Below, piece by piece: positions 1 through 64,000 of a stretch of 64,000 bases of DNA. Source of the DNA: Chlorokybus atmophyticus (taxonomy: Eukaryota; Plantae; Mesostigma and Chlorokybus algae); assembly GCA_009103225.1 (NCBI GenBank), contig RHPI01002910.1:299159-363158 (forward strand). The letters run 5' to 3'. The notes under the pieces are model-generated. The model worked only from the letters and a program-made list of their open reading frames with translations. It made no database searches and was not told the origin of the DNA. The first letter of the stretch is position 1; the number at the start of each line of letters is the position of its first letter. The translations under genes were made by a program, and so were the position numbers.

Positions 1-8
1 TGTTGCAG

Positions 9-1109
9 TTACTGTTCGGCACCTGTGCTGGTCATCATTGATGTTCAACCAAAGGAGTTGGGCATTCCAACTCAAGCATACTGCGCTGTGGAGGATGTGA
101 AGGAGAATGGCACGGAGAAGGCACAGAAGACGTTTGTTCATGTACCCTCAGAGATCGACGCATACGAGGCAGAGGAAATTGGCGTTGAGCACTTGCTGCG
201 AGATGTTAAGGATGCTACCATCAGCACACTTGCAACAGAGGTCAGCTACTGGCTTCATTTCCGTTGTTGTGTGTCTGCTTGCAGTAGCCAAGCATATGTC
301 GAGTTGTTGCGCATAGGCTACCAGCTTTTGGCTTGAGTGGTGGCATGCATGTGCATTGTCGTTCTCTTGCTTGTGCACGCCGTGCCATTGACCTTTTGGT
401 CCAGCAACATTGTTTGGTCTGCTGTATATGTCACCGTGTTTGTTGTCATGGTGATAGGTCAGTGCCAAGCTGGCGTCTCTGAAAGGCTTGCAGTCGAGGC
501 TAAAAGAGATCCAAAGCTACATGGATGCCGTGATTGCGGGCAAGTTGCCCATCAACCATGAAATCATGTACGAGCTTCAGGTGAGTGTCGCGCACTCTGT
601 ACCAGGAATTCACAGCTAGATAGGATTGCCCGAGTCACTGCTGCTGCCGTCTTTTCAGGACATCTTCAGCTTGCTTCCCAACCTAAATCGCGAGGAGCTA
701 ATAAAGGCATTTTCAGGTGACATTACACTAATTTTATTCGAATCCCGCATCCCTGGATGTTGATTGCATGATGCTGAAACTGTTACATGACATGTTGCAG
801 TCAAAACGAACGACATGATGGTGGTGATTTACCTGTCAAGCCTGATTCGCTCAGTTATTGCGCTGCACGACCTCATCAGCAACAAGGTATGTTGTTGCAT
901 CTCTATCAACAACACCTTGCATTCTTACAACTTGCCCAAGCCATCAATGTATCTTGCGTAATTAGTTCATGACCATTGTGCAGTTTACACCATACCAGAG
1001 CATTGACACTGGTTCGTGGTTGACCGATGGTGTTACGCAGGCATTGAACAAGGAAGCCGAAAGACTGGCCGATTCCAGAGAAGACAATGCACTGCATGTT
1101 GCATCATAG
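9..1109 (+). CDS. RPN8: 26S proteasome lid subunit RPN8/PSMD7 (MPN domain), 5'-truncated by the window edge; exons ~9-240, 458-580, 659-716, 801-886, 1041-1109
   Basis: GT-AG spliced exons give [18 protein letters not shown]...[32 protein letters not shown] / [18 protein letters not shown]...[13 protein letters not shown] / DIFSLLPNL / [28 protein letters not shown]. These are the recognisable conserved Rpn8 motifs. Confidence 0.95.
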
Positions 1110-2551
1110 GATGTGCTTGCGGTTGGTGGCGCACATGATGGAACTCGTCGTGCATGCGCATGTTTTGCCAGTGCTGTAGATCGTGATGTTCTTGCTGCTT
1201 GATTCGAGCAAGTACCAGTTGCGGTTGTTGCAAGGAAGCATGTTATTGCAATGCTCCAAGTGTGGAATTAGCTTTCCTGTTTCAAGTGCGCATGTTGATT
1301 AGTGCGCCTTTGGTGCACTAGGCGTACATTTGCTGCTGCTTGCTGCTAACGCTGATTTGTACTATGTTGAAACTGACAGAGTGTGTGAGTTGTATTGTGT
1401 GTTTCCATTGCCTTGCCTGCCTAGTGTCACTACACAGTCCTTGCCTATGCAATCCGCATTTGATGAACTATACTCATTGTTACCAGTAGTAACATGGTCA
1501 ACGCGCTCATAGGCAAAGAACGTTCTAGGATTCTAGCAATAACTTCATTATGCACGGCGCGCAAAAGATGCAAGCTGCATCACGCGCAGACAAGGCACAT
1601 ACCCCTTCCGCATTTTCCGTACACCGCATTCACATGTCACACACCGGACGAGGCCATGCATGTCTACAACTACCTCGTGCATATCCTGTACACCAACTCA
1701 GCACACTGCATTTTGCATATGCGAGCACGGCACTTCTTATCGATTGGCCTAGCGGAATCAATTAAGCCTAACCGATGTAGACAAAGCAGTAGGTGCGAGT
1801 ATAGTTACAATAATGCAAGAGGCAAAGAATAATTGTATTATATTTATTGGTTTGATGTGAACCATGTTCACATAAGTTTTATGTGTCATGTTACAGAAAC
1901 CCTTTTTCATACAATGTTTGATGTTATGTACACGAGCATTCAATGAAAATGCGAACATATTCTTGCAATACAAATTGCAGGAGGGTTGGCAATATATTGT
2001 AATATGCATGTAATTTAGCATGCAAGTATCCAATTTAAACGTGTTTCAGCTATAATTGAAGAATCATAAAACCTTCGTGCGTGCATTTGGATGCTGTTAC
2101 AACACAGTATGCAAACATTGCCTTCAAGATATGCACCAATATGTAATAAGCTGAGACTCCACTAGACAACACCACTGTTGCTCATTCATCTCTTTGCTGG
2201 AGTTCTAGTTGCATGCATTGTTATACCGTACGTATGATACAGGATGTCCTCCGGGCGGCATGTCGCATGGAATATCAAAGCGATGTCAGTAGCTTTGGTA
2301 ATCTGCACGCGCTTGTCAACGTACCATAACTTGTGCATGTCGTACATGTACAAGCTGTACTGTCCTGTCCAGCGTGTACGGGGCATAGTGCTTCATGGCA
2401 ACAAATCAGACAGAGCAATGATTGTTTCATCAATACTTATCGGTGTTTAGAAATCCTCAGCTCACAGCTATGGCCAGTCATACCACCTTTTAGCCATGGA
2501 TTCTCGATGGAGTATTGTATCATGGTACCTTGTAGGGACACAACACGCCAA

Positions 2552-2584
2552 CCTGCCAAGTTTGGCAGGCTGAGGCCCTACTAG
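2552..2584 (+). mobile_element. Helitron-like 3' terminus (hairpin + CTAG); 5' end not located
   Basis: Perfect 8-bp stem CCTGCCAA-gt-TTGGCAGG (2552-2569), then 11 nt, then CTAG (2581-2584) followed by T. This is the canonical Helitron 3' geometry. No RepHel coding sequence was seen. Confidence 0.35.
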
Positions 2585-3764
2585 TAGACCCTACTACTAC
2601 GCAGCTTTCCACTGCTTGCTGAGCATGTTGCCTGCTGCACGGCAATGGCGCCTCGGTCGTGGCGGAGGCGGAAGACACGGCGGCGGAGGCGGATGCAGGA
2701 AATTAGGGTAAGCTTAGCAGGTAACTTATGCGTGAGCGAGGCTCTCGCGTTCCAGCGACCGCAGCTGTCTTGTCGCGCTGCACGCGTGTTTTTTGGCGGG
2801 TGGTCGCTCATGGCTCCATATGGACAAGACTGCAGGCGGCAAGCTGCGGCGCTTGCTTGGCTCAGGCGGCAGGGCGAAGAAATTGAGGTACTTGTATGTG
2901 CGGTATGCAAATATTGATGTGTGTGCAGGCATCCGTATGCTTGTTCCTTTCTTGCAGCGCGGTGTTGTACATAGGTTCAGGCAGCAAGGCGGAGGTTTCA
3001 AATGCCTGCTGAGCTTATCTGAGCATGCGTTTTGCGAGCACCTTTGTGGTTCAATTTGCCCGCATTAGGTGGCCCTGGCATCAGTAAAAGCGCGTTTACA
3101 CAGCATGGAGATTGCGCTTTTGGCCGTAAGTGCTCGAGTACCGGTAGGCAGTGCTTTTCGGCATGTCATGTCACGAGTCAAAGCTAGCGTGCTATTGACA
3201 CCGTTGCTGAGCTGGCTTATTGACGGTCTGACTGTCAGCAGCAGGCATGCTCACATGAAGTCAATCGTCCTTCCTGTACGCGACGCTACGCTGCTTGTGA
3301 TCGTTGCAACCAGCATGGACGACTTGTACGAGGCAATGCGCGTGAGTACGCGGACGGCAAAAGTAGCTGCCGTCGCATCCAGCGGAAGCCCCTAGACGCC
3401 CTGGGCTGTCGTGGTTAATGAGGAGAGTTGACATCGCCCCAAGCCTGCACAAGGACGTCAGCGCCGTACGTTCGCAACGCAGCACTGTACGAAGCGTTGA
3501 TCAGCAACGCTATGATGGCGAATGAATGGGAGAGCTATTTTGGGGCCGCGCTTGGCAAGCAGTTTGGCATAAGAAGCGGGCACTTTCCAGCGCAACTTCA
3601 AGTTGCAAGTTTGCGCGTATGTTGGCATGCTTCAACGCTACAGGCAAGTTGGCTTGTTGGCCTACTGGCATGCGTTTCGCTGGTTGGTTCTGATCTTACG
3701 CACTCGACTTGTGTGATTGGTCAGGTTGCAAACTTGCAGCTCAAGTCGTCGCTCAACGTTTACC

Positions 3765-4133
3765 ATGCGCTTCAGCAAAAGCCTGCTGCCGACATGGCTA
3801 GCGCCACTTGCAACCGCTTTACTGCTGCTCGCCTATGCAGTTCACGCTCAAGTTGTTGTGAGGTACGTGCAACAACAACTGCGGTTACTGAGCAGCTAAT
3901 TTCAAACGTCAAGCATACAGCATCTGGTGTTGAGTTAAGTGCAAGCAATCTCATGCCTCAGCAGTGTGGTCCAGCTTAGTGGTTGGCGTTGCTGACATGT
4001 TGGCCTGCGGCAGGCAACCTGGCTTTCAAGTGATCACTGTGTTTGAGGGGCTCGACTTCCCGACATGCGTCCGTTTTGCACCAGACGGGCGTGTGTTTGT
4101 CGGCGAGAAGGATGGTATGTGGTGCATAATGTG

Positions 4134-4174
<41 letters not shown>

Positions 4175-7100
4175 GTGAGCAGGACATTGAATGCCATAGC
4201 AGTGCGGTTGGCAGGCGTTGTTGTCGTTACACTTTGTGCTGGCAGGCCTTATAAAGGTTTTTTCTAGCGTGACAAGCACAGACCCACCTGTCGTTGCGGT
4301 CGATCTAACAAATGTGAGTTGACGAAGCCAAGCCCCTGCGACCCATGCTGCACGTGCGCTGACCTGAGTAACGAAATTTCATTTCAACCAGTTGGCTGGA
4401 TGTTGCAGGTGGTTGACACACCGGGAGACCGAGGCATTCTTGGAGTAAGCATAAGACCAACAATGACACCCGAGGGCTACTTGCAGGTAAGGCTGTGGCT
4501 GTTAGCACTGGCTGCGGTTAGCCCAGCTTGATACCAACCGCTGCGCCTTTGTACACTCAGATGTACGTGACATACACTGTGCGCGTTGGTGCCAATGTGT
4601 GTGCCGTGGAGCCGTGCGTTGCCAACAGTCGGCTATCACGCTGGACAATTGGTAAGCTGCCACAGCACATTATATTTATCTTGAGTGTCACCTGGCTTGG
4701 TCGGCTGACAAGCTAGAGCAACCCGTGCAGGTCCTGACAGCCAGATTGTACCTGGCTCGACTGAAGAGATCCTCATCGACAATGTGGGGTGCCAGGTACG
4801 CAAGGCCTTTGTGACCTTCTTCGCAGTGCACACGGCCTCCTTGTGTGTGTGTGTGCGGCAAACCAACGCCCTGCACTCCCGCAGGAGTTCTACTCCCACA
4901 GCATTGGCGATTGCTTTTTTGATGAAGCGGGTGTCTTGTACGTGGCAGCGGGCGAAGGTGCATCTTACTCCGCCGTTGACTTTGGTAAGGATGACACCCT
5001 GCGCTGTGTGTGCGTTGTCACTACCGCAAGGCCATCCCATCGAGTGAAAATGTCAGGGCGTATAGAACATGCTTTGCTGTGCCACAGTCAACGGTTGACT
5101 CACTTGCTGACAAGGAACCCTGTGCCGATGGCAGGAAACCTTGGTAACCTGTGTGGTAGTCCACCAGCCACCACACCTGGACAAAATTTAATACCACCAA
5201 ATGCAGAGGGTGGTGCGCTTCGAGCGCAGCATTACAGGTACATTACCAAGCGGCATTGCTGCAGCCTACTCTTAGAGTGTGCATCATGGCATGCTTTGTG
5301 TGTTAGCTATTGATTTCACGGTGCATGCCAATACAAAAGTTATTGCGGGCCAAGCTTTGCTGTCATGTACGGTACAACTTATGAGGTGCCTCGGTTATAA
5401 GCATACCGTGTGCTCATGCCCTAGGTCTGGTGACCAGACTGCTTGGCCTATTTTTAAGATAGGCCATGTAATATGGTATGGTACAAGTTGTACTCCCATG
5501 CAGTGCATGGCAACCAGACGCAACTCACAGAGCATTGTTGTTTGTTGCAGGAGTGCCATTACACCTTGGCAGCCAGCGTACCACGGTTCAATGCTGAGGT
5601 TGAATGCTCTCGATGGGACAGCGCTCAATTCCACTGCAGGGTTTAAACCTGGCGATACCAGCGGTCGCAACAGAATATTGGTGAGCTGCTGACGCTGAAT
5701 AACGGTCTGCGGTTGTATGGCCCTTGGTGATGTGCCATCATGGAGCCATCCAATAAGCAAACGACTAATGTTTGACCAGTTCTTGATTTGGCAATGCAGG
5801 CTTATGGCATGCGGAACCCTTACAGGTAAGCCTCAATGTTGACGCTGACTGTGGGGTGCATGCCCGCTGGTCATGGTCAACCAAATTGCTTGTTTTATCA
5901 TGTCTGTCAAGCGCAGTGTGTCTGATGCACCTGGTACCTGACATGCAGGGGCTGTGTTCGTCCAGGCACAAGTGAGATCTGGTGGGGTGTTGTTGGTGAC
6001 AAGTAAGTAATACATGCCCCAATAAGTAGCACATACTTCTGCTGGTCATCATAGTGTAGCAGGTTGCCTGTTGCTGAGTGACCCTTTGATCAAACAGTAC
6101 CTACGAGTCCATCAGCGTCGTGCAGAACCCTACGGGCACAGCAGCATTGAACTTTGGTTGGCCTTGTTATGAGGTAATACAAGGACATTGCTGTTGTACG
6201 TGAACCTAAAACATCACTATCGGTTTGCACTTCCACTGACCATGGCTGGCAGGGTCCATCCTTGATGCCTGATTATCAAGATGTGAGTCCACCACTGTCT
6301 ATGTGCACATCACTGGATCCAGCAACGTTCACTCCTCCTTTCTATAGGTATTGCTATGCAAAACACAGTGTGGTGCGTTTAACTTAACATGTGCTCCCTG
6401 TTCATTGATTGCCTCTGTTGACTTCCCTTGCAGCTGGAAGCACAGCGCCCCTCCCAATCCAGATGGCTTGTGCTCGGCTGCCACTGGCAAAACGGGCTCT
6501 GCAATAAGTGCTTTGCAGTTTTACAACGGACCCTACTTCCCAGGTAATAGGCATCTGCTCCACAACCACACTTTACTCAACCATTGCATCTACTGGCTGA
6601 CCTTGCTTGTCATGCAGCCCAATACAAAGGAGCCTTATTCTTTGCTGACTACGCCATTGGCTGTGTCTGGGCAATGCTCAAGGGACCTACAGGGGCGCCC
6701 GATCCCAACAACATCGTCACGGTAATTGATGGGATTGCCAGCGTTGACCTTCAGTCGGCACCACTGTCTCTCGGCGGTGGCTTGTATACAGGTATACTTC
6801 GGAGATGCCTTCAGCCTACAGTCCTGCCTGCCCAAACCCTTGCCCAGCACATAGAAACCCAGCCCTGACAGTAGTTGTTAGTTGTTTGGTTGCTTGGTTG
6901 TGTGTGAGTGCTTGGCGCGTGTGTTGCTGTTGCTGTTGCTGTTGGTTTGCCTACTCTCATTCTCATTCCCATACCTGCGCAGTAAATTTCTATTATGGGG
7001 CGATCTACAGGATTGCCTACAACAATGAGCCGCTGCTGTACGCGGCAATTGTTGTGGACACTCTGTACGGCGTGGCGCCGCATGCCTGTGATTTTGATTC

Positions 7101-10100
7101 GTCGCAATCAGCTGGCAGTCCGCCCATCACAAGTTACGCATGGGACTTCAATGGCGATGGTACTACTTTTGTGCCAGCAACAGCGTCGTAGCTGGATTAG
7201 CAGCCCTTGAGAGCACACTGCTTACACATGTGGCTTGCCAATGACACTCGCACTGGATGCAGGAGTGACCGAATCAACAGCAGCCTCTGCCACTTACACA
7301 TACACAGTCGCTGGCGTATATCAAGCTCGTTTGACTGTCTTCAGTAGTGCCACGTCCGCCACAGCGACTAAGAAAATCTCCATTCTGAACTCCAACAGTG
7401 ATTTGCCCACTGCGGCCATCACTTACCCAGCAGATGGTGGTTCATTTGTGGTCAATCAGGTCTTTGACTGCACAGCCCAAGTCGGGCCCGCAGGTGCGGT
7501 GGCATCCTGGCGCATAATCCAATTCCACTGTGCATCGACACAGGTGAGAGTCCACTTCCTACTAGGACTTGCATTGTGCCCTCAATGTGGCTGCTGACCG
7601 GAAATATTGGCAAATCTTGAGTGTTTTTATTGCATCAGGTGGACATCAGCTGCCATACACACATCGTTGCCATAGCGGGGAATGTTCTAACAACGCGGTT
7701 GATTGTGCCTGACCACGCATGGTACAACTACATCCAAATCATTCTGTACAGTACCGTTCCTTCTGGTGCAGTAACAAGTACAGCGGTGAGTACGGCTTTT
7801 TTGCTACCTGAGCAGTCTTGACACTTGAGTCGCTGCATTTCGTTGTTTCACAAACGTCATTGCTTCTGTCTTGTCTGCTGTTGCTTCAGGTGAACCTCTA
7901 CCCAGTGCAAGGTATCTCGCTGAATCATTGATGTCCGCTGGTAGTGGGGTTCACGACTCTGTTGTCATAGTTGTTGCATGTTCACTCAGCCTGGTGTCAT
8001 GAATGTCAGTCCAGCCGGTATGCTGCTCATACTGGGATGTCAGCCAGGCTGACATGCTTTGTGGAAATCCATACCTCCAGCGTTCAGAGGTTGCATGGTT
8101 GTCTCATTTGTCAGCAATACTCAGCCAATACGATTCTTTCACAGTTACCATAACCTACCAGACTGTGCCATCCGGGCTGACTGTGAGCGGGCAAAATCCA
8201 GCTCAGCCTTCTCCATATTCCGTGGTTGGTATCGCTGGATCATCAATCACCATGTCTGCGCAAAGTCCACAGACTCTCAACGGCGTCAGCTGGAAGTTTG
8301 TTCAATGGCAGGCGAGCACTGCTGTGAAACAGTTCTACTTCTCGTGTATGTGCAAAGACACACATGCGCTCGGAAGCACCATGTGAAAACGCGCGCATGC
8401 AACCTGTTAATGCAGTGTGGTGCACATATTTTCTTTTTCTGATTTAGCTGTGCATGTTCAGGATGGAAACAATCAAGCCACACGAGTGGTAGTGAACCCC
8501 ACCACAGCATTCACTTGGACGGCACAATTTCAGCCAGCATCTGTGCCATGGCCACCACCTGCAGCACCACGCGTCTCCTCGCCTCCCCCGACACCTTTCC
8601 CTCCGCCACCTCTTGTCGCCAGTCCTCCACCATCGCCACCACCAACACCTTCCTCTCCAACCAGCCCACCCATCGGTACGATTGCAGAAGTGTCCCTTGC
8701 ACTGCACTGCTCACCTCCTACACTTACCACACAAAACGCCTGGTTGTTACTCGTAACGCTCACCTCTTAGTAATGTCATGTACAGCTTCCTGCTTAACCA
8801 GTAGTAGTTACTCTACACCCTTCAGAGCTTTGCGCGTGTACTCACAAACAACTATTTTGTTAAACCTCATGGAAAACCAGAAGTAGTCTGGATGTACTTA
8901 AATCATCCACAAGCGCTGTATCAACCGTAAACATTTGCTGCGATGTCACCTGTTCATTGATGGTTGCTTTCTTTTTTGCTACCAAGCAGGGAATCTGGTG
9001 GTGTACTTCACACTGACGGACACTGGCTCCACCAATGTGGTTCTCAACACTGCGCCACTTGCCAGATATGGTAATGGCAAGGTGTTTGATTCAGGCACGC
9101 GCGGTTTGGCTGCAGTGAGAACCGGGAATGGGTATGACTTCCAGGGCTTGGGACCAGGCTACACTCACATCAACTTTGGGGATGCTGAAACACCACCAGG
9201 TGAGCCGCGGTGCTATGTGCCCATGTCGCAGTGTGCACTGCATGGTCGGTGCTGTGATTGGTTTGCAAGCGTGCATATCAAAGTGCGTCAGGCTCTTTGC
9301 AATGCATTCGTATGCTGGCATAGCCACATCACCATGGCCATGCTACGTTTGCTATGACTCCCATGGAGTTTGTTGTCATGTTGACTTGATCAATGCAGCC
9401 TGTTTCTATGTATTTGCAGTGCTGACGTTGTCAAGTCGACAAATTACTTTGGCAGCCTTCATCAAGGTGCGACTTTTCCTGTTCTGTCCGTCTAGCATGC
9501 ACATGTGCACGTTGCACACTGCCATCTTGAAGACAACCACCTACACATGTCATTCCAAGCAGGTGCCAACGAAGGTTTTCCCGCCCAATACCTACCAAAA
9601 CGACTATGACATCCTCGCATCTTACCACGGCGGCATGGTTCTACGTTTCTCAACAAAGGGAGGCAACAACTTCATGTTTGGTTCAGCACCGACTGACACC
9701 GGTGTCAGCTTGGTTAACCATTCCGCTGTGGCATTCGTGAAAGCTGCGGATAGAAATCGCTTTGTTCATCTCGTCGGCGTATATAACGGCGGGAGTTACA
9801 GAATTTACAAAGATGGCAAGCTTATTAACGCCAAAGCAGAGAAGATCTCCTTTTCGTCGGTAAGCTGTTCGTGTAAGCAGATGCATCTTGGCGCGCAACC
9901 TGCTTTCGTAATTGTTCAATGCATGAACATACTGTTTGTGAGTCCGCACGCCAACAGACTTGTTAAGTTCAAGTCATCTTTATTCTTTTTCTGTTCAATC
10001 ACCACCTGCACTAACTATGACTTGTCTTACAGTTGACTGGCACGTGGAACGTTGGTAAGTGCTTTTGCTGCTGTTCATTGCAACTGCTTAGTGACATGTG

Positions 10101-10602
10101 CACTTTTAGGTCAATCTGCGTACTGTGAGTTTCAAGCTGTTTGTTCCCCACTTGACTTGGGCCTGCAGGTATGTTTGGTTCGCCATACTTTGAGGCCGTC
10201 AGTAACTTGTTTGCTGGAGTTATCAAGCACGTACAGGTTAGTGACGCGGTGATTACCGCCTTCGTAAGGGTAGGAAGCTGTCAGGAAGGATATGCATACA
10301 GCAGTCTCCGCAGTAAACATCCCTTTTGTTGTGGCAGTCTTTACCAGTGTCCAGATCTTGTAGTAGAACAATGTTCCGCCTCTTTGTGTGTGAGCATCCA
10401 GATTTTAGGCTGCACGTGCTCAGTATTCGACATGAGTGTTTCGAGTTGGATCCTTTTCACAGGATGTATCACAAGTACATGCAGCTGTGTGCTAGGCACC
10501 TTGGTGTTAACTTCAACCTTCAATCTTCTGCAGGTGTATAATACAGCGCTTTCCGCGGCGCAAGTGTCCGCTTTGTACAGCAGTTTCCAGCCAGTTGCAT
10601 AA
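3765..10602 (+). CDS. Secreted multidomain protein: signal peptide + glucose/sorbosone (PQQ-type sugar) dehydrogenase-like beta-propeller + PKD/Ig-like domains + Pro-rich linker + LamG/ConA-like domain; >20 exons
   Basis: Exon 1 encodes MRFSKSLLPTWLAPLATALLLLAYAVHAQ (signal peptide). Spliced exons give GLDFPTCVRFAPDGRVFVGEKDG, GDRGILG, CQEFYSHSIGDCFFDEAGVLYVAAGEGASY, AEGGALRAQ, AYGMRNPYR and NFGWPCYE. PKD motifs are YAWDFNGDG and YTYTVAGVYQARLTV. An SPPP-rich linker lies at ~8540-8670. LamG motifs are FVHLVGVYNGGSYRIYKDGKL and VYNTALSAAQVSALY, with TAA at 10600-10602. Confidence 0.85.
4137..4172. repeat. (TC)n microsatellite in an intron
   Basis: Uninterrupted TC dinucleotide run. Confidence 0.95.
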
Positions 10603-12367
10603 CCTGCCAAATGCAGCTGAGGAGTGTCGACTTTTCCGCTACAATAAGCCTTGGCGACGCCCAAGTCACAATCCAATGAGGCGAGCTGTGGCCAAATATG
10701 GTCAACAATAAACTATCTGTGATGTTGTTGTGAACAGTAGTGGCAATCTGTACTTTCCGTTCAGTTGTGCAAATACCGGAGCTACTGCATAAGATGGTAG
10801 TATGTGTTTGGTGCCAGTTGCTGTGGACACCATTTCAATGTAATACATGCTGTGGTGTGCTGCTGTGCGCAAGTTTTGTGTGCTGCCAGTTTGGTCGTAT
10901 GCATGCAAGAGTGTAGACACCTTGTTACAACTGTAATCAGCTCCAGACGTGCATGGTCTCAGGCGCGTTATCTGCCCAAGCAACTACAAAATGTGCCGCA
11001 AGGTGGATGACATTGCTTGTGACCTGCGCTGTGATGCGCTGCGTAGCGCAATGATACCAAGGTTGGGACACATGCGGGTAGGCCTAGCTGAGTGAGTCCC
11101 GTGGCTGTGCCCCCGTAAATGCTTGTCTCTGTTTCGTAAAGGTAAGTGTCAGTAAGTGTTTGCCCACTCCTACTTGTGTGTCTGTGCAAGGCTCTGCGTT
11201 TGCTGTCTGTGTGCCATGCTGCCGGTCTTGATCTGAAACAGCAGTCTCGGTGTCTATCAGGTGATGTGGCGCATTCAATAGCGATGGCCATGCATGCGCA
11301 GATACCAATCACACCGTAATTTGCTTATCACACTCTGCGTGCGTGCGTGCGTGCGTTGCGCTGCTGGCTGTGAACATAAGTCCAAAATGCTATGCTGTGT
11401 TGTGCAACGTTGCAGTGTCCGAGAGGCATCATATTATGCAGCGGGTACAATGGTCTTGCATGCACGAATGCTGGTTTCGTTGAGATGTGCAGAGCTTTGC
11501 ATCATTGTTGCGCCCTGCTTCTTCTTATGTGCTGCTTCCTCCTGTGGTAGCAGCTGCATATTCTGTGGCAACAGCTGAGCTGCAGATGGCCCTGCGTGTG
11601 CGGCGCCGCTGTTGTGTGCTGATGTTGTATTCCGGGCAACCACGGGCGCCAGTATGTGGTGAGCTAATTGGGTAGGCATTGGTGTGGGTGCAACCTGTGC
11701 TTGTGTCGCCGAAGGGTCTAGTCCCCAAGATGTCCGGTTGATAAACCCCAGGGTGGCTCATGTTCAACATCAGTAGACAGTCTCACACTGGCTGTGTGCG
11801 CATTGCAGGTGGTAGCACGCGCGCAAGTCTAGCCACCGGAGCCTTGGTTGGGCCAAGGCTCACAACAAGGCCCCTGGCGTGGTGATCAGGATGCAGGCTA
11901 CATTCAGTGGCAGCGGACATGGTCGCCACCTCAAAATTGCAGAATGTCATCGACGCAAAGGCAGGTCAAGCGCAGCACTTGCTCTGGGTGGCCCTTCCAT
12001 GTTTCAACGGGGTGCTTGCGCACGACCATCACACCCGTTGCAGCTGCGACCAAAGCCCGAAGCCCCAAGCTGTCGGCGGCGAGTGCCACTCGCCTCGCTT
12101 GCCCCTCATCCTGCACAGCAAACAGCCGACATGGACAGTGTCCGCTGTGCGCATTACAATGTGGTTTTTGAGACTTTACTTGCTGAGTGTCCTCTGGGCA
12201 GTCGAGTATTGTAGCGTACAGTAAATCTGTGGACTGAGTCAAGGTTTGTTCCTCAAGCTTCCTATGAATGTAGTGTGTGGACTCGCTGTATGTGTAGTAA
12301 ACTTCTTACACTATGGTGCGTGTGGGGTGGGGGCGTACAGGATATATGACGTGCTGGGTGGGTGGGT

Positions 12368-12537
12368 NNNNNNNNNNNNNNNNNNNNNNNNNNNNNNNNN
12401 NNNNNNNNNNNNNNNNNNNNNNNNNNNNNNNNNNNNNNNNNNNNNNNNNNNNNNNNNNNNNNNNNNNNNNNNNNNNNNNNNNNNNNNNNNNNNNNNNNNN
12501 NNNNNNNNNNNNNNNNNNNNNNNNNNNNNNNNNNNNN

Positions 12538-12631
<94 letters not shown>

Positions 12632-12636
12632 GGGGG
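12368..12636. other. Assembly gap (N 12368-12537) followed by a poly-G run (12538-12630)
   Basis: Seen directly in the sequence. Confidence 0.95.
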
Positions 12637-13299
12637 GCTCACTGTACGAACGTGCCAAGCTCACTGTGCCGTTGGCAATTTGCACGAGTCATGTGAATGT
12701 TTCACACTGATGTATTTGAGCATGCTGCATACATTACTTACCAGAGTACTAGCCAGGAATCCTTAGCACTGCTTTGTGCGTTGTGGCTTCGTGCGTGTAG
12801 TCCTTGCACTACAAGCGTAGCTTTGTCTGTCTGTATGTGCATAGGCCTTCATATTGCATGTGCACTATAGTAGCAATAGTACACAAATTCATCATGGATC
12901 CATTGTAGCCTTTCAATCCGCCACCATCATGCGTGGTGTGAGCTCGTGCGCAATGGTGCATGTGCTTCCACAACGTCGAGTGGTAAGTACTCTCATGCGA
13001 TGAAAGCCAGGCGCCGGGAGTGGCTGTGTTCATGAATGCCGTTGCGAAACGCTGTTGAGAATGCTCCGGAAGCATCCTTACAGATAGGCTTAGTGGTTGT
13101 GCACAAGTGCGCGCAGTATCAATGCGCTCACTCAAACGCAAATGTAATGCTTATGCACGACCTGCGCATAACACGAATATTTACGCGCAGCACTGTGGTG
13201 TGCTTCATTACTTAAGCATACACATGTACACATGTACACATGAACCCGGTGGTCAACCTTACAATGGTGTTGTTGGTATGCGCTATGTCTCTCTGCAAT

Positions 13300-13533
13300 G
13301 TCGGGTCACGTTGTCTCGGGCCGCTGGAAGGACAGACATGCTTGCTGGACATGCTACTGCAGCATGCTGTAGCATGTTTGGTGGTGTTAGCAAAAGCAAA
13401 AAGATAATCGAGCTCTTGTAACAGCAGGTGCTTCCAAGAGCACGTCCCCCGATGTGGAGGGGTGCGGACATGTGGAGCGAATCTCCTCTTTAGCATACAT
13501 GCTGTGCTGTAGGACACACAGTCAACAAGCCAC
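13300..13533 (-). repeat. Repeat B2 (outermost 3' repeat), direct copy of 14132-14359
   Basis: gggtcacgtt..ggacagacatgcttgctggacatgcta..gcagcatgctgtagcatgtttggtggtgttagcaaa..atgtggagcgaatctc..caacaagccac is present in both copies. Confidence 0.9.
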
Positions 13534-14110
13534 TACTATTGGTAGTGCTGTTGACACAGTTCTTTACATGAGCGGAAAATGTGTTACACTGTTAAGTGAG
13601 TTGAATGAGCAAGCAACACGTGGATGCTATGCCCTAACGGATGCCAACAAGCACACCGCGACCAAGTGCACCAAGCCCACAGCAACGACAAGCACGGTGC
13701 ACACAAGCATGCACAGAGTCTCGAACGGTGAGGGGATTTTTGATTACGAGGATGGCGTGTTCATAGTTCAAGTCGCTCATAAGCTCCTAGCTTTCTCACT
13801 CACAGTGTCACCAGCTGATCCGGTAAACACCGCAACTACTTATACAAGTCAAGTCATGACCGTTCAGAACACAAGCTAATGGTTATATCGGGGCTATTCC
13901 CATAAGAAACTCCCTCTCGACATAGAACATAACGTGTAACTGAATGTACAACTGAATCAGCTACGCGCGGTGCCTATGTAGGCTACGGTCATGAGCTAGC
14001 TACTGGTCAGTGACGTGCGCGGGTTGGTATGCTGATAGTTCGGGCGAGGGTCTTGATGTAAGCATGCCCGATGCCCCAGGCTGGCACACGAGGACAATAG
14101 GCATAACAGC
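13521..14110 (-). repeat. Repeat A2 (LTR-like, ~590 bp), direct copy of 24008-24614
   Basis: Colinear match over the full length (e.g. acacagttcttt.catgagcggaaaatgtgtt.cactgttaagtgag; ctacgcgcggtgcctatgtaggctacggtcat; gagggtcttgatgtaagcatgcccgatg). Roughly 85-90% identical by eye. Begins TGT on the element strand. Confidence 0.92.
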
Positions 14111-14131
14111 TGTTGGGTCAAGGAGAGTCGA

Positions 14132-14359
14132 GGGTCACGTTCTCTCGTGCCGCTGAAAGGACAGACATGCTTGCTGGACATGCTATTGCAGCATGCTGTA
14201 GCATGTTTGGTGGTGTTAGCAAAGCAAACAGATAACCCAGCTCTGGTAACAGTAGGTGCTTCCTGAAGCACGTTCGCCGATGTGGAGTGCTACGGAGATG
14301 TGGAGCGAATCTCTTTTTTAGTATATATGCCGTGCTGTAAGACACAATCAACAAGCCAC
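14132..14359 (-). repeat. Repeat B1, between the PHD finger and A2
   Basis: Direct copy of 13303-13533. Confidence 0.9.
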
Positions 14360-14439
14360 CCCGCTGAGCCTCTGAGGAGGTTCCAGCTCCAGAGCTCAGT
14401 GTTTAGCGCGTTTAGCGAGTGTGGAGGGCCGTCGGCGCG

Positions 14440-14574
14440 GCAGTCATCACACAAGTACTCCTCCATGGGTATTGCATCCAGTGGGGGCTTCAGACAGTAG
14501 CAATGCAAGCCCCTGTTGCAGCCATTGCAGAGCATCATAAGCGAGTCGGCGGCGGCGCTGCCGCAGCGCTCGCA
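14440..14574 (-). pseudogene. PHD finger (C4HC3) at the C-terminus of the retroelement Pol
   Basis: CERCGSAAADSLMMLCNGCNRGLHCYCLKPPLDAIPMEEYLCDDC has all eight Zn ligands. It follows the integrase C-terminal region. Confidence 0.92.
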
Positions 14575-14649
14575 ACGCGTGCTGCGGGCGGGGTGAGGGT
14601 GTTTGATGCGCCAGAACCCTGCTATGTAAGGGAGGTGACAAGGCGCGTA

Positions 14650-15600
14650 GTTCACCATGTTTTCCTTCAGCCTCTCGCCATTCTAGCCGAGGAGGTCCAT
14701 TACCCCTGTGGGGTACACTTTGAGCACCTTGTAGACTGTGCGGCCAAGGAGGTGTCAAGCGCGTCCTTGGTGGCCTCCATGCGGTAGGCAAAGTCTCCTG
14801 GTTGACACCGGTGTTGGCGCTCTTGATAGAATCCACTGCGCACGCGCTCATAGCGTAGCGTGTCGCGGTGCTGCGCGATGCGCAAGTTGTTGAAGGCCAT
14901 AGGGACTGTGCGCTCAAATAGTGATGCGCGCGTGATAATGTCATGGTGCATCCAGTCGAGGTCGTCGAGGTTGTTCACCACGCGATCCACCTCCTGCTGT
15001 GCATGAAAAGGAAGCAGCGGCGGTCGCTTAAACGGTACATAGTACGGACCATACTCGCGCAGAGCTGCCTGCTTGACAGTCCGTATCCAAGAGCCACTCT
15101 TGGGAGGTGGTCATGCCAGGTGTTCTTCTCATACTCCAGCACACACTTGCGGAGTGCCTTCTAGTTGGTCTGCACCGCGCGCTCGGCAAGACCATCAGCT
15201 TTGGGGTGATTACGCGAGGTACAGTGATGGTCGATGTAGCACCTGTCCAAGAGAGTGTCGAACTCCCCTCTGAACTCAATTCCTTGGTCGGTGATGACCT
15301 CTACGCAGCTGCCGAACCGACTGAGGACATGAGAGAGGAAGGCTTGAGCCACCCCCTACTGCTCTTGTCGGGTAGTGGCACAAGCTCCACCCATTTGGAG
15401 AAATGCTCGATCACTATTAAGATGTAACGGTTGCCGCGTGCCGAGGGTGCTAAAGAGGGCAATGATGATGCTTTCGCGTGTGGCCGGTGTCGGCACCTCC
15501 TTGTTCACCATGGAGGCGACGATACAGCTTGTCGTCCGCCCAGCGGTAGTGCTGGGTGCGTAGGTTGACGCGGTCCTTCTCACGCACTTATACCGAAGGG
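14650..15600 (-). pseudogene. DDE (rve) integrase, frameshifted; N-terminal HHCC zinc region apparently deleted
   Basis: NRYILIVIEHFSKWVELVPLPDKSS; AFLSHVLSRFGSCVEVITDQGIEFRGEFDTLL; SRNHPKADGLAERAVQT; C-terminal LRIAQHRDTLRYERVRSG...FQPGD-like segment. Confidence 0.9.
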
Positions 15601-15929
15601 AAGCTGACTACTTTGAAGAAAGGTGAGGGATGGCTTGTCCAGCCATATGTTATGCCTGATGTCGTTGGGTGTTAGCTCTGTGTCATCGACCTCAATGTCG
15701 CCACCATGAGTGGTCTCTGCGGGTGTGGTGGTTGCGGAGTCAGTGGGCTCAAAAGCAGGTACTGCGTTCAGTTGTTGCTGAGGCACCGGCGTCAGTGTTG
15801 CGCCCTGAGCGCAACGCGGTGACAGCAGACATGGCAACCACGGTTGGAGCTGATGATGCAGCGCCGAGCTCATGCCGAGCATCAGTTGCATCGTTGATGC
15901 TCAGGTTGGGGTTACAAATGAGTCCATCG

Positions 15930-17170
15930 GCGTCTTGGTTGGTGAGGCCAGCGCGGTGGTCAATCTCGAAGTCATACTCTTGCAAGGTCCAGTGGGCAAG
16001 TTTGCCAGTAAAATGGTTGGTCATCGACCAACTGAATGGCTGATGATTGGTGATTAACTAAAACTGTCGGTCGAAGAGGGAGGGTCGAAAGAAGGAGATA
16101 GCCCACACTGCAGCGAGACACTCTCTCTCGTAGCTGCTGTAGTTGACCTCGGCACTATTGTTCCTCCGGCTGGCGTACGACACCCCTCTTTCTTATTTGC
16201 ATCGTGCTGCACCAGCATGGCTCCCATCCCGAGCTTGCTCCAATCGGTGTGAAGGATGAAAGGCTTGGTGTAGTCAGGGCGCTGAAGGATGGGTGCTGTG
16301 GTGAGCCTGCTTTTCAGCTCCTTGAAGGCCCACTGTTGCGGCTCCTTCCACACGAATTTCACTTCTTTCTTCAGTAGCTCGTTGAGGGGTCGCGCTATCT
16401 TTGCGATGTCCTTCACGAACCGGCGATAGTAGTTGACAAGGCCCAAAAAGGCGCGCAGGCGCGTGAGGTCCGTTGGAGCAGGGATAGCTGCTCGGGCCTC
16501 CACCTTTGCCTGCTGTACGTACACACCGTGGGGCACAATCATGTGTCCCAAGTAGCGTACCTTGTGAATGAAGAAGGTGCACTTGTCGGCGTGCACAGTC
16601 ATCCCCACTCCCTTGAGCCTCTCCAGCACCTCATTAATGTGCTGTATGTGCTCTTCGTTTCTGCGGCTGAAGATGAGGATGTCGTCGATGTAGCACCGCG
16701 CGTTCAGCCCCTTCAAGGCTTTGTTCATCACCCGCTAAAACTTGGCGGGGGCATTCTTCGGCCCGAACGGCATCACCTTCAACTGGCGGTTGCCCCAGAA
16801 GGAGGTCTTGTGCTTGTCCTCGTCTTTAATGGCGATTTGGTTATACCCTTAGCGCATGTCGAGGATGCTGAAGACTGTGCAGTCTCCTACATCGTCAAAG
16901 ATGCCCTCTGCTGTGGGCATTGGGTACCTGTCTTGTTTGGTCTTGTTGTTGAGGGGATGGTAGTTGCCGCACATGCGCCGTCCTGTCCAGTTGCCGAATC
17001 CTTTTTTAGTGGCATGACGGTCGCGGCTGCAAAATCCGATGTGGACTCCTCAATAAGGCTTGCGTCTAGGAGCGCCTTACATCTCTGTTCCACCAGATCC
17101 TCCTCTAGCTTTGAGACCATATATTGCCGTCGAAACACCGGCTTGGTATCAACCACCTCGATGTCTGGTA
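15930..17170 (-). pseudogene. Gypsy-type reverse transcriptase + RNase H (in-frame stops)
   Basis: PVFRRQYMVSKLEE..LLDASLIEESTSDFAAATVMPLKKD; RMCGNYHPLNNKTKQDRYPMP; VMPFGPKNAPAKF; CYIDDILIFS; FLGLVNYYRRFV; PILQRPDYTKPFILHTDWSKLGMGA; QEYDFEIDHRAGLTNQDADGL. Confidence 0.97.
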
Positions 17171-17479
17171 CACTGAACATGTACCCAGCTCCTTTACGGC
17201 AAAGCCAAATTGGCTCCTCCACTTCTTGAGGAGAGCCTCCAGCTTTTCTCATATGTCCTCCGTGGCAAGAGGGCCAATGGCGTGGTCTCAAGACGTTGCG
17301 TTGGCAACCACGAGGATGTCTTCCACTGTCACTGCTGCTTGCTCCTCCATGTGAACCACCTCAAGGGCTGTGTGAGCTGCCTTGGTGTCTGCAACGCGTT
17401 CAGCCCACCCCCTAGCCAGGTGTTCGAGATCGAAGGACACATGGCGAACCTGCAATGCGAAGCTCATCTCCAACATCCA

Positions 17480-18975
17480 GACCATGCTGTTTTGGTCCAT
17501 GGCGTGGCCGAGTAGCTGACATTGCTAACTGTTGGTTAGCGGGACCCTGTGATGCTGTTGGAAAAAAATCCTATGGCGTGTTCGCGCTCACGTGCGTTGG
17601 TTTCTTTTAGCTTGCTCGTCGTGGACGACGGGCAAGCTAAAATGTAACGGGAGCAATAATAATAGGGGTATTATTGCTACCAAATTAACACATTTTGTAT
17701 GAATAAGTATTTAAACATGCTTATTTATACCTCTTTTCTACGATTCTTCGCTTATTAAAGGCTATGATGCTTGATCATAGCTTAAATAAGTCCCAATGGG
17801 TGTAGAAGCGCTTATTCAAGCCTATTTAGTGTCACATTTCATATAATGTGATCACTATCTCGTCAGGTACCTTACGATAGGTATCTTTGGATAGGTACCT
17901 TATCGAAATGTACCTTATCTGAGATGTGATTGGCTCACGCTAGATTTCCTAACTACCCTATCTGTAGGGTCGATGTCTAGTTGTGAGTTAATTATCGAGA
18001 GGTATATAGTTGATATACTCTTGATATAAAAGGTCACATCAATGAGATGTGGGGATTTTCAGTTCTCTGCTCAGTGGCGGCCACACCGTTGAAAGGCTTG
18101 TCATATGCGGTGTGGGTGTTGGGGTAGAGGATTGAAGGGGCATCACCGGCGACGGTGGTGCTGTTACACAAAAGGTGTTAGACACCATGCCATCGCCTCG
18201 ATTGCGGAAGGCATAGGACCCGAGGTAGGACACCAAAGTGGGAAGTGCGCGGCGCGGTTGGCCAGGTTGGTTGCCTTAGTAGAATTGGCTGTGGTCAAGA
18301 CATGTGAATGGTTGACTCTGCGGCCGGGTTCGAGAATGTCATCGACGAAGAGGTTGCGTGTACTCTGCTGTCATCAGCTCCTCTGTGGTGGCCAAGTTTG
18401 CCCACTTAGCGCGCACGCGATGCGCACGGGAAGCATGGCGCGCTGCGTTTACCTTTAATAGATGCCAAAGAATGGAGCACACCATCCGGTAGGTGGAGGC
18501 TACATGGGGACGCTGGTTGTCCTCTGAGTGCACGTTCTCAAGGACGTGGCCTGGAGATCTGGTGCTGTTGGAGGAGGTGGATGGCTCTCATCAACTCTCA
18601 AAACAGACCTAAGCGAGGGTTGTTCAGGCCTTGGCCTCTTCCTACCCTCGAGTGTTCTTGGCACTCCCATCCAGCTATTAACAAGTCGATGTTGCCAAGG
18701 GACAGCAAGTGGTCCTCTGTGATTAATCTGATGTCTTGTAGCCATGCCTTGAGGCTGCCTTGCAGTGTCGACGAGGGCAGTTGCTGTGGATAGCGCTCGT
18801 GCAGCTGACGCAGATGGTGCTTAAGGGCTGTTTGAGCGCGCAGGTCAGGGTCGTAATTATAATACTTGGTGACTTTGACACCTGTATTGAGGACTGCAGC
18901 GAGACCACTGCCGATGCCTCCAAACAGTTCGAACACTGTGATGCCTTGCTGCCGCCGAATGGTATGGAACTTCAC
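17480..18975 (-). pseudogene. DNMT3-like C5-cytosine DNA methyltransferase domain inside Pol (between protease and RT), interrupted by a solo LTR
   Basis: Motifs occur in canonical order: I VFELFGGIG (18910-18930), IV LLIAGWECQ (18658-18672), VI VLENV (18531-18539), VIII AARHASRAHRVRAKWANL (18393-18425). Beyond the insertion are IX ETNARERE-HAIGF (17566-17604) and X QLLGHAMD (~17495-17515). Confidence 0.9.
17643..18168 (-). mobile_element. Solo LTR (526 bp) of a second LTR family, nested in the DNMT domain
   Basis: Termini TGTAAC...GTTACA. Flanks TAAAA/CAAAA (5-bp TSD with one mismatch). AT-rich. Inverted homolog of 32194-32714. Retroelement coding sequence resumes on both sides. Confidence 0.85.
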
Positions 18976-19279
18976 GACTCTTGTGGAAGCGCGAAGTGAT
19001 CAGCGGCTGGGTCAGCAAGAGGTGCGCGTCCACATGTGCCCGCCAACGGTGTTCGGCCGGGTCTGATAATGCCACCTCATTGTGGTATCCTCCTTAGTGC
19101 AAGGAGTGGGATCGGCGTTGTCTGCGCGGCAAGGGGCTGCGACGGCAGCGCCTCTTGTGCGAGTGTTGTCATTTGTGGCTGATACCGCCTCCCGTGTGCG
19201 CACGCAATTGCGCATGGTTATTGCAGCCACTTTGCATTGGGCACGCGTGCGTGACACCAACTCAAGAGGCAGGAAGCTC

Positions 19280-19690
19280 TGTACTTCTCCGTCATCTCCA
19301 TCCCAATGTGGTCGGAACCACGCCCGCTCTGTCCAGTAGTCAAGGCCCATACCCACGGGAAAGTCCTGTCCAAGCAGGAAATCGAAGGAGCCAGCGCTGG
19401 TGACCACGCATTGCTGAACGATCTCTATGGTGTGGGTCGGGTCCAGCCCTATCAACCGGATGCTAAAGGCCTCCTCGGTGACCCCCATCACCTTGTCACG
19501 GCTCCTCGTTAATGTGTCCAGTACGTATGGGCAAGGCATCAAGTCCAAGCTGGTGATGCCAAGGGACCGCACGAGGAAGCGCCCGATGATAACCGGCTGT
19601 GCTCCAGTGTCCAGCATCACCCGCTTGGGTGCCAGGCCATTGATGGTCATATGCTTGCCTTGGTTGGCTACCATGGCAGCGTTGGCGTTG
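19280..19690 (-). pseudogene. Retropepsin-type aspartic protease
   Basis: HMTINGLAPKRVMLDTGAQPVIIG (DTG at ~19603-19611)...FDFLLGQDF (ILG-type motif). Confidence 0.88.
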
Positions 19691-21899
19691 ATGCGTAGCC
19701 TCTTTGTGCGAGCTGTCGGCACCGATGCCTCATGTCTCTCAGCTGATCAGCTGAAGGTGCTAAGCGCATCGCAGCCAGAGCTCCTCTGCCTGCTGGATAT
19801 TGCAATTGACTACCCCCTCCTTGTCCTCTCCCTTTGCGAAGTTGACTTGTCGTGGTGGTTGGTAGACTCGGGGAGGCCTTTGCGCTAGGGGGTTTTGTGC
19901 TGGCTGCGGTGGAAGTGATGGTGGATGCCGCCTTTGAGAGGATGGGATCATGCCTGTCGGCGTCCCCAATAGTTGACGAGGAAAGCCCGGCAAACCCGGT
20001 GTTTTCGGGCCTGCCTCGTGTTCTGCTTGCTCTGCGGTGTAGGTCCATCGGACAGCATGAGCTGCCTCCCTGACCAATGTCCCTTCTTACGAGGCTGTGG
20101 GCTCTGTGTCTACATTGGTCCAGTGCTGATATTGTGGCATGGGCTGCAGATATACTACGCGCAGTAACCGCTGCCGCATGTCGTGAGTAATGGTGGGGAC
20201 TCGCAAGATCCCTGCCATGTAGGCATCCACATGCCTTGTACCACGCCCACATCGAGCACAGTCATGGCGCGCGCTCGTATGGTGCGTTGAGGGTCGGTTT
20301 ACTGCGCGTGTATTTCGTGAGCGATAGCGATGTGCCGGAGTTGCCGTGCTGGTTCTACTCCCAGCAGCCGCAGCATTGCCTCCTGCACTCCCTCCAGAAT
20401 GTCTGGCGCACTGGTGGTAGCTTCATCGTATGCTTGCCGCATCGAGCGGATGAATGCCCCCAACCATGATGCTATGTTGCCAAAGGCGAACATGGGAACA
20501 GCGGGGTAATTGGCGACGAGCCACGTCACGAGTTGTGCTCAAGAGGCGCTGCCTTCTCGCATCCCCATCATCTGTCTCAATACACTGCCTCCAGGCCGCT
20601 GCAGCATGACGGCTTGCCGTATGAGAGCGGTTCGGGGTTGTTGCTCTCCTACCATATCAGCTCCTCCTTGCTGGGTGGTGTCTCCTTGTGGGGTGAGGTA
20701 ACCTCGCCCTGCATCCCGGTGATCATCAGGCATACCATCGATCAGAGGGGGCAATAGCGGGGCAATTACCCCCCTCAATTGTTGTGCCAACGCCCTCGCT
20801 TGGTTAGCAACATTTGTTTGCCCTGACTGTGTGACTGTGGTTTGCGCTTATGGCACAACGGCTAGTGCAGTGCAGGTGCCGGCGACATCTAACGGTCCCG
20901 TGGGTTGAACCGCAGCGGTGCGTGCTGCTTCATACACCTGTCGGCGTGCGTCAACTTGGGCGGCTTGATCTTGCCGATAGCGATGTGCCTGTTCAAGCGC
21001 AGAGAATTTTCCTGTGACTCCCCTATGTGAGTCCACGGAGTGCCGGGTCAGCGCCCGGCGGCATGTTTGAGGTGGTCACCATGAGGCGCTGCACTCGGCG
21101 ATGCTGATGTCCGTGCCGGTCCAGCGGTGAAGGCTTAAAATCAATTTGTTGCGCTGGCATGAGCTGTTATGATTGGTTGGGTGCGTTTTGCAGCCTTGCG
21201 TGCACTGCCAAAAACTGAATTGCCAGCTCCAACACAGCGAGGCGCCGGTATGTGACCCTGAAGAGACGATCTCTCCTCTCCTCTCCTCTTATCTCAGGAG
21301 CAGTGCCAGCTAGAATCTCATCGTCCAATTGTTGCTAGGTGGGCTCCGATAGTGTATGGTATTCGAGCGGTGGTAGCGGCAGGATGCAATTATCTCGCGC
21401 TACATGCATTGTGCGTCGCCCCCCGAGCCTGTATGCAATGGTGGTGGGCTCGATGTTGCATAGGACGGACACCCAAGCGCGCTCCGCTTGCGGTCCGCGT
21501 GGTACTTGTTGAGTGACATCAAGGTGCGGAGGAGGGGCCGCACGAACCCCTGATGGTGCGGCGGCAGTGACAGCAAGGGCTGTTAGAGGTGCGGCAACAT
21601 CAACTGCAGCAAAAGTTGTGGCACGTGCAACAGTCGTGGTGACGGAGTGAGCATTGCAACAGTCGTGACAGGGGCAGTGTCCGCAGCTGTAGCGGGTGTG
21701 GTGCCAACACCACCAGTGGGTTCGCCAGCCATGGCTGCAGCATCCTCAGTGCCAGTCATCTCTAGCGCCAACTTGGTGCTAGGTGTATCCGCACTGGCTG
21801 CACTGGTGGGTGTTCTCGTCGACGGGGTCGTCTCAGTAAAGGTTGTGGCCGGCGAGCCAGCCCCACTTGTAACTTCCAACGATGTTGCTGTTGACGATG

Positions 21900-23796
21900 C
21901 GCCTGCCTCTTTACGCGCACATCTTTATGGTTGAACACGCGATGGCGATGGGGTGTCTCTGTTGCGTTTCGGTGCCATCCAGGCCCATCGGGCAACGTAG
22001 CAGGCTTGGTAGCTTTGCTCCTTGTCTTCTTCAAGCTGAGCCACTTGTGCTATAAGGGCCGCGACTAGGTTGACAGCTGATGAGCTGGCTGATGCTTTTA
22101 TAGCAGCACATCCAATGCGCGGGCGTCCCTCGGGTCCCTTGCGCTGTGGAGGGCGGTTCTTCCCTCCGTAACTAGTTCCCTGTTTTCAAGCGCCGGCGTG
22201 GTTGTTGGGGTTGTGGCCGCCAGCGTTGTTGCCGTTGTTGTGACCACCAGCGTTGTTGCTATTGTTGTAGCCACCTGCGTTGCTGTTGTTGTAGTCCCCG
22301 CCGTTATTGTTGTTATTGTTGTTGTTGCTGCGATAGCCACCAACGTTGTTACTGTTGTTGTAGCCAATAGAGGGCCGCAGCTCGGGGAACTTGAGCCAAC
22401 ATACTGCTTCCAAATGTCCCGTCTTGTGGCAGTAGTCGTACACAAAATTGCCATACTCTTCGGTGCACTCCTTTTAGTAGTGTCCATGTCGACCACATTA
22501 ATGGCACAGCACTGGAGCAACAAGGGCAGCATAAGCTGACCGTTTGTCCTTGTTGTTGCGCGTGACTTGAGCATCCCGACTGCGATCTCGTCTAGGGGGC
22601 TTAACACTCGCTTGCTATGGGACGCGAGGCGCTCTGGTTGGTGTCCAACACTGCCTTCTCATACACCGCACGCTTGTGAATGGCTTGTGCAGTCTCGAAA
22701 GCTTTCTTGAGGGTGTAGCCGAGGGGTCTACTGCAGTTCAGTGTCAAACGCGTCGACTCACTAAAGGTGGGGTCCAACTCAGCCACGTACACCATTGCGG
22801 CTGCCTCTTCACTAACGATTTTGTAATCAGTGTCCTTTAGTAGTCCTTCTAGCCGCGAATACACCCGGAGAGGGTCCTCGTTGGGCTTGCGTCGAAAGAG
22901 TCTTTAGATCCCCCACCTTGCTGGTGGTCTGAGACGGAAGGTACGCCGCAGTGCTGCTTACAAGTCCTTGAGAGGAGAGTCCAACATGATAGCACCAATG
23001 GTGATGGCTGGCGCGCAACGCTACCGAGCAAAGTGGGAAAGGGATGACTCCTGCCGGAGTATGCGAGCCCGGTGTTAGCGGTACTGGTGTCCCCGTTTCC
23101 AAGGCTGCAGTTTGTTGTTTAGCCTGCTGAGCCTCAATGATGGCAGCGGTGCGGTTAAGCACTATGATCCGTCGGTTGGCCTTCTTGACCTCGACCTTTG
23201 CAGGTGTTAGCGAGGCAACAACCAGCTCGGCTTCTTTGTCCTCTGCTCGTTGCATGGCTAAGGCTAACGCCCGACCGGTGACTGGGGTTGGAGGGACCAC
23301 TGCTGCTGAGGCAGCAGCTGCTGGGCTATTCGTCGGTGCAGGTGCTATGGTGCTGGCAAGCTCGCCATAGCCATCGACTCTGTGCAGCTCAACAATGGAC
23401 TTTCACATAGTGTGCCTTATGATCAAGGTATTGCGCCATGATATGGAATGACACTTCATCTGACCAGTCCTTGTTCTTAAAGGCTTGCTGCCGTATCTTG
23501 GAGTGGAACTTGATGATGACTTCATCAAGTGGTGTGGTGCCCGCACGTCCAAAGAAGCGCAGGGTGTTGGTTGAGCTGGAGGGCTCCATTTCTTCGTCGT
23601 CATTGTCCGAGGGAGGTGGAGAAGCTTGATGGCAAGGAGTGAAATGGGAGGAGGTGAAGCCGGGATTAGGGCGTGAGCCTCTGCTGCTACGGTAACTGCC
23701 TCCTTCACTTGCTCGTTCGTAAGTGGGGTTGGAGGTCGAGCTCCAGCTGCTGAGGTCCCCCTCGTCCATTGGCGAGAACCGGGTGGGCCTGCTCAT
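21900..23796 (-). pseudogene. Gag-like region: capsid-like segment, degenerate CCHC knuckle, G/N-rich low-complexity tract
   Basis: DLKTLFRRKPNEDPLRVYSRLEGLL (retrotransposon gag-like); (Y/C)DYCHKTGHLEAVC knuckle at 22399-22440; NNSNNAGG-type repeats at 22200-22370. Confidence 0.75.
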
Positions 23797-24007
23797 ACAG
23801 CTGATGCAAAGATGAAAGTATATGATGGGTAGAGTGTTTGTGCTCTACACGGTTCTCGCAATGCCGCTACCACTCACCGCATTAGTGCTTGTGCGCACTA
23901 TGTGGTGAAAGTGATAATGTTGCACGAGGATGTATCCAATTGCAAGCGGCACTTCTGATGTGCAGGATGCAACCACACTCACTTTAGCAAAGAGGGTGAC
24001 GCTGTGA

Positions 24008-24614
24008 GTCAAGAAGCCACTATTATAAGTAGTAATGTTTACACAGTTCTTTGCATGAGCGGAAAATGTGTTGCACTGTTAAGTGAGGTGAATGCGCAAG
24101 CAACATGTGGATGCTATACCCTGACTGATGCCAACAAGCACACCGCGACCAAACGCACCAAGCTCACACGAACGACAAGCACGGTGCACATGAGCATGCA
24201 CAGACTCTCACACGGTGAGGGGATTCTTGGTAACCACGACAGCGTGTTCGTAGTTCAAGTCGCTTCACAAGCTTCTAGCTTTCTCACTCACAGTGTCACC
24301 AGCTGATCTGGTGAACACCGCGACTACTTATACAAGTCAAATCATAACTGTTTAGAACACAAGCTAAAGGCCATATTAGGGCTTTTCCCATAAAAAACTC
24401 CCCTTTGATATTTAAACATAACATGTAATTGAATTCACAACTGAAACAGCTACGCGCGGTGCCTATGTAGGCTACGGTCATAAGCTAGTCCAAGGTCATG
24501 ATCTAGCCATTGGTCAGTGACGCGCGCGGTTTGGTATGCTGATAGTCCGAGCGAGGGTCTTGATGTAAGCATGCCCGATGCAGGCTGGCACACGAGGACA
24601 ATGGGCATGACAGC
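24008..24614 (-). repeat. Repeat A1 (5' terminal repeat of the retroelement)
   Basis: Direct copy of 13521-14110. It is not accompanied by a B copy on either side. Confidence 0.92.
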
Positions 24615-26322
24615 ATGCTGCTAACCGTGCATGCCACTATGCATGTGCATTTCCATTTCATATTGTTTGTACGTGTAACACTTTAATTGTACGCATAACC
24701 TTCTGTAATGCAACTTTAGCAACAAACGGTTCGTACTTACCGATACACACATTGTTTATATGCATCATGCCATGCGCATATGAACACCAAATGCCAGTTT
24801 GCGGACACTTAAGATTCTAGAAAATGGGCAAAAGCAAAGGTCGGAGCTTGAAAGACGGCGAGGTGAAAAGTTAGATCATGATATGCAAACCACAACGTTT
24901 TAATGATACCACTACTAAGCTTATTTGGCCGCCCCGTATGGTTTTCTATATTTCCCACTGGAAACTGCCTAAACAAACTGCATGCTGCGGGGAAAGTTAT
25001 TCGTCCCCTATCTGCGAGGTTGGTCTTCATGTGAGTGGGATCTTCTTGTAAGAGGATCGGAGGCCCCGCTTGCTGCGTAGAATGTTGTTGTACCGCAATG
25101 TAGGATGAGGTTAAGTGATACGTCTCTTGACACCACATTAATCACATGGCGTCAAGACAGAGTTGTGAATATCCTCTGCTGTGCAGGTGGTAATCTTGCT
25201 GTCTTACCACTTGCGTTGCTGGTTGTTGCCTGAGGGTCTAATGTAGTTATTATGGTTGTTAAGATACTTGTGTAAGCTGTTAGCTCTGTCTTGGCCCTTG
25301 CTTAAAAATAAGTCTTGTTTGCTTGCTGTGCGGCCTGCTTGGTGTGTCTGCTCGCACAATGCATTCTCTGAGCGTGCTTCGCGTAGCTCATATGTAAGTT
25401 ATAACACAGTTGTGATTTAAATGCCCATTCATATCATGATATGTGCACAATTTTCGAGATTTGACACCATCTTACCCTTGCAGGTTATTATTATATTGAT
25501 CATATGGGTTGCAATTAAATAGCTGCTATCTCACAAGTGCTCCGATTGAATATTCAAACATATGCTAACAATGATATGTATGCTCATTACATAAAGCCTT
25601 ATTACGCTAGGATACCAATGCTCATGGTCCCAATCGGTGAGTGCACAAGCATGAATGATAATTTTTGTACATGACATCCAATTCTTACATAACGCGAAAT
25701 TAACCAAAACAATTGCCAATATATACATTGATACATCAGATTCATCCGTTTAACTTTTAAATAAGAACCGCTTTAAGCTCCGCGCGACATGGCGGGCTTG
25801 AATACGTAGTACATATGCTTAATAATAATACGTATATAACATATATATATACATATAATGTACAAAATTTTCATCGTTGAAAGTATTGTGTTCTCTCTAT
25901 GTCATTCTGTTTCCGGTATTGACGTACATGAAATACTTGGCTTTACAAGCGTTACGGAGACCCAAAATTTCCTTGAACACTTGTGAGTCACAACTTGTAT
26001 TTGTAAGTCTTGAATTGTAGCTTCGCCTCGTTGTAACCTACATGCCTCCCTCATCACCCCCACGCTACCCAGTAAGGAAGGTACACGGTCTTCCATAGAG
26101 TGCGCTGATGGGGCCGCAGTTCAGACCTATCTGGAAGCTTTGTCCCAACCGTCCAAGCAAAGTGACATCTCATCCAATGCGCCTCATCCAACGGCTAACA
26201 CCGCACCACGCAGCGCCCACCGCATGCTCAAGCACTGGCACAACAACCTGAGCCAGCTCCATAAGCTTGTCCCACAGCCTCTGCGGCATTAGCGGAGTGT
26301 GCCACCCCAAGGCTGAGCCATC

Positions 26323-28128
26323 ATGCAGGCGGTGTCGGCCTCCGTGACGCGCACCGCCGCCGCCGCTGCTGTCGCACGCTCTTCTTCCTCCGCCTCCGCC
26401 GCCTGCTCGTCTCAGGCTGTGCGCAGCCACACCTTTGCTGGCCGGCCTGTGCGCGCCCAGCCTGCCAAGTTCACCGCCGCTGCTCCAACTGGACGCCTCG
26501 CTGCCAAGAGGTGAGCTTCGGTTGTGCATGCAGGGTTGGCACCGGAGTTGAGTAAGTTCCTGCGACAGCAGGCTTGGTCAAGCCAGTTTGGTTAGTTGTC
26601 TCTGGCTGGTTTGCATGTGTGGAGAGTGGTGGTGGGGCAGCGCATGTGGTGTCTTTGTGTGTGCTTGTCCGTATGTGTCACTCAACCGAAGTCGGGTTGA
26701 GCCAAGCATGGTGCAACCCTCATTGCCGAAAGGTAGCTAAAGCAGATTCCTGTGTTCATCTCGAACAACAACTTGCAGCGCAATTCACACTGCTTCTTGC
26801 ATGCAAATGCAGTTGGTACAGCCGTGTTTCACAACAGTCACGGAAGTATAACAACATAAGCACTACAGCTGTATGGCAAAGCATAACCTAACACAGTCAG
26901 CTGATGCGCGTTTGCATGTGCAGCATGGGTTTCTTCAGTCCAGTTCGCGCGCTGTTTGGCGCCACCAAGCCGGCGGGTGAGCGTACTTCCACCCTTGCGC
27001 CCAAGACCGCTCCCGAGGGCCTAGAGCTCGCAACTGTTGCAGGTTCGCATGCCATCAGCACTATATGAACTTGCACGTTCAGTCATATCACGCGATGTGT
27101 AGATGGTTTTGGGCTTGAGTGGCTCCAGAATGAGTGCTTGCCTTGTACCTGGGATATCAGTAGGTATTTGTTATGTATTTTTGTGAATTGCTTACTGGTA
27201 GCTCTTTGCAGGTGGCTGTTTCTGGGGGCTGGAGCTGGCACTGCAGCGAGTACCTGGTGTGGTGAAGACTTCTGTTGGTTACACCCAAGGCAGGGTTCCC
27301 AACCCTATGGTGCGTGTTGGGCCGTTAATTTTGTGATCTATGGCATAGTCAATTGTTGCATCGCAGGGACACTTTAGCTTCTTCAATCATTCAGTCACAC
27401 TGCAGCTGTGCATGTGTGCAGTATGAGGAAGTCTGCTCGGGATCAACTGGCCATACAGAGGCAGTCCAGGTGACTTACAATCCTCAAGAAGCGTCTTACG
27501 AGCAGATCTTGAGTATGTTCTTCTCCAAGACAGACCCAACAACACTCAACCGACAGGTGCGTTATCCGTGCGCCTGCCAGTATAGGCCATCAGGCTTGGC
27601 AGTTCTACGTTACATGTTGTTACAGGACGAGTGGCGGGTTTACTAACGTGAAGCCATGCTGGATAACAGGGCAACGATATGGGCACGCAGTACAGGTCTG
27701 GAATCTACTTCCACACACCGGAGCAAGAAGAGGTTGCAAGGGCAAAGCTGGTGAGTGCTGCAGTTGCGTTGTTGGTTCAAGTACATCGCATAAGTACATC
27801 GCATAGATACATATTAATGCACACATATGGATGCACTTTCCAATGCTGGCACCTATGTGTCACACCACGGCATACACAGGCTGAGGTGGAGAAGAAGCTT
27901 GGCAAGAAGGTGGTGGCAGAGCTGAAGCCCGCTGGCGATTACTACTTTGCCGAGGACTACCATCAGCAGGTATGCGCTTGTGCGTTTAGCTAGCATCGTT
28001 TGCGGTCCACATATCTCATGGCGCTGATAGCCTGTACTGCTGCGCAGTACCTGGAGAAGGGAGGGCGTTTCAACCGACCGCAAAGTGCAGCGAAGGGCTG
28101 CAATGACCCTATCCGCTGCTATGGTTGA
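26323..28128 (+). CDS. MSRA: Peptide methionine sulfoxide reductase A, plastid-targeted; 7 exons
   Basis: Ala/Ser/Arg-rich transit peptide. Catalytic AGGCFWGLE, then [61 protein letters not shown] and C-terminal [10 protein letters not shown]. Confidence 0.97.
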
Positions 28129-29106
28129 GACACGCCAGGTGTCATCACTAGGCACAGCTGAGTTTTGATGTGTAGAGTGCAAGTTGGCCTGGCAGGGCGC
28201 ACTTCGCTCTAGTGCCGGCAATTGTGATGTACATAAGACTTTTGATTGATGTTGCGCATTCCTTCAAAAGTACGGTTTTGGTTATCGGTTTGGTATGCAT
28301 TACATTTGAGAGGATTGACATGGGGTCACTCTATCGCAGCTGTTGAGATTTTGGTGTACAAAAGGTGTTATCAACCTCATGCACATGCATGATGCCCAAT
28401 GCGTTAGGCGCAAATGCCGCAAATATTTGATAGACTGCTGCATTCATGCTCTCAAATTATGAATCTAGAACATGCAAACATGACAGCGACAACTACGAAG
28501 AACGATATGTTGCATTGCGCTACCATATTATATGCATGCTGTATGACGTTAAACCCTGTTCAACCCCAATCAATAAAGTGCAATGGCAGTGGCAACAGCG
28601 ATACATGATGGTGGGTGAAGCGGGTGTGGCTCTGGAGCGGCGGGTGGGGGAATCTTCCTTACAGCTGCTACTGCTGCAAATGATGCAGAGTCTAGAAGCT
28701 AACCACGGCCGCTGTGCAGGTGACCAAGTCTGCAGTTGCATGCATGCATGACTAACAGGGTGGGGTAGTGGTAGTGAGCATAGTTAAGCCTGGTGGTCGT
28801 GTTAAAGATGCATATGTGATGAACTTGCATGTTGGTGTGTGGTGCTGGCTGCTGGCATGCAGCATGCTTTGCTGTGTGGTGTATGCGTGGGCATGCATTG
28901 CACGCAGTTAATCCCCTCCAGATTCTTATGTACACATGGCAGTCCCACACATGGCAGTTTCACACGCATAACCACCCGCCCACCGAGAGCTTTATTCACC
29001 AGAGGGTGTAGCTAGGGGCCTAGTGCAATTAGCTAAGTGCAACCGACAGCGAAGTTGACCAACAGCTGGAAAGCACGTATGGCTGTGCATGTAGACAGGG
29101 CGTGGG

Positions 29107-29990
29107 TTAGCGCTGGGCGTGGACACCGACTGGCAGTGACTGCAAGGATTGCAAGGACGACAACGACAATGCTGATGCCCCCGCCGCCACCCGCTGCCTC
29201 AGCCTGATGTGCCCTATCTGTCAAGTCGCGGAATGCTGTTTAGTGTTAGCTCGTTAAGGTTAGCCATGCCAGTCACACAAGTCCGAAGTGAGTGTGATGG
29301 CTTGAGCGAGTCCAGGCCAGCAGAGTCAGTCCATGGCAGCACATGGCGTCGCATTGCTGGTTAATGTTAGTTCATAACGATAGAATGGTAGCATGGGCAG
29401 ACATTGCATGCATGCCGGCAATTGCTTGGCTCCACATGTCTGCACTCACCTACTTACCTGTTTGTTGACGTCGTAGCAGTTATCTTCGTTGCCATCACCT
29501 GTTGTGTGCTGCTTGGCTTCAGCTGCATGTGCAAGTGTGTCCCTGACACGCCATAGTATTGTTGCCCAAATGCATGCAAGTGTCTTGATAACTCAGTGAT
29601 GTTGGGTCTGTTTATTGCAGCTGCTGGGAAATTGGTGTCTTTTTGTGTACAAAAGGTGTTTTAATATTCCCAGCACATATACGATGCCGATGGCGTTATA
29701 TGCAAGCTACATGCAAGTGCACAAACTGAGCATCATGGTGTGAATAGCAAGCACCTTCGCAAGTTTGGCTTGTGTAGTGAGTGCGCGTGACAGCGATCCA
29801 AAGATTGCAGGCGGGCAAACCCTAATTCGCGTTCCAAACCTATCGTGGCTCCGGTTGGCACTGCCCACTTCTGGCAGTTGCTAACCCGTGGGGTTGCTGT
29901 GATAGGTGGGGGATTATGCAAGCTATGGGTATTGTCTACGCCGCTGCTGCTGCCGGCCTCTGCTCTTCTCTTGGCTGTTCATTGTGTTGA
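29107..29990 (-). other. Possible spliced orphan transcript or decayed gene (exons ~29990-29840, 29522-29458, 29217-29107)
   Basis: Three segments bounded by GT-AG sites (including a strong CAG|GTAAGT donor) splice in a compatible frame to a short peptide. No start codon or homology was recognised. Confidence 0.25.
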
Positions 29991-32035
29991 TTTGTTGTAT
30001 CCGCACACGCAGCTGTGGGGGGCTTGGGCGAGCCGTTGGCACTGTGCATTGCTTGCCGTTTTTACTTCACTTGCAAAGTTTGTGACCACTGCCACTTGTG
30101 ATGCTCTGCTTTTTGTGCGTATATATATGCATACAATATATATGCACAATCACGAAAGTAGAGTTTTGACAATGGCAGTAGTGCATGCAGCTCGTGCTAT
30201 TGTTAACAATGAAAATCGTATCAAAACATAAGTAGTCTATAGAGTAGCTATTAAAAACAATAAACAAGTATAAAGTATATATAGGCTTGTCAATAGCCTA
30301 AAAGCAAGACAGTAGCAAGATGGCAGCAAGGCTAGCAAGGCACATAGCAAGCACAATATAAGAATTATAGCAGAGGCAATGCAACGCTAAGGGTATGTGC
30401 ACTGCTTGAATGCGTGCAGATGGGGTGGAGGGGCATGAGGCAGCAATAGCAGGCAGTAGGCTAGCAACAACCAACCAACCAACCTGTTGCAAGCAGAGCT
30501 ATGGTTAGGATTGGTAGCAGAGGTACAGGGCACGACAAGAGTGCAACAATAGCATGCAATGGCAGCGGGGCGTAATTATACAAAGTACAGAGCACTGGAT
30601 TTGAATTGCAGAGTAAATGTGCAAGCCAACCACATCCCGCAATCAAACAAGGCAATACAAAAGCATTCCACGACAGCAAGCAATATGGGGGGGGGGGGAG
30701 GCGAAGTATGCAATGAGGGATAAATCATGCACATTACGTGCTTCATTGACAACCGGCAACCATCCATGTACGCAATGGTTGAGAGGCACCCTTAGCATAA
30801 TAGAGCTTGAGTGCAAAGTTGTGCGGCACACCTCAGTTACATACAAAACTCAGTTAAGGATATACGCAACCTTATATTCACGAAAGTTGTACATTCACAT
30901 GTCTATAAAGTGACAGTTGTAGCTGCATGCGCCTACAGCACTTGTGTTTATGCGTTTACAAATCCACATGCTAGCTATTGCCAAGTAAGTGGTTCTACTA
31001 CATTTGTGATGCATCACGTAACATTATTTATTCAGTAATTAAAGTTTAGATTGTTGATGGTATTTCATGTTGATGGCTTGAAGTGGTGTTGAATGTATTC
31101 GTGTGGAAAAGTAAAAATACTCAGATAGCATAGTATTCATGTACAATTGACATGTCGAGCAATTGTGAACTTGGCAATAAACCTTCATCAAGGAATTTCA
31201 ATATATCTTCATGTGTATACAATTATTGATACGAATAAGCGTAATTATGATTGATAAATCTAATACACTTTATTACTTTTGTGCTTTCAACGTTTGTATG
31301 GGAACAATTGTTTCCTGCCTTTATCACGATACCAATGGCATACGTTAGCAAGGAATGTCGTTAAATAAACATGAGCCCCATCTTTTTTGATGAGATGTTT
31401 GCAAGTCGGTAAACAACTTTATGCTTCAAATGAATGTCCAGGAACCAACCCTTGTGGCCCATTCATACGCCCACAAGCTATTAATGATACTATCAGCATT
31501 AATATCATACTGGTGCTATCAAACTTATTATGCTGGCAGTTTTACAATAATGATGACACAGAACATGTTCATTGGCACAATTAACAATCAACACTATAAC
31601 TACCGCTATTAATGCTATCATATGGATGCTTAATAGACAAGCCTCGAGTATACGAATCAGCACCACCCACACGGCAAACACCAAGTTGTAACTGCAAGTT
31701 AATGCGCCAGGGGGGAGGGGGGGGATTGCGCTTTTATTGACATGGTTGACGTAAACAACAGTCGAAAGTTGTTGCCGTGTCGGCTCGGTTACTATCCAAT
31801 GACGGAGCAACCCAATAATGAGCATCTCAAAGGTGGCGCAGTATTGCAATACCATATTATCATTGCTATAATTGACTTGTATTCTAGCACAAATGCATCA
31901 ACGATAAGTAATATTCATAATTACAACTTAAACGTAATATTAACAAATATTGCTATACATTGCAGCAGATTAATTATGTTATGTTAAGTATGAGTTTATT
32001 ATTTTGCATATATATATATATGATGTTATACATGC

Positions 32036-32069
<34 letters not shown>

Positions 32070-32193
32070 GATGTTATACATGCAAACATTTTGAAGTATT
32101 TGCGTATTTCACACTGTGTGACATAAGATTTCAAGGCCTTAAATTATGAGATGATGTAGGGCCGTGTATAAAAAACATCAGATTAAAAAGTAT

Positions 32194-32714
32194 TGTAGCA
32201 GCACCACCGTCGCCGGCGATGCCTCTTCAATCCTTTGCCCCAACACCCACACCGCCTGAGACTAGCCAAATTACACCGCCGGCAGCATGGCGCTGCAAGG
32301 GATAAAGATAGATGATGATCTCATCTATTAATGGGGCCTCTTGTATCAAGAGTACATACATATCATAGTGTATATATATCGCAATGATGTCTCTCAATAA
32401 TAAACTCATAACCTCCAATAAAGCTCCAATTTCAACGATAAAGTCCCCAGCGATAACATATTGATAATGTATCTAGCAACGAGGTACCGAACTTAATGTC
32501 TAACTATATGGATCGCATATATGAATGCGACACTTAATGCTTCAATATGCGGTTCTACACCCATTGAGACTTACCAAAGGTATGATGGAGCATTATACCT
32601 TTGGTAATACGGGCCTTTATAAGCAAAGAACCGTAGAAAGAAGTATAAACAAGTATTTACAATGAAATTTGTTGTTTTAATAGCAATAATACTCCTATTA
32701 TTGCTCCCGTTGTA
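32194..32714 (+). mobile_element. Solo LTR (521 bp), same family as 17643-18168
   Basis: TGTAGC...GTTGTA termini with a perfect 5-bp TSD AGTAT on both sides. Colinear with the reverse complement of 17643-18168 (cagcaccaccgtcgccgg.gatgcc.cttcaatcct; ctacacccattg.gactta; tagcaataatac.cctattattgctcccgtt). Confidence 0.88.
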
Positions 32715-33398
32715 AGTATAATTGCATGCACGCAGGTACACACAACAATACATTTAAGTAATGCCAACGTTGGCTTTATTTAAGTTGGTTAAACCGTGAG
32801 CATTTTGTTTACGCTAAACATCAAGCAAAAGAGACACATGTATATAGCGACATGTATATATTAACATAGAATGATTTTATAATAAACGTAAGTTATCAAT
32901 TGGTAAGTGATAGCTACGGTACCCCTTTTAACTCATTTGCGTGCAATGTAATGCAGCAAGAGTATAGTCATGTTGTCTTGGTACCAATGATATTGTGACG
33001 GTAATTTAATTTGAGCGGCACAATATCTTATTGCAAGTGAACATGAGTGTCAAGTAAATGTATGTAAGTTGATGCTCTTCACTTCAACTCTAAGTCTATC
33101 CCAGTGCAGCAACAATATATAAGTGCACGTAAATGGGTGCGCGTTAAAGTTAGGCACAAGTATCAAGTTGATTGCGCACACGTGTAAATATTTCTCACAT
33201 AAATAGCGACTACAGTCCCTCACTTTTTACACGATTGCATGTAAAGTCTACATTTGATGCAGCATTCAAAACGCCGGCGGGGAAGGGTTAACCCTCTTTC
33301 GCCCCCCCTTCATCAAGTGAAAAATGAGTTTTCAAAGTGCCTGCGATGGGTATGGTTAGATGTTGGGGCGCTGGGGGCGGAATGAGGGGGGGAGAGGG

Positions 33399-33488
33399 NN
33401 NNNNNNNNNNNNNNNNNNNNNNNNNNNNNNNNNNNNNNNNNNNNNNNNNNNNNNNNNNNNNNNNNNNNNNNNNNNNNNNNNNNNNNNN
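33399..33488. other. Assembly gap (N run) with G-rich flanks
   Basis: Seen directly in the sequence. Confidence 0.95.
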
Positions 33489-34949
33489 GGGGAGGGGGCT
33501 TCTGTTGGGGTAATTGCCATATATTAAGGCACACATGCTTTGTAATAGCACCGATGCAGATGCAAAAGCATAAGACACACACCTCCAATCATGTGCAAAA
33601 TTTCAAGCAATGAAGAATACAGAACGTTCGTGGTGTTTACTATGGCACGGCATCGCGTAAAGGCCGCCACTTGCTTCTTATCGCATGAGAAATCTTTAGC
33701 ACAACAATTGCATAATATGTACATACTAAGTGCTACTGTGCGCGGAAAGACCTAAGCGTTGTTTATAAACGCCTTTAGCATACATTTCTTGTATATGATA
33801 CACATTCCCATGTAACCAGTCAACTCATTCACAACATACCGGTACGTCATGCATGACCTATAGGGGTTTCGAACAAGGCCGCTTCATGGGATTCATCATG
33901 AATCATCATGTGCTTAACAACACGCAGCTACATGCCAAACAGCACACGGAACAGGTGCAGGACGTGTCCTGGATCCCGCGTTGCACTCAGCCCGTACGCT
34001 GGCGGTGTGCGGTCCCAACCGAACACGTGTTCACCGTGGCAATCAACCGCTGCTCCAACAAGCCGGCCGACCGGTTCGTAAACGCGCAATCGGTCTAGGC
34101 CTAGACCTGATCCCCCATGCCCTCATGCCTCCACCAGCCTGCACCAGCCCAAACCCAGGTCATGAATGTCCGGAGACTTCCCTGCTCGTCCGGTTCTCTC
34201 CCTTTGCATGGCCGATTCACGTGCCACGGTGGTGCACGCGCGCAATCAAGGGCGCGAATCCGGAAGGGCCGAACCCAAACAATGCCCTGCATTGTGCATG
34301 TTGTTGCGTGTGTGCATTTCGCGCCCTCAACTCTAGAGAACAGTTCTCTCCTGCGGTTAAGAACAGGACACTTAACCAGTTAACCTGAACCGGGCTATAA
34401 TCGCCATTCAGAATTCTACTGCCATCCTCCCATGGTACTGAGGATATCGCGGAGAAAGTTTTGGTTAGTTAACTGCTACCCGCCAAAACCCTAGCGGACG
34501 CAAGTGGCATGATGTGACAGGCGTGGCCAGGGGTGTGTGGCGGCGGCGACAGCAGTGGCGGGAGGGTTGAGGCGGGCGGCGAGAGCCATGACGTGACAGC
34601 CGTCGCCGTTCAGGCTGTCTTGTCAAGCGCTTTTCGGGGCGGCGGTGGTTTGCGATTTGGTATGGCGGTGCTGTCAGGCTCGGAGGTTTCTCCCCACGTT
34701 AAGCAGGTAAATCTTGGCACGGAGACGAAGCTTGCTGCTTACGATAGGATGTTGTTTCGTGGGTAATTGTTGTGGCTAGCCCTGCGTGTATGCTGCTTGC
34801 CGTTCAGCGTCTACGTTGCCGCACGCTTGCCTGCCGCCGAGCTGCGTAATCTGCTACGTACTACCAGTAGGCAGAAGGTGCATGCGTTTGGTATGTGGAT
34901 GGCATGTAAGCGGAGCTGTAGGCCTTGTAGATAGTGCTGGCATAAGCTA

Positions 34950-37815
34950 ATGGGCAAAGACAAGAAGCCCTTTTTCAAGTTGCGGTTCTGGCGTAAGCCC
35001 AGTCAGCAAGTGTTAGGGTCTCCCCAAGCATCAAGTTTGTCGCAGCCGTCCAGCAGTTCTCAGGCGTCAAGCACGTTGTGGACACCAGCGTCACCTGTCA
35101 TTCTGTCTCCGTCAACGTTTGCATCGGTTGAGCACTCGGCGACTTCGGAAGGGTCGAGCACGAGTTCGACATCAGGCACTCGCCGTTGGTCTGCTTTCCG
35201 CATACTAGTCACGGTGCGAATCATGCCGCTACTTTAGCTTTCAAATGGTTAGAGAGTATAGGTCGCACAACACTCTTGCTCTTCAGGTACTGTGCAATTG
35301 TCGTCACTTTCAAAAAATTATGCAGTTGATGTTTTATCGTGTCAGTTTTGAACGTAACAACCTTCGTGCCCATCGCTACCAGCACAACTTTGTTCAGGTT
35401 ATGTGACTGACATATGGGGTTGCAGGCTTTGGAGCTGGTTCGTTGCCAGCTGGTACAGCATGGGAGCGACTACAGCCGTGAAGCTGCTGTGGTAAGGTTC
35501 TCATGGCTCTTCTGCAGCCGTGCCAGTGGCATGCTCATCCTTGTGTGCATGGACGAACTGGTCGGTTGTACACGTTAGGTGGAAGCTGTGGAGTTGCGTT
35601 TCCATAGTGGACTGAATTGTTTGTGTGCTCTCAGAAATATGCACAAACATGTCCTATTGATCGCGCTGCGCTGCCATCCCTGTCGTTTCGGGTAAGTATC
35701 GTGTTCTCACACAATCATACCATGTTTGTAGCTAGAGGTCGTCCATGTAACAGATTGTTCTTAATAGATCACCCAAAGATTCTCTGTTGCACTCGCGCAG
35801 CACTACTTCTGACTGTCGATGCTCAGAGACTGTCCTCATCACCATACATACAACAGGTTGCAGCAGCAGAGGTGGAGGAACGAATCAATCAAACTGCGCA
35901 GCAGTTGTACCCGCAGCTGTTGGGCTTGCAAGCTCGCCGCAAGTTCTTGGCAGAAATATTGCGACCCTTGGCAAGCCGCATCGGCGATCAGCAGGTAACG
36001 GCTTGAGAGCACATGAGTAAATAATACTTTTGGTGGTGTGCGGAGGCAAGTTACACAGCGCAGTGTGCAGCTGTGTTTACCTGCTGCGGCATGCTTCTGC
36101 AGGTTGCTGACGCTGTCAAGAAGCACTCAAATCAAAAGAAAGAACCGCAACCGGAAAAGCCGGTTAGCAGCAGCAGCGCAGAAAAACAGCGTTCACAAAC
36201 GGCACCGCGTCTTCGTCCGTCTACAGCTCCAGCTTCGGCAGTGCGCTCACCACGACAGACAGATTCACCAGGCACCCCACCACTGGGTGACTCGCGCTCA
36301 GCTCGCATCTCAGCGCGCACTGAGCAGAATCGCTTGGCTCAGGCAGCTGCCATGCTAGGAAGGCGGGCTGATGGCACTGCAGAGCCTCTGGGACCTATTA
36401 AGGAGCGGCAGTCAAGCGCACGTCCAAGCTCCTCTATGCGCTCTCGGACACTTATATCGCCGACTCCACTCAAGACTTCCACACCTCATCCACATTTGCC
36501 GAGAGCGCCTCGGACACCAAGCTCCCCAGTAGGCTCTACCTCATTGCGAGTGCTGCTTGAAGAAGAGGGGTTGAGTAGTAGCGACCGCAGTGCTGACCTT
36601 GCAGTCGTCCGTGTCAATAATGGTGTTGAAGCCACACAGCAAGAGGCTGCTCAGGGCTTGGTGGCTGAGGCTGGCAGCAAGAGGGATCCAACTGAAGATG
36701 GAGTCCGCTTGTACGCTCTTGAGTGCTGTGCAGCGTCTCACACTGGCGTCCAGACCTATCGGGACAGCTTCAGGTCAGCTGCAAACGCCCTACAAGAAGC
36801 TCCTAAGTTACCTGCACTTTCGGCAACGGAGTCGTCAACTGCAATGATTGAGGTGGCTGCGGAGAAACCAGTAACACCCAAGGGCAAGGCTAGGCTTTCA
36901 CCTAGTCAGTCTGTCGACATGCCCACCTCAGAGGTGGTTGTGGACAGCATCCAGTTGCAGCCTGAGCGCGAGACCCCTGCAAGCGGCAGCGCAACACTTA
37001 CAGCACGGTTGCGTGAGTCGAATGCTTTGGTGCGAACTAAAGCGTTAGGTGATGAACTGGCATTGATACCTGCTGGGAAGTCACCACGCAGCCATGCAGG
37101 GCAAAGCGAGCGCCACAGCCCTAAGGCGTTTATGTCGCCTGAGTTTGTCGTCACACCAAGTCCCTTGCGGAAAGGCCCACATGGCAGAGCAACAGCCGAG
37201 AAGGCAGCAGCGGCTTCCCAGGTCTCTAAACAAAACCTGATAGTCAGATGGCAGCAGCAGCAGCAGCTTGCGGATGTCACGATAGCTCGTCTAGATTTGC
37301 GCGAGCAAACGCTTCTGGACACTCATCGGCACCTGCTAAACAAAGTGGCAAGTCTGGAGGAGTTTGCTACTGAAGCTAATTGCCAGCTTGCAGAGCATAT
37401 GCGGGAGGTAGCTCGCATGGAAGTGGTCGTGCGCACGCGAGAGCAGCAGTACACAGCGGCAGAAACTGCGCTGCGACAGCGCATCCAGACGCTGCAGCTG
37501 ACGGAGCAGGAGCTGCTGGATGCAGATAACCAGGTGCAGTTACGCTTGCAGGAGGTAAAGCAGCGAGAGGAGGCCTTGCTTGCTGCTCAGTTGCGCCTCA
37601 ATGATGACGTTGCCAGCAATGCTACGCGAACACAAGCACTCGACATGCTCAGCAAGAAGATTGATGCACAAGAAAAGGCACTAGCAGAGCGCGAACGCAA
37701 GGTGGCCCAGAGAGAGCAGCAGATTTCCTTGACAGGCAGCAACCTGAGCCGCTGGTATCAAGAAATGGCCGAAATACAAGCATCCAAGGAGTTTTCCAAG
37801 GAGTCTGCAAGTTAA
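34950..37815 (+). CDS. Hypothetical protein: Ser-rich N-terminus, small helical domain (exons ~35424-35492, 35635-35692, 35858-35994), long Ser/Pro-rich disordered region and C-terminal coiled coil
   Basis: The final exon is a 580-codon open frame. It has GT-AG bounded upstream exons and a Q/E/L/R-rich heptad-like C-terminal ~180 aa. No family was recognised. Confidence 0.8.
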
Positions 37816-38799
37816 CAATACCATAGCTTGTACAGGCACCTGACTCGACTGTACATGCAGGTTGGCAGATACATACTGCAGACTTCTCGGTCCTTGTATG
37901 CCTTCAGCAGCATCCCAGCGTTTGTGTCTTCTACATTATTATCCCCCAGCACTAGAGTTGTGTGAAGTGTACAGAAATCTTCAACGCTGTTGTGTGTCTG
38001 TGCTTATGCTTTAGCCTAGTGCGACTGCCAAGTTAAGAGTGACCAACTGGGTTCACTGACTCATTGTTTCTCGCTGTTCATATCCCTGTGCATGCTGCCA
38101 GTCATTTGAACTGGCGGGCTGGACACTTGCGCTGCTTGCAATTCCTTGTGTGCAGCCTGTGCAGATAGTGTCATGAATAGGTATGGTTGTCATACTATTA
38201 CCCGCCTTGTACAGGGGTGTATGTGCTACAATCAGGCGTTATGTCAAGCTGTCAACTACAAGACTGCAACCAATTTGTCGGGGCGTTGCTGTTCGTTGCT
38301 CATAGAGCAAGAGGAGTTTTCGTAGCATTTTGCATCGACCATTTTGCTGCATGCGCATACGGGGCACCTTGTGGCGCATTGCGCTGTAGCAAACATGTGG
38401 CCACCGCGTGCGCAGCACTACATTACAGGCATGGCTGACAGTGCGTAGCTTTGTATGATGATGTTGCTGTACTAGTGATTTTATCACTACATTGCACGCC
38501 CGCATTGCATCAAACTTGTTGATGGCGACAGCGTGAGAAGAGCAATAGCGACATTAATTGCGATAGCAGAACTAGATTAAGAAGATGTGAGTTGACAATT
38601 AAAAGGCACCGAACAATAGTATAAGAGGTTTGCTGAGTATTGCCTTTTAGCCTTATTAGAGTTTTTTCTATACGTCATAAAAATGGAGAGCACGATAGCC
38701 GGGGTGCTGTTGCATGCAAGCATGCTTGCATAGTTGTATACAACAGTATATATCGAGTATCGATTTGACACAAGGTCAGTGTAGTGTAACATATCCTGC

Positions 38800-39210
38800 A
38801 TGAGGTGGGTAATCGGTTCGCCGGGAGCACCCTGATTGCATGGCGACTCTCACTGACGGGTCACGGGAGACCGACTGGATCTAGTGGCCGCCGAGTCAAG
38901 CCACGAATGGCAGGTACTACAGGAAAACACTCTCACAACATCCAGCTCTTAGCCAAGTGGGGGTACGTGCGACTGAGTTGGTCAAGTGGTTAAGTACAAT
39001 GACAACGCGCCTAGAAAATACATTCCTCCAGCAATCAGAACGTTTGGAACTTTGGGGGCCTCCTTTCGCGAGCTCATCAATCAGTATGCGCGTGTGGTCC
39101 AGCACAAGCGACTCCACATGGCGGGTTTGTGTTCATGTACAGGTACAGGTAGCGGATTGCTTGTGCGTTGCAGCGGGTCAGAGCGTGGCGTTGTTAACGC
39201 GACCAACTAC
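38800..39210 (+). mobile_element. Probable remnant of the restriction-like endonuclease (RLE) C-terminus of a CRE/R2-type non-LTR retrotransposon
   Basis: Across frameshifts: DRLDLV (38869-38886)...KVVKY (38992-38997)...YIPPAIRTFGTLG...RIACALQR(G)QS (39153-39176). This matches the RxD..KxxKY..FxPxxxExxGxxG..SVxLQRGNA layout of RLE LINEs. Confidence 0.45.
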
Positions 39211-39775
39211 CGCCTTGTGCCCAGTTCTGGGCAGGCCACCACGACATGCACCTATGACTACCTTGTCGGATGTGGTAGTGTTCTTGGCATGACGCCCTCA
39301 TACTAGCATGCATAGCTGCGTGGTTGTTATGCGTGTTGGCATTATGTAGCTAGCTTGTGTTGGGGTTGCTGAGAGTGTGCATTACTAGGTTATCATTATC
39401 AAAATGGCGAGTAGAAAAAATGCAATGTGATGCATGTGTGTGGTGCAATGGCTCCATTAAAAATAAACCCTGTGAATGAATGTGCATCAGCTGTCAATCA
39501 GCTAGTGCACAAAGCCAGAACATTGGTTTTGTACTTGATCTGCATCGATATTTACTGAATTCCAATGCATTAGGACGACTGCATCTATTGACCCCCATGA
39601 CAAGGTCGGTTGAAATCGGCAATGCTGTGGCCCGCTAACATGCTGATCGAGGGGAACCATGTCACAAGCCATCACACTGTATGACTAGACATACACGCTG
39701 CGACAGCCAAAATTGACAACAGTTGCCACAACAAGTGGCAACTTGCTTCAAACCACAGCTAATCAACAGGACTAC

Positions 39776-42340
<2,565 letters not shown>

Positions 42341-42731
42341 AAGGGCCTCGGCCAGGCCCAGGCCCCTGGCCGAGCCACGCCTCCAGCGCGCAGAGTAAAG
42401 CGGGCCACGCCTTTCAGCGCAAACAGCACCCACCTAACCAAAACACCAGCTGCCTGAATCAAATCAAACCCAACCACCTCCTCGTCACCACACCCTACTC
42501 CTACACGCTACCGCAGCTGCCGTCGCCAACAATACCGCCGGCACTGCCAACGACAATGCCGCTCAAACCCTGATTTTCAAGCGTAAGCTTACGTTATGTT
42601 GCAGGTCATAACCTTCCCCAACAGTTTGTGCCCGATGTTCTCTGCTGTAGGGAGTCAAGACAGGAGTAACGTTAGCGTGCGTGCTACAATGCACTTAATC
42701 CATAGTTGCCCAATAGGCAGGCGGACAGGAC
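42341..42731. promoter_or_regulatory. Putative bidirectional promoter between head-to-head CNOT11 and the AKR2-like gene
   Basis: The inferred start codons diverge ~390 bp apart. Contains AAACCC motifs. Confidence 0.5.
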
Positions 42732-44854
42732 ATGGAGGTGGCAGCGCCGGTGGTGAGGGCGGCGGCGGCGGCGGGACTTCGTGTGCAGGGCTGGGTGCCA
42801 GCTGCTCAGAGGTAGCACATTTGCTGCTGCTCGTCTCCGTTTGCTACTCTTGCCTCCTAGGCCTGCTTGTGTGTAAGTCTAGTGAGGCATGCTGAAACTG
42901 AGCTGCTGCAATGCAGACCGGTGTCCTGCAGTCAGCTTCGCAGCTGTTCAAAGCCTGTTTCTTCAAGGGCTTGCTTCAGCATGAAGAAGAGGTGAGTAAG
43001 TTTGTAGCCGTCTGACGTGGTGTCACCTTGCTTGCCTTCAAGCAGACACGACCCGTTGTGGCTTACCGCATGCATGCTGAACAGTTGTTTGTGTCTCTTT
43101 TGCCAGGCAACAGCAGCAGAGGCGAAAGGCTTTGCTGACGCGCAGCGATGGCACCAATGGCGCCAACGCAGGCACGCAAAAAGATGGGGAACAGGGCTCC
43201 GTTGTGCCGCCGGAGGTTTTGAAGCAGATGCAGGAAGCTTACGCTGAGGCGCTCAAAGTCCCAGGGGTGAGACCATGTGTGTGGCATGGCATCATCGCAA
43301 GATTGTCCTAGGTTGTCGTTGGCTGAATGCTGTGTGCGGAATGCTTCAAGCTACATGCTAGCTATTCCCACGCACTGAATCTGGTGATGGTGATTGAGTA
43401 TATGCTGCACCCAACTGCTGGCAGGTTGGCGCACAAGCAGCAGGCATGGAGTCCCAGATGATGAACAGTCTAGATCCCAAGGTGTTGGAAGAGGCTCTGA
43501 AGAAAAACCCGCAGCTTGCAGAGCAGTTCAAGGCCATGCAGGTGCGCAATGCATGGCGATGCGTGCAACATGCATAGACTGCCACAAGCTTGCCTGAACA
43601 CAATTCTTGCATGCTGTAGTCGTCCATGGACGCTCCAGATGTGGCGCAGCAGCTAGCTGCCATCCAGCAACAGCTGCAACAGAACCCTGGCGCTGTTGAG
43701 CAGATGAAGAAGATGACGGAGCAGTTCACCTCTGCGGAGATGCAGGTAGGCTGCAGTGCATGCATTGTGCTCGGTGGTACATAGTATATGCAAATTCAAG
43801 GTCAAGCCTATATCAATGGTGCACCCGTGCCGACAGCTGTCAAACAGCTGCAATGTGCCACTGGTAGTGGGCTGCGCGTTAAGTTTATCAACGTGTGTGC
43901 ATGTGTCGACCTTCAGGAGAAGCTCAAGAAGCTCAAGGACGATGAGGAGCTGCAGGCGGTGTTTGAGGATATTGCAAAGAATGGCCCGCAGGCGTTGATG
44001 AAGTACTGGAACGATCCTGCCACGCTCAAGAAGATCTCCGCCAAGATGGGCGGCAACCCCGAAGCTGCTGCTGCCGCTGCTGCTGCTGCTAGCGCTGGAC
44101 CTGCACCCAACGCGCCCACCATGGAAGTGAACAACCTGATAGATGCTGCAAAGTGAGTGCATGCGCATAACTGCCATGTCGCTTCAGAGTGGCGTTCATT
44201 ACCCATCACTGGCGAACTTTGGCACCTCACTCTTAGTTCACTGCATGCTTTATTACTGCAGGTTTGGTGATGTGGAAGCTGCCGAAGATTTTCTTGCTGT
44301 TGGGAGGGTATGCGATTGTGTATGTCGTTGTGCACTGCGTGTTGACTTGGCACCAGTATGCAGTTTGAGAAGGTGTTCTGCTTCAGGATGTAAACGAGGC
44401 GGACAAGGAGGGGCGCACTCCATTGCACTTCTCAGTTGCCTATTCTCAGCCGGCTGTGTTTGAGGTGCATATTGTTTATGTGTCATTGAAGCTTACGCGG
44501 GTTGACACGCCTTTATTAAACATGCATGCATACATACACCTCGCAATACATGCTTTGCTCCAATGCAAAGTTGCATTGCACACACTTGCGCAGGTCTTGG
44601 TAGCAGCTGGAGCCAAGTTGAACGCAACTGACTCAAAACAAAACACGCCCTTGCACTACGCTGCTGGTTATGGGCGATCAGACTTCATCAAGCCTTTATT
44701 AGATGCTGGTGCTGATACATCTGCGAAGAACTCCACAGGGAAGACACCATATGACCTTGCTACGATCGATCAACGGAATCCTCTGTCCAGTGATGAGGAG
44801 GCTTTGGCATTGCTCAAGCCCAAAGGCTCTGGCTTCTTCCAGAATCAAGAGTGA
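42732..44854 (+). CDS. AKR2-like STI1-domain + ankyrin-repeat protein with a predicted plastid transit peptide; ~9 exons
   Basis: LKDDEELQAVFEDIAKNGPQALMKYWNDPATLKKISAKMG resembles the AKR2 STI1-like segment. Ankyrin repeats are DKEGRTPLHFSVAY and DSKQNTPLHYAAGYGR..LLDAGAD. The spliced N-terminus is MEVAAPVVRAAAAAGLRVQGWVPAAQRPVSCSQLRSCSKPVSSRACFSMKKR. Confidence 0.88.
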
Positions 44855-45943
44855 TTGGTGGTAGTGTTGAAGGTTAGCAGGTAGGTCTGCATGTCGGAGA
44901 AGGTCATCATGCCAAAGATTTTGCTTATTAGTGCGTTGGTTGGTTGTTATATTGAAGGCTGAGAGTAAGTCATTGCAATCTACGTATATGTGTTGTCGTG
45001 TAGTCACGGTCATCGGGTTAAAGCTTGGTCACTAAATCACATGCAGGAATGACGCTGAGCGTTCCTTCCATTTTGGTTTGTCCGCACTTGAGTTGTTAAG
45101 GAAAGGCAAATGTTAAAGGAGGCATGCCGCCACCTGCAAAAATCGTACCCCAATGTTGCACTATTGTAACTGGTGAAAGTATAAGGTTTTAACTAGCCCC
45201 GCTGGCTTTGTATGATTGCTATGTGGTGTATATAAGGGGTATGCTGCTGTGCCAGCATGCGTGGTGAGCTGACATGCATCACTACTCATGACATATCACT
45301 CACAACCGGGCTAGTACTAAGGCTGCTTGCTACGCTACGCTACTGCTAGCCCGCCCCGTCGGACATACAAGCATGCCACAGGTTGGTACCTGCCCACACA
45401 GTCGCTGGTTAGTTGTTGTTGATAACGGCCAGGACTGCAACGGCATCAGCATGCAGGACGACAAGTCCCTCCCTCCTCTCCTTGTCTCTCCGCCATCCTC
45501 TGACGCTCAGCAGCCATGCCGCGCTCTGCTCTCTCCTGCTGTCGTAACAACCTTGCCGCGCAGTGCTCACGTCAGCACTGCATTGCGCAGGAGCCTGTGG
45601 TTGTGTTGGCAGTTCGATGCAGCAGGTGGGGTTGGGTGGTGGGGTTGGTGTACTACGCTACCTAGACGGCTGCCTGGTGTATATATTATACGCTGCTTGG
45701 CAGACAGCTTGATTGCTTGCGTTAACATCATTCCTTCAAGGGATATGTGTTGCTCTAAGAGCAATACATATATGCAATTGCGTTGCAGATCTGTAGAGCA
45801 GGGTCACAAATGTTCACCACTATATGCATGTTGACTGGTTTACATGCATCCAACAACTACTCTACACAACGCCAAACCTTGCCCACGAACATTACAGCAT
45901 TTTACTAGCAAGTGTTTTGGTGTCAACCAAACAATGCTGCATC

Positions 45944-47960
45944 TCAGGTGCTCGATTGAGCACCACCCTTACCCTCACCCTCGCAGTAGCTTCTGAGCCA
46001 TCCCTGTTTTGTGTCATCAAGCCAGTCCTTCACAGCGTTCTTTGCCCACGCACTGACATCTTTCGCTGCAACGGCAAAGTCGGGGCTGTACGTGTACCCG
46101 ACGTAGCCTATGATGCCCCTCAGCCCCGCACAATCGGTCGACACGTTGCTGCCGGCGGGGAAGCCAAACTTCATCGAGTAGTCTTTCGGGACAAGAGAGA
46201 CTGTTACCAAGGTGTTGTTGCCCCGCTGCCAGTCAGCGCGAAAGCCGATGGCCCTTGCGTACGTTTCAGCAGGACTCCTGCATGTGCGTGCATGCGTGAG
46301 TGCGAGTGTGCCACACCAAATGCGTGCACGAGTTCTCGCACAATGCGCATATGCATGTCGCAATAGAGTTAAAATGTACAGCACTATGATGCAGTGAACA
46401 GTTGGTTGATTTCAAGGGTGCAAGATCATGCGGGGAATGGTGCATGCGTCTTACCAGTGGCCCTTCCCGCACTCAGAGTCGATCTGCATGCAAGGAGTGT
46501 TAGAGTCAATTGCATCGCCACCGTCCAGTATACATCATTTTGACATGGCTCTAGATAGCGCAGGTTGGTAAATGTGCATGCATGGCGATGGTCAAGCTCA
46601 ACCGCTGACTCTCACCTCAAGGAAGGCGGCACAGCGAGGCAGAAATACGGACAGAGCCCCGTGGCCTCCGTGTGCACCCACATACACGTCTAGGTTTGCA
46701 ATTGCCAGTATCTGTGCGACCGCGACAGCGTCAATGTCAGTTTGCAGCTAGCTCAGAGTGCAGCACATGCACATGCACATGCACATGCACGCACACCTGA
46801 TCTCGGAACTCGGGGTTCTTCTTGGGGTCAAGCGGGCAAGCCAAGTGTGCGCCCTCAAGTGCGTCGATGTTTGTAACGTGTACATTTGGCGCGCCCGCAT
46901 CCCTGATGGCTGCGACGACACCTGCGGCAACTTCGTCCATGTTGACGATCTTGCGGTGCCACATGTGCTTGCGGGCGTACACGCCGAGGCGGACCTCCTC
47001 GCCTTGGCGTGGTCGGGACACGCGTGGGGGCGTCACTTTCAGGTACGCCCACGTGGCATCGCGGTACGCCGCCAGAGCGCGGCCCACCTGATCCTCCGTG
47101 TACATTCTCGCGCGCGGGTTCAAGTGTTGAAGAGGCCAGATCCACATCTGGTTTACAACAAGCGTCTCGAAGCACGTCACGCTGTTGGCCTCAAGCATGA
47201 TCAAGTCCGCCTGCCCTTGAACAACATAGCGCATGATTTGCATGTCAGTCAAGTCACATGGTGCAGTGCATTTGCAGTGGTGCAGAGCATTTGAGCCCTG
47301 TGGCCAGCGGTGAGAAACATGCATGCATGCATGCATGTGTGTACACATGCACAAACGCACACACAAAAGCACACACACCATGACAAAAGCGTGCATGCCC
47401 GCACGCGTATACACATACAGACGTGCGCCGCAAGCATGCATGCACATGATCAGGTATATGCGCGAACAGACATGCGCACGCTTGCCCAACGCACCTCAGG
47501 AGTTAGTGATAGGGTGACGCGGGTGAGGTGAGCGGCGAGGGCGTACTCTGCGCCCATCGCACGATTGAAATGCGCATCCGCAAGGAAGTGCTCGATCCTC
47601 CCACCGAGCTTCTCCTCATACTCCTGCAGGACCTGGACGGCGCTCTCGTGCAGGACGTTCTCCATCATGTGGTGGTTGGGGTTGGGACTCCTCACGCGCA
47701 CGCGCATGGTCACGCCCGGCACCCAACGCACGGACCGCTGAGAAAGAGCCTTGGCTGAGGGTGAGAAGTGCAGAACCGGTGTGTAACTCTTTTGGTACAC
47801 GTCCTCCCATACGGGACCCGCAAGCTTCAGCTCCGGGTCCTCATCCAGCCAGCTCTCGTTCCTCCCCACAAACACGTAGCGGAAGGTTGGACGTCGTTTC
47901 TCTATGCACACACCCTTCAGCACAGCTGACAGCGGAGGCCCACCCTGCATCAGCGGGGAG

Positions 47961-48050
<90 letters not shown>

Positions 48051-48051
48051 N

Positions 48052-48130
<79 letters not shown>

Positions 48131-49431
48131 ACACGTGGTGTGCTGGGCAATGTGCGGACGTGCAACTTGTCACGCTTACAGTAACATAGTCGGTTCTGAA
48201 GCCTTGCTTTGGCGGGGAAACAGTCACTGTCCTTGCGTGCTTCATACCCCCTCCGGGCAAGTCCCTAAACACCATTTGGCCCCATCCCGTGCCGGGCAAA
48301 TCTGACGCCTCGCACGGGGGCAAAAACTCCGCTCTCCTGATGACAATTACTATTGAGCATCACACACACATGCAAGCCACAACAGAATGAGACACCTCCG
48401 AGGCTCTCACCTGGCCAGGATGGAAGGATCAACTGGCTTCTCTTGGTGGGTGTTGCCACTGCCATTATACATGCATGCAGAGGCGGGGGTGTGCTCTGCG
48501 CTTGCTCCCCCTCGTAGCGCAAAGAAGCGGCCGCCTCTCCCCTGTATGAGGAGGAGGATGACGAGCATGAAGGCCAGGGGACCCAGCAGGAACACCGTCG
48601 CTAGGCCCAGCGAGCGCAAAAGCCTGGACGACCACGGCCACTGGCATGGGGACAGCGCAGAAGAAGCGGCCTGCCTCCCTGCTGCTGGCGAAAGTAGCAA
48701 ATGTGTCATTGTGTGTAGTTACAGAATAGTAGTCGTGTGTATGTGAAGAGGAGGAGTGACAGGTTGTGATGCTGTCTAGCTGATGTGAGGTTCGGCCTTG
48801 CGTGAGTATACAAAGCTCAGGCGCTTCAAGCGCCTGACCAAGTTGATCAGAAGGCTTGAGCTTGATAAACTACATGCATAGGAACAACGCAGCAGAAGCG
48901 GCGTGCCTTTCTGCTGATGGCGGAAGTACAAAATGTGACATTGTGTGTGTGTATGTGAAGAGGAGTGACAGCAGGTTGGATGCTGTCTAGCTGAGTGAGG
49001 CCCGGCCTTGCGTACGTACACAAAATTCAGGCGCTTGATCACTTTAATCAAAAGGCTTAGGAGCTTAACAAACTACATGCATGGGCAATAAGGCATGCCG
49101 AGCGGCAGCAATTGCCACCGCAGATGCCGTCTCTCACTCCACCTTAGCAACCTACTTGAAGGTGGAGTGAGAGACCGCCCCATGGCCCGAGCTGCAGTGA
49201 CAATCCATCTCATGTCATGATGACAGCTGTGACATCACACCTGTCATTACCATATGCAATGCGTGCAACCCACACGGCTAGTGGTTGGCTACGCAATGCA
49301 CAGCCGCTGAGCAGGGAAATCACAGAGACTCTAAGAGACTCTGGAGAGTCTCTTAGACTGTGGCACTGACCTGCGTTGGCATACCAGGCGAGCTTCATCG
49401 CTGCGACGGCGACAGTATCCACCACATGCAC
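45944..49431 (-). CDS. Glycosyltransferase family 61-like type II membrane protein (5' end uncertain; coding at least 48690-45944)
   Basis: N-terminal TM segment LGLATVFLLGPLAFMLVILLLI; NPNHHMMENVL; YARKHMWHRKIVNMDEV (RxIxNxxEV motif); NLDVYVGAHGGHGALSVFLPRCAAFLE, equivalent to the GT61 DVxVGxHGAGLxNxxFLPxxAxxxE motif. Confidence 0.75.
47964..48128. repeat. (AG)n microsatellite (~165 bp, one N) in an intron of the GT61-like gene
   Basis: Seen directly in the sequence. Confidence 0.95.
48660..49115. repeat. Degenerate tandem duplication, two units of ~230 bp
   Basis: agaagcggc.tgcct...aaatgtg.cattgtgtg...gtgtgtatgtgaagaggag...gatgctgtctagctga.tgagg..cggccttgcgt...caggcgctt...aaactacatgcat occurs twice in tandem. 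Confidence 0.8.
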
Positions 49432-50619
49432 GGCGCCCTCCTCCCGGCGGACCCTTCGCCGCCGCTGCTGCCTACACTCAGCCTGGCGTAGGCGCTGCCA
49501 TAGGCGCCACCGCCAGCGCCGTTCCCCGCGATGCTGCTAGGGCCTACGTGCTCAAAAAAGGTCACATGCCATATGGCTGTTTTTGACAGACCAAAGGTGT
49601 AGCACACCACTTCTAGTCTGTCCACCCCACTGACAACGACGATCATTCCATTACAACAGCAGCGCACTCCCCCTTGCGCTGGGCTGCCGGCATTTGTGTG
49701 TTGGGCTGCCTCCCTTGCGGCGAGCATGCGCACAAGAGTGCAAGGTCTGGAGGGTTTGGAACCCTCCTCCCAGAGATGCAACTTGATGCGTGATGGGTAT
49801 GAGCTCTGCTGCACCGGCTAGCAGTTTCAAGCTGGCAAAGCAATCGATAGCCCGTCAACTACCGATGGTGTGCCTGTGATACCTTTCTGTCCTCGATCAG
49901 CGCATGCAGGTCTCTCGGCCCAACCGACGGGATGAATGGCACGCGCCCTGCATTGGTCACAAGGAACCTAGTAAGAGCAAGTTCCCGGGACACACTCAGG
50001 GGCTGAAAATATGTCAGCCCTGATCCGTGTGCATGCACGTGTCATGGCAATGCGGCATTGCCAATGCCGAATCGCTGATCGTGAAGTTGGTTTGGCGTGT
50101 GTTCTCTCAGCTGATGGTTGACCTGGCTATGGGCTTGTTTGTTATTATTGCAAAAGGGTCTGACGTGCCAGAAGCAGGATGCTTGATGCACAGAGCAGTA
50201 CAGTAGTTAACGTGCACGCGCTGGCAAGCTTTGTGAAACTTGGCAGCCACCCTGCCAGCTTGACTTCATCCGGTCCTTCTTGTCACTCCGTCCGGTCCGT
50301 TCCTCCGTCGTTTACCAGACCGTGTGGTCGTCCCAAAACCCGAACCGGCTGCGATGCCGCCTTTGACCGGCTCAGCACGTAAAACGGCTCAACCGTGGAT
50401 GGTGTTTTGGGACAAGAGCATGCCTCGCTTTCCGCTGTCGTGTCCGCGATGCTTGATCAATCAAACGGTCTACGCCCGTTGTCATATCCGCCGCCGGAGT
50501 AACCTCGCCGTATTTTTAAGGACTTAAATCTCAGGGAACCGATGATCCGTCCCTGCTAAACAGCCGCGGGCATAAGAACAGTCTTAGCCGCGAAGGGAAT
50601 GTTAAGATGTGTATGCGTC

Positions 50620-50698
50620 AGTTCCCACCTGAATGTGCCCACAACGAGAAGAAAACACGGATTTATGTATATGTGTATATGTCGTATACACATGTGTG

Positions 50699-50731
<33 letters not shown>

Positions 50732-50956
50732 TTTTTAGTCATAAATATATATATATATTTTTATTTATGTATGTATATATATGAGTGTACCAATACCTTA
50801 CTTTAATGTATCCATTTGTATATCTACACATGATGCGTGTTTGTACATATGCATGTATCTGTAGCATGTATGCTATCAGCATGTGCGTGTGTGTGTGTGC
50901 ATACGTATCATAATTATCTATATATACATGTATGCATATATGTGCATATATGCATA

Positions 50957-50988
<32 letters not shown>

Positions 50989-50995
50989 CTTATTT
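50620..50995. repeat. Compound (TA)n/(CA)n/(TG)n low-complexity tract
   Basis: Seen directly in the sequence. Confidence 0.85.
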
Positions 50996-53900
50996 TTCCA
51001 TGCTTTGCTCATTTTTTTCAACATGATTATGAAAATGTCTATATACGTTTAAGACTATTCAATTCTATACCGTCAATAGAACCACCCCGCCACAAGACTA
51101 TAAACACTGGTAACAGACCGTATTCTTATACAGCGGGGGTAGACTTTACATCGTATGTATAATATTACGTGTACGACTAATAGTGTCTCATGCACACATG
51201 TAAACTTGGAGGATAAGAAGCAGCAGAGACCACATTATCAAGTTTTCACGAGGCAACTTGCTCATTATGGGCGCTTGTGTGCACACGTGCAGGTGAGCCC
51301 TGGTCGTTGCTGCTGTTGTTGACTTAAAGAGGTGTTGCTGCGGGGCCTAGCATATCCTTGTTGGTTAAACTATTGTGTTTACTGCTCTTTGCTATTGCAT
51401 GCTTCATGTTTGCTAATTGATAGTGAGTTGATTAGTTGTACTTTACTTGTAGCTGCCTGCTTTGATAACGCTAACTGGCAATGCTTGTGAGCTTGACCAC
51501 CTGCTGCCCGCCTGCCCGTGTTGGCTTGTACCCTTGGCTAATGTTTACTTGGTTGTGAGTGTTCACATTGCACCTAGCCCATGCTTCGCTTGTGGTCATG
51601 CTGCGTCAGTCAGATGCACAGTCATGCGTACATACTATGGTTTCGCGACATCGTCGTATTGCGCGGCTCAAAAGATACTGGTAGTTTATCATCATTTGTA
51701 GAAACCTTGCAAAGATGCATGCATACGAGAGTATTTAAATGTGTACCTCATGTACACTTGGGGATGTAAAGTTTACATCCTTAATGTTAATGTGATGCAT
51801 AAGAGTAGCCATCAACATTTTAGGAAATGCCTGGCTCGACTCAAAATGAAGATTGCGCGGCACTTCGTTATGTTGTTGATAAATATTACATGAAGTTCCA
51901 TAAACATGAAGTACATGTTAAACAGTACAATCAAACAGTGCTGTAACATACCACAAATGCTGTACGGGCAGCTTATTCATGATAATAATCTCATTACGCC
52001 AAAACAATTATTAATCGATGAGTAATGAAAAAATTCATTGAAGGATTAAAACATGCAAGCAATTAGCTTGTGTAAACCTAGTTCCGCTGCAATTTGCATT
52101 GCACATCATCAAATGCGTTGTTAATTGGTTTAACACACCTACTATCGCGGTCTTATAATAAGCATGGGAGGAACGCAAGTGCACAAGCTATTTTTCAAAC
52201 CATAAAGTATTTTGATATCAACCAACTCGTATATTACAGCGCCCATCATTGGTGCAGAACGCTCAGTGTATGACATACATTGTTAGGCATGAATTAAACA
52301 GCCCCAAAAGGGCTCACTTCAAAACCTTTCTTGAAAAAGCTTGCTTCAAGGTGAACCGCTCGCAACTCCAAGCGACCGTTTACACGCAGGTTAAGGTACA
52401 CCTTAGCGCATGTCATTATCATTAATGGGAGTCGCAACTTAAAGGGTGCAAAAACATTGTTGGATTGGCCCTACCAATCAACGTCCTTCGCTTATAAGTT
52501 GTGTGTTGATATTTGGTCTACAATCTGGCGGCACCACCTCACACATTTGTGGTTAAAATAGCCAATGTTCCCACCAAGTCGCGCCTTTTAGGCGGGAAGT
52601 GTTTAACAATCATAACCCCACCCTGCGCTATTAAAGATTTACATGATGGTAGCCCATCCACATGCACCCCAACAAGCGTATTAACAATAACATAATAGTT
52701 GTAATATTTGTTGCAGTGTAATGCTTAAGGGAGGTACCTGAGTGACTGCCTCCTTGCATACTACTAGCAAATTAAGCTATAACAGCATGCCTTATAGCTT
52801 AGCCTCGTAGCTAATATGATGTTAGCTACGCGAGGTTAAGTTATGATCAGCAAGCATTGCCTGTTTACCAAGCAATAGTATTGCATCATTTAGTGCTTGG
52901 ATGTAATTCTACCATATCCAAGGAGAATAAGCTACACCAGCAGCAGCAAATATAAAGCGACCAACCCATAACCTGCTTTAATGGATAGAGATCCATTCAT
53001 TCGACAAGCGCCCGAATCGTCTTAGCTCCGATTCTTCAACCTCGCATTAAGAGCATTCAGCCGCTTTGCTCGTGTATCAACGGTAAAGATGTAATAGCCG
53101 AATGTCGGCGGACCATTCTCCAAAAATTGTCATTGTAAACCGATCATAAGCGTAGAGAATAATGTAAAAAGAGCTAAGTGCACGCTACATTTGATATAAC
53201 GGCGATCGACATTGTTAGTTGCTGTTATAGCCCATGCACGTAAAGTTGTGAACAACATGCCCTTAATACAGGGGATGTGTATAAAGGGCTTATATAATAC
53301 TATTTAACTAACCCAACTCGTATGTAGGCCGTTAGTGCCATCGCTGCCGCCACTACTCGGTGCCGTCTCGCACCGCCAAAGCCGTTGCCATCACCAGAGG
53401 CCCCTCACCGCCCTCGTTCTAATGTCAGCGTAAGAAAAAGGGGTGATACTTCCCCCTTTCCCCTACCCAAACACCACCGCCACACACGACACCCACACGT
53501 CTTATGTCGATAGTTAGAATAAAATATCCTCACCTATGGCGGTCGTTACCATTTATTGCGCCGCCGTGCGATTGGTATAGAGTTGAGACACGTGTCTCAA
53601 TTTGTTGTCCATCTCAAATGGACATAATTTGAACATAGTATCGTGGATACCCATCATGAGAAGGCCATCATGTAGCTTGATTGGCTGTTAACCAATTGCG
53701 ACCCTTCGTTAAATCCAAAGTTAGACCATGAAAACCTTTTTGAAGGTAGGTGGTATCACTATATTATAAGCACGCCCGCTGCAACAAACATCACTCGCTT
53801 GTGCAACAATTGCGCAAGCCCACTGCCGCACCACCTGGCCTGCTTCATGGTTATACTCGGTTGTGTGTCCGCTGACATTGCACGGCACTATTGTTGACTC

Positions 53901-54854
53901 CGATTGAATGACTCTGGTGTCTTACTGACTGATGACTGACTCTGGTGTTGTACTGCATGCGCAAGACAAAAAAAGCTAGCGGAAGCTGAAGAGCACTTGT
54001 CAGTGTACCCCACAATTGCATGCTTGCAGTTCAAAAGACTTCGGGCCGATTCCATCACAATATCACATGCCCGCTCTCAAAATCCATGCCTGGTCACTCC
54101 TCGAATGCTGCGAAGGTGGTTACACATTGGCCGTCCTTAGCCTGTTCCCTGCCTGCCTTTTCCTGCCCGCTCCTGCCCAGCGTGCTTGGGTCGTTGTGCT
54201 ATTACTACTAGTTGTATTCTCTGTCCTTGCGCTAATTTCAACCCCCCCAAATCTATGTTATAATGTCATGGCCCGCGTACATACAATGCGCGTGGCATAT
54301 GCTTATGCATAGTCACGCTCACCATCCCACAATCATACCACTCACATTTTACACTACCACGTAGTTCACCACCGGGCAACTCTATCCAATCTACCTGCTG
54401 TGTATAAAAGATGGTATGCCAGTAAGTGTGTCTTGCCTGCACACCTTGTGTACACTCCATTGCTTTACAAACTCTTTTGGCAAATTCTGCAAAATTGATT
54501 GTGTACACATGTTGGCAAAAAGCTACACTACATGCTCGCAGCGAACAACATTAGGTATACTACAGAGACGGATTGGCATGCAACACCAATGTCCGCTTTG
54601 CTAAGCGATGTGCTATGACCGGCAGAATGGCAGTTGGTTCTTATTGCGCACTTCGCTACATTTGAGCCTAATGCGCGAGCTTCAGACCCTGCAAGGAAAG
54701 AATTAATTAAGAAAATTGCCCACAGATTGCAACATGAGCCAACATTGCTTGATGGCACACACAGCATGTACAACTACTTTGCCAACATGGCAACCACGCA
54801 TATATGCTTACCCCACTGCAATGCATGTGAAGTTGTTGTGATGCACTGCGTCCT

Positions 54855-57800
54855 TCACTCCCCGTTTGCGTGTGCAACCTTTGTGGCATGTTCCAAGGCA
54901 GGCTCAACAATGACTGTGGCTGGCGCTGTTGCCAGCTTCTCACCAACAGCCGTCTTGACAATGGCAGGTTCGTCCACAACAGAAAAGTCCAACTCCTCAC
55001 TGGTAGGCGTGTGCATCTCAGGCGATGACCCCACGGCAGCTGCATCCAGAGGAGCGTCCAAAGGATCTGAAGCGCGCTCAGCAGCAACACTTTCCGGCGT
55101 AGCAGAAAGCATGGGTGCAATTTGTGGCATGTCGGCATGCATCTCAGTTGATGACCCCACAGCAGCTGCATCCAGAGAATCGTCCAATGCAGGTATAGTT
55201 GTACCCCATGGCGTGGACTCATGCGCCTCAGAAGCCGTTGTTGTGTCCGCAGCATCAGCATAGCTCTCGGGTGCTGCCAGCTCAGCTGCGGGTAGATCGA
55301 CTGTTGATGAAGGCGTTAACTCAACTTCGGGCTCTGCTGCTGCTTCAGGTGCCCCTGCCCCTGCTGCTGCTGCTGCTTTAGATTCAGGCAGCTCAGATGC
55401 AGCAGGCATGGGCTTGAATACGCGCTCGGGTTCAGTCGATGGGCGGTCCCGCAGCTTGAAAGTGCCGTCTGGCAGCTCTTCGTACCCTTCCAGCAGCTCC
55501 CAAAGGGTGCCATCAGGGAGCTCATACGTGCCATCTGGGAGCTTGCGCCCCCCAGGCGGCAGCCTGAAGCGGTTGTCCGGCAAGTCGATGGCGCCGGCGG
55601 GCAGCACAAACACCTTCTCGGTTGATGAGGCCTTAGGGAACGGAATGTAGTCCGGCACAACAATCTTCAGGTCAGAGCCAGGCTTGAGCTTGAAAGTGCC
55701 GTCCGTGGAAACCGCGACATCAGCAGGCAGCCTGAACACGGTGCCGTCGCGCAGGATGCACGTGCCATCCTTGCCCATGCTGGTGCCAGCTGGCATGCAG
55801 TAGTCGCCATTGGGCAGTTGCACGGAGCCCTCTGGCAGATACAGCGGCGCAGCCGGTGACGCAACTGCAGGCTTGCCAAAACAACACCCACCGCCCTTCT
55901 TCTTGGGCTTCGTTTGCACGGGCGGCAGCTTGGGCGTCGCATACGACACAGGTGCGGGTGGGACCATCTTCTTCGTGCCTGCAATCTTCCCGCTCTGCTG
56001 CAGCACTTCCGTGGCACTGGGGTCGGTTGAGAGCATGAACGTGCCATCGGGCATCTCAGTGGATCCGTCAGGGACATAGAAGATGGAGCCATCGGGGATC
56101 CAAAATGTGCCATTGGGGAGCTTGATTGCGCCCTCCGGAAGCTTGAAGCGAGAGCCGGCCGGAAGCGAGAACGCCCCCATCGGAAGCTTGTAGTGGCCGT
56201 CCTCACTCTCCTCTGTGCCCACGGGGAAGCGGAACACGTTGCCATTGGGCAGGGTGTACACGTTGTCGGCGGTCTTGACGGCGCCCTTGGGCAGCAGGAA
56301 TGTGCCGTCCGGCAGCATCCGGAAGCCTTCTGGCAGCTTGAACGAGGTCCCGTGTGGCAGCTGTATCCGCGTCTTGCCCGTCGCCTTAACCGGTGAAGCC
56401 TCAACCCTTCCAGCAGCAGCAATGGCCTTGGCCTGCGCCTCCTCCAGGGTGGGATAACCAAGCTCTGCCCCAACTGGAAGCTGAAAGCCGCCCTCACCAA
56501 CCTCTTGAGTGCCCTCTGGTAGTGAAAACAATGTACCATCGGGTGTCGTGTATATGTTGTCCACCACTTTGGCAGCGCCATCCGGCATCATGAACTTGCC
56601 ATCCGGTTTGAGGTGCTCCTCAAGCAACATGTCCTTCTCGCCGGGAGGCAGCAGCAGGAAGTTGCCGTCCGGCAGCGCTCTGCATGACATGGGCAAGGTC
56701 CACACGGTCCCGTCCGGCAGCTTGTACTGCCGCCGGCCAAGGCGCACAGTCTCCGCGGGGAGTGCAAACGTGTCATCGGTCAGGACGATGGACCCCTTAG
56801 GCAGCTTGACTGTCTCGTCCGCATCCTCCTCCACAGGCGCCTCGCCCAGCTGCAGCTTCTTCTTCTTCCTGCGCTTCTCTTTTGCCGGAAGGCGAAAGAT
56901 CTCTCCGCTTGGAAGCAGGAACGACCCGTCAGCGTTCTGAATAGTGCCTTCTGGAAGCGCGATAGACCCGTCCGGCATTCTCTCCACGCCTTCGGGCAAT
57001 GCCATGCTGATGCTTGCTGTTGAGGACGTGCGTCTGGGGACGTCACCTTGCATGGAGCCCACATCATCCGCGATCGGCGCGATCGGCGCGATTGGCGCTA
57101 GCTCAACGGGGAGCGGCAATGGGGAGTCTTCAATGGGCACTCCTCCGTTGGCGGCCGAGCGCCTTTTCTTCTTTTGCGCTGGTGCTGCGGCTCGAAGGAT
57201 ACCACCTTCAAGCAAGAAAGTGCCATCCTTCCTTATGCGCGCATTGATCGGCAGCTCCACAATGGTGCCATCCGACAACTCAAAAGACCCGTTGCGCAGT
57301 CTGACTGTCCCACTGGGCAACTGATACAGCCCGCTTGGCATCCTCATTGTGCCAGCTGGCAAGGTGGAGAGGTTGCCATTGCCATCATCATACACACATT
57401 GTGGCAGCTGGAAGGATCCATCTGGGAGCGCAATGGTGCCGTTTGGGAACTGCACCGAGCCGTCCGGGAGAGTCTTGATGCCCGAAGGCAGCTTCAGTGC
57501 ACCATCAGGCAGCTGGACGACATCCTCGGGCAGGGCCAAAAGCACCTCTGCGGGAATTTCCGACAGGAATGCCGGAAGTACAGCTGCAACCTTGGAGTTG
57601 GCATTGCTGGAAGTCCGCCTAACAGGTTTGCGCAAGGCTTTTTCTGTTGACGAGGGCGTGCGAGTCAGTGCAGGGCTGGTGACCGCGGCAGCTGCTTTGC
57701 TGGCATTTTGGGTAGTTTGCCTTCTGCGCCGGCCGTAGGTTTCTGCATGGGCAAAAGGCCACAGCGGGTCTTGCGGGATAGCTTCATCCGGTAGAGAGAA

Positions 57801-59328
57801 GCAACACGCCGGCAGCTCACTGCAACCTACAGGCAGCTTAAACCATGACCCGTCCGGGATGCTGTAAAGCCCGCCACCACGCCGGATAGTGCCCTCCGGA
57901 AATTTATAGTTGGCGTCCTCCATGCGCGTGCAGCCTTCTGGTAGGTCCACCAGAGAGCCGTCCGGCAGCGCGAATCCCACCTTTGGCAACCGCACGTTGC
58001 CATCTGGAAGGCGGGTGTAGCCCTGTGGAAGCTCTTCGCGTGTCTCCTGCACAGTCATCCCTCACGTCACATGCTTGCACTACTACCTGGTTGATGTGAC
58101 TGTATTGAACACCAACCTTCAACAACATCAGCTTGGCAGTCTTTACAGAGCAGAGTATGAGACTTAAACAGCATGACAACATCTGATGCCGTGGTGCTGT
58201 ACCTGTGCAATCTGAAACAGGCGATCGCGCGTAGTGTTGCGAGTGAACGACATGTACTCTGCATTGAACTCCTTGTACGATACTAGTCCATCTCCGTTCT
58301 CATCCAGCAACATCTATCATGAGCCAATCATCAATCCGCATGCACACCATAGGCCCGCAGATGAATGGCATCACTTTCCTCGCATCACATCCTTCTTTAA
58401 TAATTGATCTGTCAATCAGCTTACCTGGAAAGCCTGAAACTGCCGTGAACCAGCTTCCGGTGCAAGTTTTTTCGTGAGCATCTGTCCAAGCAATAGTGGT
58501 TCACGAGCAATGACTTTGTGATAGGCGTGGACACGACAGAAGTTCTGCACAACTAGCATATGGTACGATAGAAGACTGCAAACAAAGCATTGCACTGCTG
58601 CGAGCAACGCTTCACTCCCACACGGATCATCTGTCAATGCAAAAATCCTGGACCAGCTGCAACCCAAGCAGGAGTCCACCAAAAAGTCAACAAGCAGTGG
58701 TGCAACAGAAGACTGCATGCATAGCAACGCTCTGCTGCAGAACACTTCACTAGGACACATCACATCTGTCACGCATCTAACGGCAATGCAAGTTGTTACT
58801 GTGAAATCTGTTCATTACGCAACACTCACCCGCAGCTCTGCTGAATTGAGATAACCATCATTGTCCTTGTCAAATTGTTTGAACAGCTCCAACAGCCGCA
58901 CCTGCATTGATGCATGTATTGATGACAAGCCAGCATCCATTCGGCAGTTGCACGTGGTAACCATAAGCTGGCACAGCATCAAAGTGTACAGAACGAGCAC
59001 CAGATGCACGCACAGCATTGCACTAAATGCAAACCCTTGCACCGTCAACCATTCATTGGGCCACGTTCGAGTGGAACAACTTGTTGCAATGTAGGCAATG
59101 AGCACCAGCTGAACAACAGCTTCGTGCACAAACCCTGCTGGGCCATAGAGCCGAGCGACAATGTGCTCGATCGTAGCGATTGCTCACAATTGCAAGATTG
59201 CAGCATGCATGCAACCTACAATACGGAAAGCACTGCACAAGTACCTGCTTGGTCTCACAATAGTCCCTGACTTTGGCCAGAACCTCCTTAGCCACCGTCA
59301 CGCTGTCGTCCACCTCATACTCGCCCAT
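54855..59328 (-). CDS. Large EF-hand protein with multiple LPxG/LPDG repeat modules and an acidic Ala-rich tail (~1180 aa predicted; further 3' exons possible)
   Basis: 5' exons give MGEYEVDDSVTVAKEVLAKVRDYCETKQ / VRLLELFKQFDKDNDGYLNSAELR (EF loop) / MLTKKLAPEAGSRQFQAFQ / MLLDENGDGLVSYKEFNAE (EF loop). These splice to a 1067-codon open exon (58058-54855) full of LPEG/LPDG/LPNG repeats. Confidence 0.85.
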
Positions 59329-59965
59329 GCTGCCTGCGGCGCCTGCGGATGACGAAACCCTACCCTACATGTACAGGTTAGCGGGGGCAGGCGCCGCAGA
59401 CGATACTCACTTCCTGGACCCCTCGCCGCCTTCCTCACCGCCGCCGCCGCCGCCTGCACCCACACCGCCACTGCGACACTGACAATGCCGCCCAACGTTA
59501 CGCTGTGCGCCAGGCAGGCCAGCTAAGGTGAGGCCTAATGAATTCATGACACGAAACGCGCAAAAACCATGATGCGCATTTCCTCTCGTTTTGTAAAGCT
59601 GGGGAAACGCGTTATCACGTCACGTTATGCGATTCACATTTGGTCGCGGTGCAGTCCGGCAGCCTTCACAGCCTGTTTTAGTGCTCCCATGTGCGTTAGT
59701 ACGGGTAACACGTTATGCACGTGGTGGTCACATGGGTTCATGGCGCCCCCAGCCTGGGGTCCAGTTTTAAAAATGAACGGTATGTTAAAGGCTTCGATTG
59801 GCCGTATTTGCGGCACGCTTGCGATACGGGCAGAGCTTTGCGTCAGCACGGGACCCCGTGCCACGGGTCATCAGATTTCAAGTGGAGTGCCAGTGCTGGC
59901 AGTGCATGGGCCATCGTGGTCCATAAACCACGGGAGCCACATGCACCTACCGGTATCTTAAAAAG

Positions 59966-59994
59966 GTGTGCCAGTGGCACACATGCAGTATAGT
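59966..59994 (+). mobile_element. Weak Helitron-like 3' end
   Basis: Hairpin GTGTGCCA-g-TGGCACAC, then 8 nt, then TAG|T (ATAG rather than CTAG). A second GCACGGG-ac-CCCGTGC hairpin lies at 59846-59861. Confidence 0.2.
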
Positions 59995-61421
59995 ACAGTG
60001 TATTGAAGTAGGTAGTGGTAGACAATGTGTACCTAGCCTGGTGATCGTGAGGTGAATCTGCTTGTAGTTGAGAGTCGTGCCCAAGCATGTGTCGTACTTG
60101 TTGCATTTATCACTTACATGTTTTGTACTCATACGCAACCATGCGGGTGCATCTGCACACCACAACCAAACCAGCAAGCAAGCAACAACATTTACTTTTC
60201 TTTGTGCATCAGAGCGCTGACTGAAGACATAATTGAGGGCCTAATGCAAGCATGCATAATTATTGGGTGTATGTATTCATACATCTTATAGTTGATTTTG
60301 CATATGATGCATATAATTACGCTTTCTACCACCGGTCACCCTACATTTTGTTGCCTACTTGCTGGCTTGTTTTGTGTGCGCATGCCTCCAGATAGCTGCA
60401 CATATGGCACGGCTTATATAAGAACTGCACACCCATTCATGTGACAATCTGAGGTGAACTTAGCAGTTGTGCAGAATCTCACAGCTAAGTATCATGATAT
60501 TTGTGTCAATGGCACTTGTGTTGACGTGCTTGTGTTCCTTGCAAGTATTGACATTTTCAACAATTTTCTTGCAATTACGCTTGCAAATCCTGTTATGATT
60601 AAAGTTTCATCAATCCAATGTACTAATGTAAATTTAAGTTAACTTACATGCGGTCAGTGTTATATGGTTCAATAGCGAAAGGGCCAATATGCAAGCACAT
60701 CCAACATTCAGTTCCATTACAAGTAGCAAACATTGATTATATTAATATACTTTCATTTAAGTATGGAGGCTGGGTTCCATGGGCAAAAACTATGAAGGTA
60801 AGCAGGTAGTAGCAGGGCAGCATGGCATGGGCGAGTTGAACCAATTGCAGAGGCAGATAGAGAGGGAGATGGAGACATTGTTACTGAGTAATTCACAATC
60901 AAGACCATGATGATAATGAGTTAAACAATTTCTTGACTAGCCCGTTGTTGAGTTCGTACTTTGCTCTTACACGACGACATATTGATTGATATTTATTGCG
61001 ATCGTGATGATTTCAAACACAACTTAATACAATTACTTGCATATGGTCGCTAGCCTCTGTGTTGGCGTCCTAGTCAACCTTCCCGCGAAGACATGCTAAT
61101 GATGATGTTGGCTTGCATGCCGTGTGCTAATCACACTCCTTAGAATGCAATGCCCCGTTGCAAGCCTCGTTGTATGTATATGCGAATCATCAACCTCTAT
61201 GCCACACAAAGGGGTTGGGGCTTCACAATGTACCCCCTAGTAGAAGTGTAGATGATCAAACGAAACCAGTGAGTACCCATACGTTGAAACTACGAAGGCT
61301 ACATCAGAGCCTTGTACATTCAAACCAACTATGCTTAACATACTTCTAACGCGAGCATCTGTGCAAGTGAGCAACTCACACGCCAAAACTGAACTCCATC
61401 TAGCTGCTGCGAACGGTGTGA

Positions 61422-62354
61422 CTATGTTGAAAGCTGCTCAGCAAGCAGCTCTTCCTCATCAATGGTCTTGATCTTACAGTCTGATCGTGGGTACGCTGAG
61501 CACATCAGCGCAAAACCCTTGTCGATAACCTGCAGCATCATACATATGGTCAGGGCAACAAACGCAAGCAAGTTGGCTTCACACGTACCGGCATGCGCAG
61601 GGCAACATGCAGGACAAGCTATCACTGCGCAGGTCAGCCAAGCTTGACATGCAAGCAGCTAGTTAATCAGATAATGGCAAAGTGTTGTGCGCATCACATG
61701 CAATAGGTTTTTGAAGTGGCGAGCTTGTGTGGCCTCACATTGATTGATTGAAGTGTGATGAAGCACTGCATGCGACAGTGAAAGTTTAGCAACAATTGCC
61801 GCTTGGAAGTACACGCATGCATGCAGGCGTGCGCACACACCTCTGCAGAGAGCATTCCTTGGCTCTGGTCCACGTCTCCCTCCAGCAGGCGGGCAGGGCA
61901 AGTCATGCAAACGCCCAGTTTGCAATCATGCGGCATGTCCAGGTCAGCGTCCAATGCAGCTTCAAGAATGGAAGTCTCCTGCATGCGCACACGCGCATTT
62001 GAGTTCACAGCCACCCATTGCTAATGATACACACATAGCGTTGCAGCATTTGTGTAAACATAAAACTGCACGCATAACCCTAAGCAATGTCGTTGCATGC
62101 AGTGCAGATTGCGTGATGACACAATGCTTGGAAGGCGGCCTCACCGAATCCACGGTCAACACATGCTTTTTGCCCTTGTGGTCGATCTCCACAGTAAAAG
62201 CGCCGCACACAACTCTGCTGCGCCTCAAGGCGCCACGTGGAGCCACGGACGGCGACGCCGCCGCCGGCCGCCTCAACGACGACCGGCTGCGCAGCACCGC
62301 CGCTGGCGCAGCGCTTGACGCCGACGTGCCGCACAATGCCGCAGCCGCCGCCAT
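61422..62354 (-). CDS. FdC1: Plastid [2Fe-2S] ferredoxin with C-terminal extension, FdC1 type; 3 exons
   Basis: Transit peptide, then [29 protein letters not shown] (FdC1-type CxxGxCxxC), [38 protein letters not shown]. Confidence 0.93.
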
Positions 62355-64000
62355 GCCCTCCGACCCAAGACGCTCCTCACAGGATAAACGCTTTCAACCT
62401 CACCCTCACCCTGCCGCCGCGGCCGCTGCCGACACCCTCAGCCACCTCGCCGCCCACCTTATCCACATGACTGAAACCAGTCTGAAAACATCCCTTTAGC
62501 TACCCGATCAGCTGAACCGCTTTTGACATCTCAATGTGGATCCAAAGTTCTCGCGAGCGAAGCGCGAATCTCGAAATTTTGAAGCAGTTTTGGTAACATC
62601 CTGCACGCCCGCGCACTGACAACCACACAGAAGTCGTCATAAACTGCCTCATGATTTGTTCCTGCTCCGTGACGTCATCCGGCCAGTCGCAACCTGCCGC
62701 GGCGTCGACATCGTTGGTGTCCGTGCGGACATTTGTGCGGCCATCACATGATCAGGGGCGTAGGGGAGCGTGAGACCGTACAGCTCCGTAAAGACCTCGA
62801 TATTGGTGGCTGCCCGGCCCCTGCCTGTCGGCCTGGCGAGTTGCTGTCCAGAACTTCCTAGCCAGATTTCAATGGATGCGACTTTCCCGACTGGAAAGCT
62901 CTTTTAGGCTCAAACGGTAATCGGTTGAAACAATTGCAAATGAGCAATCCAACGGTTGCGCAAAGCGTTCAGACCTCACTGACACGCTCGCCACCGTGCG
63001 ATCAGGCTAGCAGCCACTGGCTACTGCTCAGCCTCTCCACTTCACTACTTGACCGCTCGCTGGTTAGTATTAAACCCGCAGTTCTAGAAGATTCCAGGTG
63101 CATAGCTGGCGAATTTAACCGGCGATTAGGTTGCTTAAAGCGAATTACAACTGACCGGGTTCGAGAGGAAACGCCTTTCGGCTTTGCCGGCTATGGGCCG
63201 CCATAGCCGAAAAGCTTTGCAAGTTTGTGTTTGTGTGTGTGGCTTTGCGCGCGGATTGCGTGTAAGTTTTGCATGTTTTGTTTCCGCCGCATCCAATTTT
63301 TCGTGCGCGCGCGTGCTAGCTAGCGGCCTGGTGGTAGCGGTGCTGGGCGAGGTGGGCGGCGGTAGCGGTGGCGGTCGCGGCGGCGGAGGCATCAGCGTCG
63401 TTGGGGTGGGGTGGGTGGCAAGGTTTGGTGCGATCGTGGCGCTGGAGCGGTGTGGGCGATCTTGGTGGGTCTCGGGTTTGTCCAAGGGGTGGGAAGGGGG
63501 AGGGGAGGGGAGGGGAGGCTGGAGGAGTGAAGAGGGCGCCGTCTCCCGGCCCTTTCGCCCGGCCTGGCCTGATGCGGCCTGGCACGCCATCCGTGTCGTT
63601 GGGCCTGGAGCGTGTTTTTGTCAAGGTACGGCTCGGGTTGGTGCTCTTTCTAGCTAGTCTGCAGGCAGGCCAATGTTCCTAGCCGCATCCAGGCCAGGCC
63701 TGGATGGAGTCGAGCGCCGCCTGACCTGGTGTGCCAGACGTTCACATTTCAGCTGAAGCGAGGTTGCTACACATACTGTCAGGTCGTTTGGGTAGGCCAC
63801 AGGCTGGCCGGCTGGTAGGCACCATTGTCTCAAGTGTTTCAGGTATCCATGAGCTTCGGCCGGACGTTTGTGACGTTGCTAGATTATCCAAGCATGTGCT
63901 ACATAGTAGCATCATACAGTAGTGATTAAGCGTCACATCACTCAAAGTGTCTTGTCACCCAACTTGGTGTTGACAACGTCCAACTCCTCGGGGGTAGGGG

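Follow-up and report, generated by a model that had tools for sequence, protein, structure and literature searches.

The stretch at positions 17480-18975 of a 64,000-nucleotide window from Chlorokybus atmophyticus (the whole stretch of DNA that was analysed; contig RHPI01002910.1, positions 299,159 to 363,158 of the forward strand) raises the question of whether a retrotransposon here carries its own DNA cytosine methyltransferase (DNMT) and, if so, of what type, in what kind of element and for what possible use. A sequence-only reading of this locus had proposed a Gypsy-type element with a DNMT3-like enzyme between protease (PR) and RT. Our analysis indicates that the stretch is, with high probability, the DNMT domain from a Ty3/Gypsy element of Chlorokybus that belongs to a green-lineage Gypsy-DNMT3 group, with the order gag-PR-DNMT-RT-RH-IN-PHD and split B...A-B-A repeats; the copy itself is old and dead.

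The minus strand contains, at 18969-17435 between PR and RT, a C5 cytosine methyltransferase domain in which motifs I, IV, VI and VIII, the TRD, and motifs IX and X follow one another in canonical order, in a reading frame that is broken in this copy. The pieces of the domain were scored with a family profile built from 148 full-length relatives. The N-terminal part (18601-18999, minus strand) contains motif I as FELFGGIGSG and motif IV as AGWECQEHS with the catalytic Cys; it matched the family profile at 144.7-156.8 bits, and its best matches in the PDB were DNMT3C/3A/3B. A significant hit to PF00145 had been suggested as a check on the domain, and this piece passed it, scoring 23.6 bits (E 4.2e-5) against a curated gathering cut-off of 22. 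The middle part (18177-18587, minus strand; 99.5 bits with the family profile, E 2.7e-32) holds motif VI (VLENV) and motif VIII (SRAHRVRAKWANL; AHRVRAKWANL) at 18587-18342 and the TRD (ALPTLVSYLGSYAFR) at about 18260-18180. Two compensating frameshifts flank NLFVDDILEPGRR (about 18367-18326) in this part, which also contains in-frame stops. In the C-terminal part (17435-17622, minus strand), the family profile matched motif IX (NAREREHAIGF) at 17622-17554 and motif X (QLLGHAMDQN; E 5e-7) at 17542-17435, with a frameshift separating the two; residues 1280-1304 of the intact relative P0179 are 52% identical to this part. Over all pieces, the family profile gave 145-157 bits (E 7e-46 to 1e-49), 99.5, 16.4 and 4.5 bits, with the best scores at 18969-18547 (156.8 bits, E 1e-49) and 18566-18177 (99.5 bits). 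Given these family-profile and PF00145 scores, the motifs are judged to be genuine, ordered and far above chance, and each of motifs I, IV, VI, VIII, IX and X named in the sequence-only reading was recovered at its proposed place, in order, on the minus strand. By the family profile, the TRD and motif IX lie in frames that simple read-through misses. Two candidate assignments, TTANSTKATN...FPLW as a DNMT3 TRD and VSNVS as a DNMT3A match, were rejected because the family profile puts the TRD and motif IX elsewhere.

The domain of this copy has decayed. The DNMT has four or more frameshifts and two or more in-frame stops, in addition to a 525-bp insertion, and the remainder of Pol is likewise frameshifted. 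The insertion is MITE-like and splits the DNMT between the TRD and motif IX. An interruption had been placed at 17643-18168 from the letters alone; it is real, and we place the inserted element at 17644-18168. Residues 1278 and 1280 of P0179 align on opposite sides of it, and, in a public run of this organism, two contigs from other copies of the family pass from position 17604 to 18182 with 26 letters between and from 17624 to 18201 with 21. Because these contigs bridge the site with just 21-26 letters, other copies of the family possess an insertion-free domain. The insertion has the termini TGTAAC...GTTACA and a possible 5-bp target duplication (TTTTG/TTTTA), and a second copy, 66% identical and with AGTAT on both flanks, lies at 32194-32711. 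The stretch 17644-18168 is a short non-autonomous element. Beside it lies a 38-bp palindrome (17605-17642; 89% self-complementary), one arm of which is DNMT coding sequence (TTSKLK). With its frameshifts, stops, insertion and end repeats that are just 85-88% identical, the copy is dead and old, and because it is broken, it is incapable of any function.

The domain sits in a minus-strand Ty3/Gypsy-type retroelement of ~11.3 kb, at about 24614-13303. Its end repeats do not form a plain LTR pair; in element orientation they are split direct repeats arranged B ... A-B-A, the DIRS-like arrangement of Gypsy-DNMT3 elements of the KnitGypsy-Dnmt3 kind. The 5' copy of end repeat B (24007-24614) is 85% identical to its 3' copy (13520-14110), and the first copy of end repeat A (14132-14359) is 88% identical to the second (13303-13533), all on the minus strand. 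The junction of end repeats A (first copy) and B is marked by the palindrome AACAGCTGTT at 14105-14114; a search of the element for the related palindrome GACAGCTGTC found it absent. Separately, a 1067-aa host ORF elsewhere in the window (58058-54858) is 100% identical over its full length to the EukProt protein jgi/Chlat1/8194/Chrsp76S07631. That protein is a gene model of Chlorokybus atmophyticus, so Klebsormidium is not the source of the window.

The domain order was established by stop-to-stop translation, Pfam and tblastn to intact polyproteins. Pfam and colinear tblastn found PR and then RT-RH ahead of a DDE integrase, which is the order of a Ty3/Gypsy Pol. On short broken pieces (gag, integrase, RNase H and the middle DNMT), Pfam returned nothing useful, so these assignments rest on alignment to intact relatives. 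A decayed gag region (22100-23844, minus strand) consists of open stretches, keeps the remnant of a zinc-knuckle-like stretch together with a 27-nt repeat rich in N/G (22198-22366), and corresponds in position to a zf-CCHC in relatives. The aspartic protease (19015-19746, minus strand; PF13650, E 2.4e-6, 28.6 bits vs a cut-off of 24.3) aligns with the PR of relatives P0071, P0179 and P0180. PR and DNMT share a frame, which contains one stop between them: P0179 aligns to both as a single 431-residue HSP over 19725-18541. Downstream, RT and RNase H occupy several frames at 15785-17162 on the minus strand (PF00078, E 1e-14; PF17919, E 1e-16), with the YIDD box of RT within 16734-16057 and 51-62% identity to P0172 and P0180. 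A frameshifted DDE integrase with zinc-binding and core parts follows at 14727-15504 (minus strand), detected by tblastn to relatives and 53-72% identical to the rve/Integrase_H2C2 parts of P0071, P0179 and P0180. No chromodomain follows this integrase; its C-terminus is occupied by an intact PHD finger (14293-14682, minus strand; PF00628, E 1.2e-9), whose nearest solved relatives are the PHD fingers of ATXR5, UHRF1, KMT2D, UHRF2 and BAZ2A, and then the KDM5 family. Several of these relatives read unmodified H3 tails. In sum, Pfam, colinear tblastn and the single-frame PR-DNMT alignment agree on the proposed Gypsy-type element with a DNMT between PR and RT.

We then turn to the family. A 125-aa ORF searched against 1.84 billion representative proteins matched 584 clusters at E <1e-3, 189 of them at E <1e-10, and the top match was just 50% identical. 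Long polyproteins make up many of the matches. Uninterrupted single ORFs with the order found in the window are present in P0071 (2188 aa), P0166 and P0167 (2318 aa), P0179, and P0180 (2358 aa); the P0180 polyprotein terminates in a PHD finger. The named hosts of relatives are Closterium species, Mesostigma viride and the chlorophyte Monoraphidium neglectum, the remainder being metagenomic, and the homology searches for relatives returned no named Klebsormidium protein. Within Chlorokybus, the public run that holds this sequence contains 338 contig pieces matching 16000-19800 (3.8 kb) at an identity of at least 80%; 13 of the 338 are at least 99% identical to this interval, and several span the DNMT part. 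The domain is therefore family-wide and not the one-off host fragment that had been named as the alternative, since many intact polyproteins and other Chlorokybus copies carry the DNMT.

Relatives that contain both domains fall into two layouts: in 22 the DNMT precedes RT, the arrangement seen in the window, and in 85 the order is RT-RH-DNMT-IN-PHD. We built trees of the DNMT and of RT, into which the broken pieces of the window entered read through with X at the breaks, alongside natural intact relatives, which served in place of a repaired Pol. PR-DNMT-RT and RH-DNMT-IN separated across one branch in both (SH-aLRT 99 in the DNMT tree and 100 in the RT tree), in unrooted quick searches of element sequences, which speak to co-inheritance and not to the direction of change or to a single capture. 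The window fell on the PR-DNMT-RT side in both trees, nearest to P0172 (56% identity in RT). These trees show that the DNMT and RT have been co-inherited since the layouts split. The sequence-only reading had suggested that PR-DNMT-RT might form a distinct lineage. Its sub-lineage is indeed separate in the trees; it is not a separate kind of element: the large green-lineage clade it belongs to has two layouts, of which PR-DNMT-RT is one.

With the trees in hand, the idea that a fragment of a host DNMT3 was captured once, or that an artefact of assembly or nesting joined unrelated elements, can be weighed. The broken state of the copy and the unrelated insertion inside its domain would suit such an origin, but many natural uninterrupted ORFs share the domain order, PR and DNMT lie in a single frame here, the DNMT and RT trees agree, and the organism has further, diverged copies that possess the domain. 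We therefore rejected one-off capture and artefact alike as exceedingly improbable and take the DNMT to be a regular part of these elements.

Several analyses addressed the type of methyltransferase. The only PDB matches of the N-terminal piece were DNMT3A/B/C. A 36-sequence profile (A2) matched DNMT3A at 6.5e-25, followed by DNMT3B/C, DRM (1e-15), M.HhaI (6e-10) and DNMT2 (1e-5), with no match to DNMT1 at E <0.01 in that search. An AlphaFold model of the P0180 DNMT domain had a pLDDT of 94, and every one of its best 50 Foldseek matches in the PDB was a DNMT3A/B/C structure (TM to target, 0.81-0.85). The DNMT3-likeness claimed for this domain was thus borne out, DNMT3 being closest by sequence profile, PDB match and predicted fold, and on these sequence and model data we class the domain as a non-rearranged DNMT3-type C5 methyltransferase catalytic domain. 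The catalytic domain stands alone between PR and RT, with the PWWP and ADD reader domains absent.

Conservation was counted in 134 relatives whose mutual identity is only about 40%. The catalytic Cys and the Glu of ENV are present in 134/134, the two Arg of motif VIII (RxR) in 133/134 and 131/134, and the SAM-binding motif I is likewise retained. The residue before the Cys in motif IV is Glu in 91/134 and Pro in 39/134, and both residues occur in both layouts. This copy is without the Pro-Cys dipeptide of motif IV and reads Glu-Cys, which, given the spread of Glu and Pro over relatives of both layouts, is a family trait and not a product of decay. Between P0166 and P0167, dN was 0.116 and dS about 1.7 (saturated) in the DNMT, as compared to 0.072 and 1.8 in RT; synonymous sites were saturated in every compared pair, so these values are usable only qualitatively, as dN far below dS, and their ratio is a rough bound. 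Together, these comparisons show that the DNMT is under strong purifying selection in relatives.

We predict that the domain in intact copies is probably an active DNA cytosine methyltransferase. An alternative is that it is a silent pseudo-enzyme similar to DNMT3L, which would serve as a DNA-binding or scaffold part of Pol or would recruit or block host DNMT3. The replacement of Pro-Cys by Glu-Cys in motif IV of most relatives could be taken in this way. DNMT3L-type pseudo-enzymes lose the catalytic residues considered here, however, whereas the Cys, the ENV Glu and the two Arg of RxR persist in all or nearly all of the 134 sequences despite their divergence, and motif I is kept. In favour of a pseudo-enzyme, the Klebsormidium domain gave no methylation in yeast, a result that its authors did not regard as decisive, and motif X is poorly conserved in Klebsormidium nitens DNMT3 members (Supplementary Fig. 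13); against it, human DNMT3B showed no activity in that assay either (de Mendoza et al. 2018, PMC5890265). We consider a pseudo-enzyme unlikely and continue with the predicted active methyltransferase.

In intact relatives, not in this copy, the enzyme would be made within Gag-Pol and packaged alongside RT and integrase, perhaps after cleavage from the polyprotein as the sequence-only reading proposed. It may perform SAM-dependent de novo cytosine methylation of the new double-stranded cDNA, or it may act on the fresh integration site. A new copy would in this way enter the genome already bearing a host-like methylation mark, and the PHD finger of the integrase may steer integration toward chromatin with unmodified H3 tails. 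As the main substrate we put forward, tentatively and at somewhat less than an even chance, the element's own cDNA. Methylation of cDNA by retrotransposon DNMTs was already proposed in 2018 (PMC5890265).

The enzyme might instead target RNA, as m5C on the genomic RNA of the element, or host DNA around the integration site. RNA methylation was raised in the 2018 paper for a LINE-borne DNMT (PMC5890265), and a role at chromatin is suggested by the PHD finger that the polyprotein also carries. Against RNA as the target, the fold and the TRD match the DNA-methylating DNMT3A/B/C and not DNMT2, and the related DNMT3 domains of DIRS elements act on DNA, where they methylate CG (PMC5890265). This alternative appears to us improbable, and the element's own cDNA is kept as the putative main substrate.

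A broader history can be sketched, which we regard as possible and on balance doubtful. Gypsy-DNMT3 elements, far from being peculiar to Klebsormidium, would form an old, widespread green-lineage clade present in Chlorokybus, Mesostigma, Closterium, Monoraphidium and many metagenome contigs; one capture of a DNMT3 would have been followed by a later move of the domain within Pol, giving two stable layouts, mostly with Glu-Cys, and the DNMT and PHD finger might work as a writer-reader pair at integration.

Retrotransposons bearing an enzyme that hosts use to silence them represent a parasite takeover of host epigenetic tools. As a single locus, this dead copy adds little alone. It extends the host range of Gypsy-DNMT3 elements to Chlorokybus, one of the streptophyte algae that branched off earliest, and together with its relatives it points to a large group under selection that predates the acquisition in a single lineage proposed in 2018 and in which the enzyme occupies either of two fixed places within Pol. 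The relatives also supply natural intact candidates for proving the activity of a Gypsy-borne DNMT3. A search of the literature collection used here found no paper combining Chlorokybus, Gypsy and DNA methyltransferase. As a kind, a Gypsy element with a DNMT3 in Pol is not new, since Gypsy-DNMT3 was described in 2018, and a 2026 preprint counts "streptophytes (Gypsy-DNMT3)" among known DNMTs borne by transposable elements.

The closest known system is KnitGypsy-Dnmt3, a Gypsy element of Klebsormidium nitens with intronless DNMT3-related domains inside Pol, which were placed in the DNMT3 clade and have conserved key residues and Ka/Ks below 0.2; its repeats are DIRS-like although its domains are Gypsy (Fig. 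4c legend; de Mendoza et al. 2018, PMC5890265). The Chlorokybus element resembles it in being an LTR/Gypsy element with an intronless, non-rearranged DNMT3 in Pol, split repeats and a streptophyte-alga host, and its family does so in conserved catalytic residues and purifying selection. The differences are that the host here, Chlorokybus, is a much earlier-branching streptophyte and that this copy is dead. Shared architecture, repeat layout and DNMT3 type, rather than direct alignment, suggest the kinship between the two.

SymbioDIRS-Dnmt3 of Symbiodinium likewise combines a DNMT3-type domain within Pol with A/B split repeats, and two domain orders coexist in it; its domains were shown to methylate CG de novo in yeast (PMC5890265). 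It belongs to the DIRS elements and has a tyrosine recombinase where the Chlorokybus element has a DDE integrase; it also differs in its unrelated RT lineage and its dinoflagellate host, and its DNMT3 was captured independently. When compared to host DNMT3A/3B/3C (PDB 2qrv, 6u8p, 8tci and others), the element domain has the same order of motifs I-X, the same predicted fold (TM 0.81-0.85), a common motif VIII (AHR.R..W.NL) and matching motifs IX and X. Unlike these host enzymes, to which it is only about 22% identical, it has no PWWP/ADD, has mostly Glu-Cys in motif IV and is embedded in a retrotransposon polyprotein.

Chromoviruses are similar in carrying a chromatin-reader module at the integrase C-terminus. 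To our knowledge, chromoviruses carry no DNMT. Their module is a chromodomain, whereas the Chlorokybus element has at this place a PHD finger that by similarity belongs to the class binding unmodified H3 tails.

The end repeats of the dead Ty3/Gypsy copy, A and B, occur in the order B ... A-B-A (13303-14359 and 24007-24614) rather than as two LTRs. At the A-B junction lies a 10-bp palindrome, AACAGCTGTT (14105-14114), which is found only once within the element and looks like a head-to-tail pair of LTR ends, comparable to the junction of a two-LTR circle.

Within the coding region, we observed a 27-nt tandem repeat in gag (22198-22366) encoding a low-complexity Asn/Gly-rich stretch (NNSNNAGG...). 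At the C terminus of the integrase, the PHD finger (14293-14682) has remained intact even though the rest of Pol is broken. Among solved structures, it most closely matches the PHD fingers of ATXR5, UHRF1, KMT2D, UHRF2, and BAZ2A, followed by those of the KDM5 family, and several of these PHD fingers bind H3 tails unmethylated at K4.

The closest full-length relative of the element, an uninterrupted polyprotein of 2358 aa (P0180), is encoded on a metagenome contig (L007:1-18357) that carries polyprotein genes at 1-2010, 3196-10272, and 11457-18356. The sequence of this contig recurs about every 8.26 kb, with an identical 123-aa ORF at both 2124-2495 and 10386-10757. The periodicity comes either from copies in tandem or from a single element whose assembly is circular or collapsed.

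Elsewhere in the window, a host ORF on the minus strand (54858-58058), 1067 aa long and contained in a single exon, is made up of LPDG-type repeats (DUF6799) and is 100% identical to the JGI C. atmophyticus gene model Chrsp76S07631 (Chlat1), which spans 1171 aa and also contains EF-hands. The nearest named relatives of the host ORF are scattered and include Nocardia PIN-like proteins with the same repeat. We also noted an assembly gap (12368-12537; 170 N) followed by a long poly-G run.

The insertion that splits the DNMT domain (17644-18168) is a non-autonomous element, about 520 bp long, that occurs twice in the window; the second copy lies at 32194-32711 (66% identity). The element has TGTAAC...GTTACA termini and a subterminal hairpin, AGCAATAATA...TATTATTGCT. 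Because AGTAT flanks the 32194-32711 copy on either side, a target duplication of 5 bp is suggested. Immediately adjoining the insertion in the DNMT domain is a 38-bp palindrome (17605-17642), in which DNMT coding sequence forms one arm and an inverted duplicate of that sequence forms the second; this palindrome may be a repair footprint from the insertion event.

Motif IV of this DNMT domain (18675-18689) reads G-W-E-C-Q. In a family alignment of 134 DNMT domains, the catalytic Cys is preceded by Glu in 91 and by Pro in 39, across both the PR-DNMT-RT and RH-DNMT-IN layouts. Whereas Pro-Cys is near-universal in motif IV of C5 methyltransferases, the DNMT family of these elements mostly has Glu-Cys.

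Follow-up and report, generated by a model that had tools for sequence, protein, structure and literature searches.

An EF-hand protein of the alga Chlorokybus atmophyticus with arrays of a seven-residue LPxG/PDG repeat

We report here a nuclear gene of Chlorokybus atmophyticus encoding a protein in which a pair of EF-hands is followed by seven arrays of a short LPxG/PDG repeat. The repeats are organised in a module of 40 residues which among the relatives is shared by a single protein of Mesostigma viride. We propose that the product could be a cytoplasmic Ca2+-responsive scaffold or adaptor whose arrays form ribbons of beta-hairpins turning at PDG; in construction it would resemble the G-box and MORN repeats without belonging to either family. 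We judge the chances of this proposal to be about even.

Gene model and EF-hand pair

The gene lies on contig RHPI01002910.1 (assembly GCA_009103225.1) in a window of 64,000 nt, positions 299,159-363,158 of the forward strand, which is the whole stretch of DNA analysed here. It is an intact minus-strand gene of five exons (Table 1) with a product of 1171 aa. A tblastn search of the window with the public protein gave four introns, all with GT-AG borders, and the translation of the exons is identical to Chlat1/8194 = Chrsp76S07631, the model by which the gene is already represented in the public annotation of Chlorokybus atmophyticus. The function of its product we infer. The repeats are encoded in a long open reading frame of 1067 aa (54855-58058, minus strand; ORF in the following). 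The acceptor of the last exon, TGTGCAG, is found 12 nt inside this ORF as listed from the ATG at 58058, and the intron in front of it (58047-58202, between exons 4 and 5) measures 156 nt. Residues 1-28 form an acidic N-terminus without features of a signal or transit peptide. N-myristoylation of the protein was considered and rejected, as a Glu directly after Gly2 is disallowed under the PROSITE PS00008 rule.

As canonical we regard EF-hands whose 12-residue loop has its ligands at positions 1, 3, 5 and 12, a Gly in position 6 and a hydrophobic side chain in position 8. Both loops, DKDNDGYLNSAE and DENGDGLVSYKE, are of this type; in the former, positions 1, 3, 5, 6, 8 and 12 are all canonical. 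Pfam finds EF-hand_7 at residues 30-91 (38.8 bits, cut-off 30) and EF-hand_1 at residues 31-58 (37.2 bits, cut-off 25.4) of the 1171-aa protein, and in a PDB sequence comparison the pair aligns to calmodulin lobes with E 1e-10. The N-terminus is, as judged from its sequence, a calmodulin-lobe-like pair of canonical EF-hands and a candidate Ca2+ sensor. A preliminary description of this DNA, made from the letters alone, had the repeats in one exon of 3.2 kb, preceded by two EF-hand loops in the same gene, and the exon model and the Pfam matches agree with it.

Table 1. Exons, repeat blocks and further features of the gene (positions in the window)
Feature	Position	Strand	Description
Exon 1	59245..59328	(-)	Start codon and residues 1-28; from tblastn, exon ends read from sequence, GT-AG intron
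Exon 2	58830..58901	(-)	EF-hand 1, loop DKDNDGYLNSAE; Pfam EF-hand_1 37.2 bits
Exon 3	58425..58481	(-)	Helix linking both EF-hands, MLTKKLAPEAGSRQFQAFQ; inside the Pfam EF-hand_7 match
Exon 4	58203..58313	(-)	EF-hand 2, loop DENGDGLVSYKE, and exit helix; phase 0 at end
Exon 5	54855..58046	(-)	3192 nt including stop codon; seven LPxG/PDG heptad blocks, linkers, acidic tail
Block 1	57783..58037	(-)	ORF residues 8-92; about 2 supermodules
Block 2	57183..57536	(-)	ORF residues 175-292; about 3 supermodules; most regular heptads
Block 3	56874..57011	(-)	ORF residues 350-395; one supermodule, between PRRTSST and the KRRKKKK run
Block 4	56454..56816	(-)	ORF residues 415-535; about 3 supermodules; core pLDDT 73-84 in the full-length model
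Block 5	56019..56381	(-)	ORF residues 560-680; longest regular array, modelled alone
Block 6	55659..55850	(-)	ORF residues 737-800; best single DUF6799 stretch, 22.4 bits
Block 7	55443..55616	(-)	ORF residues 815-872; last array
Polybasic stretch and Cys-Cys motif	55869..55910	(-)	KPKKKGGGCCFGKP; about ORF residues 717-730, linker of blocks 5 and 6
Acidic C-terminal tail	54858..55442	(-)	ORF residues 873-1067; Ala/Pro/Ser/Thr-rich, net charge -28

A heptad repeat with a 40-residue supermodule

The ORF contains 49 [LFIVMT]-P-x-G motifs where 3.3 are expected from its composition, and the spacing between them is almost always 7, 8, 14 or 15 residues. PDG occurs 19 times. The heptad has the consensus L-P-[D/E/N]-G-[T/S]-[hydrophobic]-x with the position preferences L36/P49/D18/G49/T18; position 3 is D, E or N in 30 of the 49 copies and F, Y, V or I stands two residues ahead of each L. 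On a higher level the heptads build a supermodule of 40 residues, LPEGxxxLPDGxFxLPxGxxxxxDxxYxLPDGTxFxLPxG, with the core aromatic-x-LPDGT-x-F-x-LPxG. Run with a single 40-aa copy against the protein itself, phmmer recovers 10-11 full copies of the supermodule. In a six-frame scan of the window the supermodule is confined to one frame of one gene (55485-58034). Every block carries a net negative charge, and Gly accounts for 12-13% of the blocks. The periodicity of about seven residues given in the preliminary description is borne out by the motif count and spacing; the number of blocks, there put at about eight, has to be corrected to seven.

At the nucleotide level Tandem Repeats Finder detects no array across the repeat-coding part, and the direct-repeat families in this DNA are just 60-78% identical over about 33 nt. 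All synonymous codons are in use for the conserved L, P and G residues, with a third-position identity of 0.39 at identical residues. Because synonymous codons are scrambled at conserved residues and the module is common to Mv16269 of Mesostigma viride, the view is well supported that the repeat is real and old and has been kept by selection at the protein level. The same kind of selection had been suggested before from the strong divergence of the nucleotide copies in which L-P-x-G is kept, and the codon scrambling agrees.

Relation to DUF6799 and other families

DUF6799 (PF20606) is a Pfam domain of unknown function. It scores 50.3 bits against the ORF and 48.9 bits against the 1171-aa protein, above the gathering cut-off of 26.8, and it is already noted on the public record of Chrsp76S07631 and on most of the heptad-array relatives. 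Single blocks give 22.4, 19.5 and 19.1 bits (the latter for block 2) or nothing. Since no single block reaches the cut-off, the whole-protein score must add up from partial matches. The best stretch spans profile positions 25-62 of 63, and there is no domain-level match over most of the profile. The two have the xDGxxxx heptad periodicity in common, whereas the 40-residue supermodule is absent from the DUF6799 model. As no block passes, the sequence would tie the protein to DUF6799 only loosely, at the level of the generic xDG heptad. We class the repeat as a variant of an uncharacterised Pfam-level repeat with a 40-residue supermodule outside the DUF6799 model. The earlier statement that the repeat belongs to no named family has to be qualified in so far as the whole protein passes the DUF6799 cut-off; it holds in so far as no block does and DUF6799 has no known function, and no significant match to a family with known function was obtained.

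Apart from this, searches with known families gave little. No NCBIfam family matches the ORF at E up to 1, including the X-X-X-Leu-X-X-Gly model (presumably TIGR03057). Weak Pfam matches to Cuticle_1, TGS, PilY2, Cys_Knot_tox and others lie below their cut-offs and are considered as noise. In a literature search DUF6799 was mentioned in no paper, LPDGS, LPDGT and "PDG repeat" led to irrelevant peptide lists only, and Chlorokybus together with EF-hand returned nothing relevant.

Relatives

An exhaustive sequence search of 1.84 billion proteins yielded 406 relatives, and the supermodule is shared by only one of them, the uncharacterised protein Mv16269 of Mesostigma viride. This protein is the best match among the 1.84 billion representatives (257 bits, 8 stretches), gives 7 full-length matches to the supermodule profile and aligns over nearly the whole repeat region, with about 26% identity over a long alignment. 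Although it has the LPxG supermodule in common with the Chlorokybus protein, it is three times longer (up to 3120 aa), and we found in it no EF-hand, no polybasic Cys motif and no Pfam match, DUF6799 included.

In other eukaryotic relatives heptad arrays are fused to SH3, PDZ, LIM, C2, Dpy-30, CAP-Gly, FYVE/PH/Ank and synaptobrevin domains. Most bacterial and animal heptad proteins match block 2; so do many of the relatives of 700-900 aa, some of which carry ABC2_membrane_3. The X-X-X-Leu-X-X-Gly heptad proteins of bacteria (ABC-2 membrane proteins of the YhgE/Pip type) resemble the Chlorokybus protein in an LxDGxxx heptad periodicity but are membrane or surface proteins, most of them without the Pro and the supermodule. 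True LPDGS heptads are found in Nocardia proteins (LGFP/PIN-like). The likeness to the bacterial heptad proteins may be convergent.

Predicted structure

Block 5 was modelled alone with AlphaFold2 from an alignment of the 7 paralogous blocks only and reached a pLDDT of 72.9, with strands of 2-3 residues about every 7 residues. The full-length model has a pLDDT of 41, with 60-84 in the block cores and below 35 in linkers and tail, and is too poor to place the EF-hands relative to the arrays. The pTM values of the two models are 0.29 and 0.47, and in neither is a propeller assembled. Short strands joined by P-D/x-G turns in every 7 residues, as seen in the models, are in line with the beta strands and PDG turns which had been supposed for the protein. 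We infer that each heptad would provide one short beta-strand and one P-D-G turn and that an array might run as a narrow beta-hairpin meander or ribbon; this topology is only putative because the block model resembles no solved structure.

Foldseek with the block 5 model found nothing significant in the PDB. VIA fold searches of the same model (wide, and over the Foldseek top 1000) likewise gave nothing significant, the best Z being 2.5; models without a match usually show a VIA Z of 7-8. Only as weak rows did these fold searches list choline-binding repeats, CROP repeats of clostridia and the G-box. The ESM Atlas search with block 5 returned no usable match. Of the modelling and fold comparison envisaged in the preliminary description, strands with a 7-residue period were obtained and a fold match in the PDB was not. 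A PDB sequence search with the ORF and a seven-block profile had chance-level matches only (E 0.1 or worse), namely designed armadillo proteins, a HicA-like protein, alphavirus capsids and NHL/lactonase propellers, all of which we discarded.

An analogy in construction, and in construction only, is seen in the G-box of CPAP/CENPJ/SAS-4 with its short antiparallel strands and turns that are often P-D-G. The Chlorokybus protein differs in its period of 7 residues, the G-box repeat being longer, and in a strand face which is predicted to be hydrophobic, whereas both faces of the G-box are solvent-exposed. In the CPAP TCP/G-box the PDG motifs form type I turns of a free-standing single-layer sheet which binds a partner peptide (PMC3776556). 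Sequence comparison detects no Tcp10_C domain in the ORF at E up to 1, one block scoring 14.3 bits against a cut-off of 36, and the block profile did not find the CPAP chain in the PDB. Weak Tcp10_C matches are present in 8 of 73 heptad-array relatives. The G-box structure 4ld3 compares to the block 5 model, itself of moderate confidence, with a Foldseek E of 0.14 and a TM of 0.18 and does not appear among the VIA rows that reach a Z of 2. MORN proteins (junctophilin, MORN1) are similar in that arrays of beta-hairpins form elongated sheets in cortical or membrane-cytoskeleton scaffolds, and the MORN1 structure has been reported to resemble the G-box (PMC7725318). The MORN repeat has 23 residues with GxG and YEGEW motifs (PMC7725318); these motifs are absent from the Chlorokybus protein, and no MORN match was found in Pfam at E up to 1.

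Proposed function

We suggest that the scaffold could operate as follows. The hydrophobic side chains of heptad positions 6 and 1 would lie on one face of the array and T/S together with K/R/Q on the other. With this amphipathic surface the array might then pack onto a partner, another array or a membrane. Through the EF-hand pair, binding or conformation could become Ca2+-dependent. Finally the polybasic linkers and the KKKGGGCC motif might give phospho-regulated contacts with membrane or cytoskeleton. The Ca2+-regulated scaffold of cytoskeletal, flagellar-root or cortical type proposed in the preliminary description is suggested only indirectly, by the partner domains SH3, PDZ, LIM, C2, PH/FYVE, CAP-Gly and Dpy-30 which related proteins carry. 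These proteins possibly share only a convergent heptad. No observation is specific to a flagellar root.

Beta-hairpin repeats such as MORN and the G-box are few and poorly understood, and they are important at cell cortices and centrioles. The protein described here would offer a third and simpler design with one strand and one PDG turn per 7 residues, conserved in two anciently diverged basal streptophyte algae and attached to a Ca2+ sensor in Chlorokybus. A structure of a block would give DUF6799 and the many SH3/PDZ/LIM/C2 fusion proteins with similar arrays their first structural footing. It is conceivable, though we regard it as unlikely, that the supermodule is a repeat fold of its own, the free-standing beta-hairpin ribbon with the shortest period known (7 residues), amphipathic where the G-box is fully solvated, which is restricted to the Mesostigma and Chlorokybus lineage at the streptophyte base and in Chlorokybus is wired by EF-hands into a Ca2+-switched cortical or membrane-skeleton scaffold, the scattered PDG-heptad arrays with SH3, PDZ, LIM, C2 or Dpy-30 domains in other eukaryotes being members or convergent copies of one unrecognised scaffold class.

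Alternative readings

P-x-G repeats are known from elastin, flagelliform silk and glutenin. By the same principle the arrays might be elastomeric or largely disordered beta-turn spirals, that is an entropic spring or tether with Ca2+-responsive ends. A P-x-G turn every 7 residues, the Gly content of 12-13%, predicted strands of 2-3 residues, a block model that matches no compact fold (best Z 2.5) and the low full-length pLDDT would fit; but block cores with a pLDDT of 73-84 are unusual for elastomeric disorder, the alternating hydrophobic/polar pattern, the conserved aromatics and the 40-residue module favour defined packing, and both Chlorokybus and Mesostigma have conserved the module. We therefore consider a spring rather unlikely. 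It is very improbable that the PDG arrays bind Ca2+ themselves in the manner of RTX or TSP3 proteins and fold only with Ca2+, the protein being a high-capacity Ca2+ buffer or switch. Heptad position 3 is indeed mostly D, E or N (30 of 49), all blocks are negatively charged, and arrays are combined with EF-hands in the Chlorokybus protein and with C2 domains in one relative. However, neither the RTX beta-roll nonapeptide GGxGxDxUx nor a DxDxDG-type pattern occurs, the period of 7 instead of 9 residues falls short of any known Ca2+-binding roll, and Pfam shows no RTX or TSP3 match at E up to 1. Moreover, in the solved CPAP G-box the Asp of PDG belongs to the turn and not to a metal site (PMC3776556). 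We find it extremely unlikely that the 40-residue supermodules, which have the length of one blade, are blades of an NHL or SMP-30/gluconolactonase beta-propeller with long loops. The matches which could suggest this, SGL (15.9 bits), NHL (14.4 bits) and propeller lactonases, all stay below cut-offs, basic linkers of 15-80 residues separate the modules into groups of 1-3, and neither the AlphaFold models (pTM 0.29 and 0.47) nor the fold searches contain a propeller.

The connection to the Ca2+ sensor deserves separate consideration. A search covering proteins of 644-2049 aa found the EF-hand N-terminus in no other long protein. Because of this and because the Mesostigma relative has no EF-hand, the Ca2+ link may have arisen by a recent fusion or may hinge on the splicing of one 156-nt intron. 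The same two observations, and the position of the ATG at 58058, just 4 codons before the proposed acceptor, would be expected if the EF-hand exons and the repeat exon were separate genes or transcripts and the repeat protein started at this ATG without a calcium sensor. Yet there are four GT-AG introns, exon 4 ends in phase 0 and in frame with the long ORF, exon 4 and the ORF are joined likewise in the public JGI model, and read-through of the intron would end the EF-hand product after 12 arbitrary codons, so that two genes seem quite improbable to us. A nuclear protein, in which KKKRR and KRRKKKK serve as nuclear localisation signals and the arrays are a scaffold for partners in chromatin or at the nuclear envelope, we also think distinctly unlikely: the linkers do have three runs of at least four basic residues and an acidic tail is typical of some chromatin proteins, but the domains found in the eukaryotic relatives (C2, PH, FYVE, PDZ, SH3) are those of membrane or cortex rather than of the nucleus, and the Cys-Cys motif beside the polybasic run is more suggestive of a membrane anchor.

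Linkers and C-terminal tail

The linkers between the blocks are basic or Ser/Thr/Ala/Pro-rich, bear RRxS/T motifs and are modelled with low confidence. For their basic runs a role as nuclear localisation signals is equally possible. The polybasic stretch with the Cys-Cys motif, KPKKKGGGCCFGKP, is a candidate site of S-acylation and membrane contact, and a comparable polybasic Cys cluster exists within the repeat array of one relative. The acidic tail has no Pfam match and is predicted to be disordered (pLDDT about 30 in the full-length model). It contains a recent internal duplication with a spacing of 126 nt, in which 50 nt are 90% identical (55012-55061 vs 55138-55187).

Gene model and EF-hand pair

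The open reading frame with the repeats encodes 1067 aa, and a database word search retrieved a public protein with 100% identity, P0001 (eukprot jgi/Chlat1/8194, Chrsp76S07631, Chlorokybus atmophyticus, 1171 aa). We mapped P0001 onto the window; when the resulting five exons are concatenated and compared, their translation equals P0001 exactly. The gene had been annotated previously, as a hypothetical protein. All its introns are of the GT-AG type, with lengths of 343, 348, 111 and 156 nt. An EF-hand pair is encoded in exons 2 to 4; its loops are canonical, it scores 38.8 bits with EF-hand_7, and it most closely resembles a calmodulin lobe (E 1e-10). The N-terminus of the protein is acidic and lacks signal or transit features.

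Coordinates of the gene, its repeats and other features of the window
Feature	Position	Strand	Remark
Exon 1	59245-59328	-	P0001 mapped on window
Exon 2	58830-58901	-	P0001 mapped on window
Exon 3	58425-58481	-	P0001 mapped on window
Exon 4	58203-58313	-	P0001 mapped on window
Exon 5	54855-58046	-	P0001 mapped on window
Open reading frame	54855-58058	-	1067 aa
Region with supermodules	55485-58034		gene's own frame
Linker microsatellite	57069-57098		9-nt unit, 3.3 copies, in frame
Polybasic-Cys cluster	~55869-55910		KPKKKGGGCCFGKP
Tail microsatellite	55334-55377		CTG/CAG type, 14.7 copies, in frame
Tail duplication	55012-55061; 55138-55187		direct, 50 nt, 90% identity; spacing 126 nt or 42 codons
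Low-GC stretches	24000-26000; 30000-34000; 50000-54000		38-44% GC

Heptads, supermodules and blocks

The repeat that had been noticed in the sequence is borne out. The motif [LFIVMT]-P-x-G occurs 49 times in the open reading frame, against 3.3 copies expected from composition, and successive copies are nearly always 7, 8, 14 or 15 residues apart. The heptad consensus is L(36/49)-P(49)-D/E/N(30)-G(49)-T/S(28)-I/V/F-x, commonly with F/Y/V/I two residues and K/Q/R one residue ahead of the leucine. In a strand, one face would therefore carry the hydrophobic residues of positions 6 and 1, and the opposite face T/S and the basic residue. Searching the protein with one of its own 40-residue copies, and with a profile of ten copies, revealed 10-11 full copies of a higher-order unit, the supermodule LPEGxxxLPDGxFxLPxGxxxxxDxxYxLPDGTxFxLPxG, which the preliminary description had spelled out. 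This supermodule is new, and a six-frame scan of the whole 64 kb found it in the frame of the gene only.

Copies of the supermodule are held by seven blocks. The blocks alternate with linkers, which have either a basic composition or much Ser, Thr, Ala and Pro; runs of RRRR, KKKRR and KRRKKKK occur in them, as do two RRTSS motifs and one KPKKKGGGCCFGKP. One linker harbors a microsatellite encoding APIAPIAPIA, and a second microsatellite encodes poly-Ala/Gly where the tail begins. The tail, that is, the last 195 residues, is acidic (net charge -28) and rich in Ala/Pro.

Tandem Repeats Finder reported no array across the repeat-coding part of the gene, and the direct-repeat families in the gene reach an identity of only 60-78% over about 33 nt. 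Between modules the identity is 36% for amino acids and 48% for nucleotides. Every synonymous codon is in use at the conserved positions of Leu, Pro and Gly, and at identical residues the third-position identity is only 0.39. As the synonymous codons are scrambled and the nucleotide copies have diverged, the preliminary description was right to propose selection at the protein level. The sole young repeat of the gene is the direct duplication in the tail, which encodes LDAAAVGSS(T/P)EMH twice; by contrast the heptads are ancient.

Relationship to named families

The repeat had not been recognised as a named family beforehand; it belongs to one only in part. With DUF6799 (PF20606), whose gathering score is 26.8 bits, the whole open reading frame reaches 50.3 bits, and this family already stands in the public record of P0001. 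Scanned singly, however, the blocks yield 22.4, 19.5 and 19.1 bits or no match, so that none passes, and they cover only the profile positions 25-62. Moreover the closest relative, Mesostigma viride Mv16269, has no DUF6799 match. The kinship is therefore limited to a generic xDGxxxx heptad and comes from many summed partial matches. DUF6799 is a family without known function, which no paper found by our literature search names; the repeat touches this existing but uncharacterised family. The MORN, Tcp10_C, RTX and NCBIfam models do not match the open reading frame.

Predicted structure

We modeled block 5 with AlphaFold2 using the other six blocks as alignment. The model (pLDDT 72.9) has a strand of 2-3 residues about every seven residues. 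In the full-length model, which is poor overall (pLDDT 41), the block cores reach 60-84, whereas linkers and tail remain below 35. Neither Foldseek nor VIA-align gave a convincing PDB match to block 5. The best Foldseek rows were choline-binding repeats (E 0.019) followed by CROP repeats, with the CPAP G-box at E 0.14; with VIA-align, Z rose no higher than 2.3 when the search was wide and 2.5 on a second look. Of the stacked beta-hairpins with PDG turns proposed beforehand, the model shows the short regular strands. From periodicity, turn chemistry and analogy we infer a meander topology.

In the TCP domain or G-box of CPAP, about 20 antiparallel strands make up a single-layer sheet that stands free, and many of its type I turns are PDG motifs; the domain binds a proline-rich STIL peptide (PMC3776556). 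MORN1 arrays resemble the G-box (PMC7725318). The Chlorokybus repeat differs from the G-box in its period of seven residues and in that each predicted strand has one clearly hydrophobic face. This suggests that the arrays pack onto a partner, onto one another or onto a membrane instead of forming a fully solvated sheet.

Relatives

HMMER, run exhaustively on 1.84 billion representative proteins, gave 406 matches at E <=1e-3, 47 at <=1e-10 and 4 at <=1e-30. The top relative is Mv16269 (257 bits; isoforms of 2134-3120 aa), which aligns over nearly all of the repeat region with seven full-length matches to the module profile and lacks an EF-hand, the polybasic Cys motif and any Pfam match. Among 170 proteins fetched, the strict core aromatic-x-LPDGT-x-F-x-LPxG occurs only in the Chlorokybus and Mesostigma proteins. 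The restriction of the supermodule to these two algae is new, as is the fusion of EF-hands to LPxG arrays. No other long protein searched has the EF-hand N-terminus of P0001, and within reach of these databases the combination is confined to Chlorokybus.

Further relatives have plainer PDG heptads joined to other domains: two PDZ domains in P0002, five LIM domains in P0003, five C2 domains in P0004, each alternating with a conserved array, Dpy-30 in the snail protein P0005, seven SH3 domains in P0014, and SH3, Ank, FYVE, C2 and PH in P0017. Further cases are CAP-Gly, synaptobrevin and ankyrin fusions as well as Paulinella and beetle proteins. For P0003, P0004, P0005, P0014 and P0017 we found neither a name nor a description. 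This recurrence of PDG-heptad arrays next to signalling-adaptor domains in scattered eukaryotes is also new. The bacterial relatives are of two kinds, proteins of Nocardia (LGFP, transmembrane and PIN-like) that have true LPDGS arrays, and many LxDGxxx-type proteins of 700-900 aa, some with ABC-2 membrane domains, whose likeness to block 2 may be convergence only.

Possible function

We suggest, at roughly even odds and from sequence features, that the protein is a cytoplasmic Ca2+-dependent scaffold or adaptor. The arrays would form semi-rigid hairpin ribbons with surfaces for binding, Ca2+ dependence would come from the EF-hands, and the polybasic runs together with the KKKGGGCC motif could mediate regulated contacts to membrane or cytoskeleton. 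Indirectly, this reading draws on the partner domains of the related arrays, all of them adaptor modules of the cortex, membrane or cytoskeleton. The interpretation given at the outset is supported in part; its Ca2+-regulated scaffold gains indirect support from these domains, and nothing in the evidence gathered speaks specifically for a flagellar root. In both P0001 and P0002 (locus L001:65-3805) a polybasic stretch and, right after it, a cluster of Cys residues lie amid the arrays, KKKKSFCGKLCACSCCSCFPCCKK in the latter, and the two may share an S-acylation membrane anchor.

Other explanations have to be weighed. The gene model could be mis-fused: the junction of EF-hand and repeat exons rests on the in-frame phase-0 intron of 156 nt and on the public model. 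Retention of this intron would end the EF-hand product 12 codons on, and a repeat protein could then start at the ATG at 58058. Ca2+ might be bound by the arrays themselves, whose blocks are all negatively charged (net -1 to -6 each). With strands as short as those modeled, the arrays might also act as an elastomeric beta-turn spring. The supermodules might also be interrupted propeller blades. Finally, the basic runs could serve a nuclear role; the basic linkers between the seven arrays are modeled with low confidence and bear RRxS/T motifs, and under the scaffold reading the same runs would contact membrane or cytoskeleton.

Elsewhere in the window, the low-GC stretches (against 50-60% GC in the rest) are probably intergenic or repeat-rich intervals.
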